From Clostridia bacterium (GTDB lineage: Bacteria > Bacillota > Clostridia > Christensenellales > CAG-138), in the NCBI GenBank assembly GCA_017388175.1, contig JAFOTD010000017.1, positions 14,940 through 78,939 on the forward strand: 64,000 bases of DNA, written 5' to 3'. A program made the position numbers and the translations under genes. Positions within the stretch are counted from its first letter, which is position 1; every line of letters starts with the position of its first letter. The notes below the pieces were generated by a model that was not told the origin of the DNA, ran no database searches, and worked only from the letters and a program-made list of their open reading frames with translations. Below are positions 1-64,000 of the stretch, in pieces.

Positions 1-760
1 CGTCGATCGTCGCGCCGAAATCGAGCACGTCGCGGATCTGCTTCGTTCCGTCCGGCATAACCATTTCTTCCTTGTGCAGCGTGCCGACGGTTACCATGAT
101 GCTGTTGGTTCCGTAATTGTTCAGATGATGATAGACGGCCGGGCCTTTGATGCTGCCGAGATTGGACAGCAGGACCGTGCTGTAATTGGAATCGCCCTCC
201 TTGAGCGATTTGGGAACTCTGCCGAAGAAATCAAGGCAGCGTATGATTTTAAACACGAACATCAGAAGCGGCCGCGGGATCTTGGCAAAAGCGTCGACCG
301 TCGCGTCGATGCCGCCCGTCGAATGCTCGGACTTGCGTGCTTCGCGCACGTCGCCGTAGATCTGATGGCTGATCTCGTCGATCGTGTCGGTATCCTTCGG
401 CGAGATCTGCATAAATGCCTCTTCCGCATCATCGGCAAAGCGGCGCTTCGCCATGAACGAGAAGCTCATCGTATCCCGCTCGTACATGCGTCTGCCCTGC
501 ACGTACCGGTTCATTTTCGGACGTTCTTTGATCATCCGCGCAAGCGCTAAAACGAAGCAGTGGAACACCGTCGTTTTGTAGTTGTCGTGTTCGGCGTTCT
601 TCTTCTCGATAAATCTGACCAGCTCCGTTGCGTCGATCTTGTCGGAAAGGTATACTTCGCTTTCCGTCCGCTTCGGCATCAGGTGCAGCATGATCGTCGT
701 CAACCCCGACACGTCCTTGATGTATCTCGCACCCGGACGGTCACCCCATTTCCGTTTCAC
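1..760 (-). CDS. CAT / 2-oxoacid dehydrogenase E2-like acyltransferase family protein (C-terminus runs off window)
   Basis: Absent from the ORF track because there is no stop in the window. Manual minus-strand translation from GTG at 758-760 (GGGGGA RBS upstream) is uninterrupted: VKRKWGDRPGARYIKDVSGLTTIMLHLMPKR...NYGTNSIMVTVGTLHKEEMVMPDGTKQIRDVLDFGATID. This resembles stand-alone E2-catalytic-domain-like acyltransferases. The + strand ORFs listed here look like antisense shadows. Confidence 0.5.
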   Translation of the reverse strand, partial: MKRKWGDRPGARYIKDVSGLTTIMLHLMPKRTESEVYLSDKIDATELVRFIEKKNAEHDNYKTTVFHCFVLALARMIKERPKMNRYVQGRRMYERDTMSFSFMAKRRFADDAEEAFMQISPKDTDTIDEISHQIYGDVREARKSEHSTGGIDATVDAFAKIPRPLLMFVFKIIRCLDFFGRVPKSLKEGDSNYSTVLLSNLGSIKGPAVYHHLNNYGTNSIMVTVGTLHKEEMVMPDGTKQIRDVLDFGATID

Positions 761-826
761 TGTGATGGTCCCCCTTATTTTCTACCCCTTTATGTCGCGG
801 CCCAGGTTCAGCCCGGACTGCTGTAT

Positions 827-855
827 ATCATACCATATATGACAAAAACCGACAA
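827..855 (-). promoter_or_regulatory. sigma-A type promoter for the acyltransferase gene
   Basis: Minus strand reads TTGTCG-N17-TATGAT with TG just upstream of the -10 (extended -10), about 65 nt upstream of the GTG start. Confidence 0.4.
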
Positions 856-1000
856 GCCCAAAGATGCGGTTTTTGCATTTCTGCGGTTCGCGATTTCGGC
901 GTACCGCGTCATTCGACCATTTGTTTTTTTGCCGCAAGGCCGAGGGCCGTGATCGGCGCGCGGAAACGGTATTTCAGAACCGAGGCGCCTGTCACCTGTT

Positions 1001-1585
1001 TCAGTTATCTTCCTTCCCGTCGGCTTTCCGATCGGTGATGACCCGGTGCATGAAGACGTCGTTTTCATCCATCGGAATCGCATCGCAAAGCGCTTCCGAA
1101 AAGCACAGACAAACTGTTTTATCCTCGTTTCCCTTCAGAAAGCGGTCATAATAGCCTGCACCGTGCCCCAGCCGTCTGCCGTCGGGAGCGGCTGCGACGC
1201 ACGGAACGAGAATCAGGTCGAGTGCGTCCGCATCCGTCGTTTCCGAGCAATTCCGCGGCTCCGGTATACCGTACGCGCCGGGCTTCAGCTCCTCCATGCT
1301 CCGGATCCGAACCGCGAGCATCTCCGTTTTCGAAATGCACTTCGGTACGTAAACCGACTTCCCCCGGGCGAGCGCATGCTCGATAATGCGGCTTGTGTCC
1401 GGTTCCGTGGGCATCGAAATAAACAGAAAAATCCTTTGTGCGCGCAAGTAAGCGTCGGATGCAAGAACCTGCCCGCAGATGCTTTCACTCGCCGCCGCAC
1501 GTTCCGATTCCGGCATCGTTTTAAGCTTTGCGGCGATCCTTCTTCGGATTTGTGCCTTGTCATGAATTCCGATGATATCTTCCAT
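1001..1585 (-). CDS. 5-formyltetrahydrofolate cyclo-ligase (MTHFS)
   Basis: MEDIIGIHDKAQIRRRIAAKLKTM...RIFLFISMPTEPDTSRII...VYVPK...GAYGIPEP...DLILVPCVAAAPDGRRLGHGAGYYDRFL is the typical MTHFS layout. The ORF track starts at 1606; the internal ATG at 1585 has the better purine-rich upstream context. Confidence 0.85.
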   Translation of the reverse strand: MEDIIGIHDKAQIRRRIAAKLKTMPESERAAASESICGQVLASDAYLRAQRIFLFISMPTEPDTSRIIEHALARGKSVYVPKCISKTEMLAVRIRSMEELKPGAYGIPEPRNCSETTDADALDLILVPCVAAAPDGRRLGHGAGYYDRFLKGNEDKTVCLCFSEALCDAIPMDENDVFMHRVITDRKADGKEDN

Positions 1586-1788
1586 TTTCCCCGCTCTTCC
1601 TCTCATTTAATTAGATAACAGTATACCAAATCCATCTAAATCAGACAAGTAATAAAAAGGCCGCCGGATCAGAAATAAACGGCAGAAATCCTTTTACATC
1701 TGATATGCAATCGGAAACAGTTTCGGCAAAAAAGCTGAAAACTGCTCTTCCGATATGCTTATCGCTGCTCTTTTTCAATGTGTTTCTC

Positions 1789-1817
1789 TTGTTTTCCGTC
1801 CGTCGATTTGTTATAAT
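1789..1817 (+). promoter_or_regulatory. candidate promoter (TTGTTT-N17-TATAAT, TG-extended -10)
   Basis: cgatttgTTATAAT at 1808-1817 with TTGTTT 17 nt upstream. It sits upstream of the 1903/2041 ORF. Confidence 0.4.
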
Positions 1818-2040
1818 GCTATCGTTCTATTCAGGACGCATCGGGAGTAATCGCATTTAAACAGGTATCCGTTCAAAGCCTGTCAGAACTTGCTTATGAA
1901 AGATGAAAAGCAATATGGTCGAATCGCTCCAGCTTCTTTTTCATTGCGGGGTATTCGAACCGGATGATCTGATCAAGAATACGCTGGGAGCAGCGATCGG
2001 ATACGCGATCCGGAAAGATTCAGTCGAGGAGAAAAGACGT

Positions 2041-3192
2041 ATGCTGACTAATGATCAGAACTGTGTGCTTTCGCTGCTCCGGGAGAGCATGGGAGCGCCG
2101 TCCGTGTATTGCGAACCGGATAGTGCCGGTGCGCTTTGCGGAATCATTCTGCATAACGGGATTCTGTTGACGGTTTTTCCGACGGTGCGAAAAAAGGCCG
2201 AAGCGGGCAGCGGACTGATGCAGGAAGCGGAGGCCGAGCTTCGACCGCATTTTTATGCCGCGCTGAAACAATCGCTTCTGCAGGAACACGAGGGTATCAT
2301 GGTCCTCGGCGGGTTAAGGGACGCCGGATTTGATTGTATTCCTCTGAAAGGCTGGGAGATGCGGAATCTTTATCCGGACAAAGCGATGCGGCAGATGGCG
2401 GATTTAGACATTCTTGTTCAGCCGTATGAGCATAAAAGAATCAAGGCCGTTATGGAGGAATTGGGGTTTACGGGGGACGCGGAATCCTCATGGAAACATG
2501 ACTGCTTTAAAAAAGACGAAGTGACCGTGGAAACGCACAAACGGCTTACGGATGACAGCGGCGTGATCCAGCAGTGGGAGAGGGACGTGTGGAACAGAGC
2601 AAATCGTCGGGACGGCATTGTGCAGGCAATGTCCGACGAGGATTATTACATCTTTCACTTCGTACACCTGCATAAGGATTTCATGAACGGATCGCTTGGA
2701 CTGCGGCGGATAGCGGATACGTGGCTCCTGCAAAAACTGCCGGTGGATTCGGAGGCCGTCTTGCAGACGCTGACAAAAATGGGGCTTCAACGCTTCCACG
2801 AAAAGATGGTCGCATTGAGCCGTGCGGCGATGGGCGACACGAGCTTGGATGAAGGCGCGGAAATTATGCTTACGCACGCATGCAAATACGGTATCTACGG
2901 ATCGGAAAAGTCTTACAAATCGGGACGAATTGCTGCTATGGGAAACAGCGTCAGATCCGGAAAGATCAAGTCCCTGACCGCGGCTGTATTCCTCCCCTAC
3001 AAGCGCATGAAAGCACAGTTCCCGATTTTGAGGAAATGGCCGATCCTGCTGCCGTTTTGCTGGTGTAAGCGGATATTTAAGCTGATGCGGGGAAACGTCC
3101 GCAGAAAGCGTATCATGATGGATTACCGGAATATCAGCGAGGAAGACTACAACGAAATGAAGCGGTTCTTTGAGGCCGGAGGAGTTTTATAA
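2041..3192 (+). CDS. uncharacterised nucleotidyltransferase-family protein (NTP_transf_5-like)
   Basis: LGGLRDAGFDCIPLKGWEMRNLYPDKAMRQMADLDILVQPYEHKRIKAVMEELGF matches the core of the 'uncharacterised nucleotidyltransferase' family. The track ORF begins at 1903, but residues 1-46 look like a VanZ C-terminal remnant, so ATG 2041 (MLTNDQNCVLSLL) is preferred. Confidence 0.6.
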   Translation: MLTNDQNCVLSLLRESMGAPSVYCEPDSAGALCGIILHNGILLTVFPTVRKKAEAGSGLMQEAEAELRPHFYAALKQSLLQEHEGIMVLGGLRDAGFDCIPLKGWEMRNLYPDKAMRQMADLDILVQPYEHKRIKAVMEELGFTGDAESSWKHDCFKKDEVTVETHKRLTDDSGVIQQWERDVWNRANRRDGIVQAMSDEDYYIFHFVHLHKDFMNGSLGLRRIADTWLLQKLPVDSEAVLQTLTKMGLQRFHEKMVALSRAAMGDTSLDEGAEIMLTHACKYGIYGSEKSYKSGRIAAMGNSVRSGKIKSLTAAVFLPYKRMKAQFPILRKWPILLPFCWCKRIFKLMRGNVRRKRIMMDYRNISEEDYNEMKRFFEAGGVL

Positions 3193-3201
3193 AAGTATCG
3201 A

Positions 3202-3235
3202 AAACCCGGGATCGAAAAGATCCCGGGTTCTCTTT
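3202..3235. terminator. bidirectional intrinsic terminator between convergent genes
   Basis: Perfect 11-bp stem AACCCGGGATC-gaaaa-GATCCCGGGTT, flanked by an A-rich run on the left and a T-rich run on the right. Confidence 0.65.
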
Positions 3236-3257
3236 CGCCCGTTATTCGCGGAGTCGG

Positions 3258-4247
3258 TTACGATTGAAGATTCTTCTTATACCATTCGATCGCCGCGTCG
3301 ATCCCGCGTTCAAAGCTCCAATCGGGATCATAGCCGAGAAGGTGTTTTGCCTTGCTGATATCAGCGTTGCTGTGTTTGATATCGCCGGCTCGATCCGGTC
3401 CGAAGACAGGCTCAATTTCAACACCGAGCGCCTTGGTCAGCCCATAGTAAATATCTATCAGATACTCCCTTCCGCCATACGCAATGTTAAACACTTCGCC
3501 CGCGGCCTCACGAGGGGCGGCGCATGCCTTGAGATTAGCCTCAATAACATTTTCGATATACGTGAAGTCGCGGCTCTGCCGACCGTCTCCGTTGATCGTC
3601 GGCGCTTCCCCGTGAAGAAGTTGACGAATAAACTTCGGGATAACGGCCGCATACGCGCCGTCTGGATCCTGACGGCGGCCGAAGACGTTAAAGTAACGCA
3701 GGCCGTACGTATCAAGACCGTAGTGTCTCGTATATTGCTTTCCCCATTCTTCGTCACACCTCTTGCTCACGGCATACGGAGAGAGAAGTTCCCCTTCCCT
3801 TCCCTCTTTTTTCGGGAGGTTCGGCTCGTCTCCGTACACGGAGGAACTGGATGCATATACAAACTTCTTCACGCCGTTCCGCCGGGCTGCCTCCATCATA
3901 TTCAGCGTGCCCATGATATTGTTGACGCAGTAAAACAGCGGCATTTCGATAGAGCGCGGTACGCTTCCCCACGCCGCCTGATGGAGGACGTAGTCCGCTC
4001 CGCCGCACGCTTTCAGGCAGGTCTCCAAATCCTTGACGTCGCCTTTGATAAAGCTGAAGTTGGGATCGGCCAAAAACGGCTCTATATTCTCATAATGCCC
4101 TGTAGACAGGTCATCCAGACAACGCACCCTATAGCCGAGATTGAGGATCGCTTCACAAAGATTCGAACCGATAAACCCTGCCCCGCCGGTAACCAGGAAC
4201 AGACTGCCCTTTGGAAAACTGTCATTTGCGTAACCCATTTTCATCAC
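3258..4247 (-). CDS. SDR-family NAD-dependent nucleotide-sugar 4-epimerase (WbpP/TviC-like)
   Basis: LVTGGAGFIGSNL Rossmann motif, the SPYAVSK catalytic YxxxK, and an overall WbpP/TviC-like sequence. Codon 1 in the track is GTG; the ATGs at 4244 or 4238 are alternative starts. Confidence 0.85.
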   Translation of the reverse strand: MMKMGYANDSFPKGSLFLVTGGAGFIGSNLCEAILNLGYRVRCLDDLSTGHYENIEPFLADPNFSFIKGDVKDLETCLKACGGADYVLHQAAWGSVPRSIEMPLFYCVNNIMGTLNMMEAARRNGVKKFVYASSSSVYGDEPNLPKKEGREGELLSPYAVSKRCDEEWGKQYTRHYGLDTYGLRYFNVFGRRQDPDGAYAAVIPKFIRQLLHGEAPTINGDGRQSRDFTYIENVIEANLKACAAPREAAGEVFNIAYGGREYLIDIYYGLTKALGVEIEPVFGPDRAGDIKHSNADISKAKHLLGYDPDWSFERGIDAAIEWYKKNLQS

Positions 4248-4336
4248 CTTCCCTTTTCCAGAAATCGACGTCCTAAAGTCTGTTATCCCATATTTCGATG
4301 ATTCAATTACAATCTATCTTCTATTCTTCAATATTG

Positions 4337-5869
4337 TCAAGCTCTCTTTAACTTGCGTTTCAATAAGTCAATTAATTCATTGATCTCTGAGATCTTCAAC
4401 AATTTGACAGCAACTAAATACACTGCAATGCCAATCACTCCGGAAACGACCAAGGTCAGATACTTGTTGATCGGATAAAGCCAAAAGATGGTACGTGGCA
4501 AGAAGCAGGCAACCGCGGATGCGAGAAGCACCTTAACGATTGTTACGGTCATCCGCTTCCAATCCAGCTTTACATATTTCTTTGCTGCGACGATCCGAAA
4601 AAGAAACGTGATAATCGATGATAGAGAAGTAGCAAGCGCGAGACCGTTCACGCTCCATAGATGGATCAGAACAATATTCAGAATCACATTTATGACAAGA
4701 CTCGCAACACTGATAAGCATAGGTGTTTTCGTATCGCCATATCCATAAAACAGATCTGTTACGATCGTATTGGATGCGACAAAAAACAATCCCAAAGAGT
4801 AAAGCGCAAAGACGCCAGACGTCACTGCCGTGCTTGCTTTGGAAAAGGACCCCCGCTCGAAGACCACCGCTACCAGTTCTATTCGGAACAGAACGCAGGC
4901 AAGTGTCACAGGGATCATCAAAGCGGCAAATATGTCGATGATTTTTTCCAACAGACTGCTGAGTTCATCCTCTTTCTTCAACGCGATCAGCTCGATCATT
5001 TGCGGGTACAACGCTGTAGCGATCGCTGTAGAGAGCAGTCCGCTGAACACATTTATCAGCTTATGACCGTAATTCAGCGCCGAGATCGTTCCCTCTGGCA
5101 GCGTTGACGCCATCGCTTTGTCAATCAGCGTATTCAGCTGAACGACGCCTTCTGAAATCAGCGCCGACGGAAGCCTTTTCAAAAGAACGCCGAATTCATG
5201 CGTTTTGAATCGGAAGTCCGGTCTGTATCTGTATCCCCAGTTGACGAACGGAAGCTCAATCAGCAAGCGTACCGCGCCGCCGACAACGAGTGCAATCGCC
5301 ATTGCCTCAATGCCGAATCGTTTATAAAAGAAAATAGCCGCGAGAATTGTAGGAATATGAGATGCCACCTCGCGGATCTGACTGCCTAAAAACTTGTTGT
5401 TCGCCTGTAGAATCGATGCATAAATAGCCGCTGCAATTATGAAAAAATACATCGGCGCAGAGATGCGCACCAACTTGATGCAGAGTGCACGTGTCTCTCC
5501 CTCGAACCCCGGCGCAACCACCGAAACAATCGGTCCGGCAAGCAAAATCATTAGCCCGACAGCAAGAAAAGAAACGATCGAGAAGAACGTAATGACATGA
5601 TTGGTCAGCGCATCTGCTTCTTCCTTCAACCCATGCGTAATCTTTTCTTTGTACAATGGCAGAAAGACCTTCCAGATCCCGACACTGATCATCGGATAAA
5701 TGACCATCTGCACGCCGTTCACCATATAATAGGCGTCGCTCTGATAGGTCGTTCCGAGATAAGCTGCAAGGATCGCTTCCGCAATAAAAGATGTGAATTT
5801 CGCAAGTATCCCGACCAACGTAATGACTACCGTTCCGCGGAATACTTTCTTTCCGATGGTGTTATCCAT
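4337..5869 (-). CDS. MurJ/MviN-type MOP-superfamily flippase (probable repeat-unit flippase, Wzx role)
   Basis: 510-aa polytopic membrane protein. Its N-terminus FRGTVVITLVGILAKFTSFIAEAILAAYLGTTYQSDAYY is MurJ-like. Located inside the polysaccharide locus. Confidence 0.75.
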   Translation of the reverse strand: MDNTIGKKVFRGTVVITLVGILAKFTSFIAEAILAAYLGTTYQSDAYYMVNGVQMVIYPMISVGIWKVFLPLYKEKITHGLKEEADALTNHVITFFSIVSFLAVGLMILLAGPIVSVVAPGFEGETRALCIKLVRISAPMYFFIIAAAIYASILQANNKFLGSQIREVASHIPTILAAIFFYKRFGIEAMAIALVVGGAVRLLIELPFVNWGYRYRPDFRFKTHEFGVLLKRLPSALISEGVVQLNTLIDKAMASTLPEGTISALNYGHKLINVFSGLLSTAIATALYPQMIELIALKKEDELSSLLEKIIDIFAALMIPVTLACVLFRIELVAVVFERGSFSKASTAVTSGVFALYSLGLFFVASNTIVTDLFYGYGDTKTPMLISVASLVINVILNIVLIHLWSVNGLALATSLSSIITFLFRIVAAKKYVKLDWKRMTVTIVKVLLASAVACFLPRTIFWLYPINKYLTLVVSGVIGIAVYLVAVKLLKISEINELIDLLKRKLKRA

Positions 5870-6087
5870 GATTCTCTTTTAAAGACTTAGAGTCTCACTG
5901 AGTCGTTAGGGACACATAACTTTTTGAACGAGTTATTTATTGCAGCTCCGATTTTAATGCTGCGATCAGTACGTTGTTATGGATGCTCTGTAAGCAATGT
6001 ATCGAAGTTTGCTCTCATTTCATCTTTCTATTTCTCCGGTGGTTAGTATGGATTCACCGGACAGCAAAAGTCAAGTAGCTTTGGAAA

Positions 6088-6350
6088 TCACCAGTAACCA
6101 CTATATCGTTTATAATATACCGGATTGTTGATGTAAACAATCGGAGTCCGAATATTCAGCGGCCCAATGTAATCAACTAACTCCTGCCCCTTAAAACAGT
6201 TTACAATTATAATCCGAGAAAATCGTTTCTCATCAATTTGATGCAATATACGATCGATCAATGGAATTCCGTTTTCCTTGACCATGCATTTCGTATTATT
6301 CCGGGTTTATACTCGTAACCGTTTTCCCATCCCGGCTTCCATTATAATCG
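6088..6350 (-). pseudogene. decayed LicC-like sugar/phosphocholine nucleotidyltransferase remnant
   Basis: Minus strand reads ...ILLAIIMEAGMGKRLRV*, i.e. the G-x-G-x-R-L nucleotidyltransferase signature followed by a stop. After a shift it continues CMVKENGIPLIDRILHQIDEKRFSRIIIVNCFKGQELVDYI... and ends after 65 aa. This is far shorter than the roughly 230 aa expected. Confidence 0.6.
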
Positions 6351-6402
6351 CCAGCAATATCTCATATCTCCTTCTCGAAATGATTAACTAACTCCTCAAT
6401 AA

Positions 6403-7287
6403 TCAACATCGCGTATTGTGATTCTCTTCTATTCGCTCAAAATACTTTAGTCTCTTGACGGCATTCGTCACTTCTCGAATACGATCATTAAGCGGTGGAT
6501 ACTCCTTATAATTTCCGTAAGCCATTTGCAAATAACCATCATAATCCTTTGGAATTCTATATTCGCCAATAGTGGATTTTAAAAGCATTGTACCTGTTGC
6601 CATTTCAATCGGAATGAGATACTCATCCGCAAAGAAACCGGTTGGTACGACGTATCTGCTTTTTTCCAAAGGATACTTATGAATCAATCGTTCAAATACC
6701 ATATCCGTCTTTTTTCCGCTATATAGACCAAAGATTGCTTTAGCAGCTGCAAGTTTTAACGCTCTCTTCCATTTTCCACACGATTCTTCTTTAATTTTTA
6801 CCTTCTTTGTAAAGCGAATCCTAGCACAACGGATTAGTTTTTTACAAAACGTCTTTCGTTCTTTTTCATCATTCGGAGCTCCACAATAATAAAACACGTC
6901 CAAATGCACCGCTGCTGAGTTGTAACGCTTTGGGCATATACGCATGATATAACTTCGCCAACCCTCTGTCGTTTCCTGGCACATCGCATAATAGTCATCA
7001 GATAAATCTTGCTTCAATGCTCTAACCAGTTCCTCTCTTTGAGAAATTGGCACAAATGTGTCAATGTCGGAATCCCACGGAATGAACCCTCCATCGCGGA
7101 TAATTCCCAACAGGGAACCAAAAGTTACGTGATAATTGATACCATTTTTCTCGCATACTCTATGAAACTCTTTCAAAGTCTCCTGAAGAATGCTCTGGTA
7201 TTGTTGCAAATAATGATAATCTTCTTCAAAGTTTGTCGGACAAGTACTCGATTGAAGAACTTCTGCCAAGAATTCATTTGCTTTCAT
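6403..7287 (-). CDS. LicD-family phosphotransferase (phosphocholine / polyol-phosphate transferase)
   Basis: YHVTFGSLLGIIRDGGFIPWDSDIDTFVP carries the LicD DxD-type core, and the length is typical for the family. Confidence 0.8.
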   Translation of the reverse strand: MKANEFLAEVLQSSTCPTNFEEDYHYLQQYQSILQETLKEFHRVCEKNGINYHVTFGSLLGIIRDGGFIPWDSDIDTFVPISQREELVRALKQDLSDDYYAMCQETTEGWRSYIMRICPKRYNSAAVHLDVFYYCGAPNDEKERKTFCKKLIRCARIRFTKKVKIKEESCGKWKRALKLAAAKAIFGLYSGKKTDMVFERLIHKYPLEKSRYVVPTGFFADEYLIPIEMATGTMLLKSTIGEYRIPKDYDGYLQMAYGNYKEYPPLNDRIREVTNAVKRLKYFERIEENHNTRC

Positions 7288-7317
7288 TTTCTGTTCTCCA
7301 CATTTACCCTTTCATAA

Positions 7318-8532
7318 TTATCGTAGATAATTCCTGTATGATCCAAACCGTCCCCCATCAAGCGCGGCAGTTGCAAAGCATTGTTCCGAAATGACAAACA
7401 CAAATGTGATAATAACCCAGTATACCAATCGTCTCATGGAAAAACCCGCAAAATTATACATATACATGCTAATCAGTATCGGAAGCATGGCCAAATTACC
7501 TCTTGCAACAGTTCTGAACACTCTGATCGAAAGAATAACAAACGCAAAAAAGCCCAACAATCCAGAAGCGGCATAAATCTCCAAATAGGTATTATGAAGC
7601 TCTTGCAGTTCGCCAAGCTGCGTCAGTGTATGTTCACCTGGTCCCAAGCCAAAAACGGGGCTTTTTCGTAACACATTTCGGAATGATGACCAGATATAGA
7701 ATCTTCCGATACCGTTTGAATCGTCTGCGATCCACTCGTAAACCATTTGGTAAATCACCCTATAGAAAATCACTGCGATCAGCACGCCGGCTGCGATCTC
7801 CAACGTAATAATAATCGCTCGATTTCTTTTATGTTTCACTCTCTGAACGGTGACGATAACCAATAATACAAGCGATGCCAAAAAAATCGCGGCTAATCCC
7901 GTAGAAGACCTTGTCTGGGTCTCAAGATAAACGGTAATGCCGAAAAAGAGTGTGTTCAACAGGAAGCTTTTTCCCTGCAACGCCCTGCCGGAAAACCAAA
8001 AAGCGATCCCGCATAGCATAACAGCAACCTGATGCGGATTTGTTCCACCGCCAGAATACCTGAGATTATGATACCACAGCGGTGCTCCTAAGAACACTCG
8101 ACCGACCAATAACGAGTAACCGTACAGGAATAAATACCATAGGACGCAAAGTCTGCAGATTACATCAAACAGCTTGATGTTATATTCCAATGAATTCTTT
8201 CTGATCCTTTTGAGCAATACGCAGGAAATAAAAGCCAAATAGATCCATGTTGCCCAACCTTCCGTATTTAATTCCTCAGGTGCAACAACAATACACACGA
8301 GCGTACCGAGAAACATTCCGATCAGAAACAGAATGAAAAAACGAGCATGTTCATCCAACACCAGCCTTTTCATGCTGACATATCGCAACGCCCAAATCAA
8401 GCACAGCACTTCCGCCGGACCGATTTTCCAAATTCTCAAACCTGTCATCGGTGATAATACTGCCCCGAAGACTAATAATAAGTCCCATTTATTTAATTGT
8501 ATCTTCTCATGATTGCGAAATACGGCTCGCAT
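7318..8532 (-). CDS. O-antigen ligase/polymerase-like membrane protein (Wzy candidate)
   Basis: 404-aa polytopic membrane protein with the Wzy_C-like segment HNTYLEIYAASGLLGFFAFVIL. Confidence 0.7.
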   Translation of the reverse strand: MRAVFRNHEKIQLNKWDLLLVFGAVLSPMTGLRIWKIGPAEVLCLIWALRYVSMKRLVLDEHARFFILFLIGMFLGTLVCIVVAPEELNTEGWATWIYLAFISCVLLKRIRKNSLEYNIKLFDVICRLCVLWYLFLYGYSLLVGRVFLGAPLWYHNLRYSGGGTNPHQVAVMLCGIAFWFSGRALQGKSFLLNTLFFGITVYLETQTRSSTGLAAIFLASLVLLVIVTVQRVKHKRNRAIIITLEIAAGVLIAVIFYRVIYQMVYEWIADDSNGIGRFYIWSSFRNVLRKSPVFGLGPGEHTLTQLGELQELHNTYLEIYAASGLLGFFAFVILSIRVFRTVARGNLAMLPILISMYMYNFAGFSMRRLVYWVIITFVFVISEQCFATAALDGGRFGSYRNYLR

Positions 8533-8785
8533 AATCCTTTCATCCGATCACGAACTAGCAAATCCATCTATTGATTCGAAGCGCTAACTATGCGGATAGT
8601 TCTTAATGCTTAGGAATCTATCCCTTCAGATCGCTAAGCTCTCACGCTAATAAATCGGTCTGCCAACAGCCCTAATTGCCCCGCTCTTATTCGCAGCTCC
8701 GTCATCTGAGTAAAAAACCGCCCAAGATCAACAGAGTGTTCATCAAAGCAGAAGTACCGTTTCTTTGCTTTACATGAGAGATAGC

Positions 8786-9841
8786 TCAACCCTTACAAAC
8801 GAAATCACGATACATATTCTTGACGATTTCTTCTGATACGTTGAGCGGCTCTGAATGCCATATACATTCCCTGTCGAAATACCCTCCGGCTTCGTAAACC
8901 GCATGTTGATCGAATCCGTGACACATTTCAATGATCAATCCTTGTCCGGTTTTCTTATCGACAACAAAGTCAAAGCCCATACATTGGACACCGAGAGCGT
9001 CCGCAACACGAAATGCATCTTTTATAATTTGCTCTGTCATCAAATCCCGATCATAATAAAAATCCCCGCTCCCGGATGCTCTGAAATCCGCCTTCCTGGT
9101 ATGCCTGGCAAAATAACCGAGTTTATCACCGACAACGGCAACTTTAAGATCATATCCGTCATTTTCAACAAACTCCTGAAAATAGCAATAATCGCACTCA
9201 CGTCCGAGTCTCTTTGCGTGACTGCGCGCTTTGAGGAAGTTCGGAATCTTCTTAAATCTGGATACGAATGTTTTCCAGTCTCTCGTTGACTGTACCTTCG
9301 AATATGTTTTATAGATCAGACTCGGAGACGAATCATATCCTTTGGAGAACATTCTTTTACAATATGCAAGCGCCTGTTTTTTATCACGCAGGATCTTGAC
9401 ATTTGTTGATCCGGAACCGTTTTTCAGTTTCCCTACGATCGGATATGCTGCTTCATTTTTGAGCCACTCTTCACATTCCTTTTGACGATAGAAAACCCAA
9501 CTTTTGGGGATCGGCGCATTAACAGACTGAAAAGCATACATCTCGGCGATTTTATCGTCAAAATGCCATGCGGTATTATGGTCCGGATATACCTTCAGCC
9601 CCATCTTGGATGCGATATCCAGGATATGCTGTGCCTCTGTTTTGTCAGCAACCACGTAATGACTGTACCACCAAAAAATACCCGAATAATCGGATAGTTT
9701 TGAGATAATATCGGAAGAATAGCAATCTATCGATTCATACGGAATACCGTTTTTCTTCAGATAATCCGTAAAGTCCATTCCGTCCCCCGGACCTGTCCTT
9801 TTTTGTGAAAGCAAATTAATGCATATTCCCAAAGGTTTCAT
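8786..9841 (-). CDS. ATP-grasp domain enzyme
   Basis: YPIVGKLKNGSGSTNVKIL...FQEFVENDGYDLKVAVVGDKL...GVQCMGFDFVVDKKTGQGLIIEMCHGF is an ATP-grasp fold pattern. The track start at 9877 is TTG. ATG 9841 (MKPLGICINL) follows a GGAGG RBS at 8-nt spacing. Confidence 0.7.
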   Translation of the reverse strand: MKPLGICINLLSQKRTGPGDGMDFTDYLKKNGIPYESIDCYSSDIISKLSDYSGIFWWYSHYVVADKTEAQHILDIASKMGLKVYPDHNTAWHFDDKIAEMYAFQSVNAPIPKSWVFYRQKECEEWLKNEAAYPIVGKLKNGSGSTNVKILRDKKQALAYCKRMFSKGYDSSPSLIYKTYSKVQSTRDWKTFVSRFKKIPNFLKARSHAKRLGRECDYCYFQEFVENDGYDLKVAVVGDKLGYFARHTRKADFRASGSGDFYYDRDLMTEQIIKDAFRVADALGVQCMGFDFVVDKKTGQGLIIEMCHGFDQHAVYEAGGYFDRECIWHSEPLNVSEEIVKNMYRDFVCKG

Positions 9842-9864
9842 GGCTTTATCCTCCGCAGTCATTG

Positions 9865-11178
9865 TCACAGTCTCCAATACCTATAACCGGCAGTTTCGTA
9901 TTCCCTGCGGTTCAAAAGCCCCTTCAGATCGAGCAGAACTTTTTTGCCGGAGCCGTAAAATGCGTCGACCCGATCCATTGTAAACGAAGAAAACTCCGTA
10001 TGCGCGACCGCAAGAATGACTGCGTCCATGCCGCGGATCGCATCGATTTCGACAAATTCCACGCCGTACAGCCGTTTTGCCTCATCCGCGTCCGCCTGCG
10101 GGTCCGCTATGACCGGTTGGATTCCGTATTCGCGCAGTTCATTCACGATGTCGATGATCTTGGTATTCCGGGTATCCGGGCAATTCTCCTTGAACGTAAA
10201 TCCGAGGATCGCGACCTTTGCGCCTCTGACGGACTTATCCGCTGCAATCAGGTTCTTTACGCAGTTCTCGGCAACATACTTGCCCATATCGTCGTTGATC
10301 CTGCGGCCGGACAGGATGATCTGGCTGTGGTAGCCGAGCATCTCCGCCTTATAGGTGAGATAATACGGGTCCACACCGATGCAATGTCCGCCGACAAGGC
10401 CGGGATAGAACTTCAGAAAATTCCATTTCGTGCCGGCTGCCTCCAGAACGCTCTTTGTATCGATGCCCATTTTGTTGAAGATAATGGACAGCTCGTTCAT
10501 GAAAGCGATATTGATATCGCGCTGGCTGTTCTCGATCACCTTTGCCGCCTCGGCGACCTTAATGCTCTCCGCCCGATGCACGCCGGCGTCAACAACGAGT
10601 TCGTACACCTTTGCAACGCAATCCAGCGTCTCTTCATCCATGCCGGAAACGATCTTTGTGATCGTCTCGAGGCGATGAACTTTGTCCCCCGGGTTAATTC
10701 GTTCCGGCGAATAGCCGATCTTAAAGTCGACGCCGCACTTCAATCCGCTTTCTCTCTCGAGGATCGGCACACACACGTCCTCGGTTACGCCGGGATACAC
10801 GGTGGACTCGAATACGACGACAGAGCCCTTCGTCAGGTTTCTGCCGAGGATCCTGCTCGCGCCCTCAACGGGGATGAGGTCCGGCGTATGATCGTCGTTG
10901 ACCGGAGTAGGCACAGCGACGATATGGAACTTCGCTTCGCGGAGTTTCGTTTCGTCTGCGGTAAATTCCACAGCTGTTCGGGAAATGATTTCATTCCCGA
11001 CTTCGTGCGTCGGATCGATCCCGTTCTGATACATCTCGATCTTCTCTTCGTTCAGATCGAAACCGATCACATTGATCTTTCGGGCAAACGCCACCGCGAT
11101 CGGCATGCCGACATAGCCGAGACCTACCAGAGACAGTTTTTCTTCTTTTTTGACAAGTTTTTCGTAAAGATCCAGCAT
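9865..11178 (-). CDS. UDP-N-acetyl-hexosamine 6-dehydrogenase (TviB/WbpO-like nucleotide-sugar dehydrogenase)
   Basis: LSLVGLGYVGMPIAVAFARKINVIGFDLNEEKI (N-terminal Rossmann fold), GGHCIGVDPYYL (catalytic Cys region), 437 aa. Confidence 0.85.
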   Translation of the reverse strand: MLDLYEKLVKKEEKLSLVGLGYVGMPIAVAFARKINVIGFDLNEEKIEMYQNGIDPTHEVGNEIISRTAVEFTADETKLREAKFHIVAVPTPVNDDHTPDLIPVEGASRILGRNLTKGSVVVFESTVYPGVTEDVCVPILERESGLKCGVDFKIGYSPERINPGDKVHRLETITKIVSGMDEETLDCVAKVYELVVDAGVHRAESIKVAEAAKVIENSQRDINIAFMNELSIIFNKMGIDTKSVLEAAGTKWNFLKFYPGLVGGHCIGVDPYYLTYKAEMLGYHSQIILSGRRINDDMGKYVAENCVKNLIAADKSVRGAKVAILGFTFKENCPDTRNTKIIDIVNELREYGIQPVIADPQADADEAKRLYGVEFVEIDAIRGMDAVILAVAHTEFSSFTMDRVDAFYGSGKKVLLDLKGLLNRREYETAGYRYWRL

Positions 11179-11218
11179 TCTATATTACTCCATCCGTGCT
11201 TCTGCGTCGATATAATGA

Positions 11219-12310
11219 TTATTTACAGATCAGATCGATTTGCTCCTGATAAGCATCTATGATGATCTGCCTGTTAAACTCCTTTGCAACCTTCTCTCTT
11301 CCGGCAATGCCCATTGCCCTCCGCTCTTCCCAGGGAGTCCGATACATCTTTTCCATCGCATCCTTCAGACTAACGGCGTCCCTGGGCTCGCAGCCGTATC
11401 CCGTTTTGCCCTCCTCAAACGTCTCCTGACAGCCCGGAATCCTGCTTGTAATGACGGGACGTCCGGTGGAAGCCGCTTCCAGCATCACGTTTGCCATTCC
11501 TTCATGATAAGAAGGAAGAACGACGCAATGCGTCTGCGTATAGAAAGCATGCACGTTGCTTTGCGGACCGTGATATTTCACGATGTTCCGCTTTTCAAAT
11601 TCGGCAAGCATTCCGGTATAATCCTCATCGCTGCCGCCAACCACGTCCAAAAAGACCTTCTTTCCTTCGTCGGCCAGCTTTCCGACTGCAGCCAAAAGCT
11701 CCTCAATTCCCTTGTCCTTCATCACTCTTCCGACGAAAAGATATCGGAAACAGGACCGGTCCGGGGGATACGCCTCATACCGATGCGTCTCAACGTTGAC
11801 CCCGGAACCCGGTATCAGCTTTACTTTGCCGCGTACGATCTTGTTGTCGGTAAAGAGCTTCATGTTCTGCCCGTTCTGAAAGAAAACGCACCGCGCGCGC
11901 TTCAACCCGATCCGATACAGCGTCAAAGAAAGCTTTTTCAGTAACCCCCCGTTTTCAATGGTTGTCCCGAGACCGGTCACGTTCGCCAGATAGGGAATTC
12001 TCTTTAACCGGCACGCCAGACCGCCGTATACGTTGCATTTAATCGTATATGTCAAAACCACATCCGGCCTGATTTGCTTAATGAGGTTCAAGTAGGTCAT
12101 CAACAGTTTCAGATCCTTGATCGGATTCGTCCCGCGGCGGTCCAGCGAATTACAAGGGACAAATCGACAGCCGAGCGACTCAATCTCCTTTATAAACCCG
12201 CCGTCCGGTACGCAGAAAAAGACTTCGTCGGATTTTACGAACTCTTCCAAAACCTCTTTCCTGAATCTATAGAGTCCAATATCACTGTTTGCCAGAATCA
12301 AAACTCGCAT
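11219..12310 (-). CDS. GT4-family glycosyltransferase
   Basis: MRVLILANSDIGLYRFRKEVLEEF...VVLPSYHEGMANVMLEAASTGRPVITSRIPGCQETFEEGKTGY carries the EX7E-type GT4 C-terminal motif. The track ORF (to 12544) has a spurious N-terminal extension that overlaps the upstream gene. Confidence 0.85.
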   Translation of the reverse strand: MRVLILANSDIGLYRFRKEVLEEFVKSDEVFFCVPDGGFIKEIESLGCRFVPCNSLDRRGTNPIKDLKLLMTYLNLIKQIRPDVVLTYTIKCNVYGGLACRLKRIPYLANVTGLGTTIENGGLLKKLSLTLYRIGLKRARCVFFQNGQNMKLFTDNKIVRGKVKLIPGSGVNVETHRYEAYPPDRSCFRYLFVGRVMKDKGIEELLAAVGKLADEGKKVFLDVVGGSDEDYTGMLAEFEKRNIVKYHGPQSNVHAFYTQTHCVVLPSYHEGMANVMLEAASTGRPVITSRIPGCQETFEEGKTGYGCEPRDAVSLKDAMEKMYRTPWEERRAMGIAGREKVAKEFNRQIIIDAYQEQIDLICK

Positions 12311-12389
12311 TATTATGCAACTACCTACCGTTGATCTCTGTCTGTCTTCAAATCTTTTTCTCTTTGGGGATAAATAGTTCGTCCTCGGC

Positions 12390-13037
12390 TTATTCCAAAA
12401 ATCTGATCGGTTTAGCCGGGCTTCCGACAGCAGTGCATCTGGGTGGAATGTCCTTAACCACAGTAGCACCTGCGCCGACAATAGAATAGTCGCCGACGGT
12501 CTTGTCCTGAATGATTTGCGTGCCCGTCCCCATCTCGACCGCATGCCCGATATTTGTGATCCCGGATATGTTCACAGATGGGTATAATGTTACAAAATCG
12601 TGAAGAACAGCATCATGCCCGATTGTGCAGTCAAGATTGATAATAACGTGGCTGCCGATTGAGATATTCACCGTAATAACCGTATGTGCACAGATAATTG
12701 TTCCTTCTCCAATTGTCACAAGACCAGACATTTCAACCGATGGATCAATCACCGTAGCGAATCTAATGTTTGGATTGATGTTTTTTAATTTACAAACAAT
12801 CTTCTCACGAACTCGAGATGCGCCTACTGCACAAACATAATAGGCGTCAGGATACTCCCTAACTTTTTCTGTTCCGCCAAGCACATAATATCCATTGATT
12901 ACGGTTCCTTGAATAGCTTCATTATCATCCATAAAGCCAAGGAGATTCCACATTGGAGAGACCTTATTAATGCGCTCGACCAACCAAGCAACTTCACGAC
13001 CGAATCCGCTTGCGCCGAAAACTACCAAATCCTTCAT
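12390..13037 (-). CDS. NeuD/PglD-family hexapeptide-repeat sugar N-acetyltransferase
   Basis: MKDLVVFGASGFGREVAWLVERI...LGFMDDN plus a C-terminal left-handed beta-helix repeat region. Confidence 0.85.
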   Translation of the reverse strand: MKDLVVFGASGFGREVAWLVERINKVSPMWNLLGFMDDNEAIQGTVINGYYVLGGTEKVREYPDAYYVCAVGASRVREKIVCKLKNINPNIRFATVIDPSVEMSGLVTIGEGTIICAHTVITVNISIGSHVIINLDCTIGHDAVLHDFVTLYPSVNISGITNIGHAVEMGTGTQIIQDKTVGDYSIVGAGATVVKDIPPRCTAVGSPAKPIRFLE

Positions 13038-13675
13038 AGCTTTGTCTTCTCCTGTCTCCCCATAAACTCAGTCATCGTCGACTCGCCTGCGCTGGAGATT
13101 CCTTCCCGCTTTAAAACGGTTTTGACTGTTTGAAAAATGATTTTCCAATCGCCGGAGAATTTGATGTGATCGACGTATTTTACATCCCAGTCGAACTTAT
13201 CCTCCCAGTCGATCGCATTGCGCCCATGGACCTGCGCAAGTCCGGTGAACCCGGGGCGAACTTCATGTCTTCTTGCCTGATGTGCGTTGTAACGATCCAA
13301 ATACTTTACGAGCAGAGGACGCGGACCGACGACTGCCATGTCGCCTTTCAGAACATTGAACAGTTCCGGAAGCTCATCCAGCGATGAAGAACGCAGCTTC
13401 TTTCCGAACGGAGTCAACCGCATCTCATCCGGCAGCAAATCGCCGTTTTCATCCGTTTCGCTCGTCATGGATCTGAATTTATACAGGTTAAAGATCTTTC
13501 CGTCCTTTCCGGGGCGTTCCTGTTTGAAAATCACCGGCGCGCCGAGCTTCACGCGAACGAGAATCGCGACGATCAGCAGCACGGGCGACATTGCGATCAA
13601 AGCGAGCAGCGCGCAGAAAAAATCCTGCGGTCGCTTGATATACTTTTCATATGGTCCGTAAGGCTTATGCTTCAT
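13034..13675 (-). CDS. small monotopic phosphoglycosyl transferase (PglC/WbaP C-terminal-type initiating sugar transferase)
   Basis: IKRPQDFFCALLALIAMSPVLLIVAILVRVKLGAPVIFKQERPGKDGKIFNLYKFRSM...DELPELFNVLKGDMAVVGPRP is the canonical bacterial sugar transferase sequence. Confidence 0.9.
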   Translation of the reverse strand: MKHKPYGPYEKYIKRPQDFFCALLALIAMSPVLLIVAILVRVKLGAPVIFKQERPGKDGKIFNLYKFRSMTSETDENGDLLPDEMRLTPFGKKLRSSSLDELPELFNVLKGDMAVVGPRPLLVKYLDRYNAHQARRHEVRPGFTGLAQVHGRNAIDWEDKFDWDVKYVDHIKFSGDWKIIFQTVKTVLKREGISSAGESTMTEFMGRQEKTKL

Positions 13676-13687
13676 ACCGTCCTCCGA

Positions 13688-14959
13688 TTATCTGAAGCAC
13701 CGGTGGATGATATCGATGATGCGATCCTGCTGATCGGGCGTCATCTTGTTGTCGGAGGGCAGGCAGAGACCGCGACGGAAGACGTCCGCGCTGACGTCGA
13801 CGCCGTCGTCGGTCGATACGAATGCGTTAGAGCGATAGATCGGCTGCAGGTGCATCGGCTTCCAGATCGGGCGGCCCTCGGCATTGAACGCGGTGATCGC
13901 GTCAAGGATCTCCATCGGGCAGCTCTTGCCGGGCACGGATCGGTACTCATAGGTCGTTTCTCCTCTGGTCTGCGGTTCCATTGCATCCTCGTCGATCAGG
14001 ATGCAGGACAGCCAGAAATTCGGACGGCTCTTTTCCGCATCGAACGGATTCATCCGGACGGGAAGATCGGAAAGGCCGGCTTTATATCGCTCGTAAACGG
14101 CTTTTTTCTGCGCGATGTGCTCTTCGATATACGGGATCTGACCGCGCACAAGACCGGCGATGATGTTGCTCATGCGATAGTTATAGCCGAGCTCCGCATG
14201 CTGATACCAAGGCGCGGCTTCGCGGCTCTGCGTAGACCATTTGCGGACCTTATCGGCGTCTTCCCCGCTGTCGGTCAGGAACATGCCGCCCGCGCTTCCG
14301 GTGATGATCTTGTTTCCGTTGAACGAAATGCAGTTAAAATCGCCGAGCGTGCCGGTCTCGACCCATTCGCCGTTCATCTTATACTTTGCGCCGAGCGATT
14401 CCGCCGCGTCCTCGACGATCAGAGCGCCGTGCGCGTCCGCAATGCGTCGGATCTCCTCCATCTTGCCGGGCGTGCCGTACAGATGCGCAGCAACGATCAG
14501 GCGAACGTCCGGATATCGCTCAAACGCCTTTTCCAACGCTGCGGGAGACATGTTCCAGGTCTCCGGCTCGGTATCGATGAAAATCGCTTCTCCGGCTTCG
14601 TATGCGACGGGATTGATAGAGGCGTCGAACGTCATGTCGGAGCAGAAAACGCGCCGTCCCTGAAGCGCTCCTTCGTTCGTGCGCGGCTGTCCGTATAGCT
14701 TCTCTCCGGCGAGCTTGGTCGCAAGATGCAGCGCCGCCGTGCCGCAGGACAATGCGACCGCATACCTGACGCCGAGACGCGCTGCCATCTGTTTTTCCAC
14801 TTCGTTGATGTTCGCGCCGAGTGTGCTGACCCAGTTCGTCCGGAATGCTTCGTTTATCCAATGCTGTTCATCGCCGTGCATCGTCGGAGAAGAAAGCCAT
14901 ACCTTTTGTGCAAACGGTTCGATGCCTGCAAAACGCGGGTCATTTGAAAATCTGTTCAT
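13688..14959 (-). CDS. DegT/DnrJ/EryC1-family PLP-dependent sugar aminotransferase (PglE/EpsN-like)
   Basis: WLSSPTMHGDEQHWINEAFRTNWVSTLGANINEVEKQMA...SFNGNKIITGSAGGM contains the lysine of the PLP site. 423 aa. Confidence 0.85.
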   Translation of the reverse strand: MNRFSNDPRFAGIEPFAQKVWLSSPTMHGDEQHWINEAFRTNWVSTLGANINEVEKQMAARLGVRYAVALSCGTAALHLATKLAGEKLYGQPRTNEGALQGRRVFCSDMTFDASINPVAYEAGEAIFIDTEPETWNMSPAALEKAFERYPDVRLIVAAHLYGTPGKMEEIRRIADAHGALIVEDAAESLGAKYKMNGEWVETGTLGDFNCISFNGNKIITGSAGGMFLTDSGEDADKVRKWSTQSREAAPWYQHAELGYNYRMSNIIAGLVRGQIPYIEEHIAQKKAVYERYKAGLSDLPVRMNPFDAEKSRPNFWLSCILIDEDAMEPQTRGETTYEYRSVPGKSCPMEILDAITAFNAEGRPIWKPMHLQPIYRSNAFVSTDDGVDVSADVFRRGLCLPSDNKMTPDQQDRIIDIIHRCFR

Positions 14960-15066
14960 GAAACGCTCCTCAGATCGTTATTTCCCTTACTGTACAATGC
15001 TGTTATCGTTAGCATAGATTGTCCGAATGACAGCAAACCGCCCACGGAAAACCCGCGAGCGTTGAT

Positions 15067-15540
15067 TCAATCTGTATTCTTCGCTTTTCGGTCACGCAAA
15101 GCAAGCGCTGCTTTTCGGATAAGAAGCCCGAGCAAAGTGCCGGCGACTATGCCGATCAGGTCAATCCAAACGTCCCCGATCTCCGCGCCGCGTCCGGAAA
15201 GCATCTGAAGGCTTTCATCCAGAAATGCCGAAGAAAAACCGGCGCCGACACAATTAAGGACATTCCCCCGAAAGCAAAGTAAAAGCAGCGCGGATAGAAC
15301 CGCAAACTCCAGAACGTGCGCCGCCTTTCGGACCGCATGCTGTGAAGGCGGCTGACTGCCGAACTGCCTGAAGATCGGACCCAGTATTTTTTCCGTCACC
15401 CAACCGCTTTCGTCAGCGGATACCGATTGCGGGAGGATCGATTGAACAAATATGAATACGAGGACCAGCGTTGTTCCGGCCAGCAGCACCTTGCGTCGTT
15501 TGGAAATCCGCCTTGTGCCGATCAAATTTGTCTCACCCAA
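15067..15540 (-). CDS. VanZ-family membrane protein
   Basis: AAHVLEFAVLSALLLLCF...DESLQMLSGRGAEIGDVWIDLIGIVAGTLLG are VanZ signatures. The start codon is TTG, overlapping the upstream stop by 8 nt, so the start is uncertain. Confidence 0.7.
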   Translation of the reverse strand: MGETNLIGTRRISKRRKVLLAGTTLVLVFIFVQSILPQSVSADESGWVTEKILGPIFRQFGSQPPSQHAVRKAAHVLEFAVLSALLLLCFRGNVLNCVGAGFSSAFLDESLQMLSGRGAEIGDVWIDLIGIVAGTLLGLLIRKAALALRDRKAKNTD

Positions 15541-17590
15541 CTGCGGTCAGATCATCCTTCTTGCTGTTGTCGGGTTGACCAAACACCTTCATTGCCTGCT
15601 CTCCGCTGCGAACGGGATGATAGGTCGGAACCATCCCGATCAGCAAATCCCGGATATGGGCGTCATTCGCATAAGCAGCCTTCATCAGCGTGCCAAGGTT
15701 TTTAAACAACAAATCCCGATCAAACGGAACCGGCGCCCCGATGTGAATCAGATCGTTATCCGTCTTTTTCAGTCCTTCCTCCGCCATCAGCTTTTCTTCG
15801 TACAGTTTTTCACCTGGACGAAGTCCCGTATACTTGATCTTGATATCTACGTCAGGTTTCAGCCCTGCCTGCTTAATCAGGTTTTTGGCAAGTGTGTCGA
15901 TCTTAACCGGGCTGCCCATATCGAGAATAAAAATCTCTCCGCCGTTTGCATAGGTACCCGCAAGCATCACGAGGCTGACCGCTTCCGGAATCGTCATAAA
16001 ATACCGGATTACGTCCGGATGCGTGACGGTCACCGGCCCGCCCTTTGCGATCTGCTTCTTGAACAGCGGAATGACGGAACCGTTGCTGCCGAGCACGTTT
16101 CCGAACCGTACGGCAACGAATTCGGTTCGCGTCGATCTGAACACGCTTCCCGTGCCGTCCTTATCCGCGTTCTCAATCCCTTGATGCGTGAAAAGCTGCG
16201 GAATCTCGCTTGCTCTGCCTGCCTTGATTTTTGCGTCAAAGCATTGTACGATCATTTCACACAGGCGTTTGCTTGCGCCCATGACGTTGGTGGGATTGAC
16301 AGCCTTATCCGTAGAAATCAGAACGAATCGTTCACAGCCGTGAACCATTGCCGCATACGCGGTCTTGTACGTGCCGAAAACGTTATTCTTGATCGCTTCG
16401 CACGGGCTGTCTTCCATCAGCGGAACATGCTTATGCGCCGCAGCATGATAAACGATCTGCGGACGATACGTATCGAACACCTTAAACATTCTGCGGCTGT
16501 CGCGCACGGATCCGATCAGAACGACAAGATTCAGCGTCGGGTAACGGTCCTTAAGTTCCTGCTGGATATCGTACGCGCTGTTTTCATAAATATCGAAAAT
16601 GATCAGTTGCTTCGGTGCATGAGCGGCAATCTGTCGGCAAAGCTCGCTGCCGATGGATCCGCCTCCGCCGGTGACGAGAACGGTCTTCCCGTTGATAAAC
16701 GAGTAAACGCCGGAAAGATCCGGGCGGATGGGATCGCGCCCGAGAAGATCCTCGACCGCGACGTCCTTCATCATGCTCACAGATACCTGTCCGGAAATAA
16801 GCTGGTAGATGCCCGGAAGCTGCTTCAGTTCGCAGTCCGTTTCGCTGCAGATTGCAAGAATGTCCCGCTTCTGTTCCGCTGTTGCGCTCGGGATCGCGAT
16901 ACAGATCTTGTCGATGCCGTATTTATTGACGCTTGCGAGGATTTCATCCCGTCCGCCGACGATCGGTACGCCTTCCAGAAAACAATTCTTCTTCGCCGGA
17001 TCGTCGTCGATAATGCAGACGGCTCTGTCATGCGAACTCGGGTTCGCAATCATATCTCTTAAGAGCAGCTGGCCGGCGTTGCCTGCGCCGATCAGCATTA
17101 CGCGCTTTTGTTCCGCGCGATTCCGCATCCGTCTCTGTCTCCAGCTCAGAACCAATCGTCCGGAAAAACGAATCCCGGTCAGCAGAACAGCCTGAATCAG
17201 CGCGCCGCCGAAATAATAGGTCATCGGCATCCGCCCGAGCAGCAGCGTTATGGCGACCGCATGGATTACGGAAAGGAGAACGGAAGCTTCGATTGTACGC
17301 AAAAGCTCCCGGATGCCTACGTACCGCAGCAGCGTTCTGTACAGGCGGAACGCCCAAAGAACGATGACGCAGAATGCCGCGTAGAACAGAATAAACTTCG
17401 CAAACGCATTCCAGTATTTCTGATCAATGCTCGAAAAGATAAAGTCAAACCGCATCCAAAGCGCAACGAAATAGGCAACGCACGCAGCGACAAAATCGCA
17501 CGCGCACATCAGGACGGCAATGCCGATTCTTTGTCTTTCCGCCCGCTTCTGCAGCATCTGATTCAGTTTTTCCTTGTTTTGATCTTTCAT
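15533..17590 (-). CDS. membrane-anchored CapD/PglF-like UDP-sugar 4,6-dehydratase
   Basis: Four N-terminal TM segments followed by VLVTGGGGSIGSEL and the CapD-type polysaccharide biosynthesis domain. The track start at 17599 is GTG; the first ATG is at 17590. Confidence 0.85.
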   Translation of the reverse strand: MKDQNKEKLNQMLQKRAERQRIGIAVLMCACDFVAACVAYFVALWMRFDFIFSSIDQKYWNAFAKFILFYAAFCVIVLWAFRLYRTLLRYVGIRELLRTIEASVLLSVIHAVAITLLLGRMPMTYYFGGALIQAVLLTGIRFSGRLVLSWRQRRMRNRAEQKRVMLIGAGNAGQLLLRDMIANPSSHDRAVCIIDDDPAKKNCFLEGVPIVGGRDEILASVNKYGIDKICIAIPSATAEQKRDILAICSETDCELKQLPGIYQLISGQVSVSMMKDVAVEDLLGRDPIRPDLSGVYSFINGKTVLVTGGGGSIGSELCRQIAAHAPKQLIIFDIYENSAYDIQQELKDRYPTLNLVVLIGSVRDSRRMFKVFDTYRPQIVYHAAAHKHVPLMEDSPCEAIKNNVFGTYKTAYAAMVHGCERFVLISTDKAVNPTNVMGASKRLCEMIVQCFDAKIKAGRASEIPQLFTHQGIENADKDGTGSVFRSTRTEFVAVRFGNVLGSNGSVIPLFKKQIAKGGPVTVTHPDVIRYFMTIPEAVSLVMLAGTYANGGEIFILDMGSPVKIDTLAKNLIKQAGLKPDVDIKIKYTGLRPGEKLYEEKLMAEEGLKKTDNDLIHIGAPVPFDRDLLFKNLGTLMKAAYANDAHIRDLLIGMVPTYHPVRSGEQAMKVFGQPDNSKKDDLTAVG

Positions 17591-17635
17591 ATGCAACACA
17601 CCGTCGTCCGAAGCCGTGCGTCTTTTAAACGCGCC

Positions 17636-19237
17636 TTATCGGAAATCAACGTATACTTCGTTAATATAATTTGCCTGATCGTACCATCTGGTCAGATCAC
17701 GGTTCCATTCGAGCATGATAGGCTTATCAAACGTCTTGTTTAGCTCGTTCGCCGATTTTTTCAATTTGGCTTCCAGATTCGTCAGATCCTGATAAATATC
17801 CGTCTGCTCCTGCTTCTCTTCTGCGGTCAGCGGAATGGATTCGTCGTAATGCGCCTGCATCCACTGATCGGCGTATGCAAACTGTTTTTGCAGGTTCTGA
17901 TAATCCTTCCAGCAGGCTGCATATGCAGTCTTCTGCTCCTCGCTCATCGAATCCGCGTCCGCCAAACCGTGTACCGCCTCAAAAAGCCGTTCCGTGATCG
18001 TCATATACTGCATCGCAAGGAAACCGCCTTTGTGAAGGAACCGTTCATACACGACGGAATTCACACCGATCGGCGCGGCGTCAATGCCGTAAACCTCTTT
18101 CAAGATATCCTTGCGCGCCTGTTGATCAATAAAGCAGAACGCCCAATCGTACTTCAGGGAAATCTCCCCCTGAATACTGTAGGTTTTGATGCTGTCCGGG
18201 TCGATATCCTTCGCAAAGTTGACGAGCGACGTCGTCTGTGAGAAATTCGTATTCGTGTATACGTTATCGTCCATGGTCTTTAAAAGATCCGGAATCATGG
18301 AAAGTTTCCCTTCCTGCTTCAGCTTTTTAAAGATCGCAACCAGCATTTTGCGCTGCCGCGCAGTTCGTTTGGAATCTAGACCGCCTGCAGTCTTGCGCAT
18401 CCGCATGTAGGCCATGACGCCCATACCGTCCAGATGCTGCATTCCGGGGCTGATTCTGCGTCCGTCAAACAGGTATAGCTTGATATCGACGTTGAAGTCA
18501 ATTCCGCCGATCATATCGACCAGATCGATGAGCGCCTGAAAATCGACGCCGTAATAATACGGAATCGAAACGCCGCCGATCCATTCCTCTGCCGTGCGGC
18601 ACGACAGCTCAAAGCCTGCCTTGGGATCATTCATGCCGCCGCCGACGTTGAAAACGCCGTTGAATTTATAGAAGCCGCGATACCCCGGAATTGTGGTCAT
18701 ACAGTCACGCGCAATAGAGATCAGACTGACTTCCTTCGTGTCGAAATTCACCGCGACGATGACATTCGCATCCGTGTGCGGCATGGTTCCGCTCGTCGAG
18801 CGGCCGCTCTCATACGCGTCGATTCCGAACAGCGCGATGTTGACAATCCCAGAAAGCTGATCGGAGCCGTTTCCGTCGGCCGTGTGTTCCGCTCCGCCAT
18901 TCTCCGGAGTCGCCGTAGGCATAAACGTAGGAATCGGTTTCTCATTCGGGTCGTCGGCCGGAAGGTACGCGTCGATATCAAACAAAGGCGTTGCTTCCGC
19001 CGTCGGTTCCGTCGTTACGCGCGAAGATGTCTTAAAGAACAGTCCCGGACGGTTGCAGATATGCCATGCGTATACGCCGCCGCCGATCAGAGCAAGCACC
19101 ACGATCCCAAGAAGGGACCAAAGAATGATTCTCGTGGCCTTGGATTTTTTCTTTTTCTGTTTTTTCGGCTGTTTTTCCGCTTCCGGTTCTTCGAACAGAT
19201 CAATCTCCGGCACAGCCTGTGTATCTTTTTCTTCCAT
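17636..19237 (-). CDS. LytR-CpsA-Psr (LCP) family glycopolymer phosphotransferase with long C-terminal extension
   Basis: NIALFGIDAYESGRSTSGTMPHTDANVIVAVNFDTKEVSLISIARD is the LCP core. There is an N-terminal TM anchor, and the 533 aa length is longer than typical LCP proteins. Confidence 0.8.
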   Translation of the reverse strand: MEEKDTQAVPEIDLFEEPEAEKQPKKQKKKKSKATRIILWSLLGIVVLALIGGGVYAWHICNRPGLFFKTSSRVTTEPTAEATPLFDIDAYLPADDPNEKPIPTFMPTATPENGGAEHTADGNGSDQLSGIVNIALFGIDAYESGRSTSGTMPHTDANVIVAVNFDTKEVSLISIARDCMTTIPGYRGFYKFNGVFNVGGGMNDPKAGFELSCRTAEEWIGGVSIPYYYGVDFQALIDLVDMIGGIDFNVDIKLYLFDGRRISPGMQHLDGMGVMAYMRMRKTAGGLDSKRTARQRKMLVAIFKKLKQEGKLSMIPDLLKTMDDNVYTNTNFSQTTSLVNFAKDIDPDSIKTYSIQGEISLKYDWAFCFIDQQARKDILKEVYGIDAAPIGVNSVVYERFLHKGGFLAMQYMTITERLFEAVHGLADADSMSEEQKTAYAACWKDYQNLQKQFAYADQWMQAHYDESIPLTAEEKQEQTDIYQDLTNLEAKLKKSANELNKTFDKPIMLEWNRDLTRWYDQANYINEVYVDFR

Positions 19238-19397
19238 TTTCGTCTCCCGTTCAAGTGGTTTTCAGCGTATTGTTGCGTTGCCTTCGGCATACGGCGCTTT
19301 TGCTCCGCATCAAACATACGCTGTGTTCGACCGTCGTTTCCGTGGCGACTATGGCCGCGCAACGTCCGTTTCGGTCTCTTTTCCCCCTTTTACGCTC

Positions 19398-20954
19398 TCA
19401 GAGAAGGTCCGAAAGCAGTGCCTCGGTTTCCTTCATAGCAGCGCCCCACTCCTCCGGGTAACGCTGTCTGACTGTCTGCCATTCCGAATAACCGGTCTTC
19501 GTACCGTGAATATCGCTTCCGACGGCAACGATTTTTCCATCCCTCATCCAATCGCGCAGATATGCGTTCTGCCCGTGCTTTATCAGCGCGGAAACGTTTA
19601 CCTGCCCTTTGACCCGCTCCATGCCCAGCAGAGCTTCGACCTTCTTCCGATCATACCGGTCTACGTGCGCGAGCACGATCTGCAGGTCGGTGCGTTCGCA
19701 CAAGGCCTCAACCGAATCAATCAGCCGATCCGACCAGCTTGTGAAAGGCATCTCCAGCAGAAGAATATCGGTTCCCATCAGACAAAGGCTTTCGATATTC
19801 GGCAGCCGCTCAATTCCCTCAAACGCCAGCACTTCCGCCCCGAGAATGACTCTCGGACTGTCCGCGTCCATATTTCTCTTCAGCTCCAGCCAACTGCGCG
19901 CACGCTGTTCCAGAAATTCTTCCACGTTGCTCTGCTGACCGTAGAAATGCGAAGTCGCACAGATCACTTTTACGCCGGCTTCCTTTGCGAGCTGAAGCTG
20001 CTGCATCGAATTCTCAATGCTGTCGCTTCCGTGGTCAAGACCCGGCAGGATATGCGCATGAAAGTCGATCTGCGTCGTATTCCTTTTTTGCGCCGTTCTT
20101 GCGCCGGAGCCGGTATTCGCTTTTGCGCCCGTTCCGTAATCCGGTGTGCTGCCGTATTGATATCCGTACTTGTAACCGTACCGGTTGCCGTATCGGTATC
20201 CGTACTTATAGCCGTACTTATAGCCGTATTTGCCGGTCTGTTTGAGATTCAGATCGTTGATAACGATGCCGCAGATCCGGCTGCCTGCGCTCTGCAGCGT
20301 ACTCTCCATTTCGGACAGATCTCTCTGCTTCGTCCTCGCGGAACGTGTCACCAGCACCATCCCGTCGACAAGCCTGGACACGATTTGCGCGTCGGCGACT
20401 TCGTTGGTCGGAGGCGTATCCATAATGATATAATTATATTGCTTTCTGAATCGTTCCATCGCCCTCTGAAACGCCGCGGACGCAAGCATTTCCGAAGGAT
20501 TCGGGGGAATCTTGCCGCACGGAATGATCGAAAGCGGAATGCCGTCCACGCTGTAAACGTCACATACGTCCACGTTTGCGATCAGGTCGGAAAGCCCGTT
20601 CTTCGTGTGGATGTGCCAGAGCCTTGCAATATTCGGTTTTCGCATGTCGCAGTCGATTAGCAGCGTTTTCTTGCCGAGCATCGCAAAGGATACCGCGATA
20701 TTGGAAGCCGTAAGGCTCTTGCCCTCGGACGGATTCGCGCTCGTAACACCGAACACCCTGCAACCGCGATCGTCCATGGAGGCAACGGAATACATCAGAT
20801 TCGTTCGAAGCTGTACGTATGCCTCACGGATTGCGAACGCGCTGCTTTCCGTCAGAATCTTCTTGCGGTTTTCCTTGACCTGCGAACGCTCTTCCTGCTT
20901 GCTGCTGCCTTTTGACCGATGAAACATCAGTTTTTTTCCGTTCGTGTTACTCAT
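19398..20954 (-). CDS. fusion protein: BY-kinase (CpsD/CapB-like) + tyrosine-rich tail + PHP-family phosphotyrosine phosphatase (CpsB-like)
   Basis: Walker A TSANPSEGKS, Walker A' LLIDCDMRKP and Walker B YIIMDTPP. The Y-cluster is GKYGYKYGYKYGYRYGNRYGYKYGYQYG. Then comes IDFHAHILPGLDHGSDS..., the CpsB PHP motif, in the same reading frame with no stop. ATG 20954 overlaps the cpsC-like stop (ATGAGTAA). Confidence 0.85.
   Translation of the reverse strand: MSNTNGKKLMFHRSKGSSKQEERSQVKENRKKILTESSAFAIREAYVQLRTNLMYSVASMDDRGCRVFGVTSANPSEGKSLTASNIAVSFAMLGKKTLLIDCDMRKPNIARLWHIHTKNGLSDLIANVDVCDVYSVDGIPLSIIPCGKIPPNPSEMLASAAFQRAMERFRKQYNYIIMDTPPTNEVADAQIVSRLVDGMVLVTRSARTKQRDLSEMESTLQSAGSRICGIVINDLNLKQTGKYGYKYGYKYGYRYGNRYGYKYGYQYGSTPDYGTGAKANTGSGARTAQKRNTTQIDFHAHILPGLDHGSDSIENSMQQLQLAKEAGVKVICATSHFYGQQSNVEEFLEQRARSWLELKRNMDADSPRVILGAEVLAFEGIERLPNIESLCLMGTDILLLEMPFTSWSDRLIDSVEALCERTDLQIVLAHVDRYDRKKVEALLGMERVKGQVNVSALIKHGQNAYLRDWMRDGKIVAVGSDIHGTKTGYSEWQTVRQRYPEEWGAAMKETEALLSDLL
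20151..20234 (-). repeat. in-frame 12-nt tandem repeat encoding the [KRQ]YGY tyrosine cluster
   Basis: Minus strand reads GGC AAA TAC GGC TAT AAG TAC GGC TAT AAG TAC GGA TAC CGA TAC GGC AAC CGG TAC GGT TAC AAG TAC GGA TAT CAA TAC GGC. Confidence 0.9.
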
Positions 20955-21753
20955 TGACGATTTCCTCCCGCAGCGAAACTTCCCACGTTGCGACCTCCTC
21001 GCCGCCGACCACAATCATCGGAATCGTTCCGATAACCGGACATTGCGTGACCTTTGCGACCTCCTCCGAAGTATAGATCGTAGTATCGAGGAACGCGCGC
21101 AGCAGGAAAAATGCCGCTGCCAGCACGATACCTGCCGCAAATCCCAGAATCACGTTTCTCGTCAGGTTCGGGCTGGAATGCGTCTTCGGTTCCACCGCAT
21201 AGTCGACGATTTCCACACCGCCCGCCTTTGTTATGCTTTTGATTTCATCAGGCGCATGCAGGGCGAACGTGTTCGCAATATCCATGGAGAGCACGGGATC
21301 GCCCGTTTTGACGTCAACGCGAATCAGCTTCGTGCCGGTCGGTACAGAAACCGACGTAGCCTTCGAAATCGTGTCGGCCGTGATGTTTCTTTCCGCATAC
21401 TCGGGATGATCCTCGTTGAAATGTTTTTCCACGACGCTCAGAACGCGATTGCTCTTTACGATGGACTGGTAGGTCGTGATCAGGTTGTCTGCCGCCGCCA
21501 GTTCCTGGTTGCTGATCGTGCCCGTCTGCATCTGTTCGGCGCTCGTATAGATGTACATCGACGTATATGCCGTGTATTTCTTTTTGATAAAGAAATGCGT
21601 AATCGCGCCGACCGCAAGCGCAACGACCAATCCGGCGACGATAATATAGATCCATTTGGAAATCAGGATCTGAAATACGTCCGCAAGATTGATCTCAACT
21701 TCACTTTTTTCATTTTTCGCGCGTTCCAAAATCGTAAAATCCTTTCTGCACAT
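20947..21753 (-). CDS. Wzz/CpsC-type polysaccharide co-polymerase (BY-kinase transmembrane modulator)
   Basis: EINLADVFQILISKWIYIIVAGLVVALAVGAI (N-terminal TM), a periplasmic-type loop, and the C-terminal TM VILGFAAGIVLAAAFFLLRAFLD. An alternative TTG start at 21729 follows AAAGGA. Confidence 0.8.
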   Translation of the reverse strand: MCRKDFTILERAKNEKSEVEINLADVFQILISKWIYIIVAGLVVALAVGAITHFFIKKKYTAYTSMYIYTSAEQMQTGTISNQELAAADNLITTYQSIVKSNRVLSVVEKHFNEDHPEYAERNITADTISKATSVSVPTGTKLIRVDVKTGDPVLSMDIANTFALHAPDEIKSITKAGGVEIVDYAVEPKTHSSPNLTRNVILGFAAGIVLAAAFFLLRAFLDTTIYTSEEVAKVTQCPVIGTIPMIVVGGEEVATWEVSLREEIVNE

Positions 21754-21887
21754 TCACACGTCGTAAATTGCAAAAATCTGCAAATCACGCCATTTTTATT
21801 GTTTTTTCGTTATCAACTGTATACTCATGCGATATATCGTATAGACAACATCCCGCCCGATAATAATGCATAGTATAAAACGGTAGT

Positions 21888-21916
21888 ATTATACATCAGA
21901 TTCTGCAAGCCGTCAA
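21888..21916 (-). promoter_or_regulatory. strong sigma-A promoter of the polysaccharide operon
   Basis: Minus strand reads TTGACG-N17-TATAAT (tatTTGACGgcttgcagaatctgatgTATAATac), about 130 nt upstream of the cpsC-like ATG. Confidence 0.65.
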
Positions 21917-21974
21917 TATAACGAAAAAGCGGGCGGGGAATTAAGTTTATCCGTCCGTTCCGATAACGGTAACA

Positions 21975-22004
21975 GAAAAAAGCCGTCATCCGGACGGCTT
22001 TTTC
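21975..22004. terminator. intrinsic terminator between the NusG-like gene and the operon promoter
   Basis: AAAAAAGCCGTC-atccg-GACGGCTTTTT: a GC-rich stem with an A-run and a T-run, so it is usable on either strand. Confidence 0.7.
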
Positions 22005-22050
22005 GTCGAAAATGACGCCGGGCGATTGCGGCGTAAAGCATCTTGAAACG

Positions 22051-22596
22051 CTATCCGATCGTATCCGGCTCCGGCGATTCCCTTTGCAGCCTATCGAAAT
22101 CCGTGTTTCCTTCGATATACTCAATAGAGCACCAGATATTGTGAAACAGAGCTTCTCCGTCTCCGAGCGCAATCTGCACCTGTCTCCGGCTTTTATTGAC
22201 CTTCAGCACCTTGGCGTCCATGCCGACAAGCGGTCCGCCGACAAACGAAATCTTCGTTCCGACCTTAATCACCTGCGAAACGTCGACGACGCCGCCGTAC
22301 CGTTTCAACCAATGAACAAACGCCAGATCCTCTCCGCGCAGCGCGCAGTTCCCGTCCTCATAGCGAAGCGCCTTTAATACGCCGGAATACCTGCGGATGC
22401 GTTCCCAGTCCGGCTGATCCTCGCTTTCAAAAAAGACATATCCCGGCAGAAGCCGTGACCTCGATCGTCTGAGTGTGCCGTTTTCCAGTTTCACGCGCAC
22501 CGCATACGGCGAAAAAGCGGATCGCCCGCTTCGTTCCAACAGTGCAATGACCGCCCCTTCCTGTCCGCTTTTGCAAAACAGGCAATAGCATTCCAT
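22051..22596 (-). CDS. NusG-family specialised paralog (LoaP/UpxY-like processive antiterminator)
   Basis: NGN-like N-terminus MECYCLFCKSGQEGAVIALLERSG...LLPGYVFFESE and KOW-like VGTKISFVGGPLVGMDAKVLKVNKSRRQVQIAL. ATG 22596 follows GGGAG. The track ORF (to 22707) is N-terminally over-extended. Confidence 0.75.
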   Translation of the reverse strand: MECYCLFCKSGQEGAVIALLERSGRSAFSPYAVRVKLENGTLRRSRSRLLPGYVFFESEDQPDWERIRRYSGVLKALRYEDGNCALRGEDLAFVHWLKRYGGVVDVSQVIKVGTKISFVGGPLVGMDAKVLKVNKSRRQVQIALGDGEALFHNIWCSIEYIEGNTDFDRLQRESPEPDTIG

Positions 22597-22666
22597 GCGC
22601 GTTTCTCCCTTCTTTTTCGTGTTCCCATTATAAAAAATCCCGCCTTTGTTTGTCAAGACGAACGCC

Positions 22667-22695
22667 TTGCGATCCGTTCCGGTACGGTATATAAT
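22667..22695 (+). promoter_or_regulatory. candidate promoter of the esterase gene
   Basis: TTGCGA-N17-TATAAT, 30 nt upstream of ATG 22725 (RBS AAAGGAG). Confidence 0.5.
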
Positions 22696-22724
22696 ATGGA
22701 AAAGCAACCGAAAGGAGCCATTCC

Positions 22725-23480
22725 ATGATCATCGTAAAAAAGATTCAGATCCCCGAACTGCCAACCGAAAAACCGCGCAGGCTGTACGTGTATCTGCCGC
22801 AGGGATACGAGAAGAGCGAGGAGCGCTATCCCGTGCTGTATATGTTCGACGGGCACAACGTGTTCTACGACAGCCACGCCACCTACGGCAAGAGCTGGGG
22901 CATGAAGGCGTATCTGCAAAAATCGAAGCTTCCGCTGATTCTTGTCGCCGTCGAATGCAATCCGGAAGGGAACCGGCGTCTGTTCGAGTACACGCCGTGG
23001 GACTTCCACGGCACCGGGATCGGCGACGTCACGGCGCAGGGCAAAATCACGATGGACTGGTTCACAAAGGTCTTGAAGCCTGAGATCGACAAAACGTACC
23101 GCACGCTTCCCGACCGGGAACACACGATGATCGCCGGAAGCTCGATGGGCGGGCTGATGACGCTCTATGCCGCCGTGGAATACAACGGCGTGTTCTCCAT
23201 GGCAGCGTCGCTCTCGCCGAGCCTTTGGGTCTCCCCGTCGAAGATGAAGGAGCTGATCCGCTCGCATCCTTTGAAGGATCCGACGCGCATCTATATCGAC
23301 ATGGGCACGGGCGAGGTCGGAAAATACCGCAAGGAGGGGCTCGGCGGTATGTTCAACGTTGCAAAGGCGCTCAGCAATGCCGGCGCGGACGTTCTGGCGG
23401 CGGCGATCCCCGGCGCGATGCACAACGAAGCGGCGTGGGAAAAGCGCATTCCGGATTTCTTCCGGTTTCTGCTGCAGTAA
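22725..23480 (+). CDS. alpha/beta-hydrolase 'putative esterase' family protein
   Basis: RRLYVYLPQGYEKSEERYPVLYMFDGHNVF...IAGSSMGGLMTLYAAVEY contains the GxSxG nucleophile elbow. Confidence 0.75.
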   Translation: MIIVKKIQIPELPTEKPRRLYVYLPQGYEKSEERYPVLYMFDGHNVFYDSHATYGKSWGMKAYLQKSKLPLILVAVECNPEGNRRLFEYTPWDFHGTGIGDVTAQGKITMDWFTKVLKPEIDKTYRTLPDREHTMIAGSSMGGLMTLYAAVEYNGVFSMAASLSPSLWVSPSKMKELIRSHPLKDPTRIYIDMGTGEVGKYRKEGLGGMFNVAKALSNAGADVLAAAIPGAMHNEAAWEKRIPDFFRFLLQ

Positions 23481-23493
23481 ACGAGCACAAAAA

Positions 23494-23528
23494 CAGAGGC
23501 GGGCGAAAAGCCTGCCTCTGTCGTTTTT
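23494..23528. terminator. bidirectional intrinsic terminator between convergent genes
   Basis: CAGAGGCGGGC-gaaaa-GCCTGCCTCTG (11-bp stem, one G.U pair) followed by TCGTTTTTG, with an A-run upstream. Confidence 0.7.
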
Positions 23529-23534
23529 GCATCC

Positions 23535-26357
23535 TTATTCCTGCTCGGTCGGATAGTCCGACTTGCCGGTGATCTTGCGCTTGATGATCTTGCCCATGCG
23601 CTTTAAGGCGTACGGACCGACGAGCTTCATCATCTCCTCCGCCGTGTGCATGTCGCTTGCGGCGGGCAGGTCGCGGCTTAGATGGATCGCGTCGAATTCG
23701 CAGCGCGTGGTGCAGAGACCGCAGCCGATGCACTGGTTGAGATCGACCGTCGTTGCGCCGCAGCCGAGGCAGCGGTTCGCTTCGACTTTGACCTGCTCCT
23801 CGGTAAGCGGCAGGCGAAGATCCGCAAACGTCGCTCTCGCTTCGCCCGGCTTGAAGCCCGGACGCTGGCGCTGTGCGTTGTCGAACGAATCGGGACGCGT
23901 GATGTCGTCGCGGTTGAACTCGACGAACTTCCGGAGATCTCTGCCGATCGTCATCGACTGACCCGGATGCACGAAGCGGTTGATGGAAACCATTCCCTCG
24001 CGGCCGTCCGCGATCGCGTCGATCGCAAACTTTGCGCCGTGGAAGATGTCGCCGCCGACGAAAATGTCGGGTTCTGCGGTCTGCAGCGTGGTGGGATCGG
24101 CAACCGCCGTTCCGTTTCTGCGGACTTCGACCTTGCTGCCTTCAAGGAGCTTCCCCCACTCTGCGCTCTGACCGATCGCCATCAGCACGTTCTCGCACGG
24201 AACGGTCTTGGTATCGTTCTCGTCATAGGTCGGGCTGAAGCGGTGTTCCCCGTCGAACACGCGCGTGCAGCGCTTGAACACGACCGCGGTGACCTTGCCG
24301 GTTTCATCGCGCATGACTTCCTTCGGACCCCAGCCGTTTTCGATCGCGATGCCCTCTTCGAGCACCTCTTCGATCTCGTCTTTCGCCGCGGGCATTTCTT
24401 CGCGGCTCTCGAGACAAAGCATCGTGACCTTGCCCTTCGTGCAGCGCAGCGCGGTTCTTGCCACATCCGCCGCGACGTTGCCGCCGCCGACGACCACGAC
24501 ATCGCCCGAAAGCGTTTCGCTGCCGTTCTGATTGACGCGCTTCAGGAAGGAAACGCCGGATTCGACGCCCTTGCCCTCTTCGCCCGGAACGCCTGCCGTG
24601 CGTCCGCCCTGCAGACCGATCGCAATGTAGAACGCCTTAAAGCCCTGCTTCCTCAACTCGTCGAGCGTAACGTCCTTGCCGACCTCGACGCCGCAGCGGA
24701 ATTCCGCGCCCATCCGCTTCACGATCTCGATTTCCTTTTCGAGCACGTCCTTTTCGAGGCGGAAATTCGGGATACCGTTCAAAAGCATGCCGCCCGGACG
24801 CGCTTCCTTTTCGAATACGGTGACCGGATAGCCTTCCTTACGCAGATAATACGCCGCGGAAAGACCTGCGGGACCTGCGCCGATGACCGCGATCGGGAAC
24901 TCCGTCCACTGATTGCCTTCGCCGTTCTCGCAAATCTCGGTGAAGTTTTCAGGATGCTCAAGCTCCCACTTTGCGAGGAATTTTTTGATCTCGTCGATCG
25001 CGACCGGCTTGTCGATCGTGCCGCGCGTGCAGCGGTCCTCGCAGCGGCGGTTGCACACTGCGCCGCAGACCGCCGGGAACGGGTTGTCCTGACGAATCAG
25101 TTTGACGGCTTCCGCATATCTGCCTTCGGACGCCATCTTGATATAACCCTGTACCGCGATATGCGCGGGGCAGGCGGTCTTACACGGGGACGTGCCCGTA
25201 TCGTAGCAGTTTTCCTTGTTGTGGTCGCGATAGTCGCGATCCCACTTGTCCTCGCCCCAGACGTGATCGTCAGGCAGATCGTGCATCGGATATTTCACCC
25301 GCGTACCGTCCGCCTTGCACAGTTTCTGACCGAGTTTCGCCGCGCCTGCCGGACAAACCTCAACGCACTTGCCGCATGCAACACACTTCGACTTATCGAC
25401 ATGCGCGCGGTATGCGGAACGCGACATGTTCGGCGTGTTGAAAAGCTGTGAGGTGCGGAGGCCGTAGCAGCTTCCGGGCGAACAGTTGCAGATGCCGACG
25501 ATGCGGTTCGGACCGTCGAGGTTCGTGATCTGGTGCACATAGCCCTTGCGCTCGGCGCGCTCGATGATCTCCATGACCTGTTCACGGGTCACATAGTGCG
25601 CGTCCTTGCCGGATTCCACAAGGAATTCCGCAATGTCGCCGACGCCGATGCACATCTGTCCTTCGATGTCGCCGACGCCCTCGCCGCGGATGCGCTGCGC
25701 CTTGCGGCAGGCACAGACCATCGTGCAGAACTTGTCATACTTCTGCAGCCAGTGCGAAAGATGCTCGACGGAAACGCTTTGCGACTCGACCGGAATCGCC
25801 TTTTCGACCGGAATGACGTGCATGCCGATGCCAGCGCCGCCCGGCGGAACGAGCTTTGCCGCAAGCTCCAAAGGCTCCTGCGGCGCAAGGTTGAACATCG
25901 TCGCGACCTCCGGATGCTCGTCCGGCAGCGTCTTGTGCTCGACCATGTATTCGCCCGAGCCGACGACCCATTTCGGCACCCAGTACTGGATGTGCTGATC
26001 CGCATTGTCGCGGTTCTGTTCGAGAATTCCGATCCAGGTAAGGTGGTCGATCACCTTCTGCGCGTCCGCTTCGCTCATGTTATTGCGCTCGGCAAGCTCC
26101 TTGGTCGTAAGACCGAAACGGCGCTTCTTGAAGCTCAGCAGGAATTTGACCTCCTCCTTCGTCAGCAGCCGGTCGAGGATCCAGAAATCCATGTGGTTTT
26201 CCTTCATGCCGCCCGGCAGCTTTCTCGGGATGTTGTCGGTGATCATCAGCGCGAGCTTTTTGACGAGTTTTTTCTTTTCGGGATCGTCGCAGTGATGCCC
26301 GTCGACGGGATAATCGCGCTCGTTGACGTGGATCTTCGGATTGACTTCTTTAACCAT
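23535..26357 (-). CDS. 940-aa multi-domain iron-sulfur flavoprotein: Cys-rich N-terminal domain + GltD/NfnB-like NAD(P)H:FAD module + C-terminal 2x[4Fe-4S] ferredoxin domain
   Basis: Cys motifs CACRKAQ...CIGVG, ICNCSPGSCYG, CVACGKCVEVCP, CKTACPAH and CGAVCNRRCEDRC. Dinucleotide folds IAVIGAGPAGLSAAYYL and VVVVGGGNVAADVA. C-terminal CLGCGATTVDLNQCIGCGLCTTRCE. Confidence 0.7.
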   Translation of the reverse strand: MVKEVNPKIHVNERDYPVDGHHCDDPEKKKLVKKLALMITDNIPRKLPGGMKENHMDFWILDRLLTKEEVKFLLSFKKRRFGLTTKELAERNNMSEADAQKVIDHLTWIGILEQNRDNADQHIQYWVPKWVVGSGEYMVEHKTLPDEHPEVATMFNLAPQEPLELAAKLVPPGGAGIGMHVIPVEKAIPVESQSVSVEHLSHWLQKYDKFCTMVCACRKAQRIRGEGVGDIEGQMCIGVGDIAEFLVESGKDAHYVTREQVMEIIERAERKGYVHQITNLDGPNRIVGICNCSPGSCYGLRTSQLFNTPNMSRSAYRAHVDKSKCVACGKCVEVCPAGAAKLGQKLCKADGTRVKYPMHDLPDDHVWGEDKWDRDYRDHNKENCYDTGTSPCKTACPAHIAVQGYIKMASEGRYAEAVKLIRQDNPFPAVCGAVCNRRCEDRCTRGTIDKPVAIDEIKKFLAKWELEHPENFTEICENGEGNQWTEFPIAVIGAGPAGLSAAYYLRKEGYPVTVFEKEARPGGMLLNGIPNFRLEKDVLEKEIEIVKRMGAEFRCGVEVGKDVTLDELRKQGFKAFYIAIGLQGGRTAGVPGEEGKGVESGVSFLKRVNQNGSETLSGDVVVVGGGNVAADVARTALRCTKGKVTMLCLESREEMPAAKDEIEEVLEEGIAIENGWGPKEVMRDETGKVTAVVFKRCTRVFDGEHRFSPTYDENDTKTVPCENVLMAIGQSAEWGKLLEGSKVEVRRNGTAVADPTTLQTAEPDIFVGGDIFHGAKFAIDAIADGREGMVSINRFVHPGQSMTIGRDLRKFVEFNRDDITRPDSFDNAQRQRPGFKPGEARATFADLRLPLTEEQVKVEANRCLGCGATTVDLNQCIGCGLCTTRCEFDAIHLSRDLPAASDMHTAEEMMKLVGPYALKRMGKIIKRKITGKSDYPTEQE

Positions 26358-26366
26358 ATCTTCTCC

Positions 26367-27551
26367 TTACTCGATCGGGATCTTGATCGTCATGTCGGAA
26401 AGCGGGTACGCGGCGCAGGCGTGGACGTAGTTGAAATCTTTATCCGCCGCGCGGCGGCCGTCGTTTTCGGGACAGACGTAGTAATCGCCCTTCAGCACCT
26501 TTGTACGGCAGAACCCGCACTCGCCGCTGCGGCACGCCGTCTCGATGCGGATGCCCGCGCGTTCGAGCGCAACGACCAGCGATTCGGTCGCCTTTGCCGG
26601 AATCTCGTCCTTATGAATGCCGCGCATCACGGTCAGCGTATAGGTTTCGTCCTTCTTTTCGATCGGGAATCCCGGGAACGTCGTGATGTCCTTTGCCTGA
26701 CCGAACACCTCGAAGCGGACGCGGCGCGCGGGCACGTCGAGCTTCTTGATCTCCTCGCGAAGGAACCGGTACATGACCTGCGGTCCGCAGATGAAGTAGG
26801 ACGTATCGCCCTTCGTGTACTTTTTGATCAGCTCCGCCGAAAGGAATCCGCGCTCGCCCGTCCAATCCGGTTCGTCTCCGGAGAGCACGTTGACGACGTG
26901 CACACGGTCGCTTTCAAGTGCTTCGAGCTCTTTTTTCAGGATGATGTTGTTCGAGGCGACCGAGCCGTACAGGATCGTCAGCTCCGCGTCCATCGTCCCG
27001 TTTGCGATCTCCTTTGCCATGGACGCAAACGGCGTGATGCCGACGCCGCCCGCAAGCGCCATGATATGGTGCGCGTCGCGAAGCGGCTCGTAATAGAACT
27101 GTCCGAGCCCGATATTGCCCTTGATCGTCGTTCCGACCTTCAGTCCGTCATTCACGTAGTCGGCGATGAAGCCGTCGCCCTTAGAGCGGCGCACGGTGAT
27201 CTCGACATAACCGTTTTCTTTTCTCGCTTCGAACGGCGCGGAAGAAATCGAGTACGGTCTCGAAACGATCTTTCCGTCGATCTCAAAATCGAGTGCAATG
27301 AACTGTCCCGCATAGAACGGCGGCAGCTTTCCTCCCCCGACCTTTTCAAACCGCACGGTCTTTGCCGTGGGGCTTGCTGTACGGATCTCCTTCACAACGA
27401 GATCCAGCTTGCCCGGATGCCATTCCCTTGCGACGTTGCCGATCGGATCGACCGTTTCGGGTTTTTCGGAAGCAGACTGAAATGCGTTCAGACGCGCTTT
27501 GGTGACGCGCGATGCGCCGCCGACGTCCTTTAAGAATCCTTTGACCTTCAT
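26367..27551 (-). CDS. FNR-like FAD/NAD(P)-binding reductase with C-terminal plant-type [2Fe-2S] ferredoxin domain
   Basis: RPYSISS (FAD RxYS motif), LAGGVGITPF (NAD(P) GGxGxxP motif), CRSGECGFCRTKV...C ([2Fe-2S]). The start ATG overlaps the upstream stop (ATGA). Confidence 0.8.
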   Translation of the reverse strand: MKVKGFLKDVGGASRVTKARLNAFQSASEKPETVDPIGNVAREWHPGKLDLVVKEIRTASPTAKTVRFEKVGGGKLPPFYAGQFIALDFEIDGKIVSRPYSISSAPFEARKENGYVEITVRRSKGDGFIADYVNDGLKVGTTIKGNIGLGQFYYEPLRDAHHIMALAGGVGITPFASMAKEIANGTMDAELTILYGSVASNNIILKKELEALESDRVHVVNVLSGDEPDWTGERGFLSAELIKKYTKGDTSYFICGPQVMYRFLREEIKKLDVPARRVRFEVFGQAKDITTFPGFPIEKKDETYTLTVMRGIHKDEIPAKATESLVVALERAGIRIETACRSGECGFCRTKVLKGDYYVCPENDGRRAADKDFNYVHACAAYPLSDMTIKIPIE

Positions 27552-29080
27552 TTTGCCGCCTCCTTCTTCTTCATATCGTCCAGAACATTCTTCGCGGCCT
27601 TTCTGCCGTTGGTGACCGCCGGTCCCATGCCATCGCCGGAGATCTGGTGCGCGCCCGCGAACTCAAGCCCTTCGATGAACTTCTCCTTCTCGGCGGTCTG
27701 CAGCCTCGCAACGATGTGATCCTCCATCGTGTGCGCGTAACCGTAAATGCAGCCGTTCCACATGCCGGTGTAATGCGCGACGGTCATCGGCGTTTCGATG
27801 ACGATCTCAAGCACGTGGTCGAGAAGGTTCACGCCGAGGTACTTGCTCATATCGTCGATCATCTGCTTTGCGACGGCGTGCTTGACGCGGTCGTAATCGT
27901 CCGCCGAAACGGTCTTCCACCCGTCGACACGCGGCAGCGTGGTGATCGAGAACGAGCACGTGCCCTCCGGCGTCGCGTCCGGATTGCCGAAGTTATGGCA
28001 GATGCAGGTGAGATAGCGGTACGGTCCGAGCCCCGCAAGATCCTTGTACAGCGCGTCGGTGTCCATCGTGTCGCCGCGGAAGATGCTGTAATCGTGGATG
28101 TTCAGCTCCTCCGCCGGCTTGTCGAGGATCATGATGACCGAGAACGCCGTGAGGCTCAGCCTGCGGCCGTTGACCATCTTAATCGCCTTTTGGGGAACTT
28201 CGCTCAAAGGCTCGATCATCGAGGTATAGACCTTATTCGGGTATGCCGCCGAGATGACATAATCCGCGTGGATCTCGTCTCCGCGCGCGGTGCGGACGCC
28301 GTAGACCCTGCCGTTCTTTACGAGAATCTTTTCAACGTGCTGGCGGTATTCGATCTGTACGCCCATCGCCTCTGCGCGCTCCGCCATCTTGAGGCTCATC
28401 TCGTGGCTGAACTTGCGCGGGATGTACGAGCCGTAGCCGATATAATCCGCCATCAGCACGGAGAAGATCGTGAACGGAAGCTCTTTGAATCCGGTGCCGA
28501 CGTAGATCCAATACGGCGCTAAAAGATCCTGCGCCTTCTTGGGAAGATCGAATGTGTCGAGCACCTCCTGCGTCGAATAGCCCGCGGTCTTGACGAACGC
28601 CTCGTGCTTTAAAAGCATCTGCACCTTGCTCATCGGATGGATCGAAAGCTCGTTGACGCTGTCGAACACCGTGTGGCAGAGGTTCAGCACCTTCAGCACC
28701 TTTTCGTACGTGCCGGGAACCTCTTTATCGACTTCCCTTGCAAACGTCTCAAGCCCCGGATGCAGGGTGACTTCGATGCCGGGCAGACTTGCGTGATACG
28801 CTTCGGGAACCTTGAGCCAGTCGATGTTGACGCCCATGTCCTCGAGAAACTTCCCGACCTTCAGACGGTTGCCCTCGGGACCGATACTCATCATCTCATG
28901 CAGAGCCGCCTCGATCTCGATCCCGCCGCGCACAAAGCTTGTCGCGATGCCGCCGGGCAGGTTGTGGCGCTCGAGCACCAGCACGTCCTTGCCCTTCTCG
29001 GCCAGCATCAGCGCGGATGAAAGGCCGGCGAGCGCACCGCCGATGACGATGACATCATAGTGATCTTTGTAGAATTTCAT
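27548..29080 (-). CDS. phytoene-desaturase (CrtI)/RetSat-family FAD-dependent oxidoreductase, candidate C=C saturase
   Basis: YDVIVIGGALAGLSSALMLAEKGKDVLVLERHNLPGGIATSF (N-terminal FAD fold of the CrtI family) and the C-terminal FAGAHQISGDGMGPAVTNGRKAA. 510 aa. Confidence 0.7.
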   Translation of the reverse strand: MKFYKDHYDVIVIGGALAGLSSALMLAEKGKDVLVLERHNLPGGIATSFVRGGIEIEAALHEMMSIGPEGNRLKVGKFLEDMGVNIDWLKVPEAYHASLPGIEVTLHPGLETFAREVDKEVPGTYEKVLKVLNLCHTVFDSVNELSIHPMSKVQMLLKHEAFVKTAGYSTQEVLDTFDLPKKAQDLLAPYWIYVGTGFKELPFTIFSVLMADYIGYGSYIPRKFSHEMSLKMAERAEAMGVQIEYRQHVEKILVKNGRVYGVRTARGDEIHADYVISAAYPNKVYTSMIEPLSEVPQKAIKMVNGRRLSLTAFSVIMILDKPAEELNIHDYSIFRGDTMDTDALYKDLAGLGPYRYLTCICHNFGNPDATPEGTCSFSITTLPRVDGWKTVSADDYDRVKHAVAKQMIDDMSKYLGVNLLDHVLEIVIETPMTVAHYTGMWNGCIYGYAHTMEDHIVARLQTAEKEKFIEGLEFAGAHQISGDGMGPAVTNGRKAAKNVLDDMKKKEAAK

Positions 29081-29102
29081 AGCTTCTCCTTATGCAAAAT
29101 AT

Positions 29103-29125
29103 GAGGGAGCGTAAGCCGCTCCCTC
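29103..29125 (-). terminator. intra-operon GC-rich hairpin (possible attenuator or processing site)
   Basis: Minus strand reads GAGGGAGCG-gctta-CGCTCCCTC followed by ATATTTTGC. It lies in the 59-nt gap between the isomerase-like and CrtI-like genes. Confidence 0.35.
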
Positions 29126-29139
29126 CGGGAATCCGTATC

Positions 29140-30528
29140 TCAGAAGAACCGTTCGACCAGCTCGCGGGAATATTCCGCGGTCTCGTCCATATCGCCGAAG
29201 CTCATGATCTCGCCGGCATAGAACGTGTCGTACTTGTCCTGCATTGCCTCGACCTTTTCGTACCAGCCCGCGGCATAGTCCTCGGAGAAGACATGCGGGA
29301 AATAGTAGACGCTCCACTCGTTGACAACGTTGCTTGCCGGGTTCTTCATGATCTTCAGATCTTCGAGAACCATCTTCTTGCATTCGTCGTACGGGATTTC
29401 CTTGGTGTCCTTGTGCTTTCTCAGCGCATAGGTGGTGATGACCTGATCCTTCGTATCCTTCCAGCGGCGATAATAGACCATCAGATGACCGAGACGTTCC
29501 TTCTGCATGTTCTCAAACACGTAGTAGGAAATCTCCGGGTGATCCTCGGGCTTCGTCTCGACCGCGAGCACGTCGTAGCGCTCGTAATCGATCTTGCTGA
29601 ACAGTTCCTTCTCGTCCTCGCGCGCGTCGAAGTAATCGACCATGCCGACCTGACCGTCCGCACGCTTGTTCGGGATGTACAGCGGCGCGGTGACGATGAT
29701 CTTATCGTACTCTTCGACTTTGCCGTTGACCGTGACGAACACCTTGCCGTCCTTGCGCTCGACCTTCTCGATCTTCGAGTTGAGTCTTGCCGGATGCTTC
29801 AGATGATCGTTGAGCTGTTCCCAGATGTACTGCGTGCCGTTCTTCCACGTCCAGAGGTTGACCTTGACGAAGTTCATCGTGGTCTGGAAGTCCAGATACT
29901 TCAGGACGTATGCCGCCGGGATCTCATCGAAATAGCCGTAGCCGAAGGACGTGTACGGCCCGATCCAGATGTCCTGCGTCAGCTCGACGCCGTTCAGCTT
30001 GCAGAAATCCTTGAACGGCATGCAGAGATCCTTGAGGTTCGGGTTCTCGCCCTTTACCGGCTCACGCTTCGCGTTTGCCTGGGAGAAACCGTCATAGCGG
30101 CCTTCGGAAACGCCGCGGTGACCGTTGACGTCGTAGCCCTTATATTTGGTTTCGAGGATCTCGCCGAGCTTCTTGACCTGCTTTTTCATTTTCAGCAGAC
30201 GCGGGATCTTCAGAATGTTCTTCTTCGGCTCGAACGGCTCGATGACCTTGCCTTCTTTATTTTTGTAGTTACGGTTGAGTTTCGGGCCGTCGTGCGTGAT
30301 GCCGCAGAACTCTTCGACGTCATGGACCGCATAGTAGCTCGGTACGCCCATGATCGCGCCCATCTCATAACGGCGTCCGTTGTAGGTCGGAGACCAGCAC
30401 TTGCCGCCGACGCGGTCCAGACGCTCGAGGATCGTGTAATTCTCATAGCCCTTCTTTTCGAGATACATGCCGGCAGAAAGACCCGCGGGGCCGCCGCCGA
30501 CGATACAGATGCGAATGTTCTTGTCCAT
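29140..30528 (-). CDS. FAD-dependent polyenoic (linoleic) fatty-acid isomerase, Cutibacterium acnes PAI-like
   Basis: IRICIVGGGPAGLSAGMYLEKKGYENYTILERLDRVGGKCWSPTYNGRRYEMGAIMGVPSYY, IPAAYVLKYLDF, ERLGHLMVYYRRW and SEDYAAGWYEKVEAMQDKYDTFYAGEIMSFGDMDETAEYSRELVERFF match, from memory, long blocks of the P. acnes polyunsaturated fatty acid isomerase. This needs confirmation by alignment. Confidence 0.7.
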   Translation of the reverse strand: MDKNIRICIVGGGPAGLSAGMYLEKKGYENYTILERLDRVGGKCWSPTYNGRRYEMGAIMGVPSYYAVHDVEEFCGITHDGPKLNRNYKNKEGKVIEPFEPKKNILKIPRLLKMKKQVKKLGEILETKYKGYDVNGHRGVSEGRYDGFSQANAKREPVKGENPNLKDLCMPFKDFCKLNGVELTQDIWIGPYTSFGYGYFDEIPAAYVLKYLDFQTTMNFVKVNLWTWKNGTQYIWEQLNDHLKHPARLNSKIEKVERKDGKVFVTVNGKVEEYDKIIVTAPLYIPNKRADGQVGMVDYFDAREDEKELFSKIDYERYDVLAVETKPEDHPEISYYVFENMQKERLGHLMVYYRRWKDTKDQVITTYALRKHKDTKEIPYDECKKMVLEDLKIMKNPASNVVNEWSVYYFPHVFSEDYAAGWYEKVEAMQDKYDTFYAGEIMSFGDMDETAEYSRELVERFF

Positions 30529-30686
30529 ACATTTCCTCCCACTGATTTGTGTTGATTCACAGCATTTTTATTATAACGCGCTCCCGCCGGAAATGCACGA
30601 ACTTTTTGCGTTTTTTATCAGAAAAAATGAAAAAATCTTTCTTTCTTCCGGAGAACATGATAAAATAAACGCCGGAGGTGAATGCT

Positions 30687-32045
30687 ATGCGGTTTGCGGA
30701 TTTTTCCGCGCTTCTTGCGCATTGGGCCGATCAGTCCCCCGACGCACCCGCTCTGATGTATGATCAAAACGGCACGAAAAAAGTCTGTTCCTTTTCGGAG
30801 CTGGATCGGCGCGTCCGGTTTCGGGCGGACGTATTGAAATCCGAACGGAAGCAGACGCTCGGCATCCTGTGCGACGGCAGTTTCGACTGCGTCGTTGAGA
30901 TCTTCGCCTCGGTCCTTTCGGGGCGTCGAACCGTTCTTCTGAGCGAAAACGCGCCGGACGCGGCTCTTGCGGAAATGGTCAGGGAAGCCGAGCTCGACGC
31001 GCTTTGGGGCGATTCGGAGCTTCGCGCGGACCTTGCGCCGTATCTTTCCGGATCGGCGGAAGGCGGCGAAAACCAGATCCTGTTTTTCACTTCCGGCACG
31101 ACGAACCGCGCAAAGGCTGTTGTTCTGACCGACGCGTCCCTGACGGCAAGCGCTTACAACGGCGCCGCGCTTCTGCCGCTCTCCCCGTCCGACACGCTTT
31201 TATGCATGCTACCGCTCGATCACGTCTTCGGCTTTGTCTGCGGACTTTTATGGGGGCTTTCCTGCGGCGCCTGCGTCGCGCTCTCCCGCGGGGCGCGGCA
31301 TTACGGCGACGATTGCGTCTATTTCCGTCCGACGGCGCTGTCCGCCGTCCCCGCGCTTTTGGGCTTTCTTCTGAAGTACCGCGCCTTGAACCCGGAGCTT
31401 AAAACGCTCCTTCTCGGCGGCAGCGGCTGTCCGGAACCGATCCTGCGCGCCGCAAAAACGACCGACGCGCGTGTATGCTTCGGATACGGGCTGACGGAAA
31501 CGAGTTCCGGCGTCGCGCTGTCGCTCGGCGAGGGCGATCCGTACGCGATGACGGTCTGCCCGGACGACGCGATCACAATCGCGCCGGACGGCGAGGTGCT
31601 GATCGAAGCGCCCACCTGCATGATGCAGGGCTACTGGCGGCACCCCGAGGACACCGAAGCGGCGCTCCGTGACGGCGTTCTGCATACGGTCGATCTCGGA
31701 TATCTCGATGAGAACGGAAAACTGCATCTCAGCGGCCGCAAGAAGGAGATCCTTGTCCTGTCCGACGGCACAAAGCTGTTCCTTCCCGAATACGAGCAGG
31801 CGCTTTCCGCCGCGCTCGGCGGCGAGGCGCTGTGCGTGCTTCTGATCGACGATCAGCCGATTCTGGTGCTCGAAGGCGAAATGCGCGAAACCGCGCCGAT
31901 CTGGGAGAAGATCCGCCCGGTGCTCGACGAGCGCGCGCGCAACCAGCAGATTCGCAAGATTGAGTTTTACGAAAAACCGCTTCCGCGCACGGCAAGCGGA
32001 AAAATCATGCGTTGGGCGATCCAACGGGAAAGAGAGGGGTTATGA
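30687..32045 (+). CDS. class-I adenylate-forming enzyme (acyl-AMP ligase, probable acyl-carrier-protein loading enzyme)
   Basis: FFTSGTTNRAKAVV (A3), GYGLTETSSG (A5), DLGYLDENGKLHLSGRKKE (A8), LPRTASGKIMR (A10). The track start at 30678 is GTG inside the RBS; ATG 30687 follows GGAGG by 8 nt. Confidence 0.8.
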   Translation: MRFADFSALLAHWADQSPDAPALMYDQNGTKKVCSFSELDRRVRFRADVLKSERKQTLGILCDGSFDCVVEIFASVLSGRRTVLLSENAPDAALAEMVREAELDALWGDSELRADLAPYLSGSAEGGENQILFFTSGTTNRAKAVVLTDASLTASAYNGAALLPLSPSDTLLCMLPLDHVFGFVCGLLWGLSCGACVALSRGARHYGDDCVYFRPTALSAVPALLGFLLKYRALNPELKTLLLGGSGCPEPILRAAKTTDARVCFGYGLTETSSGVALSLGEGDPYAMTVCPDDAITIAPDGEVLIEAPTCMMQGYWRHPEDTEAALRDGVLHTVDLGYLDENGKLHLSGRKKEILVLSDGTKLFLPEYEQALSAALGGEALCVLLIDDQPILVLEGEMRETAPIWEKIRPVLDERARNQQIRKIEFYEKPLPRTASGKIMRWAIQREREGL

Positions 32046-32296
32046 CCCGCAGAGAAGAAATCCTGAACAAGACAAAAGAAATCATCGTCGAATCGCTGCC
32101 CGAGCTCGAAGGGCAGGAATTTGATGAAAGCACCGTGATCAACACGGACACCGGCATCGATTCGATGGGCTTCACCCTGATCATCTGCCGTCTCGAAGCG
32201 GCGTTCGACGTCCGCATCCCGAACCGCCAGTGGCAGAAGCTGTCCACGCTGGGCGACGTCGTCAGCGCGATCGAAAAGCGCATGCCGAACAAATGA
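32042..32296 (+). CDS. acyl/peptidyl carrier protein (phosphopantetheine attachment)
   Basis: 84 aa. TGIDSMGFTLIICRLEAAF contains the DSxG Ser attachment motif. The ATG overlaps the ligase stop (ATGA). Confidence 0.8.
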   Translation: MTRREEILNKTKEIIVESLPELEGQEFDESTVINTDTGIDSMGFTLIICRLEAAFDVRIPNRQWQKLSTLGDVVSAIEKRMPNK

Positions 32297-33015
32297 GCGT
32301 TTACGAACAGGATTACCGCATCAAAAGCTCGGATGCGGACGCAAAGCAGCGGCTTCGGATCTCCCGCATGTTCACCATACTGCAGGAGGTCTCCATCGAG
32401 CACACGACGGAGCTTAAAATGGGCCGCGATATGACGATGGACCGCGGGCTTTTATGGATCGTGACGCTGCAGCAGGCAAAGATCGCAAGGATGCCGGTGT
32501 ACGACGAGCCGGTGCACATCGCAACGTGGCCGGGAAACACCATGCACATTCTGTTCCCGCGCTATTACCGCATCACGGACGCGGACGGAAACGCGCTGGT
32601 CGAAGCAAGCTCTCTGTGGGCGCTGATGGACGCGAACACGCGCAAGGTCATCTTCCCCGAAGAGCATGGCGTCGCCATTCACGGCATGCGTACCGGAAAG
32701 GAAATTCCGCTTCCGCGCGCGCCGAAATACCCGCAGGCCGAAACAGCCGAGTCGTTTACCGTTCCGTACAGCTACGTCGATCTGAACGGGCACATGGGCA
32801 ATACCCGCTACTTCGACCTTGCGGAGGACCGCATGCCGCCCTCGTTCCGCGAAAAGCGGCTCGTCGGCATTCAGACCGAGTATGCGCGGGAAGCGCTTGC
32901 CGATACCGAGGTTCTGCTGAAGAGCGAGGTTCTGGGCGACACGTTTCTGCTCGCCGGAGAATATGAGGGTCAAAAGCTGTTCCGGCTGAGTCTCGCCTTT
33001 GCGCCGGACGCCTGA
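32293..33015 (+). CDS. acyl-ACP thioesterase (FatA/B-type double hotdog)
   Basis: YEQDYRIKSSDADAKQRLRISRMFTILQEVSIEHT...GLLWIVTLQQAKIARMPVYDEPVHIATWP...VDLNGHMGNTRYF is typical of the acyl-ACP thioesterase family. The ATG overlaps the carrier protein stop (ATGA). Confidence 0.8.
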   Translation: MSVYEQDYRIKSSDADAKQRLRISRMFTILQEVSIEHTTELKMGRDMTMDRGLLWIVTLQQAKIARMPVYDEPVHIATWPGNTMHILFPRYYRITDADGNALVEASSLWALMDANTRKVIFPEEHGVAIHGMRTGKEIPLPRAPKYPQAETAESFTVPYSYVDLNGHMGNTRYFDLAEDRMPPSFREKRLVGIQTEYAREALADTEVLLKSEVLGDTFLLAGEYEGQKLFRLSLAFAPDA

Positions 33016-33031
33016 TCGAAAGGAGAACGCC

Positions 33032-34291
33032 GTGCAGCTTCGCAATATGACGCTCTATTCAATCTTCATCCGCAACTTCGGCGGCACGTTCGCCGCGGTC
33101 GAAAAGGACCTTCCCCGCATCCGCGCGCTCGGCGCCGACGCGATCTGGCTTTTGCCGATCCATCCGATCGGAGAAGCGAAGCGCAAGGGTACGCTCGGCT
33201 CGCCCTACGCCATCAGGGATTATCGCGCCGTCAATCCGGAATTCGGCACGATGGAAGATTTCGCGCGGCTTTGCGAAACGGCGCACGCGCTCGGGATGAA
33301 GGTTCTGATCGACGTCGTGTACCACCATACCTCGCCCGATTCCGTACTCAATAAAACGCATCCCGAATACTTCTATCAAAAGCCGGACGGGTCGTTCGGC
33401 AACCACGTCGGCGATTGGAGCGATATCATTGACCTTGATTTTTCCATGCGTCCGCTTTGGGATGAGCTCATAGACACGCTCTGCTTCTGGGCGCGGTACG
33501 TCGACGGCTTCCGCTGCGACGTCGCTTCGCTCGTTCCGCTCGGGTTCTGGCTCGAGGCGCGCAGGCGCGTGGAAGCAGTCCGCCCCGGCTGTATCTGGCT
33601 TGCCGAATCGGTCGAGCATGATTTCATTCGCTATATGCGCGCGCAGGGGCTCGACGCGCTCTCGGATTCAGAGCTGTATCAAGCGTTCGATGTCCTCTAC
33701 GATTACGACGTATATCCTGATTTCATCGCGTACACGGAGGGCCGTATTCCGCTGTCCGCGTACGTCGCCGCGTTGATCAGGCAAGAAAGCACCTATCCCG
33801 CGGATTACGTCAAGCTGCGCTGCACCGAAAACCATGACCGAAAGCGTACCGCGGCGCTGTTTCCCAATCCCTCCGTGCGGGAAAACTGGATCGCGTGGAA
33901 CTTTTTCCAGAAGGGCATGCCGATGCTCTATTGCGGGCAGGAGTGGGGCGTTGATCACACTCCGTCGCTGTTCGACGCGGACCCCGTCCCCCGCGAGGGC
34001 GAACCGATGCACGAGGCGCTTTTGAAAACGCTGATCGCCATGAAAAAGGATCCGCTCTTCTCGGACGGCGTCTACACGGTCGAAGCGCGGGAGAACGACG
34101 TGATCGTCGCAAGCTGGACGCTCGAAAGCCGCAGGGCGGTCGGCGTATTCAGCATGAAGGGCTTTGCTTCCGAAACGGAGGTTCTGCTTGCCGACGGAAT
34201 GTACCGCGATCTGCTGTCCGGACAAACGCACCGGATCGCGGGCGGAAGGCTTGCCGTCTCCGGCTCGCCGCTGATTTTTCTCATCGGCTGA
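33032..34291 (+). CDS. GH13 alpha-amylase-family glycoside hydrolase
   Basis: GH13 conserved regions DVVYHHTS, GFRCDVAS, WLAES and CTENHD. GTG 33032 follows AAAGGAG; ATG 33047 is an alternative start. Confidence 0.8.
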   Translation: MQLRNMTLYSIFIRNFGGTFAAVEKDLPRIRALGADAIWLLPIHPIGEAKRKGTLGSPYAIRDYRAVNPEFGTMEDFARLCETAHALGMKVLIDVVYHHTSPDSVLNKTHPEYFYQKPDGSFGNHVGDWSDIIDLDFSMRPLWDELIDTLCFWARYVDGFRCDVASLVPLGFWLEARRRVEAVRPGCIWLAESVEHDFIRYMRAQGLDALSDSELYQAFDVLYDYDVYPDFIAYTEGRIPLSAYVAALIRQESTYPADYVKLRCTENHDRKRTAALFPNPSVRENWIAWNFFQKGMPMLYCGQEWGVDHTPSLFDADPVPREGEPMHEALLKTLIAMKKDPLFSDGVYTVEARENDVIVASWTLESRRAVGVFSMKGFASETEVLLADGMYRDLLSGQTHRIAGGRLAVSGSPLIFLIG

Positions 34292-34312
34292 CCGGGAAAT
34301 CCAGAATACACC

Positions 34313-34341
34313 TTGCGAACGGACGCAAAAGCAGCTATACT
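34313..34341 (+). promoter_or_regulatory. candidate promoter of the transketolase/malic enzyme operon
   Basis: TTGCGA-N17-TATACT, 36 nt upstream of ATG 34378 (RBS AGGAGGAAG). Confidence 0.5.
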
Positions 34342-34377
34342 GTTATATTAAGCAATCACCACCATCAGGAGGAAGCT

Positions 34378-35220
34378 ATGGAATTGAAAGAAAAACAGGC
34401 GATCGAAGCGTTTGCCCTGCGCATCCGCATGGCGGCGCTCGAAGCGATCCACTCGATCGGCTCCGGTCACGTCGGCGGCGTCATGAGCATTTCCGATACG
34501 CTCGCCGTGCTGTACGGCCGCGAGATGCGCGTACGTCCCGAGGATCCGAAATGGCCGGATCGCGACTACCTCGTCATGTCGAAGGGTCACGCGGGTCCCG
34601 CAGTATACGCAACGCTCGCGCTGAAAGGGTTCTTCCCGTATGAAGAGCTGAAGACCTTAAACCGCGGCGGCACGCGGCTTCCGAGCCATTGCGACCGCAA
34701 CAAGACCCCGGGCGTGGATATGACGACCGGATCCTTGGGCCAGGGCACCTCGCAGGCGGCGGGCCTTGCGCTCGGAAACAAGCTCAAGGGCAGAAGCAGC
34801 CGCGTCTTCCTGATCGTCGGCGACGGCGAAATGCAGGAAGGTCAGTGCTGGGAATCCTTTATGTTCGCAAGCGCGAAAAAACTCTCTAATCTCGTCGTGC
34901 TGATCGACTGGAACAAGAAACAGCTTGACGGAACCCTCGAGGAGGTTCTCCCGATGGGCGATTTCGTCGCCAAGATGGAAGCGTTCGGGTTCGATACCGT
35001 CAAGGTCGACGGCGGCGACGTCGAAGCGATCGCAGCGGCTCTGGAGCGCACGAGAAACGGCGGCGACAAGCCGTACGCGATCGTGCTCGACACCGTTAAG
35101 GGACACGGCGTTGCCGAGGTTGAAAACACCGCGATGAACCACAGCATGCCGGTGACCGACGAGCGCTTTGCGAACTGGACCGCGGAGCTGAAGGATAAGC
35201 TTGCTGCATTGGAGGGCTGA
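34378..35220 (+). CDS. transketolase, N-terminal (TPP-binding) subunit
   Basis: GSGHVGGVMSISDTLAVLY...MSKGHAGPAVYATLA...GSLGQGTSQAAGLA...IVGDGEMQEGQCWE. Confidence 0.9.
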   Translation: MELKEKQAIEAFALRIRMAALEAIHSIGSGHVGGVMSISDTLAVLYGREMRVRPEDPKWPDRDYLVMSKGHAGPAVYATLALKGFFPYEELKTLNRGGTRLPSHCDRNKTPGVDMTTGSLGQGTSQAAGLALGNKLKGRSSRVFLIVGDGEMQEGQCWESFMFASAKKLSNLVVLIDWNKKQLDGTLEEVLPMGDFVAKMEAFGFDTVKVDGGDVEAIAAALERTRNGGDKPYAIVLDTVKGHGVAEVENTAMNHSMPVTDERFANWTAELKDKLAALEG

Positions 35221-35224
35221 AACG

Positions 35225-36187
35225 ATGACGAAGGTAGTTTATAACGGAGAAATGGATCCGCGTCTCTGCAAGGATGTAATCGGTCAGACGGTCGCAAGCC
35301 TCTCGGAGAGCGATCCGGACGTGATCTTTCTGGACGCCGACCTTATGAGCTGCTCCGGCACGCTGAAATGGTCGAAAACGCACGGCGACCGCGCGATCGA
35401 CTGCGGCATCGCCGAGTCGAACATGGCGGGCGTCGCGGCAGGGTTGGCCGCCGCGGGCTTCAAGCCGATCATCCACAGCTTCGGCACGTTCGCTTCGCGC
35501 CGCTGCTACGACCAGGTCTTCCTGTCCGGCGGCTACGCAAAGAATGATATGACCGTCATCGGCACCGATCCCGGCGTTACCGCCACGATGAACGGCGGCA
35601 CGCATATGCCGTTTGAGGACGTCGCGATGTACAACGCGCTGCCCCACGCGACCGTGATCGACGCGTCCGATCCGACCTGTCTTGAAAGCGTTCTGCGCCA
35701 GTGCGTGAATCGCCCCGGCGTCAAGTACATCCGCGTCGGCAGAAAGCAATACGCAAAAATCTATGAGGAGGGCTCGGAGCTTCCGATCGGCAAGGCCGTC
35801 ACGCTCCGCGAAGGAACCGACGTCGCGATCTTTGCGGCGGGCATCATGCTGCACGAAGCCATGAAAGCGGCGGCAGCGCTGGAAGCCGAGGGCGTTTCCT
35901 GCGCCGTCGTGGACTGCTTCACGATCAAGCCGATCGATGCGGACGCGGTCGAAGCGTGGGCAAAGAAATGCGGCGCGGTCGTCGTCGCGGAGAATGCGAA
36001 CCGTCACGGCGGTCTGTATGACACGATCCTTGAGGTGCTTGCGGAGCGCTGTCCCGTTCCCGCCGCGTGCGTCGCGGTCGAGGACGAATTCGGCGAAGTC
36101 GGCACGCAGGGCTACCTTCAGGAGCGCTTCGGGCTGACCGCCGCGCATATCGAAGCGCAGGTCAAGGCCGTACTCAGAAGAAAGTAA
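35225..36187 (+). CDS. transketolase, C-terminal (pyrimidine-binding) subunit
   Basis: DCGIAESNMAGVAAGLAAAGFKPIIHSFGTFASRRCYDQV...; follows the N-terminal subunit after a 4-nt gap. Confidence 0.9.
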   Translation: MTKVVYNGEMDPRLCKDVIGQTVASLSESDPDVIFLDADLMSCSGTLKWSKTHGDRAIDCGIAESNMAGVAAGLAAAGFKPIIHSFGTFASRRCYDQVFLSGGYAKNDMTVIGTDPGVTATMNGGTHMPFEDVAMYNALPHATVIDASDPTCLESVLRQCVNRPGVKYIRVGRKQYAKIYEEGSELPIGKAVTLREGTDVAIFAAGIMLHEAMKAAAALEAEGVSCAVVDCFTIKPIDADAVEAWAKKCGAVVVAENANRHGGLYDTILEVLAERCPVPAACVAVEDEFGEVGTQGYLQERFGLTAAHIEAQVKAVLRRK

Positions 36188-36207
36188 TACATAACAGGAG
36201 ATACAAC

Positions 36208-37380
36208 ATGAATTACGCAGAAGAATCGCTCCGTCTGCACGGAGAATGGAAGGGCAAGATTGAAGTCATCGCAACGGTCCCCGTCGCCACGAAGGACGAT
36301 CTGAGCCTCGCTTACACCCCCGGCGTTGCGCAGCCGTGCCTTGAGATCCAGAAGGATATCAACAAGTCCTACGAGCTGACCCGCCGTCACAACCTTTGCG
36401 CGGTCATCACCGACGGCAGCGCGGTGCTCGGCCTCGGCGACATCGGTCCCGAAGCAGGCATGCCCGTTATGGAGGGCAAATGCGTGCTCTTTAAGTCGTT
36501 CGGCAACGTCGACGCGTTCCCGCTGTGCATCAAAACGCACGACGTCGACGAGTTTGTCAACGCGGTCTATCTGCTCTCCGGCTCGTTCGGCGGCATCAAC
36601 CTCGAGGACATCTCCGCGCCGCGCTGCTTTGAGATCGAACGCAAGCTCAAGGAAAAGTGCGACATCCCGATCTTCCATGACGATCAGCACGGCACCGCCG
36701 TCATCACGCTCGCGGGTCTCACGAACGCGCTGAAGGTCGTCGGCAAGAAGAAGGAAGACGTCAAGGTCGTAACGAGCGGCGCAGGCGCGGCGGCCGTTTC
36801 GATCGTAAAGCTGCTCCTTTCCGCGGGGTTTAAACACATTACCATGTGCGACCGCAAGGGCGCGATCTACAAGGGCAGAGACGGTCTTAACTGGATCAAG
36901 GAAGAGATGGCGGAAGTCACGAACCTCGAGCGCAAGCCCGGAACTTTGGCGGATCAGCTCGTCGGCGCGGACGTGTTCATCGGCGTTTCTGCGCCCGGCA
37001 CCGTCACGACCGAGATGGTGAAGACCATGAACCGCGACGCGATCATCTTTGCCTGCGCGAACCCGACGCCGGAAATCTTCCCGGACGACGCGAAGGCAGG
37101 CGGCGCAAAGGTCATCGCGACGGGCAGAAGCGATTTCCCGAACCAGATCAATAACGTCCTCGCGTTCCCGGGCATCTTCCGCGGCACGTTCGACGTGCGT
37201 GCAAGCGACATCAACGAGGAGATGAAGATGGCGGCGGCCAAGGCGCTGGCCGATCTCATTTCCGATGAAGAGCTTTCCGCGGACTACATCATCCCGAAGG
37301 CATTCGACAAGCGCGTCGGTCCCGCGGTCGCGGCGGCAGTTGCGGAAGCGGCACGCAGAAGCGGCGTCGCAAGAATCTGA
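36208..37380 (+). CDS. NAD(P)-dependent malic enzyme (short MaeB-type)
   Basis: LSLAYTPGVAQPCLEI...AVITDGSAVLGLGDIGPEAGMPVMEGKCVLFKSFGNVDAFPLC...FHDDQHGTAVI. ATG 36208 follows AGGAG; the track ORF start at 36067 is an over-extension. Confidence 0.9.
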   Translation: MNYAEESLRLHGEWKGKIEVIATVPVATKDDLSLAYTPGVAQPCLEIQKDINKSYELTRRHNLCAVITDGSAVLGLGDIGPEAGMPVMEGKCVLFKSFGNVDAFPLCIKTHDVDEFVNAVYLLSGSFGGINLEDISAPRCFEIERKLKEKCDIPIFHDDQHGTAVITLAGLTNALKVVGKKKEDVKVVTSGAGAAAVSIVKLLLSAGFKHITMCDRKGAIYKGRDGLNWIKEEMAEVTNLERKPGTLADQLVGADVFIGVSAPGTVTTEMVKTMNRDAIIFACANPTPEIFPDDAKAGGAKVIATGRSDFPNQINNVLAFPGIFRGTFDVRASDINEEMKMAAAKALADLISDEELSADYIIPKAFDKRVGPAVAAAVAEAARRSGVARI

Positions 37381-37394
37381 TCGTATCCGTAAAG

Positions 37395-37431
37395 AAGCAG
37401 CAGGCGGTTTTCGCCTGCTGCTTTCGTTTTT
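37395..37431. terminator. intrinsic terminator between convergent genes
   Basis: AAGCAGCAGGCG-gtttt-CGCCTGCTGCTT (12-bp perfect stem) followed by TCGTTTTTG. Confidence 0.75.
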
Positions 37432-37456
37432 GTCAACCGCGGTTTTGGTTCCCCGT

Positions 37457-38890
37457 TCAGTACCCGATCGCGATGCCCAGGATGATGAACAGGATAACGA
37501 GCGCAAGATTGCATATGAACAGCGGCGCGCTCTTTTTGATCCATTTGAAATAGTCGATCCCGATCATCGACAGCGAGATCAGAAGCACCGGCGATGTTGG
37601 AAACAGCACGTTCGTATAACCGTCGGCGAACGTGTAGATCAGAATCAGCATCTGCTTGGAAAGCCCCACGTTGACGACGGCGAGCATGCCCATGACGAGG
37701 ATCGCCTTTGCGGTCGAGGACGAGATAAAGAATTCGAGCACGAGAATGATCGCGTACAGAACGAGCGCGACGACGATCGGGCTGTGCCCCGAAACGAGCG
37801 TATTGATTGAATGCACGATCGTCGGCATGATTGCGCCTTCGTCGAAGATGTACTTGATCGATGACGCGAGCGCGATAAACACGATCGTGGGGAGCGCGCC
37901 GACGACGCCCTTCCAAAAGCTTTTCAGAACGGGCTTGCACGCCCTCGCCGAAAGGAACCCGGCCAAAAGCCCGCAGATCAAAAAGTACGCGATCAGAACG
38001 ACAACCGTGTAATCGCGCAGTGCCTTCAGCGCGGAGCAGACGATGATCAGTCCGAGACAGACGAGCAGGAAAACGATATAGGTCAGACGGATGCGTTTTT
38101 CATCCTGCGGCGCTGTCTCGTTCCGCTTCTCCTCCGCCCCTGCCGCGCGCAGCGTTTCATCGTGTGCAAGCGTAAGGCTTGAAGATGGATCCTTTTTGAG
38201 CCTTCTGACGTACAGAAAGAGAAAACCCAGAAGCAGCAGATACATCACGATGAAGATCACGAAGCGGTACCAGACGCTTTCCATCGGGTTCGCGTCGATG
38301 ATCTCCGCCGCGGTCAGCACCGTGAACGGGTTCGTGATCGCGCTCGCAAAGCCGAAGCCGCACGCGATGATGCTGACGAGAAATCCCGTAAACGAGTCAA
38401 ACCCGATCATTACGCACAGCGCGGCGATGATCGGCAGCATCGAGAGCATCTCCTCGAACAGTCCCAAAAACGCGCCGAAGCACATAAAGACCAGCGCGAT
38501 CGCGCAGAGCAGCAGCGCCTTGCGTCTGCGAAACCGTTCTGCGACGGTGCCGATCAGCGCGCGGATACCGCCGACGTCGTTCATGACCTGAAACGCGCCG
38601 AAGACCATGATGAGAAACAGCGACAGCATGATCAGCGTCAGCCCGCTGTCGGAACCGAAGACAAGGATCGGCGCTAAAAGGCCTTTGTGGATCGGGATTC
38701 CCTTCGCTCCCTCGACCGGGCGGTACGTCAGGTAATCCGGTTTTCCGTCCGCCGTCGTTCCGAACGCGCCCTTCGGGATCACGTAAGTCAGCACGATCGC
38801 GCAGATCATCAGCACGATCAGAAGCGCAACGACCTCGATAAAGGTCTTTGCGGAAAGATTGAGCAGCGTCTTATTCCTGTCCTTTTTCAT
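37457..38890 (-). CDS. YfcC-family (DcuC/C4-dicarboxylate-anaerobic-carrier-like) transporter
   Basis: 477-aa polytopic membrane protein. IPKGAFGTTADGKPDYLTY...KGIPIHKGLLAPILVFGSDSGL...MVFGAFQVMNDVGGI is typical of the YfcC family. Confidence 0.7.
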   Translation of the reverse strand: MKKDRNKTLLNLSAKTFIEVVALLIVLMICAIVLTYVIPKGAFGTTADGKPDYLTYRPVEGAKGIPIHKGLLAPILVFGSDSGLTLIMLSLFLIMVFGAFQVMNDVGGIRALIGTVAERFRRRKALLLCAIALVFMCFGAFLGLFEEMLSMLPIIAALCVMIGFDSFTGFLVSIIACGFGFASAITNPFTVLTAAEIIDANPMESVWYRFVIFIVMYLLLLGFLFLYVRRLKKDPSSSLTLAHDETLRAAGAEEKRNETAPQDEKRIRLTYIVFLLVCLGLIIVCSALKALRDYTVVVLIAYFLICGLLAGFLSARACKPVLKSFWKGVVGALPTIVFIALASSIKYIFDEGAIMPTIVHSINTLVSGHSPIVVALVLYAIILVLEFFISSSTAKAILVMGMLAVVNVGLSKQMLILIYTFADGYTNVLFPTSPVLLISLSMIGIDYFKWIKKSAPLFICNLALVILFIILGIAIGY

Positions 38891-40721
38891 CTCGCGTCTC
38901 CCTGATCAGATCGACAAGCAGCGCCCAGCGCGCGGCCTGCCGACGGTTTTCGGTCGGATAAAAGTAATACAGATCCCCGTTGTGATAGGTTTCAAACTCC
39001 TTGCCGCAGGAGAACGGCAATGCCGGAAGCTTGTCGAAACCGACGGTGAACGATTCACGCGCCGAGCAATAGGAAAACCCATCCGGCGTCAGCGTGCAGC
39101 GGCCCTTTTCCCGCGTCGCGTACCGTCCGGTATCGCGGAAAATCACGGTTTTCACGTCCGTCTCGAGGTGCAGCGAAGACAGCTCGTCCCGCTCCAGTTC
39201 CCGGATGCGCCCGTAATACGCGCCGATCGAAAACGGCGCGTCCTCGAAGAGATACCGTTCGTTCAGCCGGCGCGTTTTTCCGCAGGCAGAGCAGACGAGC
39301 GTGTTGCCGACGCCTTCGGTACCGTACAGCGCGCCGCAGTCGGCGCAGCGGTACAGCACGTTCTCAAGTCCCTTTGCCATATCCTTTTGCCGGAACGTCC
39401 CGATGGGGTTCTCCGATTCGTCATACCGCAGCGCCGCGTCGATCAGCGCGTCCAGCTCTGCGTCGGTCATCGCGGCGATCTCCTCCGCGGTGATCACGCG
39501 CTCCGCGGCGATGTGCACGTCGGTTTTGAACAGGCGTTTGCGCCACTTGGGCTTTGCGAAGTACGATCCGCGGATCTTTATGAGCACCAGATCGGTCTTC
39601 AGCCTCCGGTAAAAGCCCGCGCTCCGGTCGATGATCGGATAGGAGCGCCCGTCGACGGACAGCCGCGCCTCGGGAAAAATCACCACCGGATAGCCCTTTT
39701 TCAGCATCCGGACGATCTTCAGCGGCACGGAGATATCCGGATAAAAGAGCTTCTTCCGGATCATGCCCGACTTTCCCGCCGCCTTGCGGATGAGCGGATG
39801 CGAAAGGTAATGCTTGTTGACCACGAAGCTCGGATTGCGATCCTTCAGCAGTCTGCTCATGTAGTACATATCGAAGAACGACGCGTGGTTCGCGAGCGCA
39901 ACAAACGGTCCGCGCAGACCGGAAAGCAGCGAATCGTCGACGGTCAGTCTCTGTCTGCGGCGCATCAGCCGGTGCAGAACCGCGAAAAAGCCGGTCGCGA
40001 ACACGGATTCCGGCGTACCTTCGTTCTGCCGGAAATAGATCCGGTTGAGAAACAGAAACAGGATCGTGAACAGTAACCCCGCAAGAAGCAGCAGGATCAG
40101 AATCAGCAGCGGAAGCGGAAGCTTGTTCCCGATGAAATACCTTGCCGCCGTCCCCATCAGGTTGGAGGTGACGATCGACGGAATCACGCCCGTCGCGACC
40201 GTAAAGAGGTAGCGCGGGTATTTCATCTTGCGATAGCTTCCGTAATAGCAGATCGCGCCGAACGGAATAAACGGCATGATAAAGAGCAGATACAGCAGAA
40301 GCTGCGTACCGCGATCCTTTTTCACGTTCTTTGCGAGTCGGTTGATGACCTTTTCGTTTTTCTCGTAGGCGTCGTTGCTGAACCGGAATACCGTAACGAG
40401 CACGTAGATGATCGTCGCGCCGAGGCAGACGCCGAGATCACACAAAAGCAGCGCAATATAGAACGGGTAGCTGAGCCCAGACGAGACCTGGATAAACTCC
40501 GCCGGAATGAAGATGACGACCATTTGCAGCGCTTCGACGAAAACGACTGACAAAAAGCCCAAAACGCCTTTCGACTCGAGCAGTTCCTTCGCGCCGTTGA
40601 AATCGCGCGCGATTTCCATGCGGATAAACGGGATCAGAATATCGCACAGAAATAAAAAGAACAGCGTGACAGCCGCAATCAACGATCCGATGATGATAAG
40701 CCGCTGCGTTGTTTTCTTCAT
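38871..40721 (-). CDS. fusion: VTT/DedA-superfamily (TVP38-like) membrane domain + PlsC-type lysophospholipid acyltransferase + C-terminal zinc-ribbon domain
   Basis: N-terminal VFVEALQMVVIFIPAEFIQVSSGLSYPF (VTT-like); ALANHASFFD (HX4D) and VVIFPEARLS (acyltransferase motifs); YRCADCGALYG...LVCSACGK (zinc ribbon). ATG 40721 follows GGGGGA. The track ORF (to 41261) has a 180-aa spurious extension. Confidence 0.7.
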   Translation of the reverse strand: MKKTTQRLIIIGSLIAAVTLFFLFLCDILIPFIRMEIARDFNGAKELLESKGVLGFLSVVFVEALQMVVIFIPAEFIQVSSGLSYPFYIALLLCDLGVCLGATIIYVLVTVFRFSNDAYEKNEKVINRLAKNVKKDRGTQLLLYLLFIMPFIPFGAICYYGSYRKMKYPRYLFTVATGVIPSIVTSNLMGTAARYFIGNKLPLPLLILILLLLAGLLFTILFLFLNRIYFRQNEGTPESVFATGFFAVLHRLMRRRQRLTVDDSLLSGLRGPFVALANHASFFDMYYMSRLLKDRNPSFVVNKHYLSHPLIRKAAGKSGMIRKKLFYPDISVPLKIVRMLKKGYPVVIFPEARLSVDGRSYPIIDRSAGFYRRLKTDLVLIKIRGSYFAKPKWRKRLFKTDVHIAAERVITAEEIAAMTDAELDALIDAALRYDESENPIGTFRQKDMAKGLENVLYRCADCGALYGTEGVGNTLVCSACGKTRRLNERYLFEDAPFSIGAYYGRIRELERDELSSLHLETDVKTVIFRDTGRYATREKGRCTLTPDGFSYCSARESFTVGFDKLPALPFSCGKEFETYHNGDLYYFYPTENRRQAARWALLVDLIRETRDEKGQE

Positions 40722-40899
40722 GCGTCCCCCGATTTCATTCCCTGTGCGTAGGAAAGCCTGTGCATTATTATAGATAATATAATAAATCGGGTGCTTTGTC
40801 AACAAAGCCGACGCTTCCGTTTGCGGCGCTTTCGCTCTTTTCTTTTTGCGTGAATTATGATATGATACGATATACGGATCAAAGCGAAAGGAGAACCGG

Positions 40900-41829
40900 A
40901 TGCGGGACGATCTTGACAAACGCATAGCGGAGGCGCGCACGCTGTCCATCGTGGGCATGTGCAAGAACGCAGGCAAAACGACCGTTCTGAACTGGCTTCT
41001 GAACCGGTCGCGCGATCGTGTGCTCGGACTGACCTCGATCGGACGGGACGGCGAATCCGTCGACGTGGTAACCGGCACGGAAAAGCCCGGCATCTTCATT
41101 CCGGAAGGCACGCTGATCGCCACGGCAAAGGACATGCTTTCGCTTTGCGACATCACGCAGGAGATCGTCTGCACCACAGGCATTCCCACGCCTTTGGGCG
41201 AAGTCGTGCTCGTGCGCGCAAAAAGCGCCGGAAACGTGCAGCTTGCGGGGCCTTCGATCACCTCGCAGCTTAAAACCGTTTCCGGGCTGTTCTTCTCGCT
41301 CGGCGCGGATCAGACGATCATCGACGGCGCGCTCGGGCGGAAATCGCTCGGCGCTCGGACCGTTGCCGAAAACGTGATTTTGTGCACCGGCGCAAGCTAC
41401 GACATGCGCATGGAAAAGGTCGTGCAGGACACCGCGAACGTCTTCCGGCTGTTGAATCTCAAAAAGGCCGAAACGCCGCCGGAGGAATCGGAGAAGCCGC
41501 TGAAGGAGCTTTTACGGGAATCCGGCGAGGCGCTGATCCCCGGCGCGTTGACCGACACGGCGATTCTGCCTCTTTTAAAAAGCGGTGCGCTTAGAAACGC
41601 GCGGCTCGTCGTGAAGGATCCGAGCAAGGTTCTGCTCTCGCCCGATACGCTTGAAAAGCTTTCCGTGCGCGGCGTTTCGCTCGAAACGGTTGACGCGGCG
41701 AAAACGCTTTGCGTGACCGTCAATCCCGTTTCCGCCTACGGCTGGAAGTTCGATCCCGACGCGTTTTTGCGCGCGATGGAAGCGGCCGTAACCGTTCCGG
41801 TCATCAACGTAAAGGAGGCGCTCTCTTGA
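40900..41829 (+). CDS. P-loop protein, candidate lysine 5,6-aminomutase reactivase subunit (KamB-like)
   Basis: Walker A GMCKNAGKTT. Positioned immediately upstream of a MutS-like ATPase and the lysine-fermentation operon. The family assignment is from recollection of annotated lysine-fermentation clusters. Confidence 0.5.
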   Translation: MRDDLDKRIAEARTLSIVGMCKNAGKTTVLNWLLNRSRDRVLGLTSIGRDGESVDVVTGTEKPGIFIPEGTLIATAKDMLSLCDITQEIVCTTGIPTPLGEVVLVRAKSAGNVQLAGPSITSQLKTVSGLFFSLGADQTIIDGALGRKSLGARTVAENVILCTGASYDMRMEKVVQDTANVFRLLNLKKAETPPEESEKPLKELLRESGEALIPGALTDTAILPLLKSGALRNARLVVKDPSKVLLSPDTLEKLSVRGVSLETVDAAKTLCVTVNPVSAYGWKFDPDAFLRAMEAAVTVPVINVKEALS

Positions 41830-43301
41830 TTTCGATCCGCTTTGAAGACAGGGTCAGCATCGGGCTGCAATACGTCCTCGATAGTCTGCATGCGTGCAGC
41901 CCGTTCGGGCAGGAACGCGTACGCAGGCTGCGCTTTTACGCGCCGGAGGAACGCGCCGCGCTTCTGACCGAGCTCGGCAACACGGCGCGCGCCGCAAAAG
42001 AAGCGCAGACGCAAAAATCGCTGTACGAAAAAATCATGCTCGTGCTGTGCCAGTTGAAAGATATCCGCGGCTCGCTCTCGCGCCTTTTTGAAGGCGTATG
42101 TCTCGATCACGTGGAGCTGTTCGAGCTGAAAGGCTTTCTGCTCCGCATCGAGGAGCTTTTACCGCTATTCGATCGCATGAACGAAGCCGTGCGGATCGAG
42201 GGCATGGCGTTCTCCGATCCCTCGGAGGCGCTGAAGATACTCGATCCCGAGCATACGCGCTCGCGCGGGTTTTATATTCCGGACGGCGCAAGCGAGCCGC
42301 TTCGCGCGATCCGCAGAGAAAAAAAGCAGCTTGAGCAGCGTCTGTATGAGGCGGAAACCGTCGCCGAAAAGGACGCGCTGAAAGCCGAACGCACGCGCGT
42401 CTGCGCCGAGGAGGAATCCGAAGAACGCGCAATCCGAAAGGCGATGTGCCTTGCGCTGCTTCCGTACGTATCCGCAATGCAGGCTGACGCGGACGCTGCA
42501 GGCAGGCTGGACTTTCTGATCCAGAAAGCACTGTTCGGCGTGCGGTACGGCGGCGTGCTGCCCGAATTGACCGACACGGCGCTGGAGCTGACCGATATGA
42601 TCAATCCGGAGCTATGCGATCTGCTGAAGGAAAAGGGACGCGCGTTCGTGCCCGTTTCGATCGCGGCCGATCGCGGCGCGACGGTGATTACCGGCGCGAA
42701 CATGGGCGGCAAAAGCGTCGCCATGAAGACGGTTGCGCTGAACGCGCTGCTGATGCAGGCGGGTTTTCTCGTCTGCGCAAAGCGGGCGCGGCTTCCGATG
42801 TTTCATTGTGTGAAACTGCTGTTCGACGATCTGCAGTCGATGCAGTCCGGACTTTCCGGCTTCGGTTCGGAAATCGTGCGGTTCAGCGAAGCGCTCGATG
42901 AAGCGGAACAGGGTTATTCGCTGCTGCTGATCGACGAGCTTGCGCGCGGCACGAATCCCGACGAGGGCGCGCGGATCGTGCAGGCGGTGACGCGATATCT
43001 GAACGGCGCAAACGCGATCTCGATCCTTGCGACGCACTACGACGGCGTCGCGGAGCTGGCGCGCGCACATTATCAGATCATCGGGCTTAAAGACGTCGAT
43101 CCCGACGCGATCAAAGCGGAGCTTTCCGGCGCGGAACGGGACGGCGTGGCGGTGATCGCGCGGCATATGAACTACGGGCTGTACCGCGTCGAGGGCAGGG
43201 CGGACTGTCCGAAGGACGCGCTGAATATTCTTCGTATGCTGTCGCTGAAACCGGAGATTTTAGAACGCATCGAACGCTCGTACGATACGGAAAAATCTTG
43301 A
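41826..43301 (+). CDS. MutS domain-V-type ATPase, candidate lysine 5,6-aminomutase reactivase ATPase (KamC-like)
   Basis: VITGANMGGKSVAMKTVALNALLMQAGF (Walker A), LLLIDELARGTNPDEG (Walker B), ILATHY. No mismatch-binding N-terminal domain. The TTG start at 41826 follows AAGGAGG by 8 nt and overlaps the upstream stop. Confidence 0.6.
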   Translation: MISIRFEDRVSIGLQYVLDSLHACSPFGQERVRRLRFYAPEERAALLTELGNTARAAKEAQTQKSLYEKIMLVLCQLKDIRGSLSRLFEGVCLDHVELFELKGFLLRIEELLPLFDRMNEAVRIEGMAFSDPSEALKILDPEHTRSRGFYIPDGASEPLRAIRREKKQLEQRLYEAETVAEKDALKAERTRVCAEEESEERAIRKAMCLALLPYVSAMQADADAAGRLDFLIQKALFGVRYGGVLPELTDTALELTDMINPELCDLLKEKGRAFVPVSIAADRGATVITGANMGGKSVAMKTVALNALLMQAGFLVCAKRARLPMFHCVKLLFDDLQSMQSGLSGFGSEIVRFSEALDEAEQGYSLLLIDELARGTNPDEGARIVQAVTRYLNGANAISILATHYDGVAELARAHYQIIGLKDVDPDAIKAELSGAERDGVAVIARHMNYGLYRVEGRADCPKDALNILRMLSLKPEILERIERSYDTEKS

Positions 43302-43327
43302 CAACGACCGCATGAATCGGGTATAAT
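43298..43327 (+). promoter_or_regulatory. consensus sigma-A promoter of the lysine-fermentation operon
   Basis: TTGACA (43298-43303)-N18-TATAAT (43322-43327). The -35 overlaps the stop codon of the MutS-like gene. Confidence 0.7.
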
Positions 43328-43352
43328 TTTTATACAGATTTTATACTGTCTT

Positions 43353-43520
43353 CCATAGAGGTGCGTCGAGCAGGGTACCCGTTCGACCGGCAGGGCAGCC
43401 GGGAACGTCGTGCGGGGAAGGGGCCGTTCGCCGAAGAATCCGGGGCTGCCCGATCCGGTTTCTGGCATCGCCGTGTAAGCGGCGCTGCTGTCATGTTCGA
43501 AGAACATGGAGCGCTATTGG
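43353..43520 (+). ncRNA. lysine riboswitch (L-box) aptamer
   Basis: CCATAGAGGTGCG...GGGGCCGTTCGCCGAAG...TTTCTGGCATCGCCGTG...GCTGCTGTCA-TGTTCgaaGAACA-TGGAGCGCTATTGG. It matches the conserved L-box blocks AGAGGUGCG, CGCCGAAG, CUGG, CUGUCA and GGAG(A)GCUAU, with P1 formed by CCATAG / CTATTGG. Confidence 0.9.
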
Positions 43521-43550
43521 TCGAACCGTCGACCGACAGCGCCTTTTTTT
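43512..43550 (+). terminator. riboswitch expression platform: intrinsic terminator whose 5' arm overlaps the aptamer P1 3' strand
   Basis: GCGCTATTGGTCGA-accg-TCGACCGACAGCGC (13 pairs, one A.C mismatch) followed by CTTTTTTT. Confidence 0.75.
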
Positions 43551-43612
43551 ACCCGAAAAACGCGTTTGAAGGTTCTTATCCGTCAGCAAATTAATGTGAA
43601 GGAGAATCATAC

Positions 43613-44020
43613 ATGGAAAAAATGACATCTTTACTCCGTCTCCGCATGAGCGCCAAAGACGCGCATTACGGCGGAAACCTCGTAGACGGCGCGCACATGG
43701 TACACCTGTTCGGCGACGTAGCGACCGAGCTTCTAATCAAGTGCGACGGCGACGAAGGCCTGTTCTGCGCCTACGACAACATCGAGTTTTTAGCGCCGGT
43801 CTACGCGGGCGACTACATCGAAGCCTACGGCGAGATCGACCGCGTCGGCAACACCTCCCGCGGCATGACGTTCGAAGCGCGCAAGGTCATTCAGGCGCGT
43901 CCGGACATCTCCCCGTCCGCGGCGGAAGTTCTGCCTGAGCCGATCGTGGTCTGCCGCGCACACGGCACCTGCGTCACGCCGAAGGACTGCCAGCGTATCG
44001 ATCACAGTCAGGACAAGTAA
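43613..44020 (+). CDS. kal: 3-aminobutyryl-CoA ammonia-lyase
   Basis: 135-aa hotdog-fold-sized protein: [64 protein letters not shown]. Position and size match Kal of lysine-fermentation clusters. Confidence 0.8.
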
Positions 44021-44032
44021 CGGAGGAAACAA

Positions 44033-44860
44033 ATGGAAAAGCTCATCATCACCGCCGCCATCTGCGGTGCGGAAGTCACCAAGGCGAACAACCCCGCCGT
44101 CCCCTACACCGTCGAGGAAATGGTCCGCGAAGCAAAGCTTGCGTATGAAGCGGGCGCAGCGATCATCCACGTGCACGTCCGCGAGGACGACGGCACCCCC
44201 ACGCAGGACCGCGAGCGCTTCCGCGTCGTCATGGACGCGATCCGCAAAGAGCTGCCCGACGTCATCATGATCCCGTCCACCGGCGGCGCGACCGGCATGA
44301 CGCCCGAAGAGCGTCTGCAGCCTACCGAGCTGTTTCCCGAGATGGCGACGCTCGACTGCGGCACCTGCAATTTCGGCGACGACGTGTTCGAAAACACGAT
44401 GCCCACGATGCGCGCGTTCGGAAAGCGCATGATCGAGAACAATATCAAGCCCGAGTACGAATGCTTCGAGCTCGGTCATCTCGACACCGTTCTGAACATG
44501 GCGAAGAAGGGCGAAGTCCCCGGCGCTCCGATGCAGTTCAACTTCGTGCTCGGCGTTGCAGGCTGCGCGCCCGCAACCGTCGATAACCTCGCCTTCATGG
44601 TTTCGAAGATCCCCGCGGGTTCGACCTGGACCGTCACCGGCGTCGGCCGCTCCGCATGGACGATGGCGGCTGCCGGCATCATTATGGGCGGCAACGTCCG
44701 CGTCGGCTTCGAGGACAACGTCTATCTCGGCAAGGGTCACAAGGCCGCGTCAAACGGCGAGCTTGTCGAAAAGGTCGTCCGTCTTGCAAAGGAACTCGGC
44801 AGAGAGATCGCAACGCCCGACGAAGCGCGCGCGATCCTCGGCATGAAGCCCCGTCAGTAA
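44033..44860 (+). CDS. kce: 3-keto-5-aminohexanoate cleavage enzyme (BKACE family)
   Basis: KLIITAAICGAEVTKANNPAVPYTVEEMVREAKLAYEAGAAIIHVHVREDDGTPTQD... is the canonical BKACE/DUF849 N-terminus. 275 aa. Confidence 0.9.
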   Translation: MEKLIITAAICGAEVTKANNPAVPYTVEEMVREAKLAYEAGAAIIHVHVREDDGTPTQDRERFRVVMDAIRKELPDVIMIPSTGGATGMTPEERLQPTELFPEMATLDCGTCNFGDDVFENTMPTMRAFGKRMIENNIKPEYECFELGHLDTVLNMAKKGEVPGAPMQFNFVLGVAGCAPATVDNLAFMVSKIPAGSTWTVTGVGRSAWTMAAAGIIMGGNVRVGFEDNVYLGKGHKAASNGELVEKVVRLAKELGREIATPDEARAILGMKPRQ

Positions 44861-44902
44861 GCAAATCACAAATCAAAATACATTTTTACAGGAGGAATCA
44901 AA

Positions 44903-45955
44903 ATGGAACAGTTAAAGGGCAATAAATACGGTACCCACCGCGTCATCGAGCCGAAGGGCGTTCTCACGCAGGCTGCATGGAAGATCGACAATGACATGAC
45001 CAAGCGTTACAGCAACGAGATCATCTGCGATGTCATCTCCCTGAACATCGACTCCGCGTCCTTCACGCAGATCGAAGAAGCATGCGGCGGCGACGAGCAG
45101 AAGATCGGCGAAATGATCCTCGGCATCGTGGCGGAACGCGGCAAGCAGCAGAACCCGGTTACGGGCTCCGGCGGCATGTTCATCGGCAAGGTTGCCTACA
45201 TCGGCGAAGACCTTCTGAAGAAGCCGGACTTCGACCTCAAGGTCGGCGACAAGATCGCATCCCTCGTTTCCCTGTCCATGACGCCTCTGAAGATCGACCG
45301 CATCAAGGCGATCCACAAGGACATCGACCGCGTCGATATCGACGGTCAGGCGGTTCTGTTTGAGTCCGCGATCTACGCAAAGCTTCCCGAGGACATGTCC
45401 GAAGCTCTGGCGCTTGCGGCACTCGACGTTGCAGGTGCGCCCGCACAGGCAAGAAAGCTTCCGAAGGAAGGCGATTCCGTGCTGATCCTCGGCGCAAACG
45501 GCAAGAGCGGCGTTCTCTGCGGCTGGGAAGCGCTGAAAAAGGTCGGCCCGAACGGCAAGGTCGTCGGCGTCGTCAGAAACCCGAAGCAGGTTCCCGCGTT
45601 GATCGAACTCGGCGTTTACACCGACGTCATCGTTGCGGACTGCACGAAGCCGGTCGAAGTACTTGAAAAGGCGCTGGAAGCCAACGGCGGCAAGGAATAC
45701 GACATCTCCATCTGCTGCGTCAACATCGAATCCTGCGAGATGAGCGCGATCCTCCCGGTCCGCGACGACGGTCTCGTATACTTCTTCTCCATGGCGACCT
45801 CGTTCACCAAGGCAGCTCTGGGCGCAGAGGGCGTCGGCAAGGACGTCACCATGATCGTCGGCAACGGCTATACCAAGAACCATGCCGAGATCACGCTGAA
45901 CGTGCTCCGCGAGAACGAAAAGCTCCGCAAGCTGTTTGACGAAAAATACTGCTAA
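44903..45955 (+). CDS. kdd: L-erythro-3,5-diaminohexanoate dehydrogenase
   Basis: 350 aa. GTHRVIEPKGVLTQAAWKIDN...NPVTGSGGMFIGKV...VLILGANGKSGVL (Rossmann fold). Cluster context between kce and kamA. Confidence 0.8.
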   Translation: MEQLKGNKYGTHRVIEPKGVLTQAAWKIDNDMTKRYSNEIICDVISLNIDSASFTQIEEACGGDEQKIGEMILGIVAERGKQQNPVTGSGGMFIGKVAYIGEDLLKKPDFDLKVGDKIASLVSLSMTPLKIDRIKAIHKDIDRVDIDGQAVLFESAIYAKLPEDMSEALALAALDVAGAPAQARKLPKEGDSVLILGANGKSGVLCGWEALKKVGPNGKVVGVVRNPKQVPALIELGVYTDVIVADCTKPVEVLEKALEANGGKEYDISICCVNIESCEMSAILPVRDDGLVYFFSMATSFTKAALGAEGVGKDVTMIVGNGYTKNHAEITLNVLRENEKLRKLFDEKYC

Positions 45956-46020
45956 AATTCTCTTGCGAGAGCAGGGTTCTCCCCCGCTCTCGCGATCTAT
46001 TTTTTTCAGGAGGTTTGTAT

Positions 46021-47271
46021 ATGAAAACCCGAAACGGTCTCTTCCGGGACGTCCCCGAAGAGCAGTGGAACGACTGGCACTGGCAGGTAAGAAACCGCGC
46101 CGAAACGCTTGACGATCTCAAAAAGGTCATGACGCTGACGCCCGACGAAGAAGAAGGCGTGAAGAAGACGCTCGGCAAGCTCCGCATGGCGATCACGCCG
46201 TACTATCTCTCGCTGATCGACCTCGACGATCCCTATGATCCGATCCGCAAGATGGCGATCCCGCGCGCGGAAGAGCTCGATTACGCGGATTATGAGGACG
46301 CAGACCCGCTGCACGAGGACACCGATTCCCCGACGCCGGGTCTTACCCACCGGTATCCGGACCGCGTGCTGCTTCTCATCACGGACATGTGCTCCATGTA
46401 CTGCCGCCACTGCACGCGCCGCCGCTTTGCCGGTCAGAATGACTGCGGCGTTCCGATGGCACAGATCGACAAGTGCATCGAATATGTAGCCAATCACCCC
46501 GAGGTCCGCGACGTGCTTCTTTCCGGCGGCGACGCGCTGATGGTCGGCGACGCGGTACTTGAGAGCATTATCTCGCGTCTTCGCGCGATCCCGCACGTTG
46601 AGATCATTCGTCTCGGCTCCCGCACGCCGGTCGTGTGCCCGCAGCGCATCACGCCGGAGCTGTGCAATATGCTGAAGAAATACCATCCCATCTGGCTCAA
46701 CACGCACTTCAATACGCCGAAGGAATTCACGCCCGAAGCGGCAAAGGCTTGCGCCATGCTCGCGGACGCGGGCATTCCGCTGGGCAACCAGAGCGTTCTG
46801 CTCGCGGGGATCAACGACTGCAGCCACGTCATGATGGAACTCGTGCACGGGCTTGTCAAGATGCGTGTGCGCCCCTACTACATCTACGCCTGCGATCCGT
46901 CCCTTGGTCTTTCGCACTTCCGCACCCCGGTATCGAAGGGCATTGAGATCATGGAAGCGCTGCGCGGTCACACCTCCGGCTACTGCGTACCGACGTTCGT
47001 CGTCGACGCGCCGGGCGGCGGCGGCAAGACGCCCGTCATGCCGAACTACCTGATCTCGCAGACGCCGAGAAAGGTCATCCTCAGAAACTTTGAGGGCGTC
47101 ATCACGTCCTACACCGAGCCCGAACATTACGTGCAGAACTGCCATTGCGACGTGTGCACCGGCAAGAAAAAGGTCGAAAAGACCGGCGTTGCGTACGTTG
47201 CCGAGGGCACTGCGCAGCACTATCTTGAACCGACGAAGCTCCTTCGCAACGAGCGGCACGTCAAGCACTGA
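46021..47271 (+). CDS. kamA: L-lysine 2,3-aminomutase (radical SAM, PLP)
   Basis: FRDVPEEQWNDWHWQVRNR, the radical-SAM motif CSMYCRHCTRR, and VRDVLLSGGDALM. ATG 46021 follows CAGGAGG by 7 nt (the track start at 46015 is TTG) and gives 416 aa. Confidence 0.95.
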   Translation: MKTRNGLFRDVPEEQWNDWHWQVRNRAETLDDLKKVMTLTPDEEEGVKKTLGKLRMAITPYYLSLIDLDDPYDPIRKMAIPRAEELDYADYEDADPLHEDTDSPTPGLTHRYPDRVLLLITDMCSMYCRHCTRRRFAGQNDCGVPMAQIDKCIEYVANHPEVRDVLLSGGDALMVGDAVLESIISRLRAIPHVEIIRLGSRTPVVCPQRITPELCNMLKKYHPIWLNTHFNTPKEFTPEAAKACAMLADAGIPLGNQSVLLAGINDCSHVMMELVHGLVKMRVRPYYIYACDPSLGLSHFRTPVSKGIEIMEALRGHTSGYCVPTFVVDAPGGGGKTPVMPNYLISQTPRKVILRNFEGVITSYTEPEHYVQNCHCDVCTGKKKVEKTGVAYVAEGTAQHYLEPTKLLRNERHVKH

Positions 47272-47280
47272 GGGCGGCTT

Positions 47281-48843
47281 ATGGAAAGCAAACTCGGCTT
47301 GAACTTTGATCTGGTCAACGAGGCGCGTACGAGCGCGGCGCACGTCGCTGCCGACGTACAGCGCTTTATCGACCGGCACACCACCGTCACGGTTGAGCGC
47401 ACCGTCTGCCGACTCTTGGGCATCGACGGCGTCAACGACATGGACGTTCCCATGCCGAACGTCGTCGTCGATTACCTCTCCGCAAACGCGCTGCTGCCGA
47501 TGGGCGCGGCGTGGGTGATCGGCAACGCGATCCTCGAGACCGGTCTCGATCCGCAGGGCATTGCGGAAGCGATCGATAAGGGCGAGCTCGACCTCAACAA
47601 GCTCCCCGCCCATCCGGAGGCGGAGATCCGGAACGCGCTGCAGCCGTACGTCGATGCGACGATGGCGCGGATCAACAAAAACGTCGCAAATCGCAACGAG
47701 TATCTTGACCGCTTCGGCGACAAGCAGGGACCATACCTCTACATCATCGTCGCGACCGGCAACATCTACGAGGACATCATTCAGGCGAAGGCCGGCGCGA
47801 AGCAAGGCGCGGACATCATCGCCGTCATTCGTACGACGGGCCAGTCGCTTTTAGACTACGTTCCCTACGGCGCGACGACCGAGGGCTTCGGCGGCACCTA
47901 TGCAACGCAGGAAAACTTCCGCCTGATGCGCGCCGCGCTTGACGAGGTCGGCGAGGAGCAGCACCGCTATATCCGCCTTTGCAACTACTGCTCGGGCCTG
48001 TGCATGCCCGAGATCGCGGCGATGGGCGCGTTGGAACGGCTCGACGTCATGCTGAATGACGCGCTGTACGGCATTCTGTTCCGCGACATCAACATGCAGC
48101 GCACGATCGTCGATCAGTATTTTTCCCGCATCATCAACGGGTACGCGGGCGTCATCATCAACACCGGCGAGGACAACTACCTCACCACCGACGACGCGAT
48201 CACGAGCGCGCACACGGTGCTTGCTTCGCAGTTTTTGAACGAGGCGTTCGCAAAGTGCGCCGGCATGCGCGAGGAGCAGATGGGCCTCGGCCACGCGTTC
48301 GAGATGGACCCGGCGGTCGAAAACACGTTCCTCTACGAGCTTGCGCAGGCGCAGATGGCGCGCGAAATCTTCCCGAACGCGCCGCTGAAGTACATGCCGC
48401 CGACCAAGTATATGACCGGCAACATCTTCCGCGGACACATTCAGGACGCGCTGTTCAACATGGTCACGATCCTGACGAATCAAAAACTGCACCTCCTCGG
48501 CATGATGACCGAGGCGATCCACACGCCGTTTATGTCGGACCGCGCGCTGTCGATCGAGAACGCGCAGTACATCTTCCGCACGATGAAGGATCTCGGCAAC
48601 GAACTGACCTTCAAGGAGGGCGGCATCATCCGCGCCCGCGCAAACGAGGTCCTGACGAAGGCGACCGAGCTCTTGAAAGAGATCGAAAACCTCGGGCTTT
48701 TCACGACGCTTGAGCGCGGTATCTTCGCGGACGTCAAGCGCCCGAAGGACGGCGGCAAGGGTCTTGCAGGCGTCGTCGTCAAGGATGAAACCTACTTCAA
48801 TCCGTTTATCGAGATCATGAAAGGCAAGGTGGCGAACGAATGA
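47281..48843 (+). CDS. kamD: beta-/D-lysine 5,6-aminomutase alpha subunit
   Basis: 520 aa with a TIM-barrel-type KamD sequence (LNFDLVNEARTSAAHVAADVQRFIDRHTT...); followed by the overlapping B12-binding subunit. Confidence 0.85.
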   Translation: MESKLGLNFDLVNEARTSAAHVAADVQRFIDRHTTVTVERTVCRLLGIDGVNDMDVPMPNVVVDYLSANALLPMGAAWVIGNAILETGLDPQGIAEAIDKGELDLNKLPAHPEAEIRNALQPYVDATMARINKNVANRNEYLDRFGDKQGPYLYIIVATGNIYEDIIQAKAGAKQGADIIAVIRTTGQSLLDYVPYGATTEGFGGTYATQENFRLMRAALDEVGEEQHRYIRLCNYCSGLCMPEIAAMGALERLDVMLNDALYGILFRDINMQRTIVDQYFSRIINGYAGVIINTGEDNYLTTDDAITSAHTVLASQFLNEAFAKCAGMREEQMGLGHAFEMDPAVENTFLYELAQAQMAREIFPNAPLKYMPPTKYMTGNIFRGHIQDALFNMVTILTNQKLHLLGMMTEAIHTPFMSDRALSIENAQYIFRTMKDLGNELTFKEGGIIRARANEVLTKATELLKEIENLGLFTTLERGIFADVKRPKDGGKGLAGVVVKDETYFNPFIEIMKGKVANE

Positions 48844-49628
48844 GCAGCGGACTTTATAACACGCATAAAATTGAATTCGACACCACGCTGGACCTTACGC
48901 GCATAAAGCCGTACGGCGACACGATGAACGACGGCAAGGTGCAGCTGAGCTTTACCCTGCCCGTGAAAGACGACGAGCGCGGCGTGGAAGCGGCGCGGCA
49001 GATCGCAAAGAAGATGGGCCTCGACGAGCCGAACGTGACGTATCACGCCCCGCTCGACAAGGAGTTCACGTTTTACGTGGTCTACGGAAGCTGCGTGCAC
49101 ACCGTAAACTACGAGGACATTCACGTCATCACCGTCGAATCCGAGGTGATGAGCATGGAGGAAACGAACGACTATATCCGCGAGCACATCGGCCGCAAGG
49201 TCGTGATGGTGGGCGCTTCTACCGGTACCGACGCGCACACCGTTGGCATCGACGCGATCATGAACCGCAAGGGCTTTGCAGGACACTACGGCGTGGAGCG
49301 CTACGAGATGATCGAGGCGTACAACCTCGGCTCGCAGGTCAGCAACGAGGATTTCATCAAAAAGGCTTTGGAGGTCAACGCGGACGCGCTGCTCGTATCG
49401 CAGACGGTTACGCAGAAGGATATCCATATCCAGAACCTCACGAACCTCATCGAGCTGCTGGAGGCCGAAGGGCTTCGCGACCGCTTCGTGGTGGTCTGCG
49501 GCGGGCCGCGCATCACGCATGAGCTTGCGAAGGAGCTCGGCTTCGACGCGGGCTTCGGCGCGGGCACGTACGGCGACGACGTGGCGAGCTTCGTGGTCAC
49601 GGAAATGGTCAAACGCGGCATGAAGTGA
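48840..49628 (+). CDS. kamE: beta-/D-lysine 5,6-aminomutase beta subunit (cobalamin/PLP-binding)
   Basis: VVMVGASTGTDAHTVGIDAI (B12-binding DxHxxG-type region), 262 aa, ATGA overlap with kamD. Confidence 0.85.
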   Translation: MSSGLYNTHKIEFDTTLDLTRIKPYGDTMNDGKVQLSFTLPVKDDERGVEAARQIAKKMGLDEPNVTYHAPLDKEFTFYVVYGSCVHTVNYEDIHVITVESEVMSMEETNDYIREHIGRKVVMVGASTGTDAHTVGIDAIMNRKGFAGHYGVERYEMIEAYNLGSQVSNEDFIKKALEVNADALLVSQTVTQKDIHIQNLTNLIELLEAEGLRDRFVVVCGGPRITHELAKELGFDAGFGAGTYGDDVASFVVTEMVKRGMK

Positions 49629-49673
49629 TCTGCCGCTTCCATGAACTATCAATTCTTGAAGGAGGAATATAAA

Positions 49674-50366
49674 ATGGCAAAGAAACCGGTCATCACTGCC
49701 GCCGAGGCAGCGAAAATGATTCCCGACGGCGCAACGATCATGTGCGGCGGCTTTTTGGGCTGCGGACAGGCGCTCGCCGTCGTTAAGGAGCTCGTGAAGC
49801 TCGGCACCAAGGATCTGACGCTGATCGCAAACGATATGGGCCGCGCGGTCGGTCCGAAGGGCGAAGAATTCTTCGGCATTGCGGAGCTGATCCACAACCA
49901 TCAGGTCAAGCGCGTGATCGCGACGCACGTCGGCATGACACCCGAGGTCGGCGAACAGATGAACGCCGGCACCCTCGAGGTCAACCTGATTCCGCAGGGC
50001 TCGATGGCGGAATGCGTCCGCGCGGGCGGCGCGGGACTGGGCGGCGTGCTCACCCCCGTCGGCGTCGACACCCTGATCGAGGAAAGCCCGCTTTGCCTCG
50101 GCAAGCAGGAGATCGACGGCAGACAGTATCTTCTGATGAAGCCGATCCACGCGGACTTCGCGCTGCTCGGCACCTATAAGTGCGACGAAGCCGGCAACTG
50201 CTGGTACAAGGGCACGATGCGTAACTTCAACACCGTCATGGCGACCGCGGCGGATACCGTCATTGCCGAGACCGAATACCTCGTTCCCATCGGCGAGATC
50301 GAGCCCGAGAACATCCACACCTACGGCATGTGCGTCGACTACATCGTGGAAGGAGAGAGAAAATAA
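49674..50366 (+). CDS. atoD: 3-oxoacid (butyryl-CoA:acetoacetate) CoA-transferase subunit A
   Basis: KPVITAAEAAKMIPDGATIMCGGFLGCGQ...; ATG 49674 follows GAAGGAGG. Confidence 0.9.
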   Translation: MAKKPVITAAEAAKMIPDGATIMCGGFLGCGQALAVVKELVKLGTKDLTLIANDMGRAVGPKGEEFFGIAELIHNHQVKRVIATHVGMTPEVGEQMNAGTLEVNLIPQGSMAECVRAGGAGLGGVLTPVGVDTLIEESPLCLGKQEIDGRQYLLMKPIHADFALLGTYKCDEAGNCWYKGTMRNFNTVMATAADTVIAETEYLVPIGEIEPENIHTYGMCVDYIVEGERK

Positions 50367-51034
50367 TGGATAAGTCTGAAATCAAAGCCTTTATCGCAAA
50401 GCGCTGCGCGAAAGAACTGAAGGACGGCGACGTCGTCAACCTCGGCATCGGCCTTCCCACCATGATCCCCGGCTTCCTTCCCGAAGGCGTTGACCTCGTC
50501 ATCCATGCCGAACTCGGCATCGTCGGCGCGGGCGCGACCCCGAAAGAGGGCGACGCGAACTACGATCCGTACCACGTCGTCGACGCGGGCGGCAACGTCG
50601 CGTCCGTGGCGTTCGGCGGCGGCTTCATCGACTCCGCGACGAACTTCGGTCTGATCCGCGGCGGTCACGTCGACGCGTGCTTCCTCGGCGCTTTGGAAGT
50701 CGATCAGGAAGGCAACCTCGCAAACTGGATCATCCCCGGCAAGCGTATGCCCGGCATGGGCGGCGCGATGGACCTGTGCGTCGGCGCAAAGAACTGCATC
50801 GTCTGCATGGAGCACACTGCAAAGGGCAATCCGAAGATCCTCGAAAAGTGCCGTCTGCCGCTGACCGCGTCCCACTGCGTCAAGAAGATCATCACCGAGA
50901 TGTGCGTGCTCGAAGTGACCGAAAACGGTCTTTTGATGACCGAGATCAACCCGGAATTTACCGTCGACCAGGTCAAGGCTGCCACCGCCGCCCCGATCAC
51001 GGTCGCGGAGAATCTGAAGTCCATGATCGACTGA
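50366..51034 (+). CDS. atoA: 3-oxoacid CoA-transferase subunit B
   Basis: IAKRCAKELKDGDVVNLGIGLPT...GMGGAMDL...; the start overlaps the atoD stop (TAATG). Confidence 0.9.
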   Translation: MDKSEIKAFIAKRCAKELKDGDVVNLGIGLPTMIPGFLPEGVDLVIHAELGIVGAGATPKEGDANYDPYHVVDAGGNVASVAFGGGFIDSATNFGLIRGGHVDACFLGALEVDQEGNLANWIIPGKRMPGMGGAMDLCVGAKNCIVCMEHTAKGNPKILEKCRLPLTASHCVKKIITEMCVLEVTENGLLMTEINPEFTVDQVKAATAAPITVAENLKSMID

Positions 51035-51077
51035 TCAAACGATACAGCAAAGCCCGACCGTTTGGCCGGGCTTTTTA
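50844..51077 (+). repeat. direct repeat copy A (atoA 3' end + terminator)
   Basis: Homologous to 52072-52305. Hand alignment of the coding part shows about 20 mismatches in about 186 nt, mostly at third-codon positions. Confidence 0.85.
51048..51077 (+). terminator. intrinsic terminator after atoA
   Basis: AAAGCCCGACC-gttt-GGCCGGGCTTTTTAT. Confidence 0.7.
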
Positions 51078-51112
51078 TGCGCGTAAGTGCAGATGATTCG
51101 GAGCTTCGGGAA

Positions 51113-51994
51113 TCACGCAGGGAAGCCGGTCGGCCGGGCAAACCCGACGGGACGGGCCTGTGTGCCAGCCGGGGCAGGCTGCGGCGCGATCGTTCGCGGC
51201 TGCTCCGGAACGCGTACGGGAATCTGCCTCGGCTGTTCCGGGATCGTGCGCGGCTCAGTCGAAAAGCGGTCCGAAAGCTTTTGCATCAGCCGCACGCCGT
51301 ACGCCTCGCGGCTTTGTGCGAGCACCGGCGCGCCCGTGCGTACGCGGTATACGGTGTAGAAGTGCTGTGTCGTGAGGAGCAGGAAGGCTCCCTGTCCAAG
51401 CAGGACCCTGCGGTGAAGCGTCGAGCGATACATGCAGATCTCCGTGTTCGGACATTTCTTGCCCCAGTATTTACGGAATTTGGCGTCGTCCTTCTTGAAG
51501 ATGCCGAACGTATGACGGTCCACGACGCCGTAGCGATAGCCGGTCGCGACGCCGTGATCCGTGTAAGAGAGCGCAACCGCATGCAGCTTTGTTCTGATAA
51601 AGTTCGAGGATGTGTTTATGTCGAGCGAATCGACCGTGACCGTCGGATGCGCGGCAAGCCACGCGTCCGCTTCCTCCACGCTTTCAAACGTGATCCGGCC
51701 CTTCACGGGATCCACTTCCTTCTTGACCTGCCGGAACACGTTGAACACGATCCCCGTCAGCATCAGCAGATCGTACCGCGCCTGTTCGCCGCGCGTGTCC
51801 AGTATCCGCATGCCGGTCCGGCTCTCGGCGGCAACGATCTCCCGCTCCAGGGTCGCAAGGCCGTTCTGCATCTCATCGTGACAGCCGTTGATCTCATTTG
51901 TCTTGATCTTCAGACACATCGAAAGGAGCCGCATCCGATCCGTTTGCGGCAGCCGTGCAAAGAATGTCGATACGACGTTTTGATTCAGTTCCAT
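51113..51994 (-). CDS. hypothetical protein, no recognisable family; proline-rich repetitive C-terminus
   Basis: 293 aa. Strong RBS GGGAGGAAACACC before the ATG. C-terminal tail EPRTIPEQPRQIPVRVPEQPRTIAPQPAPAG. The overlapping + strand ORF 51062..52030 is Arg-rich and shadow-like. Confidence 0.6.
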   Translation of the reverse strand: MELNQNVVSTFFARLPQTDRMRLLSMCLKIKTNEINGCHDEMQNGLATLEREIVAAESRTGMRILDTRGEQARYDLLMLTGIVFNVFRQVKKEVDPVKGRITFESVEEADAWLAAHPTVTVDSLDINTSSNFIRTKLHAVALSYTDHGVATGYRYGVVDRHTFGIFKKDDAKFRKYWGKKCPNTEICMYRSTLHRRVLLGQGAFLLLTTQHFYTVYRVRTGAPVLAQSREAYGVRLMQKLSDRFSTEPRTIPEQPRQIPVRVPEQPRTIAPQPAPAGTQARPVGFARPTGFPA

Positions 51995-52071
51995 GGTGTT
52001 TCCTCCCGTTTCTCTCCTGTTTTCACATAATATGACAAGCGAGACCGCGTTTTGGTTTTATGTTTTTTCAA

Positions 52072-52305
52072 AAAAGTCCCGTCTGCCGCTGACCGCTTCG
52101 CATTGCGTGAAGAAGATCATCACCGAGATGTGCGTGCTGGAAGTCACCGAAAACGGACTTCTGATGACCGAGATCAACCCGGAATTCACCGTAGAACAGG
52201 TCAAGGCCGCGACCGCCGCACCGATCACGGTCTCCGAGAACCTCAAGTCGATGACCGACTGAACGTAAGCATCACAAAAGCCCGACCGAAAGGCCGGGCT
52301 TTTTG
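52072..52305 (+). repeat. direct repeat copy B (orphan atoA 3' end + terminator)
   Basis: Encodes RLPLTASHCVKKIITEMCVLEVTENGLLMTEINPEFTVEQVKAATAAPITVSENLKSMTD*, against atoA ...TVDQVKAATAAPITVAENLKSMID*. It is followed by AAAGCCCGACC-gaaa-GGCCGGGCTTTTTGC. Confidence 0.85.
52078..52262 (+). pseudogene. displaced 3' fragment of an atoA homolog (last ~61 codons only)
   Basis: In-frame homology to the atoA C-terminus with no upstream atoA body. The ORF-track 51993..52262 N-terminus (MVFPPVSLLFSHNMTSETAFWFYVFSKK) is unrelated sequence. Confidence 0.75.
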
Positions 52306-52329
52306 CTTGTCTTACGGATATGCGTTTGC

Positions 52330-52851
52330 CTAATTTCGTTTCCTCTCGTCATTCGAATCAAGCTCACGCGCGGCGCTTTTCAAGGCAACTCCTAATGTTT
52401 TACCGGCGTAATTCGCGATTTTGTACCTCTGCGAAAAAACGAAAAGCATACTGGAGATACCGATGCTCAGAAAGATCGTAAACGTTCCGATTGCAATGCA
52501 TCCGATGGATTTTCCCTGAACGTCCTCATATGCATCCTGTCGCTCATAATATTCATCTGTAAAGCCGCTGAACTGACGGAACTGTTCTCTACTGAGTGAT
52601 TTCGCTTCCTTCTCCATGCCGGCTCCGATGACGATCAGCGTAATGCCGACGATCAGACCGATCACCAGAACCAGGATCGCAATCGGTTTTTGTTTTCGTC
52701 CCTTTCGTGAAAGCGCCGCTCCGTCGTTGCTGCGAACCATCTTCTGCGCGGGGGCATCCGTCGGTCTCACATTGTTCGGCACCGCCGTACCGCATCGCGC
52801 GCAGAATCTATTCCCTTCCGTGATTTCATAACCGCAATTTTCGCAATACAT
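52330..52851 (-). CDS. zinc-ribbon membrane protein
   Basis: N-terminal MYCENCGYEITEGNRFCARCG zinc ribbon plus two predicted TM helices. Confidence 0.55.
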   Translation of the reverse strand: MYCENCGYEITEGNRFCARCGTAVPNNVRPTDAPAQKMVRSNDGAALSRKGRKQKPIAILVLVIGLIVGITLIVIGAGMEKEAKSLSREQFRQFSGFTDEYYERQDAYEDVQGKSIGCIAIGTFTIFLSIGISSMLFVFSQRYKIANYAGKTLGVALKSAARELDSNDERKRN

Positions 52852-53101
52852 CTTTGTGCTCCTTATCCTTTTTTGTCTTTCGCTCTATAAGACACCGGAT
52901 TCCGCTTTCCGGTTTTATAATAATACTATTTTTTATCTGCTACGTCAATCTCCCCCATGGAAAGCATTTGATTTCCCCTCACAAGATAGGATCAAAACAC
53001 GTGGACGCCTTGCAGGGGCTGACATCCCCAGCAGCCCCAAATGTGATTTCTGTGTAACGCAAAAAAACGATCCCGGAGTTTTGCTCCGGGATTTTACATA
53101 C

Positions 53102-54004
53102 TCATTTCTTTTCGATCGGCAGCCAGATTTCGCACCAGTGCGAATTGTTGACCGCTTCGTTTCCGTCCTCGAACGGCCAGTGAATCACGTTGATCTCCGG
53201 CGCATTCCGCAGCTCGTAGCCGGACGACGGCAGCCATTCCGTCACAAGGCGCTTCCGAAGCCCGTCGACCAAATTGGTCGGAAACTTGCACCGTTCCGTT
53301 TCGCAAACTACATACAGCCCTTCCGGAATGGAGAGATGCTCATATCGCTTCGCAAATTCGCCGAGGTCCTCGTCAAAGTCCTCGAGCGCCCAGTGGGGCA
53401 GCTTTGCCGCAAAATAGAAATCATAGCCCTCGTCGTCAAAGTTCGTCAGCACGGCATACGTGGTCTCATGCTCCCGGCTCATGCCCTCCAACACGTATTG
53501 CTCCAGCCGCGTCTCGCAGGCAAAATAATGATCCTGATCCTGTTTCTCGTTTGGATCGCCGGTAAAGCGGCGTTTGAATCCGGTCAGCAGCATGTCCGGT
53601 TTCGTTTCGATTCTGTAATCCATCATGCTTCCTCCTTCAAAATGCAGATTGATCGTCATGGGAGAAAACGACCTGAGTTTTGCCCCGTCCATGCGCGCCC
53701 GGGACGGCGTTACCCCGTGGAATCTCTGGAATGCTCTTGCGAAGCTGTCCGGGCTTTCGTAGCCGTACTTGTATGCGACGTCGATGACCCTCGCCTTACC
53801 CTCCGCAAGCTCTGCGCCTGCAGCGGATAACCGCCGGTTCCGGATGTACTCGCCGAGCGTGTAGCCGCACAGAATGCTGAATGCGCGCTGAAAATGAAAC
53901 GAGGAATAATGGCTTTCCCCAGCAATGTTTTCTGTGTCCAGATCATCGGTCAGATGCGCTTCGATATAATCAATTGCCTTCTGTATTGCTTCGATCCATT
54001 CCAT
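53102..54004 (-). CDS. AraC-family transcriptional regulator with GyrI-like effector-binding domain
   Basis: N-terminal HTH (AIDYIEAHLTDDL...HYSSFHFQRAFSILCGYTLGEYIRNRRL...ESPDSFARAFQRFHGVTPS) and a C-terminal GyrI/Cass2-like half. Confidence 0.8.
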   Translation of the reverse strand: MEWIEAIQKAIDYIEAHLTDDLDTENIAGESHYSSFHFQRAFSILCGYTLGEYIRNRRLSAAGAELAEGKARVIDVAYKYGYESPDSFARAFQRFHGVTPSRARMDGAKLRSFSPMTINLHFEGGSMMDYRIETKPDMLLTGFKRRFTGDPNEKQDQDHYFACETRLEQYVLEGMSREHETTYAVLTNFDDEGYDFYFAAKLPHWALEDFDEDLGEFAKRYEHLSIPEGLYVVCETERCKFPTNLVDGLRKRLVTEWLPSSGYELRNAPEINVIHWPFEDGNEAVNNSHWCEIWLPIEKK

Positions 54005-54121
54005 ATCCGTTTCCTCCTGACGTGATCATCATACACAATCTTTGCACATTAGTCCCGATATTTTCTGCTCTTGTCTGTCGGCTCTCAAAAAACGATCCCG
54101 GAATGCTCCGGGATCGTTGTG

Positions 54122-54688
54122 TTATGATTCGATATTCAGTTTTGCGCCGCAATTCCAGCAAATACTTCGATTCCCCGGTTGGACTTCTCCACACGCCGAA
54201 CAGCGGATCTTGCCGCCTTCGACACGTGTTGCAGTTACTGATTCCTTCCCGGTGTTTTCCCGAATTTCCCTCAGAATTGCAGCATCTTGTTCTTTTTTTA
54301 TTTCTGCAGCGCGTTTTTCCTTCTGAATTGCTATTTGTTCAGCTTCGTTCCTTTGACGCAGAATTTTTGAAGCTTCGTTCCCTTTCTTCTTGATGACTAA
54401 TGCGATTAGAGAACTGCATCCGGCAAACACAATCAGTGCAGATACGGCCATCAGAACGTACTTCAGCGTCTTGTCCATATTTTTTTCCAAACCAAAGTTG
54501 ATCATAACAACGACTATGAGCACGGCAAGGAACGGAAACCCCATCAACAGTTTGAAATGTCCCCATCCCTGCGGATCAACTTCTTTCCATGCTTTCATGC
54601 GGTCTCTGCCCGCAAGCGGAATCATCACAATCCATTCTAAAAAAGCACATACTGCCAAAATACCGAATAAGACCAGAGCTGTAACCAT
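54122..54688 (-). CDS. membrane protein with C-terminal zinc ribbon
   Basis: Four TM-like segments, a charged coiled segment, and C-terminal CSACGEVQPGNRSICWNCG. RBS AAGGAG. Confidence 0.5.
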   Translation of the reverse strand: MVTALVLFGILAVCAFLEWIVMIPLAGRDRMKAWKEVDPQGWGHFKLLMGFPFLAVLIVVVMINFGLEKNMDKTLKYVLMAVSALIVFAGCSSLIALVIKKKGNEASKILRQRNEAEQIAIQKEKRAAEIKKEQDAAILREIRENTGKESVTATRVEGGKIRCSACGEVQPGNRSICWNCGAKLNIES

Positions 54689-54707
54689 ATTTTATCTCCT
54701 TAACTAA

Positions 54708-54737
54708 GAAACTGCAAATCCAAGGATTTACAGTTTC
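54708..54737 (-). terminator. long hairpin after etfA (weak U-tract; possible partial terminator or RNA stabiliser)
   Basis: Minus strand reads GAAACTGTAAATCC-tt-GGATTTGCAGTTTC (14-bp stem, one mismatch). Confidence 0.4.
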
Positions 54738-54750
54738 TTTTGTGTTTCTT

Positions 54751-55869
54751 TTATTTCGCCGCTTTGGCAGCGCGGATGGATTCGATCAGCTCCGGAACGA
54801 CCTTGAAGAGGTCGCCCACAATGCCGTAGTCCGCACATTCGAAGATCGGGGCGGTCTCGTTCTTGTTGACCGCAATGATGCATTCGGATTCCTGCATGCC
54901 CGCCTTGTGCTGGATCGCGCCGGAGATGCCGAGCGCGACGTACACCTTCGGATGCACGGTCTTGCCGGTCTGTCCGACCTGATGGTCCGCGCCGATCCAG
55001 CCCGCGTCCACGCAGGCACGGGAAGCGCCGACCACGCCGCCGAGCTCGGAAGCAAGCTCTTCGGCAAGCGCAAGACCCTTTTCGACGTCCTTACTGATGC
55101 CGCGGCCGACGGAGACGATGAAGTCCGCGCCGATCAGATCGACGAGCTTCTTCGCCGCCTTGACGACCTCGACCACTTCGGTCTTGATGTCTTCCGGCTT
55201 CAGATCGAATTCGGGATGGAGAATCTGGGCGGTTCTCGGATTCTCGCGCTTCTTCATAACGCCCGGACGGACCGTCGCCATCGCGGGGCGGAAGCGCGGG
55301 CAGATGATCGACGCCATGAGGTGACCGCCGAATGCCGGACGGGTCATCTTGAGATCGCGCGCGACGGAGTGATCCGCGCCCGCGAGCCGTACGCTCTTGG
55401 TGCGCTCGATGCGATCCTCGGGAAGTGTGGAAGCTTCACGCAGGAAGTTCTGGTAGTTTTCGAGATCGATATCGAGGTGCGTGCAGTCCGCGCAAAGACC
55501 GGTGTGCAGACGAGCTGCGCAGCGCGGCGCGAGGTCTCTGCCGATCGTCGATGCGCCGAACAGGAGGATTTCGGGCTTATACGCCTCAACCGCATCGACG
55601 ATGACCTTGGTGTACGCGTCGGTGGTGAACGTGCCGAGAAGCGGGCTGTTATAGACATAGACCTTGTCCGCGCCGTATTTGCCGAGTTCCGGCGCGATGC
55701 CGTCGACATTGTCGCCGAGCAGAATGCCGCAAAGCTCCACGCCGAGCTCGTCGGCAAGCTTTCTGCCCTCGGAGATAAGTTCGAAGGTGGTCGGCATCAT
55801 TTCGCCGTTGCGCTGTTCACAGAAGACCCAAACGTTCTTGAAGGCTTCGATTTCGCTGCTGTTAAACAT
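54751..55869 (-). CDS. etfA: electron transfer flavoprotein alpha subunit
   Basis: C-terminal FAD domain ...GASRACVDAGWIGADHQVGQTGKTVHPKVYVALGISGAIQHKAGM. Confidence 0.9.
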   Translation of the reverse strand: MFNSSEIEAFKNVWVFCEQRNGEMMPTTFELISEGRKLADELGVELCGILLGDNVDGIAPELGKYGADKVYVYNSPLLGTFTTDAYTKVIVDAVEAYKPEILLFGASTIGRDLAPRCAARLHTGLCADCTHLDIDLENYQNFLREASTLPEDRIERTKSVRLAGADHSVARDLKMTRPAFGGHLMASIICPRFRPAMATVRPGVMKKRENPRTAQILHPEFDLKPEDIKTEVVEVVKAAKKLVDLIGADFIVSVGRGISKDVEKGLALAEELASELGGVVGASRACVDAGWIGADHQVGQTGKTVHPKVYVALGISGAIQHKAGMQESECIIAVNKNETAPIFECADYGIVGDLFKVVPELIESIRAAKAAK

Positions 55870-55887
55870 GATTCCGTTCCCCCTTCC

Positions 55888-56688
55888 TCAAATAATGTGC
55901 TTCGCGGCTAAGATCCCCGCGAGCTTGTCGGTCGTTTCCTTGCCGTCGCCTTCGAGCATCATGCCCGCGCCCTTTTGCGGCGGCGTGAACGACGTCAGAA
56001 TGTTCGTCGGCGAGCCCAGAAGACCGATCGTGGACTTGTCGATCAGCGGATGATCCTTCAGCGTTTCGTAGGTCATCGTGATCACTTCTTTCTGATAGCA
56101 GTCGAAGATGCCGCCGATGTTCATATAACGCGGCTGATTCAATTCCTTGATGCAGGTGATCATGCAGGGCGTCTGCACCTTCACCGTCATGTAGCCGTCC
56201 TCAAGGATACGCTTGACGGTCAGGGTGTTGCCGTCTTTTTTGATCTCGCCTGCGTAGGTGACCTGCGGCAGATGCAGCTTTTCCGCGATCTGCGGACCGA
56301 CCTGCGCGGTGTCGCCGTCGATCGCCTGACGTCCCGCAAGGATGATATCCTCGGGTTCCACGCCGTAGGTGTCGATCGCCGCCGCGATAATCTGGCTCGT
56401 GGCGTAGGTATCGGAGCCGCCGAACTCGCGCGCGGTGATGAGAACGCCCTCGTCCACGCCCATTGCCATGAGCTCGCGGAGCATGCCTTCCGCGGGCGGC
56501 GGTCCCATCGTGAACGCAACGACCTTGCAGCCGAGCTCATCCTTTAAGGTCAGCGCCGCTTCGACCGCGTTCATGTCGTCGGGGTTGATGATCGTCTGCA
56601 TGGACGCACGGTCCAGCGTGCCGTCCGGGTTGACGGCGACCGTACCGGAGGTATCGGGAACCTGCTTTACCGTAACAAAAATCTTCAT
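55888..56688 (-). CDS. etfB: electron transfer flavoprotein beta subunit
   Basis: MKIFVTVKQVPDTSGTVAVNPDGTLDRASMQTIINPDDMNAVEAAL. Confidence 0.9.
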   Translation of the reverse strand: MKIFVTVKQVPDTSGTVAVNPDGTLDRASMQTIINPDDMNAVEAALTLKDELGCKVVAFTMGPPPAEGMLRELMAMGVDEGVLITAREFGGSDTYATSQIIAAAIDTYGVEPEDIILAGRQAIDGDTAQVGPQIAEKLHLPQVTYAGEIKKDGNTLTVKRILEDGYMTVKVQTPCMITCIKELNQPRYMNIGGIFDCYQKEVITMTYETLKDHPLIDKSTIGLLGSPTNILTSFTPPQKGAGMMLEGDGKETTDKLAGILAAKHII

Positions 56689-56703
56689 GTCCTCTGCCCT
56701 CCT

Positions 56704-57846
56704 TTACTTCACGCCGAGGTTTGCGGCGATGACCATGCGCTGGACCTCGCTCGTGCCCTCGTAGATCTCGGTGATCTTCGCGTCGCGCATCATGCGCTCC
56801 ACGGGATATTCACGGGTGTAGCCGTAGCCGCCGAACAGCTGCACGGCTCTGCGCGTCACGTCGGACGCGGCTTCCGCGGCGAACAGCTTTGCCATGGCCG
56901 CTTCCATACTGCAGCGCTCGTGCGCCTGTTTCTTCAGCGCGGCGTTATAAACGAGGAACTGTGCCGCCTGCATGCGGGTGTGCATGTCGGCAAGCTGGAA
57001 CTGCGTGTTCTGGAAGGAACTGATGCGCTTTTTGAACTGCACGCGCTCCTTCGTGTACTTGATCGCCTCGTCGATCGCGCCTTCGCCGATGCCAAGCGCC
57101 TGCGCCGCGATGCCGATTCTGCCGCCGTCGAGCGTTGCCATCGCGATCTTGAAGCCCGCGCCTTCCTTGCCCAAAAGGTTCTCTTTCGGAACGATGCAGT
57201 CCTCGAAGATCAGGTCGCAGGTCGAGCTTCCGCGAATGCCCATCTTCTTCTCATGCTTGCCCTGCGAGAAGCCCGGAAAGCCCTTTTCCACGATGAACGC
57301 GGAGATTCCGCGGTTGCCGAGCTTTGCGTCGGTCATGGCGAACACGACGAACGTATCCGCCACGCTGCCGTTGGTGATAAAGCACTTAGAGCCGTTCAGC
57401 ACGTAATGATCGCCGACGAGCACCGCCGTGGTCTGCTGGCCGGATGCGTCGGTACCGGCGTTCGGCTCGGTGAGACCGAATGCGCCGATCTTTCTGCCGG
57501 AGAGCAGATCCGGGAGATACTTGCGCTTCTGTTCCTCGGTGCCGTTCTCGAAAATCGGCGCGCAGCACAGCGAGGTATGCGCGGAAACGATGACCGCCGT
57601 GGTGCCGCAGACCTTTGCGAGCTCCTCAACCGTGATCGCGTAGCTCAAAACGTCGCCGCCCGCTCCGCCGTACTCTTTCGGGAAGTAGATGCCCATCATG
57701 CCGAGCTTCGCCATCTTTTCGACGGTCTCCATGGGGAAACGTTCTTCCTCATCGATTTCGGCCGCGATCGGCTTCACTTCGTTCTCTGCAAATTCGCGTA
57801 CCATCTTGCGAACCAGCAGTTGTTCCTTCGTCAGACGAAAATCCAT
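56704..57846 (-). CDS. bcd: butyryl-CoA dehydrogenase (short-chain acyl-CoA dehydrogenase)
   Basis: 380 aa. MDFRLTKEQLLVRKMVREFAENEVKPIAAEIDEEERFP...FGLTEPNAGTDASG...YEGTSEVQRMVIA. Confidence 0.9.
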   Translation of the reverse strand: MDFRLTKEQLLVRKMVREFAENEVKPIAAEIDEEERFPMETVEKMAKLGMMGIYFPKEYGGAGGDVLSYAITVEELAKVCGTTAVIVSAHTSLCCAPIFENGTEEQKRKYLPDLLSGRKIGAFGLTEPNAGTDASGQQTTAVLVGDHYVLNGSKCFITNGSVADTFVVFAMTDAKLGNRGISAFIVEKGFPGFSQGKHEKKMGIRGSSTCDLIFEDCIVPKENLLGKEGAGFKIAMATLDGGRIGIAAQALGIGEGAIDEAIKYTKERVQFKKRISSFQNTQFQLADMHTRMQAAQFLVYNAALKKQAHERCSMEAAMAKLFAAEAASDVTRRAVQLFGGYGYTREYPVERMMRDAKITEIYEGTSEVQRMVIAANLGVK

Positions 57847-57863
57847 TCTTATTCTCCTTTAAA

Positions 57864-58700
57864 TTACTTGTTGTACTTGAAGAAGCCTTCGCCGGTCTTG
57901 ATACCGAGCTTGCCCGCGCGGACCATCTTGCGGATCAGGACGTTTGCGCGGTACTTCGAATCATGCGTTTCGTTGTAGAGCACGTCCATGATGTTCAGCA
58001 CGACGTCCCAGCCGATCAGGTCGCCGAGGTGCAGCGGTCCCATCGGATGGTTGCAGCCGAGCTGCATCGCAATGTCGATGTCCTCCGCACTCGCCACGCC
58101 CTCCTGCAGCACGCAGACGCCTTCGTTGCAGTACGGGATCAGGATCTTGTTGACGACAAAGCCCGGAGCCTCGTTGACGACGACCGGCGTTTTGCCGATC
58201 TCGACACAGAGATTCTTCGTCCACTCGATGAGCTCGGTCGGCGTATTTGCGCCGGCGATAACTTCGACGAGCTTCATTGCGGGAACCGGATTGAAGAAGT
58301 GCATGCCGACCATCGGATGCATGAGACCCTTCGCCATTTCGGTGATCGACAGCGAGGAGGTGTTCGTCGCAAAAACGGTCTCTTCCTTGCAGAGCGTGTC
58401 AAGACGGGCAAGCAGTTCCTTTTTGACCGCCATGTTTTCCGCAACGCACTCGATCACGAGATCCGCGTCCGCAGCCGCCGCGACTTCCTCAACCAGAATG
58501 CGGCTCATGAGATCGTCCGCCGCTTCCTGCGTCATCTTGCCTTTTGCAACGCGCTTTGCAAGCGACGCCGCGAGCTTGTCCTTATGCCGCTGCGCGCTCT
58601 CCACGCTCGTCGCGTACAGAAGCGCGGTGTGTCCGTTTGCCGAAAAGACCTGCGCGATGCCGCTGCCCATCGTTCCTGCGCCGAAAATTGCAACCTTCAT
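57864..58700 (-). CDS. hbd: 3-hydroxybutyryl-CoA dehydrogenase
   Basis: MKVAIFGAGTMGSGIAQVF...NTSSLSITE...GMHFFNPVPAMKLVE...PGFVVNKILIP. Confidence 0.9.
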   Translation of the reverse strand: MKVAIFGAGTMGSGIAQVFSANGHTALLYATSVESAQRHKDKLAASLAKRVAKGKMTQEAADDLMSRILVEEVAAAADADLVIECVAENMAVKKELLARLDTLCKEETVFATNTSSLSITEMAKGLMHPMVGMHFFNPVPAMKLVEVIAGANTPTELIEWTKNLCVEIGKTPVVVNEAPGFVVNKILIPYCNEGVCVLQEGVASAEDIDIAMQLGCNHPMGPLHLGDLIGWDVVLNIMDVLYNETHDSKYRANVLIRKMVRAGKLGIKTGEGFFKYNK

Positions 58701-58753
58701 GTTTTGTTCCTCCTGAGTTGATTTTTATAAATGATCCGGACCCTGTCCGATGA

Positions 58754-59533
58754 TTACCGGTTCTGATACGGTTCGTGCTTGCGTTTTTCCAGAAACGCGC
58801 ACATGCCTTCTTTTTGATCTTCGCTCTCAAAGCAGCCGCCGAACAGCTTTTCTTCCAGGACGATCGCCTCGTCCATCGACAGCTCAAGTCCCTCGTTGAT
58901 CGCCCGCTTGCACGCGCGCACCGCGATCGGCGCGTTTTTTGCGATCGTTTCCGCAAGCTTTTCCGCCGCGGGCATCAGCTCTTCCGCCGGGTACACCGCG
59001 TTGACAAGCCCGACGCGCAGCGCTTCGTCCGCCTTGATGTTGCGCGCGGAGAAGATCATCTGCTTTGCCATGCCCGGTCCGACGAGACGCGCAAGCCGCT
59101 GCGTGCCGCCGAAGCCCGGCGTGATGCCGAGACCCGTTTCCGGCTGACCGAACACGGCGGAGTCGGAGCAGATGCGGATGTCGCATGCCATCGAAAGCTC
59201 GCATCCGCCGCCCAAAGCGTAGCCGTTCACCGCAGCGATCACCGGGATCGGCATGGTTTCGAGCCTGCGGAACACGTCGTTGCCCTTTTTCCCGAACGCT
59301 TCGCCCTCCGCTTTCGTGAGCGTCGACATTTCGCCGATATCCGCGCCGGCGACGAACGCCTTTTCGCCGCTGCCGGTGAGAATCAGCGCGCGGATCTCCG
59401 GATCCGCCTCAACGGTATCGATCAGCGTATTCAGATCTTCCAGCACTTCGGAGTTCAGCGCGTTCAGCGCCTTGGGACGGTTGATCGCGGCGATCGCGAT
59501 CTGCCCTTTCTTTTCCAGCAAAATATGCGTCAT
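58754..59533 (-). CDS. crt: short-chain enoyl-CoA hydratase (crotonase)
   Basis: IAAINRPKALNALN...LILTGSGEKAFVAGADI...AAVNGYALGGGCELSMACD. Confidence 0.9.
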   Translation of the reverse strand: MTHILLEKKGQIAIAAINRPKALNALNSEVLEDLNTLIDTVEADPEIRALILTGSGEKAFVAGADIGEMSTLTKAEGEAFGKKGNDVFRRLETMPIPVIAAVNGYALGGGCELSMACDIRICSDSAVFGQPETGLGITPGFGGTQRLARLVGPGMAKQMIFSARNIKADEALRVGLVNAVYPAEELMPAAEKLAETIAKNAPIAVRACKRAINEGLELSMDEAIVLEEKLFGGCFESEDQKEGMCAFLEKRKHEPYQNR

Positions 59534-59593
59534 GATGATCCTCCGTGAAACGGTTTACCCGTAATCGGGCAGTTTATACTTTATAACAATATG

Positions 59594-59622
59594 ATTATAA
59601 ACTATTTTCGTATACTTATCAA
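59594..59622 (-). promoter_or_regulatory. consensus-like promoter of the crt-hbd-bcd-etfBA operon
   Basis: Minus strand reads TTGATA-N17-TATAAT, about 60 nt upstream of the crt ATG. Confidence 0.6.
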
Positions 59623-59727
59623 GCCCGATTCCGGCATTCGGAACATCGTATATTATTTGGTTTCTGTTTACGACTCGCCGGTGCTGTGCTATAATCACGT
59701 TCGGATAAAATGACGCATGAGGCACGC

Positions 59728-60630
59728 ATGGAAAGCAACAAACGCAATTCAAAGAAGATCCTCGCGCACGTCTTTGCGCTGTTCTCCATTATCGTTTGGG
59801 GCAGTTGCTACGTGCTGACAAAAAACCTGCTCGCGGCAGGCTTTACCGCGCTGCAGATTACGCCGATCCGCATGGCGCTTGCCTACGTTGTGCTGCTTGT
59901 CATGCGTCCGAAGTTCCGGAGGCTTTCGTGGAAGGATGAGCTGATGTTCGTGCTGATCGGGATCTTCGGCGGCAGCGTCTATTTTTTCCTGCAGAACACC
60001 GCCCTGACCTATACGTACGCCGCCAACGTCAGCATCATCGTGTGCCTTTCCCCGATCTTTACGGCCGTTCTCGCCGTGATCTTTTCCCGCGGGAACGAAC
60101 GGCTCGGGAAGTTTCTGCTGTTCGGCTCCGTTCTTGCGATCGCGGGCGTAGTGCTCGTGGTGTTAAACGGCAGCCTGAACTTTCATCTGAGCCCCGTCGG
60201 CGATCTATTAGCGCTTGCGGCCGGTATTTCATGGGCGGTCTATTCGATCCTGATCAAGCCGTATACGGAAACCATGGACGGTTTCCTCGTGACGCGGCGC
60301 GTCATGTTCTGGGCGTTTTTGACCTCGATCCCGCTGATGCTGCTCTCCGACGGCATGCCGAACCTTGCGCCGCTGTTTGCGGAAACGAAGGTGCTTTTCA
60401 GCTGGCTGTTCCTCGGGATCTTAGGCAACGCGGTCTGCTTTGCGCTCTGGAACGTCGCCTTCAAGGAGCTCGGCGTGGTCGTAACGAACAACTATCTCTA
60501 CGGCTCGCCGTTCGTCACGCTGATCGTGGGCTTTCTGCTCCTCAATGAACCGATCTCATGGATGGGCGTCGTCGGCGCGGTTCTGATCACGGCGGGCGTG
60601 ATCTTAGCGCAGCGGGATAAGCGGGCGTAG
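59728..60630 (+). CDS. DMT-superfamily (EamA-type) transporter
   Basis: Ten TM-like segments and two EamA halves. The track start at 59710 lies only about 15 nt after a TGcTATAAT -10 element; ATG 59728 follows GAGG. Confidence 0.75.
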   Translation: MESNKRNSKKILAHVFALFSIIVWGSCYVLTKNLLAAGFTALQITPIRMALAYVVLLVMRPKFRRLSWKDELMFVLIGIFGGSVYFFLQNTALTYTYAANVSIIVCLSPIFTAVLAVIFSRGNERLGKFLLFGSVLAIAGVVLVVLNGSLNFHLSPVGDLLALAAGISWAVYSILIKPYTETMDGFLVTRRVMFWAFLTSIPLMLLSDGMPNLAPLFAETKVLFSWLFLGILGNAVCFALWNVAFKELGVVVTNNYLYGSPFVTLIVGFLLLNEPISWMGVVGAVLITAGVILAQRDKRA

Positions 60631-60662
60631 CCCGGTCGCGGCGGCATATCGTTCATAAACGC

Positions 60663-60692
60663 AAAAAGGCTGTGATCGCGCACAGCCTTTTT
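60663..60692. terminator. bidirectional intrinsic terminator between convergent genes
   Basis: AAAAAGGCTGTG-atcgcg-CACAGCCTTTTT. Confidence 0.75.
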
Positions 60693-60706
60693 GTATTATT
60701 ATTCTG

Positions 60707-61705
60707 TTATTTATCCAGCACTTCCACCTGAATGGGCTTTGCGGCTTCTTCCATGGCGGCAAGCTCGTCCGGAGTGAGGACGAGATCGAGGCACTTTGCG
60801 TTATCGGCTACGTTTGCGGGTTTCCGCATACCGACTAAAAGGCTCATGTTCGGATATTGTTTGAGCGCCCACGCTTCAAACAGCTGCGGGAAGCTGCAGC
60901 CGTGCGCTTCGCGGATCGGCTCCCAGATCTCGAACGCTTCCCGGAGGCCCGTCTTGTATTCGGGCTGCACCCACGGAATGCGGGAGCGGATGTCGGTCTT
61001 TCGGAACGTGCGTTCCATAAACGCGGGCGAGGTCAGAAAGCCCTCCTCCAAAACGCCGTACGTCTGGAACGTCGCGCCGTATTTTTTGCATTCCGGAAAA
61101 TAATCCCGTCCGTGGAACGGACTTAAAATACTGAAAAACTCCTGCACCGTATCGACGTGTCCGCCGGCGTTCTGATAGTCCGCAAGGTCTTTCGGTTGGC
61201 TGTTGCTGAGTCCGTATGCGCGGATCTTTCCCTGCTCTTTCAAGCGTTCCAGCGCTTCGACCGTGTCGCAGACCGGAAAGCTTTTGCATACGTAATGCAC
61301 GATCACCGAATCCAGATAGTCGGTCTCTAAGCGGCGCAGAGAATCCTCGACGTCGCGCGCGATCGCTTCGGGTCTTGTGTCGTTGTTGACCGTATAGCCG
61401 TCGCGAGAGTAGTGAAAATTGCCGCCTTCATTGCGCCAGTTTAAGGAGCATTTCGTCTGCAGAACAAAGTCGTGCCGGCGGCCCTTCAGCGCTTCGCCCA
61501 AAAGCCGTTCGCTTTCGCCCGTGCCGTAGACCGGAGCGGTGTCGATATAATTGACGCCGTATTCTTTGCAGGCGGAAAGAAGATTCTTCGCCTCCGCTTC
61601 GGTCGAATCATGGTCCGACCACACGCTGCCGCCTCCGAGTCCCCACGTGCCGAGCGCAACCAAAGAGACGGAGAGATCGCTGTTCCCGAGTTTTCGATAC
61701 TGCAT
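60707..61705 (-). CDS. aldo/keto reductase family oxidoreductase
   Basis: MQYRKLGNSDLSVSLVALGTWGLGG...NYIDTAPVYGTGESERLLGEAL. The track start at 61786 is TTG with a 27-aa extension. The internal ATG position is taken from ORF-track arithmetic and is accurate to about 1 nt. Confidence 0.8.
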   Translation of the reverse strand: MQYRKLGNSDLSVSLVALGTWGLGGGSVWSDHDSTEAEAKNLLSACKEYGVNYIDTAPVYGTGESERLLGEALKGRRHDFVLQTKCSLNWRNEGGNFHYSRDGYTVNNDTRPEAIARDVEDSLRRLETDYLDSVIVHYVCKSFPVCDTVEALERLKEQGKIRAYGLSNSQPKDLADYQNAGGHVDTVQEFFSILSPFHGRDYFPECKKYGATFQTYGVLEEGFLTSPAFMERTFRKTDIRSRIPWVQPEYKTGLREAFEIWEPIREAHGCSFPQLFEAWALKQYPNMSLLVGMRKPANVADNAKCLDLVLTPDELAAMEEAAKPIQVEVLDK

Positions 61706-61715
61706 AGGTTCCTCC

Positions 61716-62651
61716 TCAGTCGAGATTGAAATCGTTAACGTCGTCGATGGATTCGCCGCCGATACCGGGACCGACGCGACCCGCAATCAGATAGCAATGC
61801 TCGATCGGATCAAACACAATGCGATGCAGCAGGCGAAACTCCTCGACCTTGCCGGTGCTCGAAACGTGCGTGCGCGGACCGGTGCAGGGATGCACGATGT
61901 CGCCGATGCGCACATGTTCATCGTCCACGTAGGTGATCGGAAGGTCGGATGCGATCGCGGTGCTGACCTTCAGTTCGAGCTCGTCGAGGTCTACATCCGG
62001 CGCTTTTTCGTCGAACGCGAGCAAAAATCCGTGCTTGATATCGCGATGCCGCGCGCGCTTGTATTCCTCCTCCGGCAGAAAGATCTCGCAAAGATCCTCG
62101 GCGGTATGCGCCATACGACGGTAGCCGATCGATTTTGCGACCTTGTCGTGAAGTTCCTCGGGCATCGGCCCGAAGATCGTGGGACGCGATACGATGATCT
62201 CGTCGCCGACGCCGATCATTAGATCGGCGTTGCGTTCGTTCAAGAACGGATAGAGCATATCAAAATGCTCGACGATCACGCGCTTGCCCTTTTTGATCGC
62301 GTCAAGAACCGCCTCCGCAAGCGTTCCCATCTGCGTAAACGCCGCCTCGAAGCGCACGTCGAGATGATAGGTATGCGCGGTAAAAAAGCCGGAGCCCTCG
62401 AGATCGAGGATCGGCAGCGGGCGCACGTTCACGCCGTCGTCGTCGTTTGTCAGCTCCAGTCCCGGGAACATGCCCTTGATCAGCATGCTCTTGCCGGAAC
62501 CGGCTTCGCCGATGATGCCGATCAGCTTATCGAACGGCGACAGATACAACTGCGCGATCTGCATGCCGAGATCGTACATGCGGTCGCGTCCGCGCGGCGC
62601 AAAAAACACGCTGTAATAGTGGCTCTGCTGCATTCTACCCGAATACGACAT
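61716..62651 (-). CDS. P-loop NTPase fused to a degenerate tRNA-synthetase SAD/AlaX-like domain (function unknown)
   Basis: Walker A IGEAGSGKS. The C-terminal half has MAHTAEDL (compare SAD HxxxH, second His lost) and HPCTGPRTHV (compare SAD CxxxH). ATG 62651 follows AGGAGG by 7 nt. Confidence 0.5.
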   Translation of the reverse strand: MSYSGRMQQSHYYSVFFAPRGRDRMYDLGMQIAQLYLSPFDKLIGIIGEAGSGKSMLIKGMFPGLELTNDDDGVNVRPLPILDLEGSGFFTAHTYHLDVRFEAAFTQMGTLAEAVLDAIKKGKRVIVEHFDMLYPFLNERNADLMIGVGDEIIVSRPTIFGPMPEELHDKVAKSIGYRRMAHTAEDLCEIFLPEEEYKRARHRDIKHGFLLAFDEKAPDVDLDELELKVSTAIASDLPITYVDDEHVRIGDIVHPCTGPRTHVSSTGKVEEFRLLHRIVFDPIEHCYLIAGRVGPGIGGESIDDVNDFNLD

Positions 62652-62856
62652 GGACGTTCCTCCTGCTTGTAATTGCGCTTTCATTATAATACACCTTTCC
62701 GCTTTTCTCAACGGGCAAACACTTTATATTTTCCGAAACGGGCATCTGTTTCCGGGTTTTTCACCGCAGCTTATTGAATGTTTCGGCATTCGGCGTTATA
62801 ATAGAGTCGGTTTTCGGGGATTCGTTTCCCCGCACTAAACATTTTCGGAGGGGACT

Positions 62857-63738
62857 ATGCGAAGAAGCATGCTCTTTTTGCCGGGCAACGCGCCGAACAT
62901 GATCATCAACGGCGATTCACTCGGCGCAGACAGCATCATTTTGGACCTTGAGGACGCCGTTTCGCCGGACGAAAAGGACGCGGCGCGGCTGCTCGTGAAA
63001 AACGCGATTCAGGAGATGGGATTTATCGGCGTGGAGGTCACGGTACGCATCAACGCGATCGACACTGCCTACTGGAAGGACGATCTCGATGCGATCGTGC
63101 CGTTAAAGCCCGATCTCATCATGCCGCCGAAGGCTTCAAGCGCCGAGGATATGCGAACGCTCGACGCGTACATCGCGGAGGTTGAAGCGCGTTCGAACAT
63201 TCCGGTCGGCACGATCCGGCTGATTCCGCTGATCGAAACGGCTCTGGGCGTAGAGCGCGCGTTTGAAATCGCCTCCGCCTGCCCGCGCGTGACCGCGCTG
63301 TTTTTGGGCGGCGAGGACCTGACGGCCGACCTTCGCTGCAAGCGCACCAAAGGCGGCAACGAGATCGACTACGCAAGAAAGCGCCTCGTCTGCGCGGCAA
63401 GAGCCGCCGGGATCGACGTTTACGACACGCCGTTTACCGACGTGAACGACGACGAGGGCATCGTCGTCGACGCGGAATACGCAAAGAGCCTCGGCTTTAC
63501 CGGAAAGAGTGCGATCGCGCCGCGGCACGTGCGCACGATCAACGAGGTTTTCAGCCCGTCGATGGCGGATATTGAATACGCAAAGCTCGTGTTCGAAGCG
63601 ATCCGCATCGGCAAGCTGCAGGGCAAAGGCGCGGTTTCCTTGCGCGGGAAGATGATCGACAAGCCGATCGTGGAGCGTGCAAGACAGACGCTCGAAGCGG
63701 CAAAACAGCTCGGCATCGGAGGAATCGAAGATGAATAA
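62857..63738 (+). CDS. citE: citrate lyase beta subunit-like (CitE/HpcH-family acyl-CoA lyase)
   Basis: MRRSMLFLPGNAPNMIINGDSLGADSIILDLEDAV...LIPLIETA...FLGGEDLTADL. Confidence 0.8.
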   Translation: MRRSMLFLPGNAPNMIINGDSLGADSIILDLEDAVSPDEKDAARLLVKNAIQEMGFIGVEVTVRINAIDTAYWKDDLDAIVPLKPDLIMPPKASSAEDMRTLDAYIAEVEARSNIPVGTIRLIPLIETALGVERAFEIASACPRVTALFLGGEDLTADLRCKRTKGGNEIDYARKRLVCAARAAGIDVYDTPFTDVNDDEGIVVDAEYAKSLGFTGKSAIAPRHVRTINEVFSPSMADIEYAKLVFEAIRIGKLQGKGAVSLRGKMIDKPIVERARQTLEAAKQLGIGGIEDE

Positions 63739-64000
63739 ACTGAGAGCTACCATTCGCGAGGCAATTTTAGACAGCGGTCTCAAAAGCGGCATGACCGTTT
63801 CATTCCACCACCATCTCCGCAACGGCGATTATGTGCTGAACATGGTGATGGACGAGATCGCAAAGCTCGGCATCCGCGACCTTACCGTCAACGCAAGCTC
63901 GCTGTTCGACGTGCACGCGCCGCTGAAGGAGCATATCCGAAACGGTGTCGTGACGCGGATTTTAACGGACTATATGTCCGCGGGCCTTGGCAGCTTCATC
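63731..64000 (+). CDS. citF: citrate lyase alpha subunit-like CoA-transferase (CitF), 5' part only
   Basis: Not in the ORF track because there is no stop in the window. Manual translation from ATG 63731 gives MNKLRATIREAILDSGLKSGMTVSFHHHLRNGDYVLNMVMDEIAKLGIRDLTVNASSLF..., a typical CitF N-terminus that overlaps the citE stop. Confidence 0.75.
   Translation, partial: MNKLRATIREAILDSGLKSGMTVSFHHHLRNGDYVLNMVMDEIAKLGIRDLTVNASSLFDVHAPLKEHIRNGVVTRILTDYMSAGLGSFI

Follow-up and report, generated by a model that had tools for sequence, protein, structure and literature searches.

The window, a stretch of 64,000 nucleotides from a gut or rumen Clostridia bacterium, encodes the tyrosine kinase that governs capsule-sugar assembly and its resetting phosphatase as one protein. 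The gene lies on the minus strand, which the earlier note had left unstated, within a predicted complete Wzx/Wzy operon comprising CpsC-like, LCP, initiating transferase, Wzy and flippase genes. The genes and the elements of the fused protein are the following:

22051..22707, minus strand: NusG paralogue (Pfam NusG) at the head of the operon, in the same gene order in L001
20947..21753, minus strand: CpsC/CapA-like membrane modulator with Pfam Wzz and GNVR domains, directly upstream of the fusion
19398..20954, minus strand: fused BY-kinase::PHP-phosphatase gene, a single ORF of 518 aa plus stop
20214..20825, minus strand: kinase catalytic domain, aa 44-247 (TIGR01007, Foldseek, dN/dS 0.04-0.09)
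20715..20741, minus strand: Walker A SANPSEGKS, aa 72-80 (K79), read directly from the sequence
20640..20663, minus strand: Walker A' LLIDCDMR (D101, D103, R105), read directly
20409..20429, minus strand: Walker B IIMDTPP, aa 176-182 (D179), read directly
20136..20231, minus strand: tyrosine cluster (aa 242-273), consisting of KYGYKYGYKYGYRYGNRYGYKYGYQYG at aa 242-268 plus Y273, with 13 Tyr and YG repeats
20073..20135, minus strand: linker, aa 274-294, its junction compared with the split relatives L003, L005 and L006
19401..20072, minus strand: PHP-type phosphotyrosine phosphatase domain, aa 295-518 (PF19567, YwqE/CpsB matches, motifs)
17636..19237, minus strand: LCP (CpsA-like) glycopolymer transferase, the next gene downstream (PF03816 at 96.8 bits, TIGR00350 above cutoff)
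3258..17599, minus strand: remainder of the Wzx/Wzy-dependent polysaccharide cluster, assigned by Pfam

A σ70-like promoter with a 12/12 match was found at 22656-22627 on the minus strand. The modulator scored 144 bits with TIGR01006, under the cutoff of 296, which makes it a relative of this family rather than a curated member. Its stop overlaps the start codon of the fusion gene, ATG 20954 (ATGAGTAA), the two genes sharing 8 nt, and they are predicted to be translationally coupled through this overlap. A GGGAGG Shine-Dalgarno sequence lies 5' of the same ATG, which we preferred over a longer TTG alternative at 21014. The LCP gene is syntenic in L001, and the rest of the cluster carries, in this order by Pfam, Polysacc_synt_2, VanZ, DegT, Bac_transf, PglD-like, GT4, UDP-sugar dehydrogenase, Wzy_C, LicD, a MurJ/Wzx-like flippase and an epimerase.

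Pfam assigned a P-loop (AAA_31/ParA) and a CpsB_CapC domain to the fusion product, and the scores of both halves lie far above chance level. The earlier note had described one uninterrupted ORF holding a kinase, a tyrosine cluster and a PHP phosphatase in that order; all three were found intact, every sequence string it quoted was recovered in the translation, and the linker that it put at about 25 aa counts 23 residues between the final Tyr and the PHP motif, or 28 if measured from where the quoted cluster stops, in agreement with its figure. Kinase and phosphatase are not the separate ORFs of a two-gene organisation in the window, where a single ORF covers both with no internal start.

The kinase half belongs to the CapB/CpsD-type tyrosine autokinases, as TIGR01007 matched aa 44-247 with 177.4 bits (cutoff 108.05). 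In a sequence search of the PDB, the N-terminal half best matched the CapA/CapB chimeras (E 4e-38), and Foldseek with the AF2 model superposed its kinase half on the CapA/B chimera 4jlv at TMt 0.79 and rmsd 1.7 Å; the matches to 4jlv, 4jmp and 3bfv had E values of about 1e-17 to 1e-16 and TMt of 0.73-0.82, identifying a CapB-like fold. The Walker A (GK[ST]), A' (hhhhDxDxR) and B (hhhhDxxP) signatures are all present and are kept in every relative that extends over this part of the protein. With its flanks, Walker A' reads (LLI)DCDMRKP (aa 98-107); D101 as well as D179, P181 and P182 of Walker B are invariant in our alignment A1, and DCD[ML]R is kept in the 5 members covering it, the frameshifted fragment P0016 having no such region. 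The ring-interface motif EX2RX2R appears as EAYVQLR, with the E and the last R kept. Since the central Arg is replaced by Val, octamer formation by the fusion kinase is not assured, and CpsD likewise departs from this motif (PMC2422856). A tyrosine-rich stretch directly follows the catalytic core, as expected for a BY-kinase, and is internal here rather than C-terminal. In the DNA, a 12-nt tandem repeat in 6.8 copies underlies this stretch, which is disordered in the AF2 model (pLDDT <50).

The C-terminal half was assigned to PF19567 (CpsB_CapC) with 80 bits against the Pfam gathering threshold of 27 (E 2.4e-22, aa 296-490), and its best PDB sequence matches were YwqE (E 1.7e-7) and CpsB (E 7e-5). 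PHP motif I (DFHAHILPGLDHG, aa 297-309) holds H299/H301, motif II H336, motif III H430/R433/Y434 and motif IV D481/H483. The His, Asp and Arg residues of motifs I-IV, whose roles are metal binding (His/Asp) and catalysis (Arg) (PMC6759763), align to YwqE/CpsB and are invariant in A1, as are D307 and E401, while E374 is Asp in P0002. The best 50 matches of the Foldseek search with the whole model were to the kinase domain only, and the PHP fold is therefore supported by sequence profiles and motifs. The Cps4B equivalog model NF041488, with its cutoff of 400, scored just 40.8 bits; we therefore class this half, by its sequence profile, as a member of the PF19567 family and not a Cps4B orthologue. 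The low equivalog score could be taken as a sign that one half is a pseudo-enzyme, the PHP domain merely docking the tail or the kinase merely scaffolding. GTKTG following motif IV, where CpsB has DGRPP, points the same way, and BY pseudokinases do exist, EcpK in Myxococcus being an example. However, the Walker motifs and the His/Asp/Arg residues of PHP motifs I-IV are kept in the fused clade as well as in the split relatives, and dN/dS is low in both halves, which makes this explanation very unlikely.

The open junction between the halves recurs in no fewer than five assemblies that are independent of one another and stem from different samples; their full-length proteins are 72-78% identical to that of the window (78-83% over the two domains alone). 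The fused genes of the window, L001, L004, P0002 and P0003 formed a single clade in the kinase tree, the PHP tree and the concatenated tree, all neighbour-joining and carrying no bootstrap support, with the split L003/L005/L006 as sister. Other full-length fused proteins have been deposited, among them NCBI MDO4835404.1, encoded on a contig of 656 kb. Both domains evolve under strong purifying selection (dN/dS 0.04-0.13 at dS ~0.9-1.5; 0.07-0.13 for the PHP domain). A frameshift or assembly error was a concern raised in the earlier note, and an artefact of this kind, in which two truly separate genes are joined in the window by a missed stop or an indel, has its precedents. The apparent fusion of P0016/L084 stems from two frameshifts, which ruled out P0016 as a third fusion lineage; and P0004 runs out of frame just past PHP motif I. 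Separately, 18 of the 71 split pairs are a single stop codon short of fusion. For the window, however, an open junction shared by at least five assemblies, purifying selection on both halves in spite of a synonymous divergence of about 1, and the absence from 5/5 fused members of an internal ATG that split relatives keep leave the artefact effectively refuted and its probability negligible.

The linker retains traces of its history. In split relatives, the ATG of the phosphatase stands at codon -4 from the DFHAH motif; in the window the ancestral ATG has become ACG, and an AAAGGA remnant of the RBS is kept. From this comparison, the linker evidently derives from what in a split ancestor were a stop codon, an intergenic spacer, an RBS and a start codon. 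It evolves fast (dN/dS ~0.4) and is disordered in the model, which predicts two confidently folded domains with disorder between them at aa 239-289; at a pTM of 0.53, the inter-domain geometry carries no confidence. Across the fused clade, the disordered tether from the last Tyr to the PHP domain spans 21-38 residues, and the Tyr count varies between 6 and 15. The comparison shows an origin in which the stop codon of the kinase gene was lost, the short spacer came to be translated in frame as the disordered linker, and the ATG of the phosphatase decayed afterwards, so that the phosphatase would now be made only as part of the kinase chain.

The chain might instead yield two working proteins, through cleavage of the linker or internal translation of the phosphatase, and then function like the split system. 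A disordered, fast-evolving linker is possibly accessible to proteases, the AAAGGA remnant lies 5' of the PHP domain in the window, and L002, a recent Faecalibacterium-like fusion, still has both RBS and ATG. Against this, no ATG, GTG or TTG occurs in the 20 codons preceding the PHP domain in the window, the fused clade shares no start at this place, and its linkers show no conserved cleavage motif. The ATG is gone in every fused member, hence independent translation was apparently not maintained, and we regard two separate products as unlikely. A promoter-like match inside the gene at 20038-20010 (9/12) is at chance level.

Fusion of the two genes is rare. The earlier note had stated that kinase and phosphatase are normally separate proteins, which agrees with 126 of 127 adjacent pairs. 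Of 72 genome pairs, 71 had the kinase gene directly followed by a separate PHP gene, with a median spacer of 17 nt, as did all 55 metagenome pairs, and this adjacency is taken as the ancestral arrangement. Thirty-two of the 71 split pairs are in the same frame, and the tblastn ranking probably favours in-frame pairs. The tblastn spans over both domains in genome contigs resolved into adjacent separate genes after an ORF and HMM check, except for L004. With none of its 55 pairs fused, the metagenome scan did not recover the fused clade itself (best identity 54%) and is therefore evidence on rarity only. Among the best 150 matches in a 50%-identity library of 1.84 billion representative proteins no fusion was found, and ten long candidates from this library had no CpsB domain by Pfam; the library is an imperfect test of frequency, as it hides the window's own fused clade behind single-domain representatives. 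Full-text literature searches together with BY-kinase surveys and reviews yielded no description of a natural kinase-phosphatase fusion, although such absence is not proof. The earlier note had named an already common and characterised architecture as fatal to its idea; one of 127 kinase-to-phosphatase pairs in the genome and metagenome samples was fused, and the literature searched gave no description. The fusion is genuine and conserved, but an uncommon departure from a familiar two-gene arrangement. It seems mutationally easy yet is seldom kept, and its retention in the window's clade may reflect selection; it may also be selectively neutral and not functionally distinct.

An independent and recent case is the Faecalibacterium-like P0069 fusion (L002), which shares the kinase::PHP architecture and has a Wzz gene upstream. 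Over the two domains it is 96% identical to the split L028/L029, from which its junction differs by the single TAA→TAT change that produced the fusion, and unlike the window's clade it keeps the RBS and ATG of the phosphatase. This fusion is present in 6 assemblies.

The closest known systems are CapA/CapB/CapC of S. aureus and TkmA/PtkA/PtpZ (YwqC/D/E) of B. subtilis, with which the window shares the order of modulator, BY-kinase and PHP phosphatase, the kinase fold (4jlv, TMt 0.79), Walker A/A'/B, a Tyr cluster and PHP motifs I-IV. It differs from them in that kinase and phosphatase form one polypeptide with no internal start, in its much longer cluster of 13 Tyr with YG repeats as against 4 in CapB (PMC2422856), and in a phosphatase of a shorter subtype, the standalone relatives of which have about 226 aa. 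CpsA-B-C-D of S. pneumoniae likewise opens a Wzy-dependent capsule locus with an LCP protein, a PHP phosphatase, a modulator and a kinase. In pneumococcus, however, cpsB precedes cpsC/D, whereas the window has modulator, kinase::phosphatase and LCP, and the window's scores for the Cps4B and LCP_trans_Cps2A equivalogs are far under their cutoffs. Proteobacterial Wzc resembles the fusion in joining neighbouring components and in the same model of ring and Y-cluster cycling, but in Wzc the modulator is fused to the kinase while the phosphatase Wzb is a separate LMW-PTP of unrelated fold.

Taken together, the locus probably represents a fixed fusion of adjacent capB/cpsD-like BY-kinase and capC/cpsB-like PHP genes that tethers the phosphatase to the substrate tail of the kinase. 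Its working can be proposed from the literature on CapAB/Wzc and CpsB/YwqE, with kinase, phosphatase and ring formation assigned by homology. First, the CpsC-like membrane protein encoded upstream would offer its cytoplasmic tail as the docking site for the kinase half, and unphosphorylated kinase would assemble into a ring. Second, a neighbouring subunit would phosphorylate each tyrosine tail in trans, and phosphorylation would loosen the ring. Third, the Mn-dependent PHP domain, 21-38 residues past the last tyrosine, would dephosphorylate its own or a neighbour's tail and so reset the system. Such a cycle could set the pace at which the operon's own polysaccharide is polymerised by the Wzy-dependent route, exported and attached by LCP. 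The intramolecular phosphorylation proposed in the earlier note conflicts with the CapB octamer, in which the tail of the neighbouring subunit is phosphorylated in trans (PMC2422856); from the length of the disordered tether, only the dephosphorylation step could plausibly take place in cis. The fusion would fix the kinase:phosphatase stoichiometry at 1:1, and because the tethered phosphatase would be held at very high local concentration, resetting would be independent of phosphatase expression and diffusion. Unless regulated, a permanently tethered phosphatase could also drive a futile ATP cycle.

A stronger version, following the oscillator or timer suggested in the earlier note, would make the protein an adaptive self-resetting timer. 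Covalent coupling would turn the two enzymes into an autonomous oscillator of phosphorylation and dephosphorylation, driven by ATP, and the length of the tether and the number of tyrosines would fix its period, which in turn would determine polymer chain length. The substrate tail does sit between both catalytic domains, models of BY-kinase function already have it oscillate between assembly and disassembly, possibly in a bistable way (PMC9800525), and retention of an easy but rarely kept fusion may reflect selection. Tyr434 in motif III is equivalent to Y159 of Php1, whose phosphorylation was suggested from Y-to-F mutants to be inhibitory (PMC6759763), and would allow a possible delayed negative feedback. 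Yet tethered opposing enzymes alone lead to a steady state, not an oscillation; the free variation within the clade (6-15 Tyr, a tether of 21-38 aa) speaks against a tuned period; and the sister clade, with an equally long Tyr cluster, manages with split genes. We thus hold the timer to be improbable. The same low expectation applies to a phospho-cycle in which a Tyr434-inhibited PHP domain would act only after ring disassembly, time polymerisation and export and set polymer length, and it is similarly doubtful that feedback through Tyr434 would remove the need for external control of the phosphatase. Returning to the tethered-phosphatase reading, the fusion adds tethering and 1:1 stoichiometry but is not demonstrably a new principle, because BY-kinases with separate phosphatases are all generally modelled already as assembling and disassembling in a cycle, possibly a bistable one (PMC9800525).

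As a natural, selected and obligate 1:1 fusion, the protein offers 'Rosetta-stone' evidence for a PHP phosphatase acting directly on the kinase tail. Capsule and EPS assembly under BY-kinases is thought to require continual cycling between phosphorylated and dephosphorylated states. The fusion indicates that function tolerates a phosphatase kept permanently beside the kinase, which favours cycling models over switch models. We know of no solved structure of a BY-kinase–PHP phosphatase complex, and the fusion is a ready single-chain construct for structural and kinetic work on it. The NCBI label of MDO4835404.1 is only "tyrosine autokinase", and since public records name the autokinase alone, genomes with the fusion look as if they had no phosphatase.

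The kinase::phosphatase fusion in the window, proposed in an earlier note made from the sequence alone, is real, conserved and obligate. It is encoded by a single ORF of 518 aa at 19398-20954 on the minus strand, and every string quoted in that note was found in the fusion sequence. The ribosome-binding site GGGAGG precedes the ATG, which shares bases with the stop codon of the gene upstream (ATGAGTAA).

Motifs of the fusion protein
aa 72-80, kinase half: Walker A, SANPSEGKS
aa 98-105, kinase half: Walker A', LLIDCDMR
aa 176-182, kinase half: Walker B, IIMDTPP
aa 243-273: YG-repeat tyrosine cluster, 13 Tyr
aa 297-309, phosphatase half: PHP string DFHAHILPGLDHG

Pfam placed P-loop families at aa 68-239 and CpsB_CapC (PF19567) at aa 296-490 (80 bits, threshold 27), and NCBIfam assigned TIGR01007, 'polysaccharide biosynthesis tyrosine autokinase' (177 bits, cutoff 108). 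By sequence, the N-terminal half matched the S. aureus CapA/CapB chimeras (E 4e-38) as well as VpsO, Etk, Wzc and BceF, and the C-terminal half matched YwqE and CpsB. Mutagenesis of Php1, CpsB and YwqE showed that the PHP-phosphatase motifs matter (PMC6759763), and the fusion has every one of them: I (H299/H301), II (H336), III (H430/R433/Y434) and IV (D481/H483). These residues, D307 and E401 showed no variation among fused proteins; E374 is replaced by Asp in the fused homologue P0002. An AlphaFold2 model (57-sequence alignment, mean pLDDT 83.5) displayed two confident domains separated by a disordered stretch (aa 239-289), with a pTM of 0.53, at which the model gives no fixed inter-domain orientation; its kinase half superposed on CapA/B structures with TMt 0.79-0.82 and rmsd 1.7-1.9 Å.

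The earlier note had worried about an assembly frameshift, but independent fused homologues and low dN/dS demonstrated that the fusion is not an artefact. Full-length fused homologues with 72-78% identity were recovered from independent sources, including Logan SRR33675034 (P0001/L001), ENA ERZ27256923 (P0002/L085), ENA ERZ28654832 (P0003/L086), the GenBank MAG Clostridia bacterium RGIG7792 from water-buffalo reticulum (L004), and JGI/IMG members together with NCBI MDO4835404.1, located on a 656-kb contig. Gene order at locus L001 matches that of the window (esterase, NusG paralogue, Wzz, fusion, LCP). In neighbour-joining trees of kinase, PHP and concatenated sequences, the five fused sequences (window, L001, L004, P0002 and P0003) formed one clade, and L003, L005 and L006, in which the genes are separate, formed its sister clade (66-69% identity over two domains for L005 and L006). 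At dS 0.9-1.5, pairwise dN/dS values among the window, L001 and L004 were 0.04-0.09 in the kinase, against 0.07-0.13 in the phosphatase, and the linker evolved much faster than both domains.

At the sequence level, comparison with these split relatives reveals the route by which the junction formed. In the split relatives the kinase ends directly past the Tyr cluster, the spacer of 18-40 nt carries an AAGGA-type RBS, and the phosphatase ATG stands four codons ahead of the conserved Asp (M-x-x-I-D-F-H-A-H); in L005 the two genes share a frame and are separated by one stop. This ancestral ATG is ACG, TCG or TCC in all five fused genes, across which the junction comparison found no conserved alternative phosphatase start, so the phosphatase is produced solely in fusion with the kinase.

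The fusion is a rare and apparently undescribed variant of a well-known system. We sampled one genome per GTDB species and classified the best 80 loci by ORFs plus HMMs; 71 of 72 kinase→PHP pairs were separate adjacent genes (median spacer 17 nt), and L004 was the only true fusion. All 55 pairs in the best 80 metagenome loci were separate. A profile of fused proteins searched against 5.8 billion proteins retrieved as intact fusions only P0001-3 and the Faecalibacterium-like P0069, together with many stand-alone relatives of 64-82% identity (kinases of ~265-287 aa or phosphatases of ~226 aa), and none of the top 150 matches in a 1.84-billion representative library was fused. A BY-kinase phylogenomic survey (PMC4007543) and a review from 2022 (PMC9800525) note that the genes co-localise but mention no natural fusion, full-text literature searches found no natural kinase-phosphatase fusion, and NCBI labels one fused member only 'polysaccharide biosynthesis tyrosine autokinase'.

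P0069 (L002), present in six assemblies, is an independent fusion, 96% identical over two domains to the split pairs of two Faecalibacterium MAGs (L028 and L029), from which its junction differs by one TAA→TAT change; the phosphatase RBS and ATG are kept. P0016 (L084 3700-5071) was rejected as a third fusion, with one frameshift in the kinase core and another in the Tyr repeat, and P0004 runs out of frame just past PHP motif I; these apparent fusions or truncations are probably assembly errors or pseudogenes. Among the 71 split pairs, 18 (including L005, L007, L009-L012, L023, L026 and L028) are in frame with a single intervening stop, so in many species fusion is one substitution away; 32 share a frame against about one third expected, a figure that tblastn ranking may bias. 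We infer that such a fusion, seldom kept though so accessible, is usually neutral-to-deleterious, which would make its fixation in the window's clade notable. Other odd apparent BY-kinase fusions (kinase+GT2, kinase+Polysacc_synt_2, kinase+GT1 and LCP+kinase; P0010, P0022, P0036, P0029 and P0108) occur in the protein database and may be genuine or frameshift artefacts.

Fusion of adjacent cooperating genes is mechanistically unsurprising; this one is useful as naturally occurring evidence that kinase and phosphatase are coupled directly, and as an experimental handle. The gene structure, its conservation, the selection on it and the intactness of the catalytic motifs are demonstrated. How the fusion works can be modelled on CapAB/Wzc, in which kinase domains assemble into a ring while unphosphorylated, the Tyr tail of each subunit is inserted into the active site of its neighbour, the ring comes apart on phosphorylation and a phosphatase resets it; polymer production requires this cycling (PMC2422856, PMC9800525). 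By analogy, the fusion would pass through the same steps, from ring assembly and neighbour-tail phosphorylation to dissociation and phosphatase reset, with polymer production depending on the cycle; phosphorylation itself is expected to be intermolecular, and not intramolecular in the way that the earlier note had suggested. Since the CapB C-terminus lies at the ring's outer face, near exposed active sites (PMC2422856), a C-terminal PHP domain on the flexible tether of 21-38 residues found in the fused clade can plausibly be accommodated and could reach either its own tail or that of a neighbour. A 1:1 stoichiometry and very high local phosphatase concentration are expected. A tandem repeat with a 12-nt unit (20151-20232, 6.8 copies, 74% matches) encodes the Tyr cluster, which is equally long in split relatives and contains 6-15 Tyr across fused relatives; this suggests slippage-driven length variation. 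The variable Tyr number and tether length within the clade argue against a finely tuned timer such as the oscillator on which the earlier note had speculated. The invariant Tyr434 (codon 19653-19655, motif III DRYD) corresponds to Php1 Y159, whose phosphorylation by the cognate kinase was suggested to be inhibitory from Y-to-F mutants (PMC6759763), and by this speculative analogy it might be a reciprocal control point.

The fusion lies within a complete Wzx/Wzy-dependent polysaccharide operon, and the 64-kb window contains no further kinase or PHP gene.

Features of the operon (all minus strand)
22656-22627: perfect (12/12) σ70-like promoter
22051-22707: NusG paralogue
21916-21888: second promoter-like site (11/12)
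20947-21753: CpsC-like modulator
19398-20954: fusion
17636-19237: LCP transferase
15533-17599: PglF/CapD-like dehydratase
15067-15540: VanZ
13688-14959: DegT aminotransferase
13034-13675: initiating sugar transferase
12390-13037: PglD-like acetyltransferase
11219-12544: GT4 glycosyltransferase
9865-11178: UDP-sugar dehydrogenase
8786-9877: ORF, 363 aa, no Pfam match at E ≤ 0.001
7318-8532: Wzy
6403-7287: LicD
4337-5869: flippase
3258-4247: epimerase

The NusG paralogue heading the operon, also present in L001, may be a LoaP/UpxY-style antiterminator; because the 12/12 promoter falls inside its listed ORF, its translation probably begins at an ATG further downstream. A lysine riboswitch (RF00168, 43348-43524, plus strand, 78.6 bits) is unrelated to the fusion. 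Among the loci collected, L016, L019 and L021 carry a Faecousia-like Clostridia capsule locus under the MAG names 'Escherichia coli', 'Absicoccus sp.' and 'Bacteroidaceae bacterium', and these contigs are likely mis-binned.

Follow-up and report, generated by a model that had tools for sequence, protein, structure and literature searches.

We analyzed a 64-kb stretch of DNA (the window) and identified, in the leader of a lysine-fermentation operon, an RNA element that we take, with a probability of roughly 85%, to be a transcriptional lysine-activated (ON) riboswitch controlling kal-kce-kdd-kamA-kamD-kamE-atoD-atoA. When the window was scanned with the Rfam covariance models, a match to the Lysine family (RF00168) was the sole hit. 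Its score was 78.6 bits, with the gathering score at 30 (E 7e-19); the match covered model positions 1-182 of 182 and was not truncated. The aptamer lies downstream of a promoter and 5' of the lysine-fermentation enzyme genes; it is 177 nt long and its 3' end is 88 nt upstream of kal. The aptamer and its two interacting loops are as follows.

43348-43524, + strand: lysine riboswitch aptamer (L-box, RF00168) with a five-helix junction (P1-P5), placed by the Rfam covariance model
43393-43399, + strand: L2 loop GGGCAGC, complementary to L3 for a kissing-loop tertiary contact
43445-43451, + strand: L3 loop GCUGCCC, partner of L2

All the conserved core motifs (AGAGGUGC, GCCGAAG, CUGG, CUGUCA and UGGAGCGCUA) were present in the aptamer, and every upper-case position of the Rfam consensus was matched in the junction core motifs AGAGG-GC, GCCGAAG, CUGG, CUGUCA and GGAG-GCUA. 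The core motif positions were also invariant across 24 homologous leaders (alignment A2, described below). In the window, all 7 nt of L2 could pair with L3. In the relatives the loops were out of register in the MAFFT alignment, and we judged them by per-sequence duplex searches, whose energies are only indicative since the adjoining stems inflate them. In this informal test the L2/L3 cores varied in sequence yet stayed complementary (CAGGC/GCCUG, CAGAC/GUCUG, GGAUCC/GGAUCC and CGGAAA/UUUCCG). On the other hand, the Rfam alignment flagged four P2 pairs as non-standard, and the window aptamer scored near the bottom of its close clade, at 78.6 bits where others reached up to 100. The Rfam score and the intact L2-L3 complementarity bear out the L-box that a first-pass annotation had read from the sequence.

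The aptamer might instead have drifted toward a related compound, with beta-lysine and 3,5-diaminohexanoate as candidates, which would then induce the operon in place of L-lysine. Riboswitch families contain specificity variants, the clade controls catabolic and not biosynthetic genes, and the aptamers of some relatives (L018, L026 and L036) are strongly reduced. We consider such a drift extremely unlikely, as the highly conserved Rfam core motifs are intact in the window and do not vary in alignment A2, and the window aptamer is full-sized. Moreover, L-lysine is the logical inducer because it is the substrate of KamA, the first pathway enzyme encoded.

Before the aptamer lies a promoter that overlaps the end of the upstream gene.

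41709-43301, + strand: kamC, lysine 5,6-aminomutase reactivase ATPase (NF052383, 487.7 bits; cut-off 300)
43298-43327, + strand: sigma-70-type promoter (-35 TTGACA at 43298-43303, 18-nt spacer, -10 TATAAT at 43322-43327)

A pattern scan matched 12 of the 12 consensus positions of the two hexamers, so the consensus promoter TTGACA-N18-TATAAT proposed earlier stands, and this was the sole TTGACA/TATAAT site within 42800-44000. Transcription would start at about 43334-43336, some 7 nt past the -10 box. Most of the homologous leaders carried a TTGACA/TATAAT promoter at similar spacing 5' of the aptamer. The upstream neighbour, kamC, has its stop codon (43299-43301) inside the -35 hexamer and occupies the equivalent position in most of the riboswitch-bearing loci; its true start is probably near 41859, where the profile match begins at residue 51 of the ORF. 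No terminator was present between kamC and the riboswitch, and therefore the hairpin at 43511-43550 described below would also stop or pass transcripts derived from kamC.

Downstream of the aptamer we located an intrinsic terminator that shares nucleotides with P1.

43353-43358, + strand: P1 5' strand CCAUAG (pair list of the Rfam consensus structure)
43514-43520, + strand: P1 3' strand CUAUUGG, the shared segment, equal to positions 4-10 of the terminator 5' arm
43511-43550, + strand: intrinsic terminator (5' arm GCGCUAUUGGUCGA at 43511-43524, loop ACCG at 43525-28, 3' arm UCGACCGACAGCGC at 43529-43542)

The 3' arm is followed by C43543 and then by seven U residues at 43544-43550. In the stem, 13 of the 14 positions form standard pairs and one is an A43516·C43537 mismatch; a simple terminator pattern scan missed the hairpin since the scanner does not allow an internal mismatch of this kind. 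The hairpin and U7 tract of the first-pass annotation are present; as a small correction, the hairpin is not a perfect inverted repeat. When folded alone, the terminator had an energy of -21.3 kcal/mol (z -4.7), and none of 200 shuffled sequences was as stable. The minimum-energy fold of the entire leader also contained it, and its pairs had ensemble probabilities of 0.57-1.0. P1 itself is imperfect in the window, with U43518 either bulged or in a C·U mismatch; position 43354 is C in the window and A in most relatives. The P1 3' strand (43514-20) lies wholly within the terminator 5' arm (43511-24), as had been claimed from the shared strand; the extent given earlier for P1 was too long, since the AGG and GGAGCG on its flanks belong to the junction in the Rfam consensus structure and are not paired in P1. 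Because the two helices use the same nucleotides and no antiterminator intervenes, P1 and the terminator are mutually exclusive, and the exact coordinates confirm what had been deduced on this point. When P1 was enforced, the leftover 3' sequence folded to only about -2 kcal/mol and formed no terminator.

The genes that follow the terminator were assigned with NCBIfam models.

43599-43604, + strand: ribosome-binding site AAGGAG, 8 nt before the kal ATG (43613)
43613-44020, + strand: kal, 3-aminobutyryl-CoA ammonia lyase, first gene of the operon (NF052388 equivalog, 193.9 bits; cut-off 160)
44033-44860, + strand: kce, 3-keto-5-aminohexanoate cleavage enzyme (NF052387, 423.2 bits; cut-off 382)
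44903-45955, + strand: kdd, L-erythro-3,5-diaminohexanoate dehydrogenase (NF052381, 262.5 bits; cut-off 200)
46015-47271, + strand: kamA, lysine 2,3-aminomutase (TIGR03820, 598.8 bits; cut-off 525.4)
47281-48843, + strand: kamD, lysine 5,6-aminomutase alpha subunit (NF052384, 912.9 bits; cut-off 600)
48840-49628, + strand: kamE, lysine 5,6-aminomutase beta subunit (NF052385, 410.5 bits; cut-off 280)
49641-50366, + strand: atoD-like CoA-transferase subunit A (TIGR02429 subfamily, 182.3 bits; cut-off 128.5)
50330-51034, + strand: atoA-like CoA-transferase subunit B (TIGR02428, 272.6 bits; cut-off 243.55)
51052-51076, + strand: terminator-like hairpin closing the operon, read from the sequence as GCCCGACC-GUUU-GGCCGGGC and then U5

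Six of the products (Kal, Kce, Kdd, KamA, KamD and KamE) scored above the cut-offs of NCBIfam equivalogs, and the CoA-transferase subunits passed subfamily models only; against the acetate CoA-transferase equivalog PRK09920 the atoD-like gene scored 224.5, under the cut-off of 315. At these levels of assignment, the gene names kal-kce-kdd-kamADE-atoDA given in the first-pass annotation were upheld. For the atoA-like gene the match begins at residue 20, and the true start probably lies downstream of the listed GTG. Beyond the hairpin at the operon end, the next real genes are on the opposite strand. As judged from these assignments, the eight-gene operon is predicted to ferment lysine to butyrate and acetate, and catabolic lysine enzymes downstream support the ON logic. 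The anti-RBS motifs CUCCU, UCCUU and CCUCC were all absent from the leader; with no complementary motif there, translational control through an anti-RBS was rejected.

We fetched 80 kal loci as a comparative sample and found 24 with an L-box directly upstream of kal, all of them from Clostridia. A strict regular expression for the L-box motifs recovered 14 of these 24 riboswitches, and Rfam scans and nhmmer were used instead. Absence from the multi-locus Rfam gathering scans was not trusted, since these had missed a 61.6-bit match in locus L020; a check using nhmmer --max with an HMM of alignment A2 added this locus and no other. Among the kal loci compared, an L-box occurred only in those with kal at the head of the operon. 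The nearest relatives of the window (L001 and L002) had 94% Kal identity, and the promoter-aptamer-terminator module was kept among species with Kal identities of only 80-94%. Many other lysine fermenters, Bacteroidales and Anaerovoracaceae among them, had no L-box near kal.

Per-sequence folds indicated that in all 24 homologous leaders the hairpin preceding the U-run begins in the P1 3' strand. As both structures share alignment columns, the covariation of P1 and of the terminator was counted separately. Across the homologs the terminator was 91.6% paired, against 30-57% for slid controls, with 8 pairs changed on both sides; its covariation score was reached by 0 of 500 shuffles, a control that overstates the significance because these leaders share a common ancestry. 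The 7 columns of P1 were 92.9% paired across the 24 leaders (18-62% when slid), with compensatory changes in 2 pairs; the covariation of P1 taken alone is modest. In L019 and L022, a U-to-C change in the shared strand was matched by A-to-G changes in the P1 partner and the terminator partner alike, and L047 had a further three-way change in this strand. The compensatory changes that the first-pass annotation had suggested looking for were thus found in both helices, for the terminator beyond both controls, and both pairings appear to have been maintained in evolution.

Two variations were observed among the relatives. Loci L018, L026 and L036 had 'mini' aptamers that had lost both kissing-loop arms. 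Loci L020 (from Intestinimonas), L047, L019 and L022 had tandem terminators, in which the 5' arm of the second one resembles the P1 3' strand. In these leaders the freed 3' arm of terminator 1 may act as an antiterminator for terminator 2; in folding calculations this relay pairing was possible, yet it was not favoured in minimum-energy folds. The window element has the simple single-terminator form.

The hairpin could also be viewed as a constitutive terminator of kamC, with the aptamer acting on kal through translation or mRNA decay, or repressing it like the classical L-boxes. The kamC stop codon inside the -35 box, the lack of a terminator of its own behind kamC, the thermodynamic dominance of the hairpin and a weak hairpin near the ribosome-binding site in the local fold could all be read in this way. 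However, a perfect promoter, conserved in the homologs, separates kamC from the aptamer, and four loci (L011, L019, L022 and L047) have the riboswitch with no kamC match in the upstream DNA covered. In 25 of 25 leaders the P1 3' strand doubles as the terminator 5' arm, with covariation, which would not be expected of a gene-end terminator placed there by chance. The leader has no aptamer-linked anti-RBS motif, and an OFF switch would require a separate antiterminator for which there is no room. We therefore regard a kamC terminator as highly unlikely. Another reading is that the riboswitch is decaying or non-functional, with the operon mainly under a protein regulator or kamC read-through. The mismatch or bulge in P1, the four P2 pairs flagged as non-standard and the A·C mismatch in the terminator could be signs of decay, and many other lysine fermenters manage without an L-box near kal. 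Decay is nevertheless very improbable given a score 48 bits over the threshold, perfect L2-L3 complementarity, conservation of the module across species and compensatory changes that keep both helices.

The energies of the P1 and terminator alternatives, a comparison also proposed in the first-pass annotation, were calculated for the full leader and for the nascent RNA. For the full leader without ligand, the terminator state had an energy of -94.2 kcal/mol and the P1 state -83.0 kcal/mol, so that the terminator is favoured by about 11 kcal/mol. When the RNA was folded as transcribed to 43528, a fold with P1 enforced came within 2 kcal/mol of the optimum (-78.3 versus -80.3 for the minimum-energy fold), and the minimum-energy fold already included the CCA/UGG pairs of P1. 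As an isolated duplex P1 had about -4 kcal/mol. Judged by secondary structure alone, the terminator has an advantage of about 11 kcal/mol that ligand binding, tertiary contacts and co-transcriptional kinetics would need to offset, as is usual among ON riboswitches; the calculated energies fit a kinetic ON switch.

For the window we infer lysine binding, a kinetic order of events and a resulting induction as follows. Transcription would start about 7 nt past the -10 box and the aptamer would fold while being made, with the emerging P1 3' strand (43514-20) pairing with CCAUAG (43353-58). L-lysine in the five-way junction would lock P1 and the adjacent junction nucleotides 43511-13, and 10 of the 14 nt of the terminator 5' arm would then be out of reach by the time the polymerase makes the 3' arm (43529-42), about 10-30 nt further on. 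The terminator would not form and RNA polymerase would read into kal. When lysine is absent, the hairpin (about -21 kcal/mol) would displace the weak P1 (about -4 kcal/mol), and transcription would halt in the U7 tract (43544-50).

Clostridia of the gut and rumen ferment lysine to butyrate and acetate, and if the model is true, a lysine-triggered RNA switch would tell when these bacteria make butyrate from protein. The element is well supported as a new example of a design predicted in 2003 and is not a discovery; since the design had already been predicted, current understanding is unchanged. It is possible, though rather doubtful, that the set of 25 leaders makes the first case, at family level and backed by covariation, for natural transcriptional lysine-ON riboswitches, together with unreported expression-platform variants in the relatives. 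The compact promoter-aptamer-terminator module and its 24 natural variants are candidate parts for lysine biosensors and dynamic pathway control, a field that has so far depended on artificially selected ON variants (PMC10974012). With an aptamer of 177 nt and five helices that would commit within a few tens of nucleotides, the element is also a demanding test case for co-transcriptional decisions.

The first-pass annotation gave activating L-boxes before lysine-catabolic operons as predicted by comparative genomics, and the literature agrees. Barrick & Breaker 2007 (PMC2258182) cite Rodionov 2003 for ON-logic lysine riboswitches that bury pieces of the terminator stem, and Mukherjee et al. 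2017 (PMC5584792) list kal/kce operons as positively regulated. In these papers, LYS elements are predicted upstream of kal and kce in Thermoanaerobacter tengcongensis, Fusobacterium nucleatum and Clostridium sticklandii (PMC2258182, PMC5584792). We found no experimental test of any natural lysine-ON riboswitch in the searchable literature. As far as these elements are described there, ours resembles them in aptamer family, in the kal and kce operon type and in the terminator-burying logic. Unlike those elements, the host here is an uncultured, higher-GC Clostridia or Christensenellales-like lineage. In the window the riboswitch is flanked by kamC immediately upstream and by kal directly downstream, the latter leading the complete kal-to-atoA set, whereas the description for Thermoanaerobacter puts a pspF-type regulator gene first.

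The element shares the aptamer fold and the RF00168 core with the classical OFF L-boxes (B. subtilis lysC and E. coli lysC), and lysine is expected to stabilise P1 in the same manner; the logic is inverted because here the P1 3' strand is the terminator 5' arm. In this respect it is like the B. subtilis pbuE/ydhL adenine and gcvT glycine ON riboswitches, where the ligand-bound aptamer pairing sequesters a terminator arm (PMC2258182). As with those switches, the controlled genes remove or consume excess ligand. It differs from them in aptamer class and ligand and in having a much larger aptamer (177 nt, five helices), and because of this size, folding must be finished before a short decision window, which spans about 10-30 nt. 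Zhou & Zeng reportedly described engineered lysine-ON riboswitches in 2015. With engineered switches of this kind (Lys-A variants, PMC10974012) the element would share lysine-dependent activation through an L-box aptamer, which is predicted here; according to the same paper, the natural lysine riboswitch serves for repression. Those engineered switches were selected from OFF switches and act in Corynebacterium, whereas the window would hold a natural design that acts through transcription termination.

The element at 43298-43612 is best read as a lysine-activated transcriptional switch, to which we assign a probability of roughly 0.85. The promoter, lysine riboswitch aptamer (L-box) and terminator that the first-pass annotation had claimed for this interval were all recovered by pattern scan, Rfam and folding:

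43298-43327, + strand: sigma-70-type promoter, TTGACA (43298-43303), 18-nt spacer, TATAAT (43322-43327); 12/12 consensus positions by pattern scan
43348-43524, + strand: Lysine aptamer, RF00168; 78.6 bits (gathering score 30), E 7e-19
43511-43550, directly after the aptamer: terminator, GCGCUAUUGGUCGA (43511-43524), loop ACCG, UCGACCGACAGCGC (43529-43542), then C and U7 (43544-43550)

By the pattern scan this promoter was the sole one of its type in 42800-44000. The proposed Infernal check with the Rfam Lysine model gave the only Rfam match in the whole 64-kb window, spanning the full model length without truncation, and the L2 and L3 kissing loops were perfectly complementary (GGGCAGC/GCUGCCC). 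Of the 14 paired positions in the terminator hairpin (43511-43542), 13 were standard pairs and one was an A·C mismatch, the sole reason why a simple terminator scanner passed over it. Folded alone the hairpin reached -21.3 kcal/mol (z -4.7; 0/200 shuffles equally stable), and it also formed in the minimum-energy fold of the complete leader. Every computable membership test placed the element in the aptamer family and in the ON type of expression platform.

The genes around the switch were as follows:

41709-43301, + strand: kamC, 5,6-aminomutase reactivase ATPase, upstream neighbour; 487.7 bits, cut-off 300
43613-44020, + strand: kal
44033-44860, + strand: kce
44903-45955, + strand: kdd
46015-47271, + strand: kamA
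47281-48843, + strand: kamD
48840-49628, + strand: kamE
49641-50366, + strand: atoD-like, CoA-transferase subunit
50330-51034, + strand: atoA-like, CoA-transferase subunit
51052-51076, + strand: terminator-like hairpin, GCCCGACC-GUUU-GGCCGGGC and U5, 18 nt after the atoA stop

The earlier naming of the downstream genes as kal-kce-kdd-kamADE-atoDA held: each from kal to kamE scored above the curated cut-off of an NCBIfam equivalog model (six models), and both CoA-transferase subunits passed subfamily models. The hairpin at 51052-51076 marks the operon 3' end. Since it follows atoA and the next real genes, which encode an AraC/GyrI-like regulator and ETF subunits, are on the other strand, the transcription unit comprises the promoter, riboswitch, eight genes and terminator. 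The stop codon of kamC (43299-43301) lay inside the -35 hexamer, and no terminator was found between kamC and the riboswitch promoter in the window. Because kamC has no terminator of its own, its transcripts would meet the same switch and are probably stopped, or gated, at the riboswitch terminator too. Opposite-strand neighbours were the AraC-family/GyrI-like regulator (53102-54004, - strand), ETF alpha and beta (54751-56688, - strand) and, upstream, a DcuC-type anaerobic carrier (37457-38890, - strand). ETF alpha/beta subunits are relevant to butyryl-CoA metabolism. The region is GC-rich, and many of its long + strand ORFs, which matched nothing in Pfam, are probably spurious.

P1, the closing helix, paired CCAUAG (43353-43358) with CUAUUGG (43514-43520) in the Rfam consensus structure, with U43518 bulged or, equivalently, a C·U mismatch. 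The seven nucleotides of its 3' strand were also positions 4-10 of the terminator 5' arm, and the preceding junction nucleotides GCG (43511-43513) formed positions 1-3. This bore out the sharing of the two strands asserted earlier, 43514-43520 falling inside 43511-43524; the accompanying pairing of GGAGCGCTATTGG with CCATAGAGG was right in its essential point and slightly loose in that it takes in AGG and GGAGCG, which belong to the junction. No sequence between P1 and the terminator could serve as a separate antiterminator, and with P1 held the remainder of the terminator folded to only about -2 kcal/mol. P1 and the terminator are mutually exclusive.

The suggested comparison of folding energies used nearest-neighbour values, in which ligand and tertiary contacts do not count. 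For the leader (~43335-43550), the terminator state reached -94.2 kcal/mol versus -83.0 kcal/mol for the best P1-enforced fold, with ensemble probabilities of 0.57-1.0 for terminator pairs and ~0 for P1. In RNA transcribed only as far as 43528, with the 3' arm still to be made, the P1-enforced fold (-78.3 kcal/mol) came within 2 kcal/mol of the most stable fold (-80.3 kcal/mol), which already held the CCA/UGG part of P1. These modeled energies match the pattern expected for a kinetically controlled ON switch. P1 could form first, before the terminator 3' arm exists; bound by lysine, it would sequester the terminator 5' arm, and polymerase would continue into the catabolic genes. Unless ligand is bound, nothing would keep the much more stable hairpin from displacing P1, and the terminator would form when lysine is absent.

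Kal is highly conserved. Scanning one genome per species gave 80 kal loci, and in 23 of these Rfam placed a Lysine aptamer immediately before kal; a 24th, in Intestinimonas aquisgranensis (L020, 3681-3857, 61.6 bits), emerged from a focused small-region scan after the multi-locus scan at gathering threshold had missed it. Negatives from large batched Rfam scans alone are not reliable. Searched by nhmmer --max with an HMM built from the aptamer alignment, the 80 loci gave the same 24 and no others. All 24 were Clostridia-type loci with kal first in kal-kce-kdd-kamA-kamD, most with kamC just upstream; the nearest relatives were an uncultured Clostridia MAG (L001) and a Christensenellales MAG (L002), both with 94% Kal identity. 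Among the 80 loci the L-box was absent where kal follows atoDA (Bacteroidales) and where kal is divergent from kdd/kamA (Anaerovoracaceae, Eubacteriaceae-like loci), and these lineages must regulate lysine fermentation differently.

The comparison of homologous leaders proposed earlier showed the overlap kept in all 24: the hairpin ahead of the U-run started in the P1 3' strand in every one, despite quite different distal stems and loops. Pairing was counted on a MAFFT alignment of these leaders. Terminator cells were 91.6% paired, with 8 pairs changed on both sides (slid controls 30-57%; 0/500 shuffles reached the score), and P1 cells were 92.9% paired, with 2 such pairs (slid controls 18-62%). 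The P1 shuffle control was modest, 7/500 reaching the percentage paired and 100/500 the covariation score, and shuffling overstates significance because the leaders are related by descent; the slid controls and distal-stem diversity are the more robust arguments. In two leaders (L019, L022) the U after CUAU was changed to C and its partners in P1 and terminator both from A to G, and in L047 a shared-strand G had U as its P1 partner and C as its terminator partner. Relatives retained L2-L3 complementarity through different sequences, which argues for functional aptamers. A TTGACA/TATAAT promoter lay at a similar upstream distance in most leaders. The hairpin might instead terminate kamC constitutively while the aptamer acts elsewhere, the aptamer might have altered ligand specificity, or the element might be decaying; the conserved promoter, a P1/terminator overlap that is both conserved and co-varying, the intact aptamer core and the lack of an anti-RBS motif speak against all three.

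Several leaders departed from the common form. The window and L002 carried C at 43354, the fifth P1 position, where most homologs have A, so P1 is weaker in both; the terminator A·C mismatch (43516/43537) was common to the window, L001, L002 and L014. Joint weakening of P1 and terminator in the window may reflect tuning of the switching threshold. A second hairpin followed the riboswitch terminator in four leaders (L020:3838-3965, L047:496-640, L019:3795-3925, L022:3477-3610), with its own U-run in L020 and L047 and a 5' arm mimicking the P1 3' strand (G[GA][UA]GCGCU[AG]U[UC]); the window had no such hairpin. Predicted pairing of the first terminator's 3' arm with this 5' arm (-16.9 kcal/mol in L020, -6 to -9 in the other three) suggests a relay antiterminator, although minimum-energy folds with the P1 strand blocked retained the second hairpin. 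Three 'mini' aptamers of 137-147 nt upstream of kal (L018:3771-3916, L026:3785-3931, L036:3768-3904; 58-70 bits against RF00168) lacked the distal parts of P2 and P3, the two kissing-loop partners, and retained the P1/terminator overlap. In one clade (L004-L014), repeated TGTCA(C) motifs such as tgtcttttttgtcacaatgtcac lay just upstream of the riboswitch promoter, 20-45 nt from the -35 box (e.g. L004 ~3650-3680). These could be a protein-binding site and second control layer; the window lacked them and had kamC coding sequence there instead.

The observation is confirmed and its interpretation supported. The module is clean and sharply bounded and has 24 natural variants behind it, which makes it directly testable, and it might serve as a natural lysine-ON part. 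The literature searched yielded no experiments characterising a natural lysine-ON riboswitch, and the discussion of a 2024 engineering paper still treats natural lysine riboswitches as repressors only (PMC10974012). The prior prediction of activating L-boxes, mentioned at first reading, has its match in passages of two papers: Barrick and Breaker 2007, citing Rodionov et al., on certain lysine riboswitches with ON logic (PMC2258182), and Mukherjee et al. 2017, who list as positively acting the lysine riboswitches that precede kal/kce in C. sticklandii, F. nucleatum and Thermoanaerobacter (PMC5584792). The window element is another member of this predicted kind, in a different, uncultured lineage, and would not surprise a specialist.

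Follow-up and report, generated by a model that had tools for sequence, protein, structure and literature searches.

The window analysed here, a 64,000-nucleotide stretch of the genome of a rumen Clostridia bacterium, contains an intact atoA gene (50366-51034, plus strand) that encodes the beta subunit of a 3-oxoacid/acetate CoA-transferase (PF01144, 1e-38; TIGR02428, 1e-81). The gene closes a lysine-fermentation operon, its ATG overlapping the stop codon of atoD, and its product shares 95-99% amino-acid identity with AtoA of relatives. Downstream of atoA lies a terminator hairpin (hairpin 1, 51049-51076) that has the stem GCCCGACCG/GGCCGGGC and a TTT loop, and is preceded by a run of A and followed by a run of T. 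Its folding energy is -15.2 kcal/mol for the plus strand and -20.7 kcal/mol for the minus strand. An atoA terminator hairpin is conserved across the clade, with stem variants, and hairpin 1 probably terminates transcription both ways, for atoA and for the minus-strand gene that follows, which we refer to as the cargo gene. A search of the region against Rfam gave only weak terminator-like matches, below threshold. Between atoA and the convergent gene etfA there is a variable region (51077-54750) made up of the cargo gene, a second copy of the atoA end, the zinc-ribbon gene ZnR1, a gene for an AraC/GyrI regulator and ZnR2. ZnR1 (52330-52851, minus strand; PF13240) encodes a zinc-ribbon membrane protein, is found on all contigs of the species, and is probably served by the second hairpin as its terminator.

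We have found that the 3' end of atoA occurs as an ungapped direct repeat of 233 nt with a start-to-start offset of 1228. The first copy (c1; 50844-51076) is the end that is in use by atoA; the second (c2; 52072-52304, likewise on the plus strand) is a displaced 3' fragment of atoA with its spacer and a hairpin whose loop is AAA, and has neither a start codon nor a promoter of its own. The repeated unit comprises the last ~62 codons of atoA (codons 160-222), the stop codon, a 14-nt spacer and the terminator hairpin, and the left edge of both copies, at 50844 and 52072, is marked by the six nucleotides AAAAGT. The copies agree at 200 of 233 positions (86%), with 168/189 identical positions (88.9%) in the coding part (50846-51034), only 5 of 14 in the spacer and 25 of 28 in the hairpin, where the stems are identical and the loops read TTT and AAA, respectively. 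When the 63 codons from 50843 are compared, 21 differ, through 22 substituted bases of which 17 lie at third, three at first and two at second positions; the Nei-Gojobori estimates, obtained from the pairwise alignment that the sequence-only reading of this DNA had proposed, are dN 0.029 and dS 0.54 (dN/dS ~0.05). That reading had described a duplication ~1.23 kb apart with mostly synonymous differences, identical stems and different loops, all of which is borne out here. Its count of about 20 coding differences also stands (21 of 189 positions), but its three amino-acid changes (D/E, A/S and I/T) become four with a C/S difference at the extreme edge of the repeat. Within the window the hairpin pattern is found only at the two copies, with 0 matches expected by chance. 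We considered whether the hairpin might be a repeated recombination site and rejected this, since it is found only as the atoA terminator and is conserved as such, with stem variants, in relatives.

The same arrangement is present, at 99.2-100% identity, in at least nine metagenome contigs, assembled independently from different samples and by different assemblers, most of which cross both junctions and carry an intact atoA. The repeat structure is thus not an assembly artefact, which the sequence-only reading had named as an outcome that would overturn it, and the arrangement is fixed in the sampled population. We note that the left end of the contig L001 is odd.

The DNA enclosed by the two copies is a unique insert of 995 nt (51077-52071) that is matched only by contigs of the same species and is missing from all 80 related genomes. 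Its sole ORF is the cargo gene (51113-51994, minus strand; 293 aa), which has 36 nt and 77 nt of the insert to its left and right, respectively; the insert is therefore, as had been described, ~1 kb long with a single minus-strand gene. The protein is without a match in Pfam, PHROG, PADLOC and NCBIfam, has 18 weak relatives among 1.84 billion representatives, and in a word-indexed search of 5.8 billion proteins matched only itself. Its family is small and uncharacterised and has a core of ~230 aa; the protein ends in a disordered tail that is rich in proline. AlphaFold2 gave a pLDDT of 39 from the single sequence, which is useless, and of 86 with the family alignment, and no structural or sequence match was found in the PDB and BFVD. 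Fusions to zinc ribbons occur within the family, which led us to consider that the cargo gene and ZnR1 had arrived together; this is not supported, since c2 lies between them and the ZnR1-AraC pair is shared with a separate lineage (L095, below). The 5' region of the cargo gene (51995-52071, minus strand) ends at the AAAAGT junction. Read from the letters, it has GGGAGGAAACACC as the ribosome-binding site ahead of the ATG, and TGTCATATT may be an extended -10 element. A promoter scan of 51995-52071 detected no consensus site, and a cargo gene promoter there is putative. The GC3 of the cargo gene (76%) is close to that of core genes (78-85%), and this core-like composition suggests a donor from within the same clade.

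We identified no genes for mobility and no match to a family of mobility or defence proteins. No integrase, transposase or resolvase is encoded in or beside the insert, as the earlier reading had stated of integrases and transposases, and no integrase is found among the genes called up to 8 kb either side. The insert matches no phage or plasmid, there are no terminal inverted repeats at its ends, where the only inverted-repeat pair is that of the two terminator hairpins, and distant relatives of the cargo gene are accompanied neither by atoA fragments nor by flanking repeats. We rejected an insertion sequence, MITE or transposon because there is no transposase and no terminal inverted repeat besides the hairpins. 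An integron cassette was set aside because the hairpin is the clade-wide atoA terminator, because no integrase is among the genes called up to 8 kb either side, and because the cargo gene runs opposite to atoA with a ribosome-binding site of its own.

In E. coli, phage 21 and the element e14 use the 3' end of icd as their integration site and carry a substitute for it. These prophage elements are 15-40 kb long, encode an integrase, have a defined att core and recur at the same site. The atoA locus is like icd in that the gene has been joined to a substitute end, with the native one on the far side of the insert, and in that the differences between the two are mostly synonymous. It is unlike icd in that the insert is 1 kb long, holds one gene, has no recombinase and occupies a site that is unused in 80 relatives. 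A site-specific element of this type, reduced to a one-gene remnant and served by a recombinase in trans or since lost, would account for this topology, for the synonymous differences and for the short identical AAAAGT at both left edges. We nevertheless regard such an element as improbable, given the lack of a recombinase in or beside the insert, the lack of phage or plasmid matches, and cargo gene relatives that are free of atoA fragments and flanking repeats. In addition, a single gene fills the insert, so that a deletion would have had to stop very neatly at two points to leave such a remnant. A second atoA fragment is found in 0 of 80 related genomes, and in none of them has codon 160 been reused as an insertion point. 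The proposal of site-specific, att- or island-like behaviour made in the sequence-only reading is hence not upheld, the more so as the only candidate core is the 6-nt AAAAGT and as variable DNA in other lineages begins after the terminator and never inside atoA.

What does vary among relatives is the gap between atoA and etfA, which ranges from 81 nt to ~3 kb and is empty in some and in others holds a gene for an Mrr-type nuclease, an AraC gene, a DUF2087 gene or other genes. The gap is thus a variable hot spot. In having contents that differ by lineage it resembles the islets between conserved convergent operons that are exchanged by flanking homologous recombination, but a double-crossover exchange leaves no duplicated flank, whereas the flank is duplicated here. 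We found neither a donor arrangement (atoA, terminator and cargo gene without c2) nor an empty resident site, at which ZnR1 would follow an intact c2-type atoA, and a metagenome scan for the c2-ZnR1 junction returned no match.

Comparison with relatives establishes, at the level of sequence, that c1 and c2 originate from two lineages. The divergence between them (88.9% identity) is the normal between-species level for the atoA-end segment (mean 86.8%), which is more diverged among relatives than the remaining gene (92.3%) and is also mosaic. On the c1 side, the stretch 50918-51080 is identical at 162 of 163 positions to contig JAEEGJ010002592.1 (L096), of which the flanking genes are ~91% (90.7%) identical. 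Within 50918-51034 c1 differs from L096 at one position and from 14 other relatives at 10-23, and from 50929 on L096 is c1-like at all 14 sites that distinguish the copies. The near-identity stops where between-lineage homology stops, right after the T run. On the c2 side, the block from c2 and its spacer through ZnR1 to the AraC gene is colinear (94.5% identity) with a contig from Logan ERR13737387 (L095) that ends inside the atoA end, and c2 carries only three changes unseen in any relative, one of which lies at the junction. Two further claims of the earlier reading are supported: that both copies had been functional atoA ends in different lineages, and that a replacement end had come in with foreign DNA when this integrated into the 3' part of atoA. 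It was likewise right to dismiss an in-situ duplication that decayed. Slippage at microhomology can make direct repeats, and the odd left end of L001 could be taken to point to a misassembly, but a dN/dS of 0.05 at a dS of 0.54 is impossible for an untranslated fragment, c2 is nearly devoid of private changes, the cargo gene is single and not doubled, and the structure is spanned by the independent contigs from different samples noted above. We therefore consider both an artefact and a tandem duplication made in situ, whether decay or gene conversion followed, to be refuted for practical purposes.

We favour, with somewhat better than even confidence, a one-time gene gain at a recombination hot spot, in which ~1.2 kb from a related lineage was inserted through homology to atoA. 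In the starting state a resident atoA would have had a c2-type end and terminator, followed by ZnR1, the AraC gene and further genes up to etfA. The incoming DNA, ~1.23 kb long and derived from a related lineage within the clade, would have consisted of the last ~62 codons of the atoA of that lineage, the terminator and the adjoining cargo gene on the minus strand, together with the ribosome-binding site and promoter region of that gene, and would have integrated through the 233 bp of atoA homology. The likeliest route would be a Campbell-type single crossover of a circularised fragment, or alternatively a join at the AAAAGT microhomology, and the crossover would have been resolved in the leftmost part of the homology or at its very edge, where AAAAGT is common to both partners. 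The 1.2-kb circle is hypothetical, and we infer, rather than observe, the direction of the event (c1 imported, c2 the former resident end), the circular intermediate and the crossover point. In the product, the 5' part of the resident atoA is fused in frame to c1 and its terminator and is followed by the cargo gene and then by c2, so that atoA is intact, and three transcription units each still end at a two-way hairpin, bidirectionality being predicted. We note that a crossover of the RecA type within the first ~13 nt of a 233-nt, 86%-identical homology is not the most expected outcome.

In E. coli, single crossovers of circles duplicate the homologous segment, whereas homology-facilitated illegitimate recombination (HFIR) is expected to give deletions (PMC3240628). 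Two features that characterise a Campbell-type scar, a direct duplication of the homologous segment around an insert and copies from two parents, are found here. As in the lacZ insertions described in that study, the insert is flanked by a direct duplication (109-950 bp there, 233 bp here) and no dedicated recombinase is needed; unlike them, the event is a natural one between alleles that are 11-14% diverged, so that the copies differ, the target gene stays functional and the circle is inferred. HFIR of a linear donor, in which one homologous crossover in atoA would be accompanied by an illegitimate join of the upstream end of the cargo gene at AAAAGT, is in our view unlikely, if the most credible of the alternatives. 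It would make use of the one-sided homologous anchor and of the 6-nt microhomology at the right junction, and for T6SS and Rhs loci it has been put forward to explain how 3' ends are displaced (PMC5361080). It should, however, remove the recipient DNA that lies between anchor and join, whereas the recipient segment is duplicated here; the E. coli duplications arose from single crossovers of circles (PMC3240628); and a donor-like start at the repeat boundary, as seen in the strain L088 (below), is not predicted by it. The C-terminal displacements of T6SS effector, Rhs and CDI genes (PMC5361080) are otherwise similar to the present case in that a conserved part serves as anchor, a new 3' end arrives with cargo, the old end is orphaned downstream and integrase is not involved. 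They differ in that the ends displaced there are variable toxin domains, together with their immunity genes, and arrays accumulate, whereas here the ends are equivalent (four amino-acid differences), the gene is metabolic and the event is single.

In L088, a strain of the same species, the L096-like stretch extends over 50843-51080, with two mismatches in 238 nt, while the preceding 143 nt has 16, and it thereby spans the same extent as the repeat unit. The agreement with the repeat boundary is only suggestive, because at 50843-50917 L088 has a haplotype that is widespread in the clade, from which several relatives differ at 1-3 positions. Likewise, the resemblance of L096 to c2 in the left part (5 of 7 sites) consists of alleles common in the clade, and we dropped a reciprocal-chimera test (crossover near 50920) as evidence, since the left part of c2 consists of such alleles. 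Sliding-window identity of atoD-atoA to relatives revealed no sharp breakpoint at 50844, divergence being uneven throughout, and the strain of the window carries rare alleles, T50818, C50872 and G50917, that run across the left boundary of the repeat. These alleles make the left part of c1 continuous with upstream atoA, as would be expected if c1 were the resident end and the cargo gene had come in with c2 through a crossover at the right edge, in the terminator, and the circle-crossover model permits any crossover point. We think this reverse order has a low probability, given that the c2 spacer and terminator are continuous with ZnR1 in the separate lineage L095, that the foreign near-identical match falls in the right part of c1 and that the whole of c1 is L096-like in L088. 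It is nonetheless conceivable from these sequences that L095 carries the same insertion, in which case its colinearity with c2 would be uninformative on direction, and the near-identity of c1 and L096 could reflect export from this species instead of import. In the reading that we favour, ordinary short-tract homologous recombination afterwards kept reshuffling the atoA end, and strains of the same species differ at 50596-50917.

We also considered whether the 1.23-kb unit might be a minimal, recombinase-free mobile cassette that homes to atoA in related genomes by host recombination through the 62 codons and terminator that it carries. We regard this as a long shot. If true, such a cassette would insert without damage to the gene, could leave cleanly by recombination between the copies, and would be a general route for the spread of single genes among rumen Clostridia.

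Lastly, the case is a clear new instance of a recombination scar of a known kind and reveals no new mechanism. It is a readable natural record of the entry of one gene into a chromosome without the machinery of a mobile element, in which both parental alleles of the anchor stand side by side and for which a near-identical relative of the donor allele (L096), a lineage that shares c2, ZnR1 and the AraC gene (L095) and later recombination tracts in conspecific strains have been sampled too. It flags a small uncharacterised protein family without a detectable structural relative, and it marks the gap between atoA and etfA, which lies between the lysine-fermentation and butyryl-CoA operons, as a hot spot of gene exchange in uncultured rumen Clostridia.

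We have found that the end of atoA is present twice in the window, as a direct repeat of 233 nt (copy 1, 50844-51076, the end of the intact gene, and copy 2, 52072-52304, a displaced fragment; offset 1228 nt, no gaps, 86% identity). Each copy comprises codons 160 to 222 of atoA with their stop codon, followed by a spacer of 14 nt and the terminator hairpin, and the 995 unique bases between them (51077-52071) hold a single ORF, the cargo gene (51113-51994, minus strand, 293 aa). A duplicated atoA 3' end and terminator around one minus-strand gene, as described in the sequence-only reading, is thus borne out in every important respect. The copies agree at 168 of 189 coding positions (50846-51034), at 5/14 spacer positions and at 25/28 positions of the hairpin, where the stems are the same and the loops are TTT and AAA; the longest identical stretch is 29 nt, and both left edges carry AAAAGT (50844-50849 and 52072-52077), a 6-nt microhomology. 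The pairwise alignment proposed earlier gives a dN of 0.029 and a dS of 0.54 (dN/dS 0.05). The synonymous bias first noticed stands, with 17 of the 22 changed coding bases (63 codons counted from 50843) at third codon positions, while the earlier count of three amino-acid changes becomes four (C/S, D/E, A/S and I/T) with the addition of C/S. We note that gene callers annotate a 76-aa ORF (51993-52262, +) over copy 2 in public assemblies; no ribosome-binding site precedes its ATG, and the callers have most likely mistaken the displaced atoA fragment for a gene.

The same structure is present in contigs of at least nine different ENA and Logan samples, retrieved by look-up of the exact AtoA protein and the exact protein of ZnR1, a zinc-ribbon membrane protein gene (52330-52851, -). 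The order atoA, cargo gene, atoA fragment, ZnR1, AraC, ZnR2, etfA holds in all, identity to the window over 50366-52900 is 99.2-100%, and most contigs span both junctions; the assembly artefact that the sequence-only reading had considered is thereby excluded. One contig with the same insert and copy 2 (L001; ENA ERZ28018722, k141_2033983) leaves atoA upstream of 50893 (codon 177), and its last 127 nt are GC-rich and match neither the window nor any locus. Because seven other contigs run on into atoA upstream of copy 1, three of them over its whole length, this end probably reflects a chimeric contig, though a rare rearranged variant could also explain it.

To place the two copies, we scanned 185,579 species genomes for AtoA and obtained 80 loci, among them 14 metagenome-assembled genomes of rumen Clostridia/Christensenellales (L003-L016) that form a close clade, with flanking genes ~90% identical to the window. 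In comparing these relatives' sites, as had been suggested, we found the insert, the ZnR1 gene and a second atoA fragment in none of the 14. Mean atoA identity within the clade is 92.3% over the first 480 nt and only 86.8% over the last 189 nt; since copies 1 and 2 are 88.9% identical, their divergence is ordinary divergence between species. This level of identity, together with the dN/dS of 0.05, excludes decay after in-situ duplication. Only three bases of copy 2 are unseen in any relative, one of them (TGC to TCC) right at the junction, and nearly all the divergence is therefore older than the juxtaposition. The claim that the two atoA ends come from different lineages is upheld.

A lineage search for each copy points to two different relatives. 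L095 (Logan ERR13737387), from another lineage, encodes a ZnR1 protein 92% identical to the window's and follows the window colinearly, starting within copy 2 and passing through spacer, hairpin, ZnR1 and AraC (94.5% over 2013 nt), and the copy 2 spacer type therefore belongs next to ZnR1; the contig covers the atoA end for 49 codons only, the rest lying beyond it. A metagenome scan with the part of copy 1 that runs from the stop codon over the spacer to the hairpin returned one 87.8-kb contig, L096 (JAEEGJ010002592.1), whose identity to the window is 90.7% across the upstream genes and 91.7% in the first 480 nt of atoA. Over 50918-51080 it matches the window at 162 of 163 positions and is unrelated beyond; within 50918-51034 copy 1 has one mismatch to L096 and 10-23 to each of 14 other relatives. 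In the same-species contig L088 the insert and copy 2 are identical to the window's, with 20 differing sites between 50596 and 50917. Its L096-like stretch spans 50843-51080 (2 mismatches in 238 nt, against 16 in the 143 nt just before), coinciding with the repeat unit, as would be predicted if the inserted unit began at 50844; this match is only suggestive, because the haplotype that L088 has at 50843-50917 is a common one within the clade. Rare alleles of the window strain at 50818-50917 are most simply explained as a later import from an unsampled lineage. Differences among same-species strains (L085, L087 and L088; 99.2-99.8% identical) fall almost only in short dense tracts, within 48366-50917 at 48366-48531, 49217-49283, 50222-50289, 50363-50392, 50596-50674 and 50818-50917, the signature of frequent short homologous-recombination imports from diverged relatives.

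When a circular molecule joins the chromosome by a single crossover, the classic product is foreign DNA flanked by two copies of the homologous segment. Experiments in E. coli gave duplications of 109-950 bp of homology from such crossovers of circles, while deletions are what true homology-facilitated illegitimate recombination is expected to give (PMC3240628). Because the structure is a homologous segment doubled around foreign DNA, with copies from two parents, and matches this outcome, we prefer, with moderate confidence, a Campbell-type insertion. A donor fragment of ~1.23 kb would have closed into a circle and undergone a single crossover with the chromosome at the atoA homology, copy 1 being the incoming end and copy 2 the resident one; AAAAGT may mark circle closure, crossover resolution or both. 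We think it quite unlikely that import ran in the reverse direction. Illegitimate recombination of linear DNA seems improbable, as it should have yielded a deletion rather than a duplication (PMC3240628). The insert lacks a recombinase, terminal inverted repeats and any known RNA family, and the att-site or island-like behaviour proposed earlier finds no support; site-specific integration of the phage 21/e14-icd type would need a recombinase since lost or acting in trans, and we consider it quite unlikely as well. A similar '3'-end displacement' has been put forward for T6SS and Rhs loci (PMC5361080), but here the displaced end is functionally equivalent to the new one.

AtoA should still be intact after the insertion. 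Both hairpins have an A run before and a T run after, and both stems (51051-51073 and 52279-52301) contain a plus-strand A-C mismatch that is a G-U pair in minus-strand RNA, so that they fold ~5 kcal/mol more stably in minus-strand transcripts (-20.7 and -20.9 kcal/mol, against -15.2 and -16.8 on the plus strand); for these reasons both can probably serve the cargo gene and ZnR1 as terminators too. L003, L009, L095 and L096 have this stem variant as well. Loss of the insert by recombination between the copies would be possible and should be rare; no such variant was present among the retrieved same-species contigs.

The cargo protein has no match in Pfam, PHROGs, PADLOC or NCBIfam, nor has its gene by tblastn in phage or plasmid collections. 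Among 1.84 billion representative proteins, scanned in full with HMMER, there were 18 weak relatives, sharing a core of ~230 aa with invariant A109, W112, Y155, W177 and P182; in three a hydrophobic, probably membrane-spanning stretch follows the core, and two of those have a further domain, as read from the sequences. A confident AlphaFold2 model with the family alignment (pLDDT 86, pTM 0.72) predicts helices in the N-terminal part, an alpha/beta domain and a proline-rich tail that is disordered, with no significant structural match in PDB or BFVD. The relatives lie in unrelated contexts, and the atoA-end flanks sought beside them, like flanking repeats, are absent. Three members are fused to a PF13240 zinc ribbon, relative P0004 lies within a cluster of four zinc-ribbon proteins, and the cargo gene's neighbour in the window is ZnR1; this association, noted for the window and loci L097-L099, may be a functional link or coincidence. 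GC3 of the cargo gene (76%) is near that of core genes (78-85%) and unlike that of ZnR1 (56%) or ZnR2 (44%), which fits a donor within the clade.

AtoA (50366-51034, +) is the last gene of a plus-strand lysine-fermentation operon (kce, kdd, kamA, kamD, kamE, atoD, atoA; Pfam and NCBIfam domain calls), on which a butyryl-CoA operon (crotonase, 3-hydroxyacyl-CoA dehydrogenase, acyl-CoA dehydrogenase, etfB, etfA) converges from the right, with the etfA stop codon at 54751. The atoA hairpin is kept across the clade, with stem variants, and inter-lineage homology stops right after its T run. The atoA-etfA gap is empty in L003 and L008 (81-99 nt) and elsewhere holds a Mrr-type restriction endonuclease (L004, L009, L010, L016, L096), an AraC/GyrI regulator (L006, L010, L013, L016, L095, window), a DUF2087 protein with a ZnR2 relative (L007) or a gene of no assigned type (L012); it is a gene-exchange hot spot. 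ZnR2 (54122-54688, -), encoding a second membrane protein of 188 aa with a C-terminal CxxC...CxxC motif, no Pfam match and a GC3 of 44%, has its relative in the same gap of L007 (76% identical) and is likely another acquired gene. Several spaced copies of a CAATTCATG-like motif (e.g. GCAATTCACGGCGAAGCCAATTCATGACCGCAGGTCAATTCATGGCG) lie just downstream of the atoA terminator in L012, L013, L016 and L096, and none in the window. The finding is real and the main inference of the sequence-only reading holds: not a new kind of element, the structure is a recombination scar that is well preserved and lies in a hot spot of gene exchange.
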